Notes under the pieces: model-generated
What the model saw: only the letters and a program-made list of their open reading frames with translations
The model's database searches: none
What the model was told of the DNA's origin: nothing
Source: Candidatus Peribacter riflensis
Lineage (GTDB): Bacteria; Patescibacteriota; Gracilibacteria; Peribacterales; Peribacteraceae
Length of the DNA stretch: 32,000 nucleotides
Assembly (NCBI GenBank): GCA_001430755.1
Contig: CP013062.1
Location: 1,170,001-1,202,000, forward strand
Direction of reading: 5' to 3'
Position numbers and translations under genes: made by a program
Part shown: positions 1 through 32,000 of the stretch, piece by piece
How the letters are laid out: each line of letters opens with the position of its first letter
Position numbering within the stretch: the stretch's first letter is position 1

Positions 1-294
1 GGCGAGGAGAACACCGATGAACGGCACGATTGTCCACGTCGCGGGATGCTCATACGCCGACCGATCTGCAATCCAGAAGGGACTTCGATGGATGACCGCG
101 AGTGCGGCGTAGAGGATGAGCATGAAGAGAAGATCCCCGCCAGTCGCTTTGAAGCAGATCCAGAAATGTGCGCGATACGATGTGAAGCCCACGTAGAGAG
201 GGGCTTGGAGGTTCTCCCAAAAGAGGTGGAGGATGAAACTCGCGCCCAAGAACATGAGAGGAGAGAGCCAGTGGTTTCGATACTCGCGGATCAT
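1..294 (-). CDS. Hypothetical integral membrane protein, N-terminal 98 codons (gene continues past the left edge)
   Basis: Own minus-strand translation from ATG 294-292 gives MIREYRNHWLSPLMFLGASFILHLFWENLQAPLYVGFTSYRAHFWICFKATGGDLLFMLILYAALAVIH...IVPFIGVLLA. That is 98 codons with no stop down to position 1. It is absent from the ORF track because it has no stop in the window. It has hydrophobic TM-like stretches. Its start overlaps the stop of the upstream CDF gene as ATGA (294-291). Confidence 0.5.
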   Translation of the reverse strand, partial: MIREYRNHWLSPLMFLGASFILHLFWENLQAPLYVGFTSYRAHFWICFKATGGDLLFMLILYAALAVIHRSPFWIADRSAYEHPATWTIVPFIGVLLA

Positions 295-1205
295 GCAGGT
301 GTCTTGCAGAAGCGCTGTAGCGTCTCATCCGTATAGACGGGCTGGACGGTGACATGATGGATACCCATTTCTGAGGCGATGCGCTCGACGTCGCGGATCG
401 CCGCATCACACTTACAGACGTCACCGTTCTTGAGCGTAACCTTGCAGGTCAGATGGTGCTCCGCCGGTGTCAGGCTCCAGACGTGGATATCCCCGACGGA
501 TAGGACACCTTGGACGTCTCCGACCGCTTTCTCGAAAAGATCGTAATCGAAACTCTGCGGAGCGGATTGCAGGAAGAGACGAGCACCCTCCTTGAAGATG
601 CCCCAGCCGCTCTTGATCATGAAGAAGGCAATAAGCAGTGCGGCGGCGACATCAAAATATACGACGCTGAAATATCGTGAGAGGAGACCGCTCACGATCA
701 GGGCGGCAGAACCGATCATATCGTAGGTCATACAGGCATACGTCCCTCGCGCGTTCAGGCTGTGACAGGCATCCGCCTTGAGCATGACAGAAGAGATGAA
801 ATTCACAGCGAGAGAAACGACACCGACGATGAGAACCGTCGTCCCGGCAACAGATTCGGGCATGAGTAAGAGTTTTCCTACTTGCAGCGCGACGACCAGC
901 GCAGAGAGGAGCAGAAGGCATCCCTTCACGAAACCCGCGAGCACATCCATCCGACCGTACCCGAAGGTGCGCCGCTCATCGGGGGCTTGCCTAGTCTTCC
1001 TTTCGCTGTAAATGCTGACAGCGAGGGCAACGATGTCGTCGGTGTTCATGAGGCCGTCCGCCAGCACTGCAGTACTGCCCGTGAGCACGCTCAGGACGAT
1101 TTCCACCATCGCAAGACCTCCGTTGAGGATGAGTGCCCAGATGAATTTCCATTCCAGAGCGGAGGAAGAAGATTGCCGATGCGGAATGGAGCAACAGGTG
1201 TCCAT
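291..1205 (-). CDS. Cation diffusion facilitator (CDF) family metal efflux transporter
   Basis: 304-aa ORF with an N-terminal multi-TM region followed by a soluble C-terminal domain. Family-typical strings: STAVLADGLMNTDDIVAL (TM2), RTFGYGRMDVLAGF, YDMIGSAALIVSG (TM5). The C-terminal domain ends ...GIHHVTVQP. Confidence 0.85.
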   Translation of the reverse strand: MDTCCSIPHRQSSSSALEWKFIWALILNGGLAMVEIVLSVLTGSTAVLADGLMNTDDIVALAVSIYSERKTRQAPDERRTFGYGRMDVLAGFVKGCLLLLSALVVALQVGKLLLMPESVAGTTVLIVGVVSLAVNFISSVMLKADACHSLNARGTYACMTYDMIGSAALIVSGLLSRYFSVVYFDVAAALLIAFFMIKSGWGIFKEGARLFLQSAPQSFDYDLFEKAVGDVQGVLSVGDIHVWSLTPAEHHLTCKVTLKNGDVCKCDAAIRDVERIASEMGIHHVTVQPVYTDETLQRFCKTPA

Positions 1206-1227
1206 GCAGAGAAAGTTTCTTCATCTC

Positions 1228-1617
1228 TCACGCCCCCTTCGCCTTGTCGATGATCGCCCGCACGATGGCATCGACCTCCTGCGGCTTATCTCCCAGATCT
1301 GCCTGCGGGAAGAACTGAGAGAGGGCGATGGGTCGCATCCCTGAGAGGAAGACTTTGCCTTCGTGAACGTACACATTGATCTTGCAGGGCATGCAAAGAC
1401 CTATTTTTGGGTCGGCACGGAGGAACTCGCTTGAGTATTTGGCGTTACAGAACTCCACGATCTTGTATGGATCGCGATGGATACCCTTCTCCGCAAGGCT
1501 CGCCTGCAAGTCGTGTACGTGGAGTACACGCATCCCCGCCTTCGCGATCTCCTCTAGGACACTGGAGGACGCCGCAGCGAAATCCTTGGCGGTGGTTACG
1601 GTGTAGTCGAATTCCAT
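1228..1617 (-). CDS. DUF302-domain protein
   Basis: ORF 1228..1644. The sequence MEFDYTVTTAKDFAAASSSVLEEIAKAGMRVLHVHDLQASLAEKG...KIVEFCNAKY...MPCKINVY matches the DUF302 pattern as I recall it. I prefer the internal ATG at 1617; the ATG at 1644 is the alternative. The gene sits 22 nt upstream of the CDF gene on the same strand. Confidence 0.7.
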   Translation of the reverse strand: MEFDYTVTTAKDFAAASSSVLEEIAKAGMRVLHVHDLQASLAEKGIHRDPYKIVEFCNAKYSSEFLRADPKIGLCMPCKINVYVHEGKVFLSGMRPIALSQFFPQADLGDKPQEVDAIVRAIIDKAKGA

Positions 1618-1696
1618 GCAGGCATGGTCGCAGAGGAACGGCATGGAGACAACCGTTTACGGGAAAATCTCTCAGATCCTCCGCATTCCTGGCGTG

Positions 1697-2443
1697 ATGA
1701 TCGTGTACACTGAAGATTCCCGCTGCACGCCACGCTTCGCCGTCTCTCCACCACTATTCTCACCGGCATGCTCCTCTTCATTTGGCTTTGCCTTGTTTCC
1801 CAGCTTTTCTTTTGCCAAAGGAATGATGGGTTTCTCGTATTCATCCCCCGATAATGCCGCCGTACAAAGCCAGCAACAGGAAGAGCAAGAAGGTAAGCAG
1901 TTTTTGGACAACCTCAACAGCAAAACAGTTACCTGTTCGCATCTCAAAGATGCAGATTTTGAGAAAATTAGTGAGTATTTTATGGGTCAATCTATAGGAG
2001 ATACTGTGAGGCACATTGCCATCAACGAAATGATGAAAACAATGATGGGAGAACTGGGGGAAGAACAGGCGCATATCGCTATGGGTAAACGAGTGAGCGG
2101 ATGCGGAGGAGACGGAACACTTCCCATAGGGATGATGCCGATCATGATGGGGGGAGCTTGGAACGGCGCTGCTCCGACAGTGGGGAGATGGTCAAATGGC
2201 TCCGATTCCTCTACGATACTTCCCATGATGGGATACGGATTCGGGTTCGCGCCATTCGGCCTCCTCTTCATGATCCTCTGGTGGGTTCTCATCATTGCCG
2301 GGATCATCGCGCTCGTGAAATGGATCGCACACTCCTCTGGAACATCAGGAGGAAAATCCCTGCTCGACATCCTGAAAGAACGTTACGCGGAGGGGGAAAT
2401 CGACAAGAAAGAGTTTGAAGAGCGAAAGAAAAACCTTGCCTGA
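1697..2443 (+). CDS. Met-rich membrane protein with C-terminal SHOCT domain
   Basis: ORF 1616..2443. The C-terminus LLDILKERYAEGEIDKKEFEERKKNL is a typical SHOCT motif. It is preceded by a TM segment (FGLLFMILWWVLIIAGIIALVKW). Met-rich motifs are present: MMKTMMGELG, IGMMPIMMGG, LPMMGYG. The start is uncertain (1616, 1697 or the MMGF codons near 1823). Confidence 0.6.
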   Translation: MIVYTEDSRCTPRFAVSPPLFSPACSSSFGFALFPSFSFAKGMMGFSYSSPDNAAVQSQQQEEQEGKQFLDNLNSKTVTCSHLKDADFEKISEYFMGQSIGDTVRHIAINEMMKTMMGELGEEQAHIAMGKRVSGCGGDGTLPIGMMPIMMGGAWNGAAPTVGRWSNGSDSSTILPMMGYGFGFAPFGLLFMILWWVLIIAGIIALVKWIAHSSGTSGGKSLLDILKERYAEGEIDKKEFEERKKNLA

Positions 2444-2450
2444 AAAACCT

Positions 2451-2777
2451 ATGAAACTCGGTATCATCCTGCAATCGAACGAGCCGGAACACGTGTGGAA
2501 TGCCCTCCGTCTGGCAATCACCGCGCGGAAAGCGAAACACGACGTGCGCATCTTCCTCTTGAGTGAGGGGGTGGAGCTTGAGAGTATCCTTGATTCCGGA
2601 GATTTCGATATCTCTCGTAAAGTGAAGGAGTTCACTGAACTGCAGGGCCAGATTCTCGCCTGTGGGACCTGTCTCAAAAGCCGATCACAACCCGAAAGCG
2701 CAGCCTGTCCCATTTCGACCATGACCGATCTCCTGCACATCGTCGAGGAATCGGACAGGGTGCTGACGTTTGGCTGA
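2451..2777 (+). CDS. DsrE/DsrF-like (sulfur-relay fold) family protein
   Basis: MKLGIILQSNEPEHVWNALRLAITARKAKHDVRIFLLSEGVE...ACGTCLKSR resembles small DsrE-like proteins. I prefer the start at MKLGII (2451) over the ORF maximum at 2415, which overlaps the preceding gene. Confidence 0.6.
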   Translation: MKLGIILQSNEPEHVWNALRLAITARKAKHDVRIFLLSEGVELESILDSGDFDISRKVKEFTELQGQILACGTCLKSRSQPESAACPISTMTDLLHIVEESDRVLTFG

Positions 2778-2895
2778 GGATCGTAAACCGGTTTCATCCC
2801 GATGTAACAGGGGAATGGAACATGACTCGAACATACAAATATCTCTCGGGTGGCTCAGATCGTGAAATGCTGGCAAGATTCTCAATAATGGACTT

Positions 2896-2972
2896 TGGCG
2901 GGGCTGACGGGACTCGAACCCGCGACCTTCCGCGTGACAGGCGGACGCTCTAACCAGCTGAGCTACAACCCC
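2896..2972 (-). tRNA. tRNA-Asp (anticodon GUC), CCA encoded
   Basis: The minus strand reads GGGGTTGTAGCTCAGCTGGTTAGAGCGTCCGCCTGTCACGCGGAAGGTCGCGGGTTCGAGTCCCGTCAGCCCCGCCA. It forms a cloverleaf: acceptor GGGGTTG/CAGCCCC, anticodon stem TCCGC/GCGGA, loop CTGTCAC giving GTC, T-arm GCGGG TTCGAGT CCCGT. Confidence 0.93.
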
Positions 2973-3207
2973 ATAACTGCTGCTTACGGAAACGCCTTCC
3001 TGCAGCTGACTTAAGGTACTTTTCTCGCTGTCTTGCTGCAAGCCTATCCGGATATCTTTCTTTCAGGAGGAACTGCCATGGTCGATATCCTCTTGTTGAT
3101 TTCACCTTGCCCGCATTGTGTTCTTGAAGTCTTCGCTCCGGATGAGCTGATATGCCGACATACTGCCGGTCAGCTGTAAGACTATGCAGAACGTATGCGA
3201 AGTACAT
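2950..3207 (-). CDS. Small GIY-YIG nuclease-domain protein (UPF0213-like), 85 aa
   Basis: MYFAYVLHSLTADRQYVGISAHPERRLQEHNAGKVKSTRGYRPWQFLLKERYPDRLAARQREKYLKSAAGRRF. It has the GIY..YVG motif, the RRLxEHN motif and a REKYLKS tail. Start chosen at MYFAYVL; the ORF maximum reaches 3276. The last 23 nt, including the TAG stop, lie inside the 5' part of tRNA-Asp. Confidence 0.8.
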   Translation of the reverse strand: MYFAYVLHSLTADRQYVGISAHPERRLQEHNAGKVKSTRGYRPWQFLLKERYPDRLAARQREKYLKSAAGRRFRKQQLWGCSSAG

Positions 3208-3220
3208 TGTATCAAGTGTT

Positions 3221-3233
3221 CCAGCTGAGCTAC
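3221..3233. repeat. 13-nt copy of the tRNA D-arm sequence (CCAGCTGAGCTAC), second copy at 2954-2966 inside tRNA-Asp
   Basis: Exact 13-mer on the + strand at 2954-2966 and at 3221-3233. Read on the minus strand, the upstream copy is GGGCGGG-TAGCTCAGCTGG. That looks like an acceptor-plus-D-arm 5' tRNA fragment with no remaining tRNA body. The two copies bracket the GIY-YIG ORF. Confidence 0.7.
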
Positions 3234-3267
3234 CCGCCCGAACGTACCGACGTTCGGTACGGGCGGG
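3233..3267. repeat. R1: 35-nt GC-rich imperfect palindrome, copy 1
   Basis: CCCGCCCGAACGTACCGACGTTCGGTACGGGCGGG. The outer 8-bp stem is CCCGCCCG/CGGGCGGG, with alternative inner pairings. Its reverse complement matches 11293-11327 except for the central base. Confidence 0.8.
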
Positions 3268-3420
3268 CAACCCCAATTTGCCGCCGAAACGCTACCGTAA
3301 GAAGTACAGACTGACAACCAGAAGCCCTCGAAGAAGCCACCAGAGGAAGGTTGCTGATCCGCCTTGTGTTCAAGATTTTCTCCGGTAGCCTTCGCATCCA
3401 ATTCTTCCCCATTTGTTTCT

Positions 3421-3732
3421 ATGGAGCGTCCCTCTGGTCCCATGCTCGTGCGCATCGCTGCCGACCCTACGATTGTCTCTCAGAAGACGGGAATAAATGT
3501 TTATCCCCGACAATTGATGGAAGACGGTTCATGGATGGTGAGTGTTGATGCCTTGGAAGCGGCCCGCAGCGGCGCACAGGAGAAACTGCGTCCGTTCCTC
3601 CATCCTGTGTGTACTCTGCCAGGGCAGGGAACGACGCAGGAACGCCATAGGTCTGCACCCGCCGCGGAGTCTCCCGATACCGGCGAAGACATGTCCCTTT
3701 CTACCCGGGGAACACGAGAACAGGAGGATTAA
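3421..3732 (+). CDS. Hypothetical small protein (weak call)
   Basis: ORF 3364..3732, with a possible start at MERPSGPMLVRIAADPTIV... It has coding-like third-position GC and fills an otherwise 460-nt gap. I recognise no family or SD sequence, and it overlaps the gatA stop by 4 nt in convergent orientation. Confidence 0.25.
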   Translation: MERPSGPMLVRIAADPTIVSQKTGINVYPRQLMEDGSWMVSVDALEAARSGAQEKLRPFLHPVCTLPGQGTTQERHRSAPAAESPDTGEDMSLSTRGTREQED

Positions 3733-5264
3733 ACGAGAGTCGGTCTCCGTCCATGCCACTCCGTGGCCTGCTCATAGGCGTGGCCTGCGCGCAGAATCGT
3801 CTCTTCGCCCCATTGCGGTCCCAAAATCTGCATGCCGATCGGCAGGAGGTCATCCTCCTTCGCTCCCTTCGGAGCTTCGGAGGATGGTTTCGCTTTCGCG
3901 AAACCACACGGGATGGAGAGCCCCGGGATGCCGGCGAGGTTTATTGAGACTGTGAAGATGTCTTCCAGATACATCTGCACGGGGTCATCGGTGTGGGCGC
4001 CGATGGTGAAGGCCGGGGTGGGGGCCACGGGCGTGAGGAGGCAATCCACTTTCTCGAATACCTGATCGAAGTCGCGCTTGATCAGCGTGCGCACGCGCTG
4101 TGCCTGACGGTAGTACGCGTCGTAGTACCCGGCCGAGAGCGCGTAGGTGCCAATCATGATGCGGCGCTTCACTTCGTCGCCGAAGCCGCTACTTCGCACG
4201 CGCTCGTAGTATCCGATCAGGTTCTCACGCTCCGGAACGGTATGACCGAAACGCACACCGTCGTACCGGGCCATATTCGAACTCACTTCGGAGGGTACAA
4301 TGACGTAATACGTCGCGATGGCGTACGGTGAGTGGGGTAGGCTCACATCGACGATCTTGGCTCCCAGCGAGGCATATACCTTGGCCGCCTCGCGCACAGC
4401 TGCCTCCACCTGCGGGTCCATTCCCTTAATGAAGTACTCCTTGGGTAGACCGATCTTCATGCCCTTCACGCCCTGCTTGATGGTCTGCGTGTAGTCCGGC
4501 ACGGGCACGTCGCCGGTGGTGGCATCGAGCGGGTCTCTTCCTGCAATCGCGCTGAGGACAATGGCCGCATCCTCCACCGTCTTCGTGAGTGCGCCGATGG
4601 AATCGAGCGAGCTCGCCATACTGAGGACCCCGTACCGGCTGGTGCGGCCGTAGGTGACCTTGAGCCCTGTACAACCGCAAAAACCCGCAGGCTGGCGTAT
4701 CGATCCTCCTGTATCCGTCCCGAGTGCGAACAGGCACTCATCCGCCGCGACAGCGGCAGCCGATCCGCCGGAAGACCCCCCCGCCACACGCGAGTGATCC
4801 CACGGGTTCTTCGTCACGCCGAAACAGCTCGTCTCGGTGGAGGCACCCATGGTGAATTCATCGGTATTGGTCTTGCCCAGACTCACGGCGCTTTGGGCCT
4901 TGAGCCGCTTCGTCGTCGTGGAATCGAATGGCGGAATGAAATCCCGCGCCCTGCCGCGATCCGAAGGATCTGCTGCAGGGTTTCTCAATATATTGGAGCA
5001 TGCGGTGGTGGGAACGCCCTCCTCGCAGAAGACGTCTTTGGCCAGGTATGGGATGCCGGCGAGCGGATGATCGAATGCCCCCTTCTTATCTGTCTTTTTG
5101 GCTTCATCCAGGGCTCGATCGAAATTACGGTGCACCACGGCATTGAGGGATTTGTCGACGGATTCGATCCGCTCGATGCAGGCACGGGCCAGCTCCACAG
5201 CGGTGAGCTCACCGGCTTTCAACCGCGCGTGCGCCTGGCCGATGGTGAGCGAGGCGCTGCTCAT
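3729..5264 (-). CDS. gatA: Glutamyl/aspartyl-tRNA amidotransferase subunit A
   Basis: 511 aa. It carries an amidase signature region ([13 protein letters not shown]...[12 protein letters not shown]). It lies immediately downstream of gatC with abutting stop and start (5265/5264). Confidence 0.93.
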
Positions 5265-5558
5265 CTAAAGGGCGGAAGGTGTTTCGATCTGCTGGTCCAC
5301 AATGGGCAGGGGACTCACGCCGAGCAGGGCATCCGTTCCCACGGGACATTCTGCGATCGTATCGGTTCGTGTGATGTTGCTGAGCCCCGTCACTTGCGCC
5401 GTCGGCTCTACGCCCTCGGTCTTCACCTCTTTCAGTTTCTCGACGTAATCCAAAATCTGGGTGAGTTCGCGACTGAATTTCTCCACCTCGCTATCCGAGA
5501 GGGTGAGTCGGGCCAGCTTGGCGATGTGCCGGACTTGGGCAGGGGTCAAATTCGTCAT
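5265..5558 (-). CDS. gatC: Glutamyl/aspartyl-tRNA amidotransferase subunit C
   Basis: 97 aa. The N-terminus LTPAQVRHIAKLARLTLSDSEVEKFSRELTQILDYVEKL is typical of GatC. It sits directly upstream of gatA. Confidence 0.9.
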   Translation of the reverse strand: MTNLTPAQVRHIAKLARLTLSDSEVEKFSRELTQILDYVEKLKEVKTEGVEPTAQVTGLSNITRTDTIAECPVGTDALLGVSPLPIVDQQIETPSAL

Positions 5559-5576
5559 GCGCTTTGGAGCATAGAG

Positions 5577-5672
5577 AGAATCAATGAGGAATCAAGAATC
5601 AAGCGGAACGTATCTTTTAAAAAGGCAAAAAAGAAGCATTCTTAATTCTTCATTCTTGATTCATACTTCTTG
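5577..5672. repeat. R2: AT-rich AAGAAT-type hairpin repeat, intergenic copy (gatC / rnpA divergent spacer)
   Basis: GAATCAATGAGGAATCAAGAATCAAG...CATTCTTAATTCTTCATTCTTGATTCATACTTCTTG. The arms are partly complementary (GAATCAAGAAT / ATTCTTGATTC). It shares ATTCATACTTCTTG with the 23S copy at about 25775 and CATTCTTAATTCTT with the copies at 24715 and 26683. Confidence 0.65.
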
Positions 5673-5674
5673 CC

Positions 5675-6091
5675 ATGCAGCTTCTCCATCTCCGCGGGCG
5701 CAAAACATGTGATTTTGTCCTGCGCAAGGGCACGCTCTGGCGGGGCAGGACGATGAATATCCGATGGTTGCCCGGTATGCCCCAGAACATGCGGCCACGT
5801 CCCGGAGAGCGCTCACCGCGTGGGCTCTTCATCGGCACATTCGCGTCACTCTCCTTAAGCAAGCGCGCGGTGGACCGCAATCGCATGCGACGCCGCTGTC
5901 GCGAGGCGCTGCGCATCGTGATGCGGGAGGAAACGGAATTCCCCTCCGTTCAGTTGTTGCTCTCGCCGCGTTCCTCTAGTCTCTCTTGTGACTTTCAAGA
6001 CATCATTCACGATGTCAGGTCGTTTCTCTCTTCCCTGCGTGCATGTCTGAACAACCCCGCAAACGGAGCGCCCTCCTCGAGTTCGCGCTGA
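5675..6091 (+). CDS. rnpA: Ribonuclease P protein component
   Basis: 138 aa, basic. It has the RNR-motif region KRAVDRNRMRRRCREALR. The rnpA-yidC synteny is conserved. Its 3' end overlaps yidC by 49 nt. Confidence 0.8.
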   Translation: MQLLHLRGRKTCDFVLRKGTLWRGRTMNIRWLPGMPQNMRPRPGERSPRGLFIGTFASLSLSKRAVDRNRMRRRCREALRIVMREETEFPSVQLLLSPRSSSLSCDFQDIIHDVRSFLSSLRACLNNPANGAPSSSSR

Positions 6092-7305
6092 TCTTCGCCC
6101 TGGTGTACCTGGGGACCCAGCTCGTCTTCCGGCTGTTCTTCCCTGCAGAAGCGGGCGGGCCCAACGGGCTTGCCGATGTCGTGCTGAAATCCACTGCGGC
6201 GAAGGTAAAAGACGGGCACAGCATCACGCTCACTCTGCGCAATAACACCGAAGGCACGCTCCTGCTCCCTGACCACTGCCCGATGCCGCCGGTGGAAGTC
6301 TACACGGTCATGGGGGAGGGTTCGGGTGCCCAAATCGCCCCGCTGATGGCCATAGAGACGGCTCTGCCCTGCGTCCCGCTCACCTCTGTCGCCCCGAAGT
6401 CCGAGGCCCACATTGACCTGGGTCCGTGGAAGTACTCGCTCTTCTCGCAGTTCGGCACCTACGAAGTGCGGCTGCCCGCAGCAGCGCGCTTCCGCACGGC
6501 GAGCGGCACCATTGTCCCGGCGGAGCACGGCACGCTCAGCGCACGGGTCACGCTCCACGACGCGGGCCCTTTCACCAAGCTCTTCCGCGCTTTCATCACG
6601 AAGCCCTTTCTCAATTTCCTCATCTTCATCGCTTCCGTCCTGCCCGGCCACAGCCTGGGGGTTGCCATCATCATCCTCACGCTCGTCGTGAAATTCCTGC
6701 TCTACATTCCCACACAGCACTCGCTGGAGGGCCAGAAGAAGATGCAGAAGGCCCAGCCGCTCTTGGATGAAATCCGCCGCCGGTACAAGGATGATCCCAA
6801 GCGAATGCAGGAAGAGACCATGAAGATCTGGAAAGAGCACGGCATCAATCCGTTCCAGTCGTGCCTGCCGCTCCTCATCCAGATGCCGGTGCTCATCGGC
6901 GTCTTCTACGTGGTGCGCGATGGCTCGGTGCTCGCGCTCTCGCAACATCTGATCTACGACTTCTATCGGCATTTGGATTGGTCATTTGCCACCACATTCC
7001 TGGGGCTGGACCTGCTGAAGCCCAGCTACATTCTCTTTCCGCCGCTCCTCACTATTCTCCAGTTCGTGCAGATGAAGCTCACGTTCGCCGCCGCCAAGAA
7101 GAAGCGGGAGCAGAGTGGCAAAGCCGAGAGTCAGGGGGATAAGAGCCAGCAGATGCAGCAGAAGATGATGCTCTACGGGCTCCCGATCATGATCGGTGTG
7201 TTCGCCTTCCAGTTCCCGGCGGCTGTTTCTCTCTACTGGGGCGTGTCGACCCTCTTCGCCATCGGGCAGCAGATGGTGGTGAACAGGGAGAAGATCACGT
7301 TGTGA
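6043..7305 (+). CDS. yidC: Membrane protein insertase YidC/Oxa1 family
   Basis: 420 aa: an N-terminal TM segment, an extracytoplasmic domain of about 170 aa, then the conserved core (GVAIIILTLVVKFLLYIPTQHSLEGQKKMQKAQPLLDEIRRRYKDDPKRMQEETMKIWKEHGINPFQSCLPLLIQMPVLIG). Confidence 0.92.
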   Translation: MSEQPRKRSALLEFALIFALVYLGTQLVFRLFFPAEAGGPNGLADVVLKSTAAKVKDGHSITLTLRNNTEGTLLLPDHCPMPPVEVYTVMGEGSGAQIAPLMAIETALPCVPLTSVAPKSEAHIDLGPWKYSLFSQFGTYEVRLPAAARFRTASGTIVPAEHGTLSARVTLHDAGPFTKLFRAFITKPFLNFLIFIASVLPGHSLGVAIIILTLVVKFLLYIPTQHSLEGQKKMQKAQPLLDEIRRRYKDDPKRMQEETMKIWKEHGINPFQSCLPLLIQMPVLIGVFYVVRDGSVLALSQHLIYDFYRHLDWSFATTFLGLDLLKPSYILFPPLLTILQFVQMKLTFAAAKKKREQSGKAESQGDKSQQMQQKMMLYGLPIMIGVFAFQFPAAVSLYWGVSTLFAIGQQMVVNREKITL

Positions 7306-7317
7306 TGTACGCAGCGT

Positions 7318-7381
7318 GTCATGGTGAGCTCTGTCGAACCATGAACACGCGAAGTCACCCTTCGACAGAGCTCAGGGTGAC
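7318..7381. terminator. Long hairpin between convergent yidC and fbaB (candidate bidirectional terminator)
   Basis: GTCATGGTGAGCTCTGTCGAA (7318-7338) pairs with TTCGACAGAGCTCAGGGTGAC (7361-7381). At least 13 contiguous bp (GAGCTCTGTCGAA) plus flanking pairs. There is no clear U-tract. Confidence 0.4.
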
Positions 7382-7415
7382 ATCGCAAGTCGCAAATCGA
7401 TCAATCGCAAATCCG

Positions 7416-8486
<1,071 letters not shown>

Positions 8487-8531
8487 GCTGAGGAAGGGGA
8501 TAAGTGGGCGAATCCTACCATTGACAAGTAC

Positions 8532-8560
8532 TTGATTTATTATGAATTTTATTACATAAT
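8532..8560 (+). promoter_or_regulatory. Putative sigma70-type promoter for the tandem csrA gene
   Basis: TTGATT (8532-8537), a 17-nt spacer, then CATAAT (8555-8560). It lies in a locally AT-rich patch of the divergent fbaB/csrA spacer. A TTGACA also occurs at 8521-8526. Confidence 0.3.
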
Positions 8561-8684
8561 GCCAGTTACGTTCCGTTCCTTCCTTTGGGCGCAATGGATG
8601 TGCCAACGCGGTCCCGCACTGCGTGACTCAAGAGGGAAGTGAATCTACGGAGCGATGCTCTTTTTCCAAGGAAGGAGGGTTAGG

Positions 8685-9002
8685 ATGCTTGTCCTCACCC
8701 GTTCTCTCCACCAGGTGATCTTGATCGGCGGAACTATTGAAGTTGCTGCTGATCGGATCGGTTCCAGGGTTGTCAGGTTTTCTGTCCGGGCTTCGGGGTA
8801 TCCGATTGCCCGAGGCGAGTGCCCCGCTGCGGGCTCTGCCTCAAAGGACGGAGTCCTGATCCTTGCGCGCAAGCGCGGGGAGCGGATTCTCATCGGTGGT
8901 GACATCGTTGTCACCCTTCTGAGGATTGTCGGCAACCGTGTGAAGGTGGGCATCACCGCCCCGTCGGAGGTGGTTATCCTCCGCGACGAGCTGGTGGTGT
9001 AA
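8685..9002 (+). CDS. csrA: Tandem CsrA-CsrA fusion protein (two CsrA domains in one 105-aa chain)
   Basis: Domain 1: MLVLTRSLHQVILIGGTIEVAADRIGSRVVRFSVRASGYPIARGE. The linker is CPAAGSASKDG. Domain 2: VLILARKRGERILIGGDIVVTLLRIVGNRVKVGITAPSEVVILRDELVV. Both align to canonical CsrA ([48 protein letters not shown]). SD GGAGG at 8673-8677. There is no stop or ATG/GTG between the halves. Confidence 0.8.
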   Translation: MLVLTRSLHQVILIGGTIEVAADRIGSRVVRFSVRASGYPIARGECPAAGSASKDGVLILARKRGERILIGGDIVVTLLRIVGNRVKVGITAPSEVVILRDELVV

Positions 9003-9029
9003 GAGCAAGTCACTGGCATTCAGTGGCTA

Positions 9030-9063
9030 CCCCGTAACGGCGATTGTCGCTACGGGGTTTTTT
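9030..9063 (+). terminator. Rho-independent terminator after tandem csrA
   Basis: CCCCGTA ACGGCGATTGTCGC TACGGGG followed by TTTTTT (9058-9063). Confidence 0.75.
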
Positions 9064-9298
9064 GTGTCGTTTTTCGATGAGAGCTACTACTTTATATGCT
9101 CTTTATAAGACCAGATTCGTCTGGTCTCACTTTTTCCGGCCAACGTGTTGTTGGTTGGGGCCGACAGGGGTTATTCGCCCTTCCTCTACCGGTTTTTTAA
9201 GAGCCGTTTCCTTCACTTCTCTCGCAGGAGCGCGTAGCGTTTCGGCTCTCTTAGGGGCTTTCTCTAAGAGATCGCTCTGTGACAGTGAAGGTTTTTTT

Positions 9299-9407
9299 AA
9301 GCTCCCGACAGGCTGGAGGATCTCTGGCGTGTCGGGAGCTTAATGGGCCCTCCGAAGTCGGCCCCTCCCTCTTTCCTCTTTCCGCCTCAAGGAGGCTGGA
9401 GGATGCC
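9299..9407 (+). promoter_or_regulatory. csrA-2 leader with GGA motifs in a hairpin loop and across the SD (candidate CsrA autoregulatory sites)
   Basis: A 12-bp stem AAGCTCCCGACA (9299-9310) / TGTCGGGAGCTT (9330-9341) presents GGAGGA (9315-9320) in its loop. The SD region is AAGGAGGCTGGAGGATGCC (GGAGG 9391-9395, GGAGGA 9398-9403), just before GTG 9408. Confidence 0.4.
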
Positions 9408-9629
9408 GTGCTCGTGCTCAGTAGGAAGAAGAACGAGAGCATCGTCATCAACGACGACATTACAATCGTCGTCGTTGAGATCCGCGGCGACAAGGTGCGC
9501 CTGGGGGTTGAGGCCCCCAAGGAGGTGCCCGTGCACCGCCGTGAGGTGTTCGATGCGATCCGTCGCAACGAAGCTGCGACGGAGGAGAAACCGACAGGGG
9601 GGCAGGATGGCCCTCCTGCCACAGGGTAA
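9408..9629 (+). CDS. csrA: Carbon storage regulator CsrA (single-domain paralog), 73 aa
   Basis: (V/M)LVLSRKKNESIVINDDITIVVVEIRGDKVRLGVEAPKEVPVHRREVFDAIRRNE is a near-consensus CsrA. A GTG start at 9408, in frame with ORF 9279..9629, is preceded by a strong SD. The ORF-track N-terminal extension is not CsrA-like. Confidence 0.85.
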   Translation: MLVLSRKKNESIVINDDITIVVVEIRGDKVRLGVEAPKEVPVHRREVFDAIRRNEAATEEKPTGGQDGPPATG

Positions 9630-9657
9630 GCCGCCAGGCCATGAGCCTGACGGATGA

Positions 9658-9687
9658 CCCCGGTACGTGCGCGTGCCGGGGTCTTTT
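9658..9687 (+). terminator. Rho-independent terminator after csrA-2
   Basis: CCCCGGTAC GTGCGC GTGCCGGGG (one mismatch) followed by TCTTTTC. Confidence 0.55.
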
Positions 9688-9727
9688 CAACTACTCGTCC
9701 CCCGCCCCCTTTCGCTATGCTTCTCCT

Positions 9728-11209
9728 ATGCCAACCAAGGAGCCCTCTCGTTTGCATCTCTACAATACCCTCACCAAGAAGGAAGAGACGTTTGAGTCCA
9801 TCACAAAAGGAAAGGTGCTGATGTACACCTGCGGGCCTACGGTCTACGGCCGGCCGCACATCGGCAACTACGCCTCCTTCCTCATGGCCGACTTGCTTCG
9901 GCGCTGGCTCGAAGTGAGCGGCTACGCAGTCACCCACGCCAAGAACATCACGGACGTGGGGCACCTGCTGCATGACCGGGATCAGGGTGATGACAAAATC
10001 GAGAAGCAGGCCAGAAGTGAGAAATTGGATCCTCTCGAGATCGCCCGCAAGTACGAAGCGCAGTTTCTGGAGGATGAGAAAGCGCTCAACATCCTGGAGC
10101 CTTTTGCGCGGCCCCGCGCCACAGAGACGGTCAAAGAGATGCTCGCAATGATTTCCATACTCCTCGAAAAGGGCTTCGCCTACGAAACAAATGATGGCAT
10201 CTACTTCTCGGTCGAGAAATTCCCCGCGTACGGTTCACTCTCGGGCAACACGCCCGAAAACCTGAGTGCCGGTGCGCGCATCGAAGAGCGCGAGGGCAAG
10301 CATCATCCGGCGGATTTCGCCCTCTGGAAGAAATGTGTGGGCGAGAATGCGCCGCACCTGCTCCGATGGAAGTACGCGACCGGTGAGCGTGTGTATACCG
10401 AAGGCGACGATCCTTCCGCAGGATTTCCCGGCTGGCACATCGAGTGCTCCGCCATGAGCCGAAAGTTCCTCGCAGACCAGATCGATATCCACACCGGTGG
10501 CGAAGACAACATCTTCCCCCACCATGAGTGCGAGATCGCCCAGAGTGAGGCTTCGAGCAGCCGAAAACCCTTTGTCCGCACGTGGGTGCACCGCCGCCGC
10601 ATCCAGATGGGGGAGGAGAAAATGAGTAAGAGCCTTGGCAACGTGTTAAGTTTGCCAGACGTGATGGCACAGAGTTTCAGTCCCTTAGACCTGCGGTACT
10701 ACCTTCTCTCCGTTCATTACCGGACGAATTTGAAGTTTACGGAGAAGGGACTGGAAGATGCGAAGAAGGCGCGTCGGAAGATTCTGGAGTGGATGACGGA
10801 AGCAGGAGGTAAGGAAGATAAGGTAAGTAATGTAGGTAAGGAAGGCGAGGAAAACATGATCGAACCATGGAAGGAGAAATTTTTTGCGGCGATGAATGCG
10901 GACCTGAATACGCCTTCTGCGCTCGCGACCGTTTTCGATCTCATGACGTGGTCACGCAATCAGTCGGAATGGAGCAACGGGGCGGTGAATGCGTTGGAGG
11001 AATTGATAGGACACATTCGTCACACTTTCGGCTGCTTCGAACCCGAACAAATGGATGTGTCGGCAAAAGTATTGGAATTACTTACCAAGCGTAAAGAAGC
11101 CAGGAAGGCGAAGGACTACCACTTGTCCGATCAACTACGTGATGCGATTCACAAGGAGGGATATGAGGTGCGCGACAACGGTGATGAGCAGGAGTTAAAA
11201 AAGTTATAG
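9728..11209 (+). CDS. cysS: Cysteinyl-tRNA synthetase
   Basis: Class I aaRS motifs HIGN (RPHIGNYASF) and KMSKS (EKMSKSLGN), plus the CysRS-typical WHIECSAM. Start chosen at MPTKEPSRLHLYNTLT (9728). The ORF maximum at 9641 overlaps the terminator. Confidence 0.92.
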   Translation: MPTKEPSRLHLYNTLTKKEETFESITKGKVLMYTCGPTVYGRPHIGNYASFLMADLLRRWLEVSGYAVTHAKNITDVGHLLHDRDQGDDKIEKQARSEKLDPLEIARKYEAQFLEDEKALNILEPFARPRATETVKEMLAMISILLEKGFAYETNDGIYFSVEKFPAYGSLSGNTPENLSAGARIEEREGKHHPADFALWKKCVGENAPHLLRWKYATGERVYTEGDDPSAGFPGWHIECSAMSRKFLADQIDIHTGGEDNIFPHHECEIAQSEASSSRKPFVRTWVHRRRIQMGEEKMSKSLGNVLSLPDVMAQSFSPLDLRYYLLSVHYRTNLKFTEKGLEDAKKARRKILEWMTEAGGKEDKVSNVGKEGEENMIEPWKEKFFAAMNADLNTPSALATVFDLMTWSRNQSEWSNGAVNALEELIGHIRHTFGCFEPEQMDVSAKVLELLTKRKEARKAKDYHLSDQLRDAIHKEGYEVRDNGDEQELKKL

Positions 11210-11292
11210 GAAATATCTCATCGCGGACCTGATACTTGGTTATCAGGGTGGCGATATCTTTTCCACCTTTGTCTAAGCGACAAAGGTGGAGC

Positions 11293-11327
11293 CCCGCCCG
11301 TACCGAACGACGGTACGTTCGGGCGGG
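11293..11327. repeat. R1: 35-nt GC-rich imperfect palindrome, copy 2
   Basis: CCCGCCCGTACCGAACGACGGTACGTTCGGGCGGG equals the reverse complement of 3233-3267 except for the central base. It is preceded by an unrelated perfect hairpin CCACCTTTGTC-TAAGC-GACAAAGGTGG (11263-11289). Confidence 0.8.
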
Positions 11328-12199
11328 CAAAACGCCGGCGCGCCAATTCCCACTCCTCCCGGCCCTGCGCCTCCTCGCCTCGCCTCCAAGGCTTCGGCTC
11401 GTCTCGTCGGCCGCTTCGCGTACAGGGCCTTCCCCTTCACCCCCCGTGGCGCGCCACCCCCAAGACTATCCAAAGATTGTATGTATCTTTTTCCTCAACC
11501 TTTTTTGCATGCTCTGCGGTGACGAATCAGGAAAATCTTGAGAAAATGTCAGGAAAAGAAAACGTCATGTCAGGGGGCCTAAACGGAAAATTTGCTTTAC
11601 TAACACATATTTACCGTTGATCAAGGGGTTTTTGGTCCCCTGTTTTACCCTTCGGAAGGTATTTTTCTTGCAGGAATTCGTGCGAGAAAATGCGAATAAG
11701 TGCGAAATGAAGCGGAGAATTCCAGCGTCCGCCCCTTCTTTCGCCCTGTAACACCACGGGGAGGGCTGCGTTTCACTCCATGCACGGGTCTGTGCGAGAT
11801 CTTGCAGCAAACTGCAGATTTCCATAGGATCTCCGCGATCCGCTTTCCTCGAGGAATGGAAAGCGCGATCCGTGTATACGCCCTTTGACAAGTCGGCGCC
11901 TTGCCTTTGTCCCGCGTATGCGAGACCAAGCAAGTTTCACACTTCGCTTTCCCTATCTGTGGAAAGCGCTGTCGTGTTCTCCCAGTGTCCGTCTAACCCT
12001 GGAAAGGATCTCTCTGGCCTCGTGACACCTCTTTATATATAAGGAGAAGAGACCCGCATCGCGGGACTCGTTCTCACCACACAAGAGCGCAGAGGGACAG
12101 GCGGCGAGTCACTGATCACAACGAACCTACCCACTCCATCATCGATTTCCTCATTTCCTCTTTTCCATCGTTCTTTATTTCTTCTCTACTCCATACCTT

Positions 12200-15100
12200 A
12201 TGGATATTTCCCGCTTTAAGAGAGCCTGTGCGGGTCTGTCCGTCGCAGCGATCATGCTGACCCAGGTCGGCACGGCGTTTGCAGCGTACAGCGATGTCCC
12301 GTCAGGCGTGTGGTACAAGGATGCCGTCGAGGCCTTCGTCGACGCCGGTTACCTTGATGCCACACAAGCGCGCTTTCGTGGTGGCGACACCGCAACGCGC
12401 GCCGAATTTACCAAGCTGATCGTCATGCTGAATGGCGGTCTGCTCTCCACTCCTCCGGCTGTGCCGAGCTTCAACGACGTGCCGACTGGCGCGTGGTTCT
12501 ACGCGTACATGGAGGAAGCAGCCAAAGAAGGCTGGGTTCGTGGAGACAATAACTGCTACGGCTCGAAGCCGTGCTACGGACGCCCGAACTCGAACATCAA
12601 TCGAGCAGAGGCAGCCGCTCTCATCGTCCGTGCCTTCGGGCTGGAGTCGACCGGTTCTGCCGCGCAGTTCGTCGACAATCCTTCCGGCCAGTGGTACACG
12701 GAGCCCATCCAGACTGCTGCAGATCACTGTGTCTTGCAGGGTGACGACTCCACGGGTCGCGTCCGCCCCTCTGACAACATGAACCGCGCAGAAATGGTGG
12801 TCATGCTCCACCGCGTCGACCAGGGTCTGACCTTCGGTGTCGATTGTGGTCAGGGCCAGGTGACCGCTCCCGCGATCAAGTCTGTCATGGCAACATCCGC
12901 GACGACCGTCGAGGTCGAGTTCACGGTGGCCATGCAGAAGGCTTCATCCGAGGACAAGACCAACTACACGGTCTCCGGCTCCCCGGTTGTGCCGATCAAT
13001 GCCGCCAAACTCATCGCCAAGGACACAGTTGAGCTCACGCTCGGCGAAGAGATGGTTGCAGAGCACGAGTACACCCTCGAGGTGAAGGATGTCGAATCTG
13101 AAGATGGAGACATGGTCTCGGGCACCAGGACCTTCGATGGCTACGCAGCCATTGTGAAGGGCGACGGTGAACTCGAGGTCTCCCTCTCGTCCAAGAACCC
13201 CCGCGGCGACACCGTTCCGAAGGGTGCCGTGGGCGTCGTGCTCCTCTCCACTGACTTCACCGCGTCCTGCAAGGACAAGGTGGAAGTGGAGAACCTCACC
13301 GTCCTCCATGAGGGCTTCGGTGAGTCCACCGACGTTGATGGCGTGTACGCCGCCGTGAATGGCGCGCGTGTCACGCGCAAGCGGACGATCGATGCGCAGG
13401 ATCAGACCGCAGATCTGCGGTTCTCCTCCGCACTCGTGATCGATCCGTGCGAGACCGTGACGGTCGACCTCGTCGCGGATTTCAACTCTACGGCCACCAC
13501 GGCTGCAGAGCACAACTTTGTGGTCGAACTGCCGTCTGATGTGACGAGCAATGCCCAGGAGGTCACCGGGAACTTTCCGCTCCGCGGTGAGACCTTCAAG
13601 ATTGCAGCCATCACAAGCGGCATCATCACCATCACGTACCGCTCGGTGAACCCGAGCCAGGTGCAGGTGGGAGACAAGGGTGTTGTCATCGGCAAGTTTG
13701 AAGTCGATGCCGACTCCACCGAGGATCAGACGCTGTACTCGATGACCTTCGAGAACAACAGTTCCGCCTCTGACGGCGACTTCGTCAACGTGGCAGTCCG
13801 CCGCACAGATGGCACGGTCCTCACGAACACCGTCGCACAGACGGTCGGTGATTTTATCACGCTGGTCTTCGATCCTCCGTTCACAGTTTTGGAGGGCGAC
13901 AAGATCACGCTCGAAATCGTTGCCGACATTCTGAACGGTGCTGATAAGTCCATCCAGATGCACTTCGAAGAGAGCTCTGACCTCTTCGCCGTCGGTTCCC
14001 TGTACGGGTACGGCGTGAACGGTCAGCTCTACGGTTCGCAGGTGTCCATCCCGACGGACAACGCGACCACGGTGACCATCGACGCTGGTGAATTCACCAT
14101 CGGCATCAATGGCCCGTCCACCGCGCAGTACACCAGCGACACGAATGATGCAGTCCTCGCCAACATCGAGTTCAACACCGGTGGTGAGGATATCGACATC
14201 AAGAACATCTACATGCTCGTCCTCGGCCAGACCTCCACGGGTGCCTACATGTGCGAGAACAACGGCGCACGAGGAGCAGCGACAGTATGTAATGACACCG
14301 AAGGCGCAGATGAGATCTCTGACATGATGGAAGGCATCGAAATCCGCAACAAGACCACGGGTCGTGCGGTTTCGGGTGTCCGCCTCACGGCGACCGGCGG
14401 CTCCGGCAACGCAGCCACGGCCGTCATGGGCCAGTACCAGATCTACCGCTTCGACGACTTCGTCGTGAAGGGCAAGGAGACCTGGCAGTTCCGCGCGGAC
14501 TTCACTTCCGTCTCGGGTGGTCACCCGGGGAACGGAGACAAGTTCCGCATCTACATCTGTGGCGAGCCCACACATGTATTGGACTCAAACAACAACCTGG
14601 CAACGAACACCGCGACCTGCAGCTTCGGAGGCGTCTTCGGAGCAGGTGGGACCGTGACAGCTGCCTCTTCTTCCTACTACATGACGGTCGAAGGCATCTC
14701 CACGGGTGACAAGGTCGGTGATGTCCGCCCGCGTGGCGACATTGCCGGTAACGTCATGGAGGTGATCGACGCCAGCCTCACAGTGGAGGTCAAGGCCATC
14801 GCCGCGTCGGATTCTGCCGTCGAGAACGCGAAGGACCTGAATCTCTTCCGCTTCGAGGCCAAGGCCAGCTCCGCAGAAGACCTGCTCTTCACGAAGGCAG
14901 TCTTTGAGGCGGATGTCGGCACCCTCAATGACGCGAACAACTACTCGCTGTGGGTAGACACCGATGGCGATCGCGTGGTTGACACGGTCCTCGAGACCGG
15001 TGTTGCCAACCAGTCGAGCCAGGTGACGTTCTCCGAACTCGCAGGTGGCGGTTACGTGCTCCCGAAGGAGCAGACCGTCGTCTTCGAGGTTCACGGTGAC

Positions 15101-16495
15101 ATTGCCTCCTCGATCACGGGTACGAACCTGCGCATCTCCTTCGATACGGGAGCCACGGTGACCTACATCGAATCCGAGAAGCTCGCCGATGGCACCAGCT
15201 TGTCTGGTATCAAGACCAACGGCGTCTGCTCTGGGAGCTGCGATATCACGGTGACCACGGTGAAGTCCACCAACTATGCTCTCCGGAACCAGGGAGACCT
15301 GTTCGTCTCGCTCGATTCCCAGACCATCGGCGCCCGCCAACTGCTTGGTGGTACGCTCGGTGAGCCGGTACTCCGCATCAAGATGCATGCAGAGTTCGAA
15401 GACATTGATGTGACGGACCTCATCATCAACTCTTCAGGTAGTACGGCGGCTTCCGTCGACTCTCTGGAGATTTGGCTGGAAGGCGCCACCCAGGCTGCTG
15501 CAGTCAGCGGCGGCTGTGGAAGCGCAGATGTACTGAACAAGAACTACACGCCCTACACCTCCGCTTCGGGTACAACCGCTTTCTGCTTCACGTTGGATAA
15601 CAAGCAGCTCGTGGTCCCGCGCGGTGAGGACGTGAAAGTTCTCGTCCGGCCTCGCATCAAGACTGATGTGAATGGCGCGTCGAGCGGCAACTTCTACGCG
15701 TTCTTCATTGATCACACGCCTGCTTCCAATGACTCCACCGGAACCGGATCCGTCCGCGCACGCGGTGTTGCCTCGAGCAACAACCTGACTGCCAACGACG
15801 GTGACGCTTCGGCGGAGGGTGAAGTGTTTATCGGCCGCACATCGGCCAACGCGACGAACGTTCGTGTCAGTGGTAACTACAACGAAACGGTCCTCGCGAA
15901 GATCTCCACGATCACGAACGGTGGTGCTGCTACGGGTACAGTCCCGAGCGGTGCTGACCGCGAGATCGGAGCCTTCACCTTCACGGCCGCCACGAACGGC
16001 AACACCAAGGATGGTACGAACCAGTGGGTCCTCTCGGGTGCTGTCTTCACAGTGAACGGCACGAACGTGAACATGGCGACAACGGGCTTCAAGATCTACA
16101 ACAAGGCCACGTCCCAGTCGACGGCTATGGCCTGCCAGGGGTACAACACTTCTGGCACGGCATTGGTCGGAACGGCTTCCGGCGTGTTCCTTGTGAACTG
16201 TGCTGGTCTCTCTGCAACCACCACGACGGTGAATACCGCGGTGGATTCCGGTCAGGCCATCACACTCGTGCTGCTCGCGAACGTGACGAACACCAATACG
16301 GCTGCTTCGAGCGGAGGCTCGAGCATCCTGCAGGTGTCTCTGAACGACTTCACGAACGTCACGAAGAAGCTCAATGGCGAAGCAACGGGTAACAGCCGCA
16401 TTGAGTGGAATGACAAAGATAATGCTGACACGGATACCTTCACATGGGTGGAGTACCCGGACAGCGCTATCAACTCCACGACGTATCGTGGCTAA
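12200..16495 (+). CDS. S-layer / cell-surface protein: signal peptide, 3 SLH domains, long beta-rich Thr/Ser/Asp/Val-rich region
   Basis: 1431 aa. The signal peptide is MDISRFKRACAGLSVAAIMLTQVGTAFA. Three SLH-like modules are present: YSDVPSGVWYKDAVEAFVDAGYL...TRAEFTKLIVML; FNDVPTGAWFYAYMEEAAKEGWV...NRAEAAALIVRAF; FVDNPSGQWYTEPIQTAADHCVL...NRAEMVVMLHRV. The remainder is acidic and low in Cys, with Ig-like repetitive composition. Confidence 0.85.
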   Translation: MDISRFKRACAGLSVAAIMLTQVGTAFAAYSDVPSGVWYKDAVEAFVDAGYLDATQARFRGGDTATRAEFTKLIVMLNGGLLSTPPAVPSFNDVPTGAWFYAYMEEAAKEGWVRGDNNCYGSKPCYGRPNSNINRAEAAALIVRAFGLESTGSAAQFVDNPSGQWYTEPIQTAADHCVLQGDDSTGRVRPSDNMNRAEMVVMLHRVDQGLTFGVDCGQGQVTAPAIKSVMATSATTVEVEFTVAMQKASSEDKTNYTVSGSPVVPINAAKLIAKDTVELTLGEEMVAEHEYTLEVKDVESEDGDMVSGTRTFDGYAAIVKGDGELEVSLSSKNPRGDTVPKGAVGVVLLSTDFTASCKDKVEVENLTVLHEGFGESTDVDGVYAAVNGARVTRKRTIDAQDQTADLRFSSALVIDPCETVTVDLVADFNSTATTAAEHNFVVELPSDVTSNAQEVTGNFPLRGETFKIAAITSGIITITYRSVNPSQVQVGDKGVVIGKFEVDADSTEDQTLYSMTFENNSSASDGDFVNVAVRRTDGTVLTNTVAQTVGDFITLVFDPPFTVLEGDKITLEIVADILNGADKSIQMHFEESSDLFAVGSLYGYGVNGQLYGSQVSIPTDNATTVTIDAGEFTIGINGPSTAQYTSDTNDAVLANIEFNTGGEDIDIKNIYMLVLGQTSTGAYMCENNGARGAATVCNDTEGADEISDMMEGIEIRNKTTGRAVSGVRLTATGGSGNAATAVMGQYQIYRFDDFVVKGKETWQFRADFTSVSGGHPGNGDKFRIYICGEPTHVLDSNNNLATNTATCSFGGVFGAGGTVTAASSSYYMTVEGISTGDKVGDVRPRGDIAGNVMEVIDASLTVEVKAIAASDSAVENAKDLNLFRFEAKASSAEDLLFTKAVFEADVGTLNDANNYSLWVDTDGDRVVDTVLETGVANQSSQVTFSELAGGGYVLPKEQTVVFEVHGDIASSITGTNLRISFDTGATVTYIESEKLADGTSLSGIKTNGVCSGSCDITVTTVKSTNYALRNQGDLFVSLDSQTIGARQLLGGTLGEPVLRIKMHAEFEDIDVTDLIINSSGSTAASVDSLEIWLEGATQAAAVSGGCGSADVLNKNYTPYTSASGTTAFCFTLDNKQLVVPRGEDVKVLVRPRIKTDVNGASSGNFYAFFIDHTPASNDSTGTGSVRARGVASSNNLTANDGDASAEGEVFIGRTSANATNVRVSGNYNETVLAKISTITNGGAATGTVPSGADREIGAFTFTAATNGNTKDGTNQWVLSGAVFTVNGTNVNMATTGFKIYNKATSQSTAMACQGYNTSGTALVGTASGVFLVNCAGLSATTTTVNTAVDSGQAITLVLLANVTNTNTAASSGGSSILQVSLNDFTNVTKKLNGEATGNSRIEWNDKDNADTDTFTWVEYPDSAINSTTYRG

Positions 16496-16539
16496 TTGCA
16501 TTCCGACGATTCGTAGTATTTGACGCGTGCAACCAACAA

Positions 16540-16570
16540 AGCCCTCCCGCGAAAGCGGGGGGGCTTTTTG
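16540..16570 (+). terminator. Rho-independent terminator of the S-layer gene
   Basis: AGCCCTCCCGC GAAA GCGGGGGGGCT (GNRA-type loop, one T.G pair) followed by TTTTTGG. Confidence 0.8.
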
Positions 16571-16575
16571 GAATT

Positions 16576-16690
16576 CGTGGGAAGGAAACTACGTTTCCTT
16601 CCCACGGTCCCATCCTTCCTTCAATGGTGCGGCTCCAGGTTTGGGGCCCGCGAGACCCAAACCTTCGCCGCAGGCTTATTTCATTCCTCA
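16576..16690 (+). repeat. R3: ~115-nt two-hairpin element, copy C
   Basis: The element runs CGTGGGAAGGAAAC-TAC-GTTTCCTTCCCACG (perfect 14-bp hairpin, 16576-16606), then the pyrimidine linker GTCCCATCCTTCCTTCAATGGTGCGGCTCCAG, then hairpin 2 GGTTTGGG...CCCAAACC, then CTTCGCCGCAGGCTTATTTCA. It is collinear with 28356-28470 and with the reverse complement of 26935-27052. Confidence 0.75.
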
Positions 16691-16714
16691 CGGAGGCCTG
16701 TAAATGTTTTGTTG

Positions 16715-17728
16715 CTAGCCAAGCAGCCTCCGTTTGAGCTGCAGCAGACGTTTGGCAACTGGTCGCAGCACGATTTCCTGCTCCGGTGGGTAGGTCACGA
16801 CGGTCCCGCCGAACTTCTCTTTGAAGCCGCTCACGCCCTGCCAGGGGTGGTCTAAGGGAGCGTCTAGGGGGGCGATGCCGAAGAGGTCATAGGAAGTACA
16901 GCCGCAAGCCTTGCAATGTTGCATGGCAGCCCACTGGAGCGCGTAGGGAGCCATGAGGGCTCTGTGGTCGTGATCAGAGGCCCCGTAGTAGTAGTAGGCC
17001 TTTGAGCCCCAGATCACGCCCAGAAGTCCTGCAATGGGTTCGCCTTGCTCCGTATGGGCAATACACAGGAAACTCCCCGGCAATTCCTGCAAAAACATCT
17101 CGTAGTGCCGCCTCGAATGAATAGAAAAGTTATCACGATGTCCAGTTTTCTTGATGAGGTCAAAAAAGACGCCAATGTCCTCCGATTGCTGCACATGGAT
17201 GCCATGTTTCTCCGCTACCGAGATGTTGTAGCGTCCCTTGGGCTTCATCTGCTTCAGAATATCCGTTTCGGATATCTCCAGATTGATGATGCGCGTGGCA
17301 GAGGGTTGTTCGTGACGGGACGAAGCTTGTAGGTTGCCTGCCCGGATGACTCGGTCGGACGGGTAGCTTGCAGCTTGTAACAGAGTAAGGGGGGAGAGAT
17401 ACAGGCTGAGGCATCGGCTCATTTTCGCATCTGCAATAATCGTTTCTAAAAAATTTCCTCTGTTCTTAGTCCTTAGTCCTAAGTCCCAAATTGGTCCTCG
17501 TGGTATATCCCACGTTGAAAGTCCAAAGGCTGTCTTGTCGATGACGACAAGTACGGAAGCGAAGATCTGCGTCCCTTCCAGAAGGGCGTAGATTCTCACC
17601 TCCCGCCCGAGTGCCTCCTGATACTTCTTCCACTCCGGGGATTGCCACAGTGAGCCATCCGGCAGGGACCGCTGCCACGCGCTGAAGAGTGCCAGATCCT
17701 GTGGAGTGGTGAGTAGATGCGTCTCCAT
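16715..17728 (-). CDS. FemAB-family peptidoglycan interpeptide-bridge (aminoacyl-tRNA-dependent) transferase
   Basis: 337 aa. Family-typical strings: [91 protein letters not shown]. Confidence 0.8.
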
Positions 17729-17819
17729 GCACAGAGATCGTACCAGCTATTCAAAGCATGGTCTTACGATTGCTGTCCAGTGTGGGGAACGGGTATCCTT
17801 TGCAATTCCCCCCTCATTT

Positions 17820-18419
17820 ATGGCTTATACCCTCCCAACACTCCCGTTCGCCTTCGATGCGCTCGAGCCGCACATTGATGCGAAGACGATGGAGATTCAC
17901 TACGGCAAGCACCATCAGACGTACTGCGACAACGCCAACAAGTTTCTTGCGGGTACGCCCCTTGAGGGCAGGCCCATCGAGGATGTGCTCAAGAACCTGG
18001 AGCAGATTCCTGCCGACAAACGCACGGCGGTCCGTAACCACGGCGGGGGCTACGCCAACCACAACATGTTCTGGACAGTTCTGGGACCCAAGAGCACCGG
18101 GCCCTCTGGCAGTCTTGCCGACGCGATCACGAAGGCATTCGGCAGCGTCGATGCCTTTCGCGAAAAGTTTGAGGCAGCAGCGCTCGGGCAATTCGGATCC
18201 GGTTGGGCGTGGCTCGTCAAAAACGGCGGCCAGCTCGAAGTCCTCAATCTTCCCAATCAGGATTCGCCGCTCTCGATCGGCAAGACTCCGGTTCTCTGTC
18301 TCGACGTGTGGGAGCATGCGTACTACCTGAAGTATCAGAATCGCCGCGCAGAGTACGTGAAGGCCTTTTGGAGTGTGGTGAACTGGGAAGAGGTGGGACG
18401 CAGATTTGAAGCTGTATAA
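17820..18419 (+). CDS. sod: Fe/Mn superoxide dismutase
   Basis: [35 protein letters not shown]...[13 protein letters not shown]...GSGWAWLV...[18 protein letters not shown] carries the canonical Fe/Mn-SOD signatures. Start chosen at MAYTLP; the ORF maximum 17706 overlaps femAB. Confidence 0.93.
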
Positions 18420-18425
18420 AAGCAG

Positions 18426-18480
18426 AAAGGAACGAAAGGGTAGAGAGGAATGAAAAGAGTGATCCTTTCGTTCCTTTTTT
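18426..18480 (+). terminator. Hairpin terminator after sod
   Basis: AAAGGAACGAAAGG (18426-18439) pairs with CCTTTCGTTCCTTT (18464-18477) as a 14-bp perfect stem with a 24-nt loop. It runs into a T-tract. Confidence 0.6.
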
Positions 18481-18518
18481 CTCTTTTCTTTCCTTTTCAA
18501 TTTCAAGCAGTTATTGGT

Positions 18519-18546
18519 TTGACTGCCCCATCAAAGCCTTTAGAAT
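18519..18546 (+). promoter_or_regulatory. Putative sigma70-type promoter upstream of rpoB
   Basis: TTGACT (18519-18524), a 16-nt spacer, then TAGAAT (18541-18546). Confidence 0.4.
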
Positions 18547-18668
18547 GCTCGCGATCGCAGCAGTAACGATTGCGTAGTGAGCGCTGCACGCCTCACCATC
18601 GGACTCCCGCCCATTCTTTTGAAGGGCGCCGGGAGATCGGGTGTGTGTATTTCCTCCCTCCCCTTCCC

Positions 18669-21600
18669 ATGCCGAAGAAGGTTGCGCGCAAAACTACAAA
18701 ATCCAAGCCCGTTGCAAAGAAAACCCCTCCGAAGAAAGTAGCCCACGGTAAGGCGAAGGTGCATGCCGTAGCGAAGCAGCCGGCGCCCGTTGCCAGCAAG
18801 AAGCCCGTGCCTCTCGTGCTGGCCAAGAAACCGGCCCTGCCGCCCAAGCGCACCTATCGTATTCATGTGGAGGAGAAGATCCTGCCGCAGATTGTGCCGC
18901 CGATCGTGCCCCCCGCAGGGCGACTGCCGGCATCCATCCGCAATCTTCCCGCGCATCTCACGCCGAAGCGCATGACCGACGGACGCGTGTTTTTGACGGA
19001 GGAGGAGAACATTTCAGAAATTCTGCCGTCCTTGATCGAGATGCAGATCTTGAGTTACCGGTGGTTCCTGACAGAGGGTATCAAGGAGCTTCTCGAAGAG
19101 ATCAGCCCGATCACCGATTTCTCCGGTCGCAAGATGGAGCTCCGGATTCTCGGTCACGCCTTCGATCCTGCCAAGTACGACCCCGAGACATGCCGCCGCC
19201 GCAACCTCACCTACGAGGCGGCCATGAAGGGTCATGTGCAGCTCATCAATAAAGAGACAGGTGAAATCAAGGAGCAGGATGTCTTCCTTGGTTCGATCCC
19301 GCTCATGACGAATACGGGCACCTTCATCGTCGGAGGCATCGAGCGCGTGGTGGTGCACCAGCTCGTTCGCTCGCCGGGCGTCTTCTTCAGCAAAATGCCC
19401 GACTACCCCAAGTACAATGCCGCCAAGATCATCCCCAAGCGCGGCGTGTGGCTGGAGATCGAGACGGATCGTCGCGGCATCATCACCTGCAAGATCGACC
19501 GCAAGCGCAAGATCCCGATCACGCAGCTGCTGCGTGTGTTCGGCTACGCCACGGACCAGAAGATCCTCGACCTCTTCGCTTCGGTAAAGGGCAAGGATGC
19601 CGACTACATTCTCACCACGCTCGAGAAGGATTCCGTGCGCACCCTCGAAGACGCATACCAGAGCATCTACAGAAAGATCCGCCCCGGCGATCTGGCCACG
19701 CCTGAGAATGCCAAACAGCTCATCGACTCACTCTTCTTCGACTTCAAGAAGTACGACATGGGGCAGATCGCCCGCTACAAGCTCAATCGGCGTTTCGGTT
19801 TCAAGACGGACAATGACGAATCGCACCGCGTCTTCCAGGTGGGGGACTTTGTGGCGATTCTCAAAGAGCTCATCAACCTGAATAACGGCAAGGGTGTGCC
19901 GGATGACATCGATCACCTGGCCAACCGTCGCATCCGTTCCGTAGGCGAACTCGTGCAGAACAAGTACCGCGTGGGACTGGTCCGCACGGAGCGCATCATC
20001 AAAGACCGCATGACCGTGCTCGACATGGAGACGGTCACGCCCACCCAGCTCATCAACTGCCGGCCCATTACTGCGGCCATGCGGGAGTTCTTTGCGAGCT
20101 CCCAGTTGAGTCAATTCATGGACCAGACCAATCCGCTTGCAGAGCTCTCGCACAAGCGCCGTCTGTCGGCCATGGGCCCGGGCGGTCTCTCGCGCGAGCG
20201 CGCGTCCTTCGACGTCCGTGACGTGCACCCCAGTCACTACGGCCGCATCTGTCCGATCGCCACGCCGGAGGGTCCGAACATCGGTCTTGTGGTGCACTTG
20301 GCGGCGCTGGCCCGCGTGAATCCCTACGGGTTCCTCGAGACGCCGTACCGTGAAGTGAAGAATCTGGTTCCGCTGGATCCCGACAAGCTGCATGGGCGCA
20401 TGCTGGGCGATACGATCCGCGAAGACCGCAAGGTGCTTGCCAAAGAGGGCGATTTGATTGAGACCAAGGAGCTCGCCCGCAAAATCGTTTCTCTCTGCCG
20501 TCAGGAGGGGAAGCCCGGTGTACCCGTGCGTCCCTACGTGACGGGAAAGTTCCTCTACGTCGATGCCGAGCAGGAGCGCCATCTCACCATTGCGCAGGCG
20601 CAGACCAAGTACTCCGAGATGGGCGAATTCCTCTCGACGACGATTTCTGCCCGCCGCAGCGGTGAACCGGTGCTCGCGGATGTCCGCGACATCACGCACG
20701 TCGACGTGACCCCCAAGCAGATTCTGTCGGAGTCCACATCGCTCATCCCGTTCCTGGAGCACGACGACAACACGCGTGCATCCATGGGAACGAACATGCA
20801 ACGCCAGTCCGTACCGCTCATCCGTCCCGCAGCCCCGCTCGTGGGCACGGGTATCGAGGGTCTGACGGCGCGCGCATCGGGGCAGGCCATTCTGGCGGAG
20901 GAGGACGGCGAAGTGGTGGCCGTGGATGCCTCGCACATCGCTGTCGTCTACCGGTCCGGTCGCAAAGATCAGATCACGCTCTCCACGTTCGTACGTTCAA
21001 ACCAGGGCACGTGTTTCCTGGCGCGGCCGCGCGTGCGCGTGGGCGACAAGGTGCACCGCGGGTCCGTGCTGGCGGATGGTTCCGCCACAGAGGGAGGGGA
21101 GCTGGCGTTGGGCCAGAACCTGCTCGTTGCCTACCTGTCATGGGAGGGCGCGAACTTCGAAGATGCCGTGATCATTTCGGACCGTGTGGTGCGTGATGGC
21201 TACTTCGACTCCATCCACATCGAGTCGTACGTGACGGATGTGCGCGATACCAAATTGGGTTCCGAGACCGTCACGCGCGATATCCCGAATGTAGGTGAGG
21301 CGAAGCTCAAAGATCTGGATGCCGATGGTGTGGTGCGGATCGGTGCCACGGTGCATGAGGGCGACATTCTCGTCGGCAAGATCACGCCCAAAGGCGAGAC
21401 CGAGCTCACGCCGGAGGAACGCCTGTTACAGGCAATCTTCGGTGACAAGGCCAAGGACGTCAAAGATTCTTCCCTCCGCCTGCCTGGCGGAGCGGGTGGC
21501 AAGGTGGTGGACGTGCACGTGTTCGACCGTGCCGAAGGTGATGAGCTGCCCACGGGCGTCATCAAGCAGATCAAGGTCTTCGTCGCCCAGACCCGCAAGA

Positions 21601-22556
21601 TCCAGGTGGGAGACAAGATGGCCGGCCGTCACGGCAACAAAGGCGTCGTTTCGCGCATTGTGCCGGTGGAGGACATGCCATACCTCGAAGACGGCACGCC
21701 GGTGGATGTGATCTTGAACCCCCTCGGCGTTACATCACGCATGAACATCGGTCAGATTCTCGAGACGCATCTGGGGTGGGCCTGCGACAAGCTGGGTATC
21801 AAGATCGCCACGCCCGCACTCAACGGTATCTCTGTGGATCAAATCGAAGACTTTCTGAAGGCGGCGGGGCTTCCGGCCGACGGCAAAGTGCAGCTCTTCG
21901 ATGGGCGCACCGGCGAGCCCTTCTCACACAAGACGACGGTGGGCATCGTGTACATGCTCAAGCTTCTCCACCTCGTTGAAGACAAGATCCACGCCCGCAG
22001 CGTCGGACCGTACTCGCTCGTGACGCAGCAGCCGCTGGGAGGCAAGGCGCAGCACGGAGGCCAGCGCTTCGGAGAAATGGAAGTGTGGGCGCTGGAGGCC
22101 TACGGAGCGGCATACACGCTGCAGGAGATGCTGACGATCAAGTCCGATGACGTGATCGGCCGCAGCAAGGCCTACGAGGCCATCGTGAAGGGCGAACAGA
22201 TCCGTCGTCCCTCCATTCCAGAGTCCTTCAATGTGTTGGTCAAAGAGCTCCAGGCACTGGGACTCAAAGTCGAACTTCTGAAGTTCAAGGATGAAGTGCG
22301 GCCCGAAGAGCGCACGACGCTGGAAGAAGGGGAGATCGAGCAGGTGGAGCTCCGTTCCCGTGTCGAGGCCGAAGCCGAAGCCGAAGAGATCCTCAATGCG
22401 ACCGAGAAGATCTCGGAACTCGAGACGCCTGCGAGTGAAACGACCGAAGAAGTCGTCGGCGGCATCGAAGAGGGTGAGGCAGTCGAGGCTTCGGGCATCA
22501 CAGCCAAGGAGGAGATGAAAGAGTCGGTGAGTGAAGAGGCGATGGATGATGCTTAG
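18669..22556 (+). CDS. rpoB: DNA-directed RNA polymerase beta subunit
   Basis: Conserved RpoB blocks: PSLIEMQILSYRWFL, GTFIVGGIERVVVHQLVRSPGVFF, LSQFMDQTNPLAELSHKRRLSAMGPGGL, HPSHYGRICPIATPEGPNIGL, NMQRQSVPL, GDKMAGRHGNKGVVSRI, GGQRFGEMEVWALEAYGAAYTLQEMLTIKSDD. Start taken at MPKKVARK (18669). ATG 18972 (MTDGRVF) is the conservative alternative, and the ORF maximum is 18570. Confidence 0.93.
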   Translation: MPKKVARKTTKSKPVAKKTPPKKVAHGKAKVHAVAKQPAPVASKKPVPLVLAKKPALPPKRTYRIHVEEKILPQIVPPIVPPAGRLPASIRNLPAHLTPKRMTDGRVFLTEEENISEILPSLIEMQILSYRWFLTEGIKELLEEISPITDFSGRKMELRILGHAFDPAKYDPETCRRRNLTYEAAMKGHVQLINKETGEIKEQDVFLGSIPLMTNTGTFIVGGIERVVVHQLVRSPGVFFSKMPDYPKYNAAKIIPKRGVWLEIETDRRGIITCKIDRKRKIPITQLLRVFGYATDQKILDLFASVKGKDADYILTTLEKDSVRTLEDAYQSIYRKIRPGDLATPENAKQLIDSLFFDFKKYDMGQIARYKLNRRFGFKTDNDESHRVFQVGDFVAILKELINLNNGKGVPDDIDHLANRRIRSVGELVQNKYRVGLVRTERIIKDRMTVLDMETVTPTQLINCRPITAAMREFFASSQLSQFMDQTNPLAELSHKRRLSAMGPGGLSRERASFDVRDVHPSHYGRICPIATPEGPNIGLVVHLAALARVNPYGFLETPYREVKNLVPLDPDKLHGRMLGDTIREDRKVLAKEGDLIETKELARKIVSLCRQEGKPGVPVRPYVTGKFLYVDAEQERHLTIAQAQTKYSEMGEFLSTTISARRSGEPVLADVRDITHVDVTPKQILSESTSLIPFLEHDDNTRASMGTNMQRQSVPLIRPAAPLVGTGIEGLTARASGQAILAEEDGEVVAVDASHIAVVYRSGRKDQITLSTFVRSNQGTCFLARPRVRVGDKVHRGSVLADGSATEGGELALGQNLLVAYLSWEGANFEDAVIISDRVVRDGYFDSIHIESYVTDVRDTKLGSETVTRDIPNVGEAKLKDLDADGVVRIGATVHEGDILVGKITPKGETELTPEERLLQAIFGDKAKDVKDSSLRLPGGAGGKVVDVHVFDRAEGDELPTGVIKQIKVFVAQTRKIQVGDKMAGRHGNKGVVSRIVPVEDMPYLEDGTPVDVILNPLGVTSRMNIGQILETHLGWACDKLGIKIATPALNGISVDQIEDFLKAAGLPADGKVQLFDGRTGEPFSHKTTVGIVYMLKLLHLVEDKIHARSVGPYSLVTQQPLGGKAQHGGQRFGEMEVWALEAYGAAYTLQEMLTIKSDDVIGRSKAYEAIVKGEQIRRPSIPESFNVLVKELQALGLKVELLKFKDEVRPEERTTLEEGEIEQVELRSRVEAEAEAEEILNATEKISELETPASETTEEVVGGIEEGEAVEASGITAKEEMKESVSEEAMDDA

Positions 22557-22581
22557 GAGGGATGAGGGATTAGAACTGAGA

Positions 22582-22607
22582 AACGGCTCCGCGGGGGGCC
22601 GTTTTTT
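22582..22607 (+). terminator. Rho-independent terminator directly after rpoB
   Basis: AACGGCTCC GCG GGGGGCCGTT (one T.G pair) followed by TTTTTG, 26 nt after the rpoB stop. Confidence 0.7.
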
Positions 22608-22756
22608 GTGCCGTTCCAGATGGATACAGAACGCCATAAAGCCCTTGCATAAGCCAAAAAGTCATCATCCCTACAAAATCATCCCTGCACAGGCCTCCCG
22701 GGAGCACTCTCGGGTCTTTAGCCTTGGGGATCCATATTTCTTTCCCCCTATTTTTT

Positions 22757-23128
22757 ATGTTCAACGTGAACCGCGTCACTCTGCTTGGGAACGTCACACG
22801 CGATCCTGAGGTACGGGCGACCAAGACCGGCGTTGCGGTCTCCTCTATTGGTTTCGCCACCAATCGCGCGTGGCGGGATACTGAAGGCAAGCTTGAGCGC
22901 GAGCCGGAGTATCACAACCTGGTGTGCTTCGGCCCGCTGGCCGAGTTCGCCGAAAAGCGCGTGAAGAAAGGCGCCCCCCTGTACGTCGAGGGCCGGCTGC
23001 ACACCAGCCGCTACGAAACCAAAAAAGGGGCTCCCGCCAGCCGCACCGAGATTCTGGTGGACCGCTTCGTGCTCCTCTCTTCCAGAAAGAAGGGAGCCGT
23101 AGAAGCGGCGGCAGCGGAAGAGGCATGA
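22757..23128 (+). CDS. ssb: Single-stranded DNA-binding protein, paralog 1 (123 aa)
   Basis: The OB-fold N-terminus is MFNVNRVTLLGNVTRDPEVRATKTGVAVSSIGFATNRAWRD...YHNLVCFGPLAEFAEKRVKKGAPLYVEGRLHTSRYE. The short tail ends AAAAEEA. Confidence 0.88.
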   Translation: MFNVNRVTLLGNVTRDPEVRATKTGVAVSSIGFATNRAWRDTEGKLEREPEYHNLVCFGPLAEFAEKRVKKGAPLYVEGRLHTSRYETKKGAPASRTEILVDRFVLLSSRKKGAVEAAAAEEA

Positions 23129-23242
23129 TCATTGGATTCTCCAGGTCACTCCTCCCTCTTTCAGGCCGGGGGAGGGGTTCTTGGGGGTGAAGACTCGCCG
23201 TACTGTCTGGCGCGGTTGTTTCTCTCTGCTTATCATGCAGAT

Positions 23243-23641
23243 ATGAAATCCGTTAACCGCGTCACCCTACTTGGCAATGTCACCAGAGATCCTGAATTCA
23301 AGCAGACGACTGGGGGTCAGGCGGTCTGTACCTTCGGGCTCGCGACGAACAGGACGTGGAAAGACCCGAAGGGCGAGAGACAGAGTCTGGCGGAATTCCA
23401 CAACATCGTGGCATGGGGCGGGCTTGCAGAGTTCTGCAACCAGTACATCAAGAAAGGAAAGCCCCTCTACCTCGAGGGCTACCTCAAAACCCGCAGTTGG
23501 GACGGGCCCGCAGGGTCCAAGATCTTCCGCACCGAGATCGTGGCGGAGAATGTCATTCTGGTAGGCCCCCGGGAGGCTGCAGATAATGGCTTAGAAACAG
23601 GGGTTTCTGGAGAGGGAGAATTGTCTACGGATGAGGGGTGA
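23243..23641 (+). CDS. ssb: Single-stranded DNA-binding protein, paralog 2 (132 aa)
   Basis: MKSVNRVTLLGNVTRDPEFKQTTGGQAVCTFGLATNRTWKD...FHNIVAWGGLAEFCNQYIKKGKPLYLEGYLKTRSWD. The tail ends GEGELSTDEG. Confidence 0.88.
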   Translation: MKSVNRVTLLGNVTRDPEFKQTTGGQAVCTFGLATNRTWKDPKGERQSLAEFHNIVAWGGLAEFCNQYIKKGKPLYLEGYLKTRSWDGPAGSKIFRTEIVAENVILVGPREAADNGLETGVSGEGELSTDEG

Positions 23642-23684
23642 GGTCTTCCGAACCGGGGGGAAATTCAGGTCGCAATCTTTCTCC

Positions 23685-23712
23685 TTGACTCGCTGTTTCT
23701 CCACAGTAAACT
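23685..23712 (+). promoter_or_regulatory. Putative promoter of the 23S-5S rRNA unit
   Basis: TTGACT (23685-23690), a 16-nt spacer, then TAAACT (23707-23712). It lies about 320 nt upstream of the mature 23S 5' end. Confidence 0.35.
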
Positions 23713-24600
23713 TCGGTGGCTCTATGTTTCTTTGTGCCTACCCGTAGCATTCGTTCCCCACACTTGTGGGGAGTTCTCGGATACTGCGGGTGTGCATAAG
23801 CCACCCGCTCTTTTTTATTCGGGCTCTGCCCGGGTAGAAAAGAAGAGCGACAGAATGGAGTAGGGCGGGCGGAAACGTACATCGCGTTCCTTCGCATCAC
23901 CGGCAGTGAAGAGAACAAGAATGATTACCATAAAGATCACGTGCGTAGTGTGCGGGCACATCCTGCCCGCTCCTTGCCCCGCATCAACAATGGTGTAGGG
24001 GTCCTGCGACACGTGAACAGCAATAATGAAAAACGTTACTCATCGCATCACATGGATGCCTCGACTCTGTACTCCGAAGAAGGACGTAGCCAGCTGCGAT
24101 AAGCCTCGGCAAGCCGCTAGGCAGGCGCTTGTAGCCGGGGATTTCCGAATGGGGAAACCCCATGGAAGTTATATTCCATGACCCCGCACTGTTAAGGTGT
24201 GGGGAGGTCACTCTGCGAACTGAAACATCTCAGTAGCAGGGGAAAAGAAATCAAATAGAGATTCTCCGAGTAGCGGCGAGCGAAAGGGGAACAGCCTAAA
24301 CCTCGTGCTTGCACGGGGGGTTGTAGGACCTCTTGTACCGATTCTGCTGTCATAGACGAACGTCCCTGGAACGGGCGGCCATAGCGGGTGAGAGCCCCGT
24401 AGTCGAAATGACAAAAGACGGGTGAGGATTCCTGAGTAAGGTCGGACACGTGAAATCCGGCCCGAATCCGGGTGGACCACCATCCAAGGCTAAACAGGTA
24501 CAGAGTTCAATAGCGGATAGTACCGTGAGGGAACGGTGAAAAGCACCCCGGAAGGGGGATGAAATAGTCTCTGAAATGTGATGCGTTCAAGGAATGGGAG

Positions 24601-24791
24601 CGGGTCCCACTTGTGGGTTCGACGGAGGTGGATGTTGTTGTACTCGAGTGGAGAAGAATTGTGAATAATGAATAAAGAATTATGAACGAATGATGCTTCT
24701 ATTTCCGTCATTCCTCATTCTTAATTCTTACTTCTTCATCCCTTTGAGAAAAGCAGCAATTATCCATCATCGAATCCAGAAGCGGGGCCCG
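24601..24791 (+). other. 23S helix-25-region expansion / possible intervening sequence (~190 nt) with an R2 AT-rich hairpin at its tip (24651-24740)
   Basis: Between the conserved GGAATGGGAGC and GTGACCGTGTGCCTTTTGCATAATGAGCC, E. coli has only a short hairpin. Here the base stem CGGGTCCC / GGGGCCCG encloses 191 nt, including GAGAAGAATTGTGAATAATGAATAAAGAATTATGAA...CATTCTTAATTCTTACTTCTTC. Confidence 0.75.
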
Positions 24792-25291
24792 TGACCGTGT
24801 GCCTTTTGCATAATGAGCCAACGAGTTTGTTGTCAGTGGCAAGGCTAAGGCAGTTCATAGCCGGAGCCGGAGCGAAAGCGAGTCTGAATAGGGCGTTTAG
24901 TCGCTGGCACAAGACCCGAAACCGGGTGAGCTATCCATGGGCAGGGTGAAGTCCCGCGAAAGCGGGATGAAGGCCCGAACCATTTGGTGTCACAAGACCA
25001 AGGGATGACCTGTGGATAGGAGCGAAAAACTTATCGAACCCGGAGATAGCTGGTTCTCCTCGAAATGCCTTTAGGGGCAGCCTCGTCACGCACGGCGGGG
25101 GGTAGAGCGACTGTTTGGGTGCGGGGGTCTTTTTGGACCTACCAAATCCTGACAAACTCCGAATACCCGCCCTTTGGTGACGGGAGTGAGACGGTGACGG
25201 CAAAGCGCCATCGTCGAAAGGGAAAGAGCCCAGACCATTTGCTAAGGTCCCCAATCGATCGCTCAGTGGTAAAGGAAGTGCAGGTGCATAA

Positions 25292-25326
<35 letters not shown>

Positions 25327-25659
25327 TAAAGAAAGCGTAACAGCTCACTGGTCTATGTATCTGTGCGCCGAAAATTACCGGGGCAAAGCGATCAACCGAA
25401 GCAATGGGTGTGCGGTTCCTTCGGGAGCCGTACGCAGTAGAGGAGCGTTCCGTCCAGCAGTGAAGCAGTATCGCGAGGTATTGTGGAGCGGACGGAAGCG
25501 AGAATGTTGGCATGAGTAACTACTAGGCAGGTGAAAACCCTGCCCGCCGAATCCCCAAGGTTTCCCACGCAACGTCAATCGGCGTGGGGTTAGTCGGTCC
25601 TAAGGCGAGGCCGAAAGGCGTAGCCGATGGAGAGCAGGTCAACATTCCTGCACCTCCTG

Positions 25660-25848
25660 AGGATCGTTCAAGGGCGGCAGTTGAACGTTTGTCCGACCTC
25701 TGTTCTCCACCATTTTGGAATTGAGAGGAATGATGAATAAAGAATTAGGAATTAAGGACAGTCTCCGTAATTCATAATTCATACTTCTTGATTCTCCTAC
25801 GATTCTAGAATGGTGGAGAATATGCCTGATGAAAAGGATACTGTCGTT
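25660..25848 (+). other. 23S domain III hairpin-tip expansion (~190 nt) with an R2 AT-rich hairpin at its tip (25718-25796)
   Basis: It is inserted between ATTCCTGCACCTCCTGAGG and TAGGAGCGGTGTGACGGAG, where E. coli has CTTGGTGTTACTGCGAAGGGGGGACGGAG. A 12-bp perfect extension stem TTCTCCACCATT (25703-25714) / AATGGTGGAGAA (25809-25820) carries GAATGATGAATAAAGAATTAGGAATTAAGG...TAATTCATAATTCATACTTCTTGATTC. Confidence 0.7.
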
Positions 25849-26308
25849 CTAGGAGCGGTGTGACGGAGAGGGACGTCCAGAGCGTCTCATTGACTTGACG
25901 TGGAAGGTACAAAGCGTTGATCCCGGGAGGGAAATCCCCCGGGTGAGCTGAGTGCCGATCCCGATTACTCCGCGCAAGCGGGGCGAGTCTGAACCGTTCC
26001 ACTCCCAAGAAAACCGTCGCTCCGAGAGTCTCAGGAGACCGTACCGCAAACCGACTCCGGTGGGGTGGTCGAGTAGACCAAGGTGAACGAGAGAACTCGC
26101 GTTAAGGAACTCGGCAATGAAGCGTCCGTAACTTCGGGATAAGGACTGCCCTTCTTCGCAAGAAGTTGGGCCGCAGCGAAAGAGCCCAGGCGACTGTTTA
26201 TCAAAAACACAGGTCCCTGCGAAGCCGTAAGGCAATGTATAGGGGCTGATGCCTGCCCAGTGTCAGAAGGTCACGTGAGAGGGTGTATGCCTTCAAACTA
26301 AGCCCTGA

Positions 26309-26362
<54 letters not shown>

Positions 26363-26624
26363 GGTCGATAAGAAACTTGCCCGAATGTCGCCGCAAGGCG
26401 CAGCACTAAGGAATCAGCCGTGTTGAAGTAAACAGATCACTTCTATCTTTCAGAGTTCCTATAAGTAGAAATATCAGCGTTGTACAAAACCAAGTGTAAA
26501 ACGTCGCTATATGCTGGAACATCCCATGCATCCCCTATGCCGCAAGGTACGGGGTGGGGACAATCAGCAGGAAACATCAGCATCATGCTGGTGGCTCCTC
26601 AGAGACTACACGCGACGGGACGAG

Positions 26625-26710
26625 CGAAGAATTAAGAAGTAAGAATTAAGAATTATGAAAAAGGAATTGTTATTTATTCCTTCATTCTTAATTCCAAATT
26701 CATAATTCCC
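26625..26710. repeat. R2: AT-rich hairpin repeat, intron copy 1
   Basis: CGAAGAATTAAGAAGTAAGAATTAAGAATTATGAA-AAAGGAATTGTTATTTATTCC-TTCATTCTTAATTCCAAATTCATAATTCC, preceded by GGGACGAGCG. Confidence 0.75.
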
Positions 26711-26800
26711 CCTCGTTCATGATATAGTCCGATCCCTGTGGCGACACAGGGTGGGAGTGAAAACGCCTCCCGACCTGATTCATTTCGAATCGGGGAACGA

Positions 26801-26878
26801 GCGAGAAGAAAGAAGTAAGAATTATGAATTAAAGAATAGATAATATTCTTTATTCTTAATTCCTTATTCCTCATTCTG
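26801..26878. repeat. R2: AT-rich hairpin repeat, intron copy 2
   Basis: GCGAGAAGAAAGAAGTAAGAATTATGAATTAAAGAATAGATAATATTCTTTATTCTTAATTCCTTATTCCTCATTC, preceded by GGAACGAGCG. The same flank occurs at intron copy 1, which suggests a tandem duplication. Confidence 0.75.
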
Positions 26879-26934
26879 GTCTGTGCGCTCCGGTTTCAAT
26901 CGGAGTCTCGTCTTACCAACGAGGGAACACGCGC

Positions 26935-27052
26935 CACAAATTCCATTCGGAAATAACGCGCCGAAGGCAAGCTCCGCTTGCCTGGAGGCGCAACCGCCGA
27001 AAGGGAAAGGGTGGCTCGTGGAGGGAAAACCGCGAGGTTTTCCATTCACGCC
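26935..27052 (-). repeat. R3: ~115-nt two-hairpin element, copy A (inverted, forms the 3' end of the intron)
   Basis: The reverse complement reads GGCGTGAATGGAAAACCTCGCGGTTTTCCCTCCACGAGCCACCCTTTCCCTTTCGGCGGTTGCGCCTCCAGGCAAGCGGAGCTTGCCTTCGGCGCGTTATTTCCGAATGG. It is collinear with copy B, with most positions matching by eye (not counted). Confidence 0.75.
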
Positions 27053-27616
27053 TAGTGAAGTTCCGACCCGCACGAATGGTACAACGGTCTGGGCACTGTC
27101 TCGACGCGAGACTCGGTGAAATTGCAATCCTGGTGCAAATGCCAGGTAGATCACGGAAGGACGAAAAGACCCTATGAAGCTTTACTATAAGCTGGCATTG
27201 CATTGTTAGTTTGCTTGCGCAGCATAGGTGGGACCCTCTGAAGCCGGGACTTTGGTTTCGGTGGAGGGGCCAGTGAGATACCACCCTTGCGTTCTGACGA
27301 TGCTCACCCCTCGGCATATACTCCGAAGGGGACAGTGCTTGCCGGGTAGTTTAACTGGGGCGGTTGCCTCCTAAAGCGTAACGGAGGCGCACAAAGGTCA
27401 ACTAGCGCCGGATGGAAATCGGCGTTGTCGTGTAATCGCACACGTTGGCCTGACTGCGAGGCTTACAGGCCGAGCAGAGACGAAAGTCGGTGATAGTGAT
27501 CCGGCACCCGAGCGTCTAACCACGCTCTTCCCACGTGGGTGGGGTGTCGCTCAACGGATAAAAGTTACTCTAGGGATAACAGGCTGATCGCTCCCAAGCG
27601 CCCACAGCGACGGAGC

Positions 27617-27675
<59 letters not shown>

Positions 27676-27688
27676 TGGCTGTTCGCCA

Positions 27689-27733
<45 letters not shown>

Positions 27734-27848
27734 TGGCCTCTATCCTCCGTGATCATTTGGGGACGTGAAAGACGCTGCTCCTAGTACGAGAGGACCGGAG
27801 TGGACGAACCTCTGGTGAACCTGCTGTCGCGTCAGCGGCAACGCAGGA

Positions 27849-27898
<50 letters not shown>

Positions 27899-28220
27899 CT
27901 CTTGAGATTGCGTCCCCCCATAAGCCCGCCGGAAGACGACCGGCTAGATCGGCCGCAGGTGTACGTACAGCAATGTACTTAGCCGAGCGGTACGAACGGG
28001 CAATTGAACGTTTTTCTTTTCGTACATTTGTACGAAGGATCCTGAGCGACCCCGCGTCAGCGGGGGAGTCGAAGGGTCTGTGCTGTTTACGTGTTACAGG
28101 CTCTGTATCCAAAGTCGGGTGCAGGGCAGGAGCGTGCAGGATGTGCGCACACGGCACGTCGTTCGCGAACGACGTGCCACGCCTGCGCATCATTCCGTTC
28201 TTTTCATTCAAAAGCCCAGT

Positions 28221-28339
28221 GTCCTGGTGCCTTTAGCGGCGGGGTCACACCTGTTCCCATCTCGAACACAGCAGTTAAGCCCGCCAGCGCCGATGGTAGT
28301 AGTCCTTAAGTGGCTGCAAGAGTAGGTCGGTGCCAGGAC
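28221..28339 (+). rRNA. rrf: 5S ribosomal RNA
   Basis: GTCCTGGTGCCTTTAGCGGCGGGGTCACACCTGTTCCCATCTCGAACACAGCAGTTAAGCCCGCCAGCGCCGATGGTAGT...GAGTAGGTCGGTGCCAGGAC. The terminal helix is GTCCTGGTGCC/GGTGCCAGGAC. The conserved CCGAAC-like and GCGCCGATGGTAGT blocks are present. Confidence 0.93.
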
Positions 28340-28355
28340 AGTGGGCTTTTTTAAT

Positions 28356-28470
28356 GGCGTGGAAGGCAAACCTTGCGGTTTTCCTTCCACGATCCATCCT
28401 TTCCCTTCAGTTGTTGTGCCTCCAGACGGGCAAAGCCCGTCTTCGGCACGTTTATTTCAAATTGGTTTGT
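28356..28470 (+). repeat. R3: ~115-nt two-hairpin element, copy B (immediately 3' of 5S rRNA)
   Basis: GGCGTGGAAGGCAAACC-TTGC-GGTTTTCCTTCCACG (hairpin 28358-28391), then ATCCATCCTTTCCCTTCAGTTGTTGTGCCTCCAG, then ACGGGC-AAA-GCCCGT, then CTTCGGCACGTTTATTTCAAATTGG. A partial second copy of the 3' module (CTTCGGCATGTTCATTTCA) follows at about 28497-28515. Confidence 0.75.
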
Positions 28471-28547
28471 TCTTGTTTATTTTTTGGCCACCCAGCGCTT
28501 CGGCATGTTCATTTCATTTGTTTGTTGTCTCTGTTTTGTTTGTGTGC

Positions 28548-28569
28548 ACCGCATCGTCGCGGTTTTTTT
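28548..28569 (+). terminator. Rho-independent terminator ending the rRNA unit
   Basis: ACCGC ATCGTC GCGGT followed by TTTTTTT (28563-28569). The stem is short, so confidence is moderate. Confidence 0.5.
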
Positions 28570-28679
28570 GTATACGGAAATTCCTCTATTGAGTGCCATC
28601 CAATATTTTCCGCTCTCTGCAAGAAGCCGCACAATCGGAAGTCCGTACGGTGTGGTAAATTACGCTAAAACTTGAATGT

Positions 28680-29234
28680 ATGCAGTTTCCGCGACTCACA
28701 TCGATGGCACTGGGAATCGGAGTGATCGCAGTGAGTGCACTGGGAACGGTCGGGTGGAAAAACTTGGGAAATCTGTGGGGGGCACAGATACAACAAACAC
28801 CGAATTGTCCGCATACTATTCGTGTCTGTGGAGGTTTAGCGCAGGACGTGCAAATGATAGGACCGGATTGCGACATTATTCCTCCCTGCACCGAATTCTG
28901 CGGCAATGGCGCTGTTGATGAGTGGGAGCAGTGCGGGGAGCCGACGCTCTCTTGTGCTTCAAATCAGAATTGCGTTGGTTGCCTATGCCTTCCACTGGGC
29001 ACAGGCGAGGGGCCGACATTCCCCAATGTCAGAGTTTGTTCTGTGGTCCGGCAGTGTCCCGATGGCACACCTCTTCTGCCACGTCCCTTCTGTGAATTTG
29101 GCCAGTGTCCCCAGTGCGGCAACTGGGCTCTGGATCCGGGTGAAAGCTGCGAAGTGGGTGTGTGCTGCCCGCTTGGCAAAGTGTGCGATGTGCATATGTG
29201 TGTCTGTGTTGAGCCCTCCGGTGGCGGCCCATAG
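28680..29234 (+). CDS. Small membrane-anchored/secreted cysteine-rich protein (184 aa, 24 Cys)
   Basis: The N-terminal anchor is MQFPRLTSMALGIGVIAVSALGTVGW. Then come Cys-rich modules including CGNGAVDEWEQCGEPTLSC and CPQCGNWALDPGESCEVGVCCPLGKVCDVHMCVC. The CGNG..D..E.C pattern matches Myxococcus-type cysteine-rich repeats. Confidence 0.7.
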   Translation: MQFPRLTSMALGIGVIAVSALGTVGWKNLGNLWGAQIQQTPNCPHTIRVCGGLAQDVQMIGPDCDIIPPCTEFCGNGAVDEWEQCGEPTLSCASNQNCVGCLCLPLGTGEGPTFPNVRVCSVVRQCPDGTPLLPRPFCEFGQCPQCGNWALDPGESCEVGVCCPLGKVCDVHMCVCVEPSGGGP

Positions 29235-29237
29235 CGT

Positions 29238-32000
29238 ATGAGTATTTTCTCCCGTTTCCGGCTGCGTACAGGGGGCCCTCTCGGGTTCCGGTGGGTTGTG
29301 GCGGCAGCGGTGCTGCTTGCCGCAGTGGCAGCGGTGCCGTCTTATCGCACCTGGAAGGGGCAGATCACCACGTCCTGCACCTGTACCAAATGCCAAAGCC
29401 CGGTGTTGCAGGATGATTTCTCGTCTCAGTCTGTGACAGCGTCTCTGTGGAATATGACTACGTCCTACTGGAGCTCTGAAAATGGCGGTGTGATAGTGCT
29501 CAATCCTCCGCAGGACAGTGTGGATGCGAACTTCGGTCCGAAGACGAATCCCATCGCCAATTCCATGAACTGGAGAGTGGAGTACAGCGTGAAGATTTCG
29601 GATCCCGATTGGAATGGGTACGCCGATGGGGTTGCCCTCATGTTCCAGCGTGGAGCCTCAGGAACGCGGTACTACGCCGTGGAAATCGATACCCACTACA
29701 ATACCAGCAACGGCTTTACTGATTACTCCGCGCCGCACCTCGCCTTGAACTACGGCACAACCGGAGGGGAGAGCTTCATCGGGAATCACGTGTCGCACAC
29801 GAGTGTTTCGAATGTGACGAATGGGTCGTTCCATACCGTGCGTATTGACTACGACAACGGACGAATGGCTGTGTACTTCGACGGCTCCAAGAAGATCGAT
29901 ACCACGATCAATGTGGCCGCAGCGCAGGGGATTCTATGGTACGGCTACACGGGGGCGGTCCATCAGAAAGCGGTGATCGACAACGTGAAGGTCTGGGATT
30001 TCGACTGTCCTGTCTGCGGCGATGGCACACGCGAAGATCCGGAACAGTGCGACAATGGGGGAAACAATGGCACAGCCTGCACTCCGGCCTACAGTTCTTC
30101 TTGCACCTATTGTTCCTCCAGCTGCACCAATGTCACTCTTCAGGGGCCACGGTGCGGGGATGGGACGCGCAATGGCAGCGAGCAGTGTGACGGATCATCG
30201 ACCCCCTGTGGTTCAGGCAAGATGTGCAACAGTTCATGTCAATGTGTTGCCACCACTCAATCCTGTCTCTCAGAAGGCCAGAATGGGGTTTTTCCGTGGG
30301 CTTCGGTCACCACGCCTCTGTCGTGTTGTACCGGATTGAATCCCACAGGAAATGTTTCCGTAATCGGTCCGGGACAGTGCGGGAATCTGGGATCGACATT
30401 CGTCTGCACGTATTGTGGCGATGGTCAGTGTGAGTGGAACGAAAATGAATGTAATTGTTCCAATGATTGCGTCGCACAACCGTTCTGCGGTGACGGCACG
30501 CGCAATGGCAGCGAGCAGTGCGATAACGGCGCGGCGAGCAACGGAACGGCTTGCACCCCCGCCTACGGGTCAACCTGCACGTACTGCTCTTCGAGCTGTA
30601 CCAATGTCACGCTCCAGGGGCTGCGGTGCGGAGATGGTTCTTGTACCGATGGTGAGCACTGTGGCAATTGTGTCGCAGATTGCGTCTGCCAGGGAGGGTA
30701 TTTCTGCGCCGTCGATCAGTGTATTCCCGATAACATGATCCGCTGCGACATCGGCGATACCTGCTTGAACAGCGCAACGTGTTGCTATGACGAGGTCTCG
30801 CATGTGAATAGCTGTTGCCCCAATGTTGATTCCACCTGTTGCGGGGGGAATTGTTGCCCGACGGTCGGCGGCATGTTCCGGTGCGAAAACAACCAGTGTA
30901 TTCCGGTGCAGTCTTTCTCCTCCTCCTTCTCCTCCTTCTCCTCCTTCTCTTTCATCCCGCCAACGAAGTATGGCGTGACCGTCACGGGGATCCCCGCCGT
31001 CGCCTATCCCAACAGGACCTATACAGTCACGATCAGTCTTACGAACAAGACATCCCAGCAAAAGAACTTTGCCCTGACACCCAGTAATGCTGTCATTCCA
31101 GAGCCGGGTGCGCCTCCCTTGGTGTTCAACTTCGCATCCAATCTGACGTACAGTTGCTATGGCAGCAATACGGATTACATTACCTGTGGAAACTATCCAT
31201 TGGCCCCCCAGGCAACGAAAACAATCCAGGTTTCCGCAACGACGGCGGCGAACTGCGTAGCAGGCCAGACACAGGGGCAGGGTATCTTTGCCATTCAGGT
31301 CAGTGATGGCACGCTTCAGGAGCCCTACGTGCTGCAGTCCGTGACCGAATACTGTGTGGCAGCCGGATGCGGCAACGGCGTGTGGGAGACCGGCGAGGGG
31401 TGCGAAGACGGGAACACGACGAGTGGCGACGGTTGCAGCGCCACCTGCGTGACAGAGTGTGCCGATACGGACGGCGGCAATGACCCCCTCGTGAAGGGAA
31501 CGGCGACGCATTGGGCCTGTTTTAATTCGCCTGGACAGCCCACATGCGGCCTGCGGCCATTTGCAGAGACAGACTCCTGTAATGGGTCTCTCTATACCGA
31601 GTGGTACTGCGATGCAGGAACCCGGAGAATCAAGGGCGATGGTGACAGGCAGTGCCCTGCCGGGAAGACATGCGTCGGTGGGGCGTGCGTCGTGGGGGCG
31701 TCTCCTTCCTCCTCGGTGTCTGCAGTGTGCGGCAACGGCGCCAAGGAGGGCACTGAACAGTGCGACAACGGCGCTTCGAACGGCCAAGCCTGTACTCCTT
31801 CTACTGGCGGCAGCTGCTCGTACTGTTCCGCCAGTTGCACCACTGTGACGTTGCAGGGTGACTCCTGCGGTGATGGATTGGTCAGTTCCGGCGAGGTGTG
31901 CGATACCCAAGGGCCTCCGTATCCGGGCTGCCCCGCAGGCGATACGTGCTACCAGTGCACCAATTGCGTGCGGTGCGGCAACGGCGTCATAGACCCCGGC
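29238..32000 (+). CDS. Large secreted cysteine-rich protein with L-type lectin-like domain and Myxococcus-type cysteine-rich repeats (partial, >921 aa, runs off right edge)
   Basis: Own translation in the frame of ATG 29238 gave no stop through 32000; the ORF is not in the track. The N-terminal anchor is FRWVVAAAVLLAAVAAV. Lectin-like motifs are ADGVALMFQ, YYAVEIDTHYN, PHLALNYG and FHTVRIDYDNGRMAVYFDG. Three ~45-aa repeats follow the pattern CG(D/N)G..(x5)EQCDNG..NG.ACTP....C.YCS.SCT.VTLQG..CGDG. A canonical CGNGVWETGEGCEDGNTTSGDGCSATC module is also present. Confidence 0.8.
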   Translation, partial: MSIFSRFRLRTGGPLGFRWVVAAAVLLAAVAAVPSYRTWKGQITTSCTCTKCQSPVLQDDFSSQSVTASLWNMTTSYWSSENGGVIVLNPPQDSVDANFGPKTNPIANSMNWRVEYSVKISDPDWNGYADGVALMFQRGASGTRYYAVEIDTHYNTSNGFTDYSAPHLALNYGTTGGESFIGNHVSHTSVSNVTNGSFHTVRIDYDNGRMAVYFDGSKKIDTTINVAAAQGILWYGYTGAVHQKAVIDNVKVWDFDCPVCGDGTREDPEQCDNGGNNGTACTPAYSSSCTYCSSSCTNVTLQGPRCGDGTRNGSEQCDGSSTPCGSGKMCNSSCQCVATTQSCLSEGQNGVFPWASVTTPLSCCTGLNPTGNVSVIGPGQCGNLGSTFVCTYCGDGQCEWNENECNCSNDCVAQPFCGDGTRNGSEQCDNGAASNGTACTPAYGSTCTYCSSSCTNVTLQGLRCGDGSCTDGEHCGNCVADCVCQGGYFCAVDQCIPDNMIRCDIGDTCLNSATCCYDEVSHVNSCCPNVDSTCCGGNCCPTVGGMFRCENNQCIPVQSFSSSFSSFSSFSFIPPTKYGVTVTGIPAVAYPNRTYTVTISLTNKTSQQKNFALTPSNAVIPEPGAPPLVFNFASNLTYSCYGSNTDYITCGNYPLAPQATKTIQVSATTAANCVAGQTQGQGIFAIQVSDGTLQEPYVLQSVTEYCVAAGCGNGVWETGEGCEDGNTTSGDGCSATCVTECADTDGGNDPLVKGTATHWACFNSPGQPTCGLRPFAETDSCNGSLYTEWYCDAGTRRIKGDGDRQCPAGKTCVGGACVVGASPSSSVSAVCGNGAKEGTEQCDNGASNGQACTPSTGGSCSYCSASCTTVTLQGDSCGDGLVSSGEVCDTQGPPYPGCPAGDTCYQCTNCVRCGNGVIDPG

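Follow-up and report, generated by a model that had tools for sequence, protein, structure and literature searches.

CsrA, among the most studied bacterial post-transcriptional regulators, acts as a symmetric homodimer that bridges two GGA sites with its two identical faces, and each of its RNA-binding faces is built from strand β1 of one protomer and strand β5 of the other; the canonical form of its binding site is A-N-GGA in a hairpin loop. Three homodimers serve as reference structures here, namely E. coli CsrA (PDB: 1Y00), Y. enterocolitica RsmA (PDB: 2BTI), and an RNA complex of P. fluorescens RsmE (PDB: 2JPP), and the key RNA-binding residues are Leu2, Leu4, Arg6, Arg44, and Glu46 (E. 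coli numbering). The RsmN/RsmF proteins of Pseudomonas (PDB: 4KJI and 4K59) are homodimers with a rearranged CsrA fold, in which a helix is placed between β2 and β3, the conserved Arg is kept, and GGA RNA is bound.

Asymmetric CsrA has until now been only artificial, in the form of mixed R44A heterodimers and the engineered Re-CsrA; R44 of CsrA is referred to in PMC5864733 and PMC7652899. As reviewed in PMC7652899, the two surfaces of CsrA can bridge sites 10–63 nt apart, with full repression needing both (Mercante et al., 2009), and an R44A heterodimer in which one surface is dead binds RNA and represses glgC incompletely; the importance of dual-site binding by CsrA is reviewed in the same article. 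Re-CsrA (Ye et al., 2018, Nat Commun 9:1196; PDB: 5Z38) joins CsrA(1–44) through GGGGSGGGGS to a full CsrA, is soluble, acts as one unit, was crystallised as a CsrA dimer, and binds as two copies per CesT dimer in a complex of about 60 kDa (PMC5864733). In the literature searched (CsrA fusions, PF02599, CesT-CsrA, and Peribacter), natural tandem or single-chain CsrA proteins were not described in any paper that we found.

The locus that we compare with these systems lies in a 32,000-nucleotide stretch of DNA (the window) from Candidatus Peribacter riflensis, a member of the Peregrinibacteria within the CPR, and its features are collected in Table 1. The tandem csrA ORF is found where a sequence-only reading of the window had placed it; its start was set at 8685 because the upstream ATG at 8655, although in frame here, loses the frame in the orthologues, and every relative in the databases has 105 residues.

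Table 1. Features of the tandem csrA locus, in window coordinates
Feature	Position	Strand	Remarks
Promoter-like site TTGATT-17 nt-CATAAT	8532..8560	+	Consensus scan
Conserved, structured leader (six GGA motifs)	8567..8684	+	GGA at 8596, 8635, 8649, 8670, 8674, 8683
Hairpin GGCGCA-[AUGGA]-UGUGCC, A-N-GGA in the pentaloop	8588..8604	+	MFE and centroid folds
Shine-Dalgarno GGAGG in AAGGAAGGAGGG	8674..8678	+	Six bases 5' of the ATG; read from sequence
Tandem csrA gene	8685..9002	+	105 codons plus TAA; ATG 8685, TAA 9000-9002
Domain 1, residues 1-45	8685..8819	+	Diverged CsrA β-core without helix; Pfam alone 28.4 bits
Linker CPAAGSASKDG, residues 46-56	8820..8852	+	Occupies the C-terminal helix position of a canonical protomer
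Domain 2, residues 57-105	8853..8999	+	Near-canonical CsrA β-core without helix; Pfam alone 59.4 bits
Intrinsic terminator: hairpin CCCCGTAACGGCGA...TCGCTACGGGG (9030-9057), then TTTTTT (9058-9063)	9030..9063	+	Read from sequence
Canonical single-domain csrA, GTG start, 73 aa, C-terminal helix and tail	9408..9629	+	Pfam 84.8 bits

The proposal in that reading that the 105-residue product is a covalent CsrA-CsrA fusion is borne out by profile searches: PF02599 spans the full-length product, in two separate matches (82.9 bits, E = 1.5e-23), and also matches each half alone, the C half clearly (59.4 bits, E = 3.3e-16) and the N half barely over the curated cut-off of 27 bits (28.4 bits, E = 1.6e-6). 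The motifs that had been listed are found as well, namely MLVLTR and VLILAR, IGG in each half, and IARGE and ILRDE, as is the linker of about 11 residues; the motif G.(R/N)V(R/K)(F/V) is present too, although its position in one half is shifted by a residue relative to the other. What does not quite hold is the description of the two domains as complete, because both stop right after β5 and the C-terminal α-helix is missing from each: R43-G44-E45 of domain 1 goes directly into the linker, and domain 2 stops five residues past Arg100, where the predicted helix amounts to one turn (residues 101–103). In domain 2, the initiator Met is replaced by Val57 (codon GTC), and since this domain has lost its start codon, the protein is a true fusion.

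Assembly errors are common at tandem paralogues, and the next csrA is 400 bp distant, so that the fused ORF might in principle come from two neighboring csrA genes joined by a missed stop or frameshift, or from a collapsed tandem duplication. The comparative data make this extremely improbable, and we regard it as effectively refuted. The product is 100% identical to a "carbon storage regulator" of Candidatus Peribacter riflensis and occurs on 31 contigs (the longest of 1,248,181 bp), ten further clusters of 105-residue proteins at 79–84% identity come from separate assemblies, and the ORF is uninterrupted in all 11 independent clusters (79–100% identity; NCBI, JGI, ENA, and Logan assemblies), none of which has a stop or frameshift between the halves. 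A deep orthologue (P0068; 103 residues, 38% identity) shares both the architecture and the locus, which is marked by the RnpA-YidC-aldolase-CsrA-CysS neighborhood. The dN/dS ratio is 0.10–0.35 for the N half and 0.16–0.45 for the C half, i.e., purifying selection acts on both halves, the diverged N half included, and the linker is conserved and under selection too. The halves are ∼37% identical, which makes a collapse in assembly impossible, and the Peribacter genomes are complete according to their authors (PMC4736985). Tandem csrA is a functional, conserved gene with two CsrA domains in one chain. A recent duplication of the neighboring csrA was considered as its origin and rejected, the halves being 36–40% identical to the neighboring CsrA, about as distant as they are from each other. 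An antisense ORF (8645–9019, 124 residues) was likewise set aside as a by-product of coding-strand composition, because selection and the matches to the CsrA profile both point to the plus strand.

Compared with the canonical CsrA/RsmA/RsmE homodimers, the tandem protein belongs to the same Pfam family, has five strands per unit, and carries equivalents of the key RNA-binding residues in both halves (L2, L4, R6, R43, and E45 in the N half; L58, L60, R62, R100, and E102 in the C half), and its expected ligand would likewise be GGA in hairpin loops and Shine-Dalgarno regions. The C half is 45–49% identical to E. coli CsrA and RsmE, and it alone matched CsrA chains in a PDB sequence search. The tandem protein differs from these homodimers in that both C-terminal helices are missing, the N half is strongly diverged, and a canonical CsrA is encoded next to it. 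It also falls below the NCBIfam equivalog cut-offs (63.5 versus 73 and 60.8 versus 70.1 for NF002469 and TIGR00202), whereas the neighbor passes both (84.1 and 78.8), and hence it is a distinct paralogue rather than a CsrA orthologue; the gene at 9408–9629 encodes the likely bona fide orthologue, to which the tandem protein would be paired as a paralogue.

The β4-β5 region of the N half has a one-residue deletion and several substitutions (P37S, V40Y, H43A, and E45G). The N half might be mainly a structural partner, leaving a monovalent protein that binds GGA RNA through a single face (β1 of domain 1 plus β5 of domain 2) without bridging, and that either represses weakly or competes with the canonical dimer; its diverged β4-β5 loop and β5 (RASGYPIARGE) and marginal Pfam score speak for this, and the R44A heterodimer, as reviewed in PMC7652899, binds RNA with one surface dead and does not fully repress glgC. 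The conservation data argue otherwise. The residues expected on the other face (R43 and E45 of domain 1, R62 of domain 2) are conserved, and R43 and R62, together with L2, R6, and R100, are invariant across 29 diverse compact tandems with a mean identity of 42%. Conservation between subfamilies (P0022, P0054, and P0110) extends to the variant motif RA(S/P)GY...R.E, and the two halves have similarly low dN/dS values. In a set of about 155 tandems, 98% of first and 92% of second domains retain the Arg6 equivalent, and the Arg44 equivalent is found in 84% of first domains (with alignment gaps in another 13%) and 97% of second domains. Conserved residues, a conserved variant motif, and low dN/dS together indicate specialization rather than decay, and we judge it unlikely that the N half has lost its RNA-binding role.

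AlphaFold2, when given a 50-sequence alignment, predicts a compact protein with 5+5 strands (pLDDT 89.1, pTM 0.82), at residues 2–7, 11–14, 18–25, 29–36, and 40–43 in domain 1 (pLDDT about 90–95) and 58–63, 67–70, 74–82, 85–91, and 98–100 in domain 2, with lower values in the linker (pLDDT 73–78). The quality of this model depends on the alignment, since a run with 11 near-identical Peribacteraceae sequences gave a poor model (pLDDT 45.4). The best Foldseek matches were all CsrA/RsmA/RsmE chains (TM 0.77–0.87 on the target, probability 1.00), which superimpose at 0.5–0.8 Å over 46–49 residues on at least one half of the model, probably the C half as judged from the identity values, because the output names no half. 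The fit of the N half to a protomer was judged from secondary structure and pLDDT. RsmN/RsmF superimpose on the model at ∼10.7–11 Å rmsd and match its sequence only over residues 69–103, and no internal helix of their type is predicted in it. The pTM value, the predicted strands, and the fit to solved protomers suggest that the halves probably interleave in cis.

The nearest design is that of Re-CsrA, with a helix-deleted core (residues 1–44), a linker of ∼10 residues, and a second core, and this order recurs in the tandem protein, where domain 1 ends at R43-G44-E45 and is followed by a short linker and a second core. The dimer core forms from CsrA(1–44) in Re-CsrA, so the helix is dispensable for it, and the helix loss marks the Peribacter protein as a variant rather than excluding it from the family. 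Re-CsrA is artificial and both of its cores have the identical E. coli sequence, whereas in the tandem protein the halves have diverged, no helix is left, and the linker, which is not of the Gly/Ser type, is conserved in the family; the second core of Re-CsrA retains its helix because a single CesT site was the aim. The R44A heterodimer is asymmetric and its RNA surfaces are not equivalent, as proposed for the tandem protein, from which it differs in consisting of mixed mutated subunits that are not covalently linked, with one surface dead rather than specialized.

CsrA protomers fold only by pairing, and a linked pair could in principle do so in trans, either with another tandem chain (as a swapped dimer or open polymer) or with a canonical CsrA subunit, a pairing that might titrate or modify canonical CsrA. 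A monomer AlphaFold2 run is blind to the difference between cis and trans pairing, a canonical csrA is always adjacent to the tandem gene, and heterodimers of CsrA paralogues have been held plausible, though undemonstrated (PMC7366521). Other observations favor cis closure. The linker spans 13 residues from R43 to V57, and the even shorter linker of Re-CsrA (10 residues from R44 to M1) yields a discrete unit, found as two copies per CesT dimer at about 60 kDa; counted from R44 to L2, the spacer is 14 residues here, and the minimum among natural tandems is 12, one more than in the engineered protein, as would be expected if cis closure needs a certain length for geometric reasons. The pTM of 0.82 for the monomer model also favors cis pairing, as would the effective local concentration of the two halves, and we consider assembly in trans quite unlikely.

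Upstream of the gene, transcription would start near 8567, as judged from the promoter-like site. The promoter block is almost invariant in four genomes, and in L004 the deep orthologue is preceded by a similar site (TTGATA-17-AATAAT). Promoter and leader together are 91% identical in these four genomes, although synonymous sites of the gene are close to saturation (dS 0.7–1.0), and the leader folds at −52.2 kcal/mol (z = −2.5) with a modest enrichment of GGA (6 versus 2.4 expected, P about 0.016). The deep orthologue (38% identity) retains the leader hairpin in the form GGCGUC-[AGGAU]-GGCGUC, and in the five distinct sequences all of its cells pair, with one compensatory and three one-sided changes, as compared with only 15–49% pairing in slid controls; its covariation among these five sequences is not significant, because they are so few: 96 of 500 shuffled sets score as high. 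At the ribosome-binding site, UUAGGAUG overlaps the start codon, GGAAGGAGG is invariant across four Peribacteraceae loci, and AAGGAGG is retained in all six aligned loci, the deep orthologue included. The leader is thus a plausible candidate target and may be subject to auto- or cross-regulation of the CsrA type. Downstream, the intrinsic terminator makes tandem csrA monocistronic; its stem is retained with base changes on both arms in L001–L003, as is the T-run, and an automatic scan had missed it because its loop exceeds 8 nt.

The tandem and single csrA genes are paired in L001 and occur in the opposite order at the deep orthologue locus (L004/L005). In the leader of the canonical csrA, a strong hairpin (z = −4.4) carries GGAGGA in its loop; it is not conserved in L001–L003 and was therefore not used as evidence for cross-regulation. 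An Rfam search found no Csr/Rsm sRNA in the window, and Pfam annotation of ten large ORFs in it revealed housekeeping genes and no FliW or flagellar genes; flagella and CsrA are both unmentioned in the Peribacter genome paper (PMC4736985).

That no single-chain CsrA was known to the sequence-only reading implied a rarity that turns out to be overstated, given the published Re-CsrA and the results of an exhaustive database search, which found about 145 diverse clusters of natural proteins with two to four CsrA domains. Judged from these sequences, the tandem architecture is not unique to Peribacter and has several independent origins; several tandems stem from separate recent duplications, with up to 92% identity between first and second domains. 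All are labeled plain "carbon storage regulator" in the databases, so the architecture is easy to overlook, and none appears to have been characterized. Examples from metagenomes are P0022, P0068, an Acidimicrobiales group of roughly 145 residues (P0298), and the four-domain P0019 and P0021, with taxonomic assignments covering Peregrinibacteria and one Acidimicrobiales MAG. The Peribacter protein shares with the compact natural tandems a helix-less first domain, a RAPGY-type loop, a Gly before the second domain (Gly56 here; Gly in this position in 74 of 106 tandems), and a short tail, and it differs from most natural tandems, which have longer spacers (median 22) and keep the helix on the second domain. 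Of 27 compact tandems, 15 end in an ssrA-like -AA, as do 8 of 11 Peribacteraceae proteins, as against 0 of 102 single-domain CsrAs.

We consider it probable that the tandem protein is a single-chain CsrA, i.e., a monomeric pseudo-dimer interleaved in cis, with two non-identical faces for GGA RNA and insulated from canonical CsrA. This agrees with the pseudo-dimer with two non-identical surfaces proposed in the sequence-only reading, for which profiles, conservation, selection, the AlphaFold2 model, and Re-CsrA all speak, the interleaving being predicted. As modeled, the two halves would rebuild the β-sandwich of the ordinary two-subunit CsrA in a monomer of ∼11–12 kDa, as estimated from chain length. 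Because each CsrA face combines β1 and β5 of different protomers, and a single polypeptide takes the place of two identical subunits, the fusion would give two different faces. Face A would consist of β1 of domain 1 (MLVLTR) and β5 of domain 2 (VVILRDEL) and be canonical; face B would consist of β1 of domain 2 (VLILARK) and the variant β5 of domain 1 (RASGYPIARGE) and be specialized, with the critical Arg kept. Given the marginal Pfam score of the N half and its β4-β5 deletion and substitutions, face B may bind weakly or differently. By analogy with CsrA, the protein would bind GGA-containing RNA and repress or remodel translation initiation regions, plausibly including its own conserved leader, with a fixed 1:1 stoichiometry of the halves and asymmetric two-site recognition, and it would not exchange subunits with the canonical CsrA, whose gene follows 400 bp further on. 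The missing C-terminal helix means that the region reported to bind the antagonist CesT would be missing, and the helix loss would likewise remove the region bound by FliW-type antagonists; a FliW-binding C-terminal extension of the Bacillus or Campylobacter type is absent from the tandem protein. Some RNA contacts known from RsmE complexes are lost together with the two helices.

A natural single-chain CsrA with diverged halves means that the symmetry of CsrA has been broken repeatedly in evolution, and such proteins are material for testing the contribution of each face and subunit exchange between paralogues; compact monomeric RNA-binding modules of this kind may also be of use in synthetic biology. 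The finding bears on CsrA control in a CPR host with a reduced genome, where FliW and recognizable Csr sRNAs seem absent. More tentatively, and with some doubt on our part, natural single-chain CsrAs at large might be a so far unrecognized class of asymmetric, subunit-insulated post-transcriptional regulators, each reading a directional, bipartite RNA signal with two faces that fusion has left free to diverge; in the compact helix-less ones, proteolysis through the ssrA-like -AA degron might take the place of control of the FliW/CesT type. If this is true, the repeated independent fusions would reflect selection for asymmetry, insulation, and degron control.

The tandem csrA ORF is uninterrupted, and its 105-residue product matches the Pfam CsrA family (PF02599; cut-off 27 bits) in two stretches when scanned whole, at 82.9 bits and E = 1.5e-23. 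Scanned alone, the C half (D2; residues 50–105) scores 59.4 bits (E = 3.3e-16), and CsrA is also detected, marginally, in the N half (D1; residues 1–56), whose 28.4 bits (E = 1.6e-6) are barely over the cut-off. The sequence-only reading had described two complete CsrA domains in one ORF; the two domains and the motifs listed for them are indeed present, but both are β-cores only. D1 runs straight into the linker CPAAGSASKDG, directly after R43-G44-E45, and D2 terminates five residues past R100, so that the C-terminal helix of canonical CsrA is missing from both. D2 lacks a start codon, its first residue being Val (GTC); the orthologues do not keep the in-frame ATG upstream of the gene (8655) in frame.

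The same reading had raised the question of a missed stop or a collapsed gene pair. The protein is 100% identical to a "carbon storage regulator" of Candidatus Peribacter riflensis present on 31 contigs (longest, 1,248,181 bp), and ten more clusters from other Peribacter, Peribacteraceae, and Peregrinibacteria assemblies (NCBI, JGI, ENA, Logan), with 79–84% identity to it, are every one exactly 105 aa long. Mean column identity among the Peribacteraceae tandem proteins is 88%, both halves and the linker being conserved, and three species-representative genomes share the neighbourhood YidC, class I aldolase (−), tandem CsrA, single CsrA, CysS. One of these loci (L001) carries an extra 174-aa ORF between yidC and the aldolase gene (4163–4687, +) that is absent from the window. 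A distant relative, P0068 (103 aa, 38% identity), has the same two-domain architecture and the same RnpA-YidC-aldolase-CsrA-CysS locus, with the order of single and tandem csrA reversed. Pairwise Nei-Gojobori dN/dS is ∼0.16 for the whole gene versus the window (dS 0.7–1.0), 0.10–0.35 for the N half, and 0.16–0.45 for the C half. Because D1 and D2 are only ∼37% identical to each other and 36–40% identical to the neighbouring CsrA, a collapsed repeat or recent duplication is ruled out. Together, the 31 contigs, the ten independent clusters, the P0068 locus, selection, the diverged halves, and the missing D2 start codon leave an assembly or annotation artefact with virtually no probability: tandem csrA is a real, old gene.

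AlphaFold2 run on 11 close homologues gave no usable model (pLDDT 45). With an alignment of 50 diverse sequences, tandem and single-domain CsrAs together, mean pLDDT is 89.1 and pTM 0.82 (all five models score 83–89), and the model has five strands per half, with the linker at lower confidence. The top Foldseek matches in the PDB are exclusively CsrA, RsmA, and RsmE chains (2JPP, 2BTI, 1VPZ, 5Z38), at 0.5–0.8 Å rmsd across 46–49 residues and target-normalised TM of 0.77–0.87; the output names no half, and the 43–50% identities suggest that the C half was aligned. The monomer prediction proposed in the sequence-only reading matches CsrA at the level of the protomer in at least one half. One of these chains is the engineered Re-CsrA, CsrA(1–44, helix deleted)-GGGGSGGGGS-full-length CsrA, made to obtain CsrA with one CesT site only; it is one discrete unit, and its crystal structure is that of a CsrA dimer (PDB 5Z38; Ye et al., 2018, PMC5864733). 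The natural protein is built on the same plan, R43 and V57 being 13 residues apart where Re-CsrA has a 10-residue linker, and by analogy Re-CsrA provides strong outside support for a single-chain CsrA fold. Counted from the D1 Arg44 equivalent to the D2 Leu2 equivalent, the spacer is 14 residues here, 11 in Re-CsrA, and at least 12 (median 22) in natural tandems, a floor that resembles the shortest spacer geometry would allow if the fold is to close in cis. Pairing in trans, with other tandem chains or with canonical CsrA, is improbable in view of the Re-CsrA precedent and the pTM of the model.

In CsrA and RsmE structures, every RNA face is formed by β1 of one protomer and β5 of its partner. 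Transferred to the tandem sequence, this predicts a canonical face A, MLVLTR (D1) with VVILRDEL (D2), and a face B that would combine VLILARK (D2) with the variant YPIARGE (D1). Set against E. coli CsrA, D1 has lost one residue from the β4-β5 loop and carries the changes P37S, V40Y, H43A, and E45G, and it retains the Arg44 and Glu46 equivalents. The invariant columns of 29 diverse compact tandems (mean identity 42%), L2, R6, R43, R62, G89, A92, P93, and R100, include both Arg6 and both Arg44 equivalents. Among ∼155 two-domain proteins, Arg6 (E. coli numbering) is kept in 98% of D1 and 92% of D2, and Arg44 in 84% of D1 (another 13% being alignment gaps) and 97% of D2. That only one face functions, with the N half as a scaffold, is unlikely, since R43 and R62 do not vary and dN/dS in that half is low. 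The D1 variant RA(S/P)GY...R.E is also found in subfamilies P0022, P0054, and P0110, and this recurrence points to specialisation of the putative face B, not decay.

A profile of the 11 Peribacteraceae tandems, searched against 1.84 billion cluster representatives, retrieved 25,574 CsrA-family proteins at E ≤ 1e-3; nearly all of the best 150 are 95–310 aa long with at least two matched stretches. By HMM domain count, 147 of 167 proteins have two CsrA domains (11 of them Peribacteraceae), 3 have three, 5 have four, and 12 have one. The four-domain chains, P0019 (303 aa), P0021 (310), P0028 (275), P0029 (282), and P0043 (248), could comprise two pseudo-dimers each, and the giant proteins P0155 (2,639 aa) and P0166 (5,891 aa) contain an embedded tandem pair. 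In a populous ∼145-aa subfamily (142–149 aa; P0298, P0289, P0313, P0325, P0327, and others), the first domain is strongly diverged (MLVLSRRPDSSILVGHDV...VQRIDE) and the second is canonical with helix; one member bears a name from an Acidimicrobiales MAG. A further tandem lies on an 8.3-Mb contig. Within one protein, D1 and D2 are 16–92% identical (median 48%), and D1 is most similar to its own D2 in 14 of 145 proteins, which argues that the fusion originated several times. Every name given at source is simply "carbon storage regulator", and full-text literature searches turned up no account of a tandem CsrA in nature; a family review describes homodimers of 65–75 residues, with paralogue heterodimers "not demonstrated yet" (PMC7366521). 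The architecture is widespread and appears undescribed. The earlier remark, that no described single-chain CsrA was known, appears to hold for natural proteins and fails for the engineered Re-CsrA (PMC5864733).

An unusual -AA C-terminus is very frequent in compact tandem CsrAs: it occurs in 17 of 106 tandem representatives, 15 of them among the 27 whose tail is ≤10 residues long, and in 0 of 102 single-domain CsrAs. Such endings occur among the Peribacteraceae relatives P0002–P0011 and in P0022, P0026, P0038, P0076, P0093, and others; 8 of 11 Peribacteraceae proteins end in -LAA and 2 in -LVA, and the window protein in -LVV (residue 105, 8997–8999). The endings resemble the last residues of the ssrA/ClpXP degron, a likeness that might indicate control through proteolysis.

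Features of the tandem csrA region and its surroundings (window positions)
Feature	Position	Strand	Detail
Promoter-like element	8532–8560	+	TTGATT-17-CATAAT, 5' of tandem csrA
Predicted leader hairpin	8588–8604	+	GGCGCA-[AUGGA]-UGUGCC; loop carries A-N-GGA
Shine-Dalgarno GGAGG	8674–8678	+	within AAGGAAGGAGGG, 5' of ORF
Tandem csrA ORF	8685–9002	+	105 codons
Terminator	9030–9063	+	hairpin + T-run, 3' of tandem csrA
Second hairpin	9108–9127	+	AGACCAGATTCGTCTGGTCT then CACTTTTTCC; T-rich tail to ∼9137
Canonical csrA leader hairpin	9297–9343	+	long, stable
Canonical csrA	9408–9629	+	single domain
SLH/Big_5 gene	12200–16495	+	1,431 aa, after cysS
rpoB	18570–22556		
SSB genes (PF00436)	22724–23128; 23132–23641	+	134 and 169 aa, full domain each
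23S rRNA gene	24029–28017	+	3,989 nt (model, 2,925 nt)
Group I intron	26432–26751		in 23S rRNA gene, 60.5 bits
5S rRNA gene	28223–28338		

Judging from its flanking signals, tandem csrA appears monocistronic; pairing in the terminator stem survives base changes in orthologues. Four genomes share 91% identity over promoter and leader, versus near-saturated synonymous sites in the gene. The leader has a stable predicted fold of −52.2 kcal/mol (z = −2.5) and six GGA motifs versus 2.4 expected (P ∼0.016). In the position of the leader hairpin (8588–8604), GGCGUC-[AGGAU]-GGCGUC stands in the orthologue of 38% identity. In five distinct sequences the leader helix pairs throughout; one change is compensatory and three are one-sided, and slid controls are 15–49% paired. 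With five sequences, the covariation falls short of significance (96 of 500 shuffles do as well). CsrA is known to regulate its own mRNA, a habit that our hypothesis of autoregulation through this leader would fit.

The second hairpin, between the two csrA genes, is conserved and lies ∼45 nt past the first terminator, with a compensatory change (GACCGG...CCGGTC) in the related locus L003; it may serve as a reserve terminator or mark where a small transcript ends. The hairpin in the canonical csrA leader (z = −4.4 for 9290–9420) has a GGAGGA-containing sequence around its apical loop, with more GGA at the Shine-Dalgarno sequence (9391–9403); it is not conserved in the three related loci (L001–L003), where the leader differs.

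The genes of the window mark it as chromosomal housekeeping territory: CDF transporter, GatA-type amidase, RnpA, YidC, aldolase, CysS, an SLH-domain giant protein, FemAB, RpoB, two SSBs, and a 23S-5S rRNA unit. Pfam annotation of ten large ORFs revealed neither FliW nor flagellar genes, Rfam gave no Csr/Rsm sRNA in the window, and the Peribacter genome paper does not mention flagella. The giant SLH/Big_5 protein is likely at the cell surface; an SLH-domain giant gene also follows cysS at the distant P0068 locus (L004). The adjacent SSB genes, directly 3' of rpoB, are tandem paralogues of another oligomeric nucleic-acid-binding protein. The extra 23S length beyond the intron suggests additional insertions, and no 16S rRNA gene lies upstream of the 23S gene within the window.

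By profile, fold, and key residues, the tandem protein belongs to the CsrA family, with the helix absent. It scores under both NCBIfam CsrA equivalog cut-offs, which its single-domain neighbour passes, and is not a canonical CsrA orthologue; nor is it of the RsmN/RsmF or FliW-partnered type. Its nearest likeness is Re-CsrA and its nearest functional likeness the asymmetric R44A heterodimers, which demonstrated dual-site bridging over 10–63 nt (PMC7652899). The interpretation first proposed from sequence, a single-chain pseudo-dimer with predicted interleaving of its two halves, is well supported by the profiles, the model, the Re-CsrA precedent, and the retained Arg residues of both faces. Tandem CsrA is probably a monomer with two non-equivalent GGA-RNA faces that would regulate translation initiation regions, would exchange no subunits with the canonical CsrA encoded next to it, and would lack the helix that protein antagonists use; its own leader may be among its targets.

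Fusion of CsrA domains is a common evolutionary step, visible already in databases. A CsrA that is asymmetric by nature, its repeated appearance, its occurrence beside a canonical paralogue, and the unusual -AA endings of compact tandems all lend themselves to direct testing.
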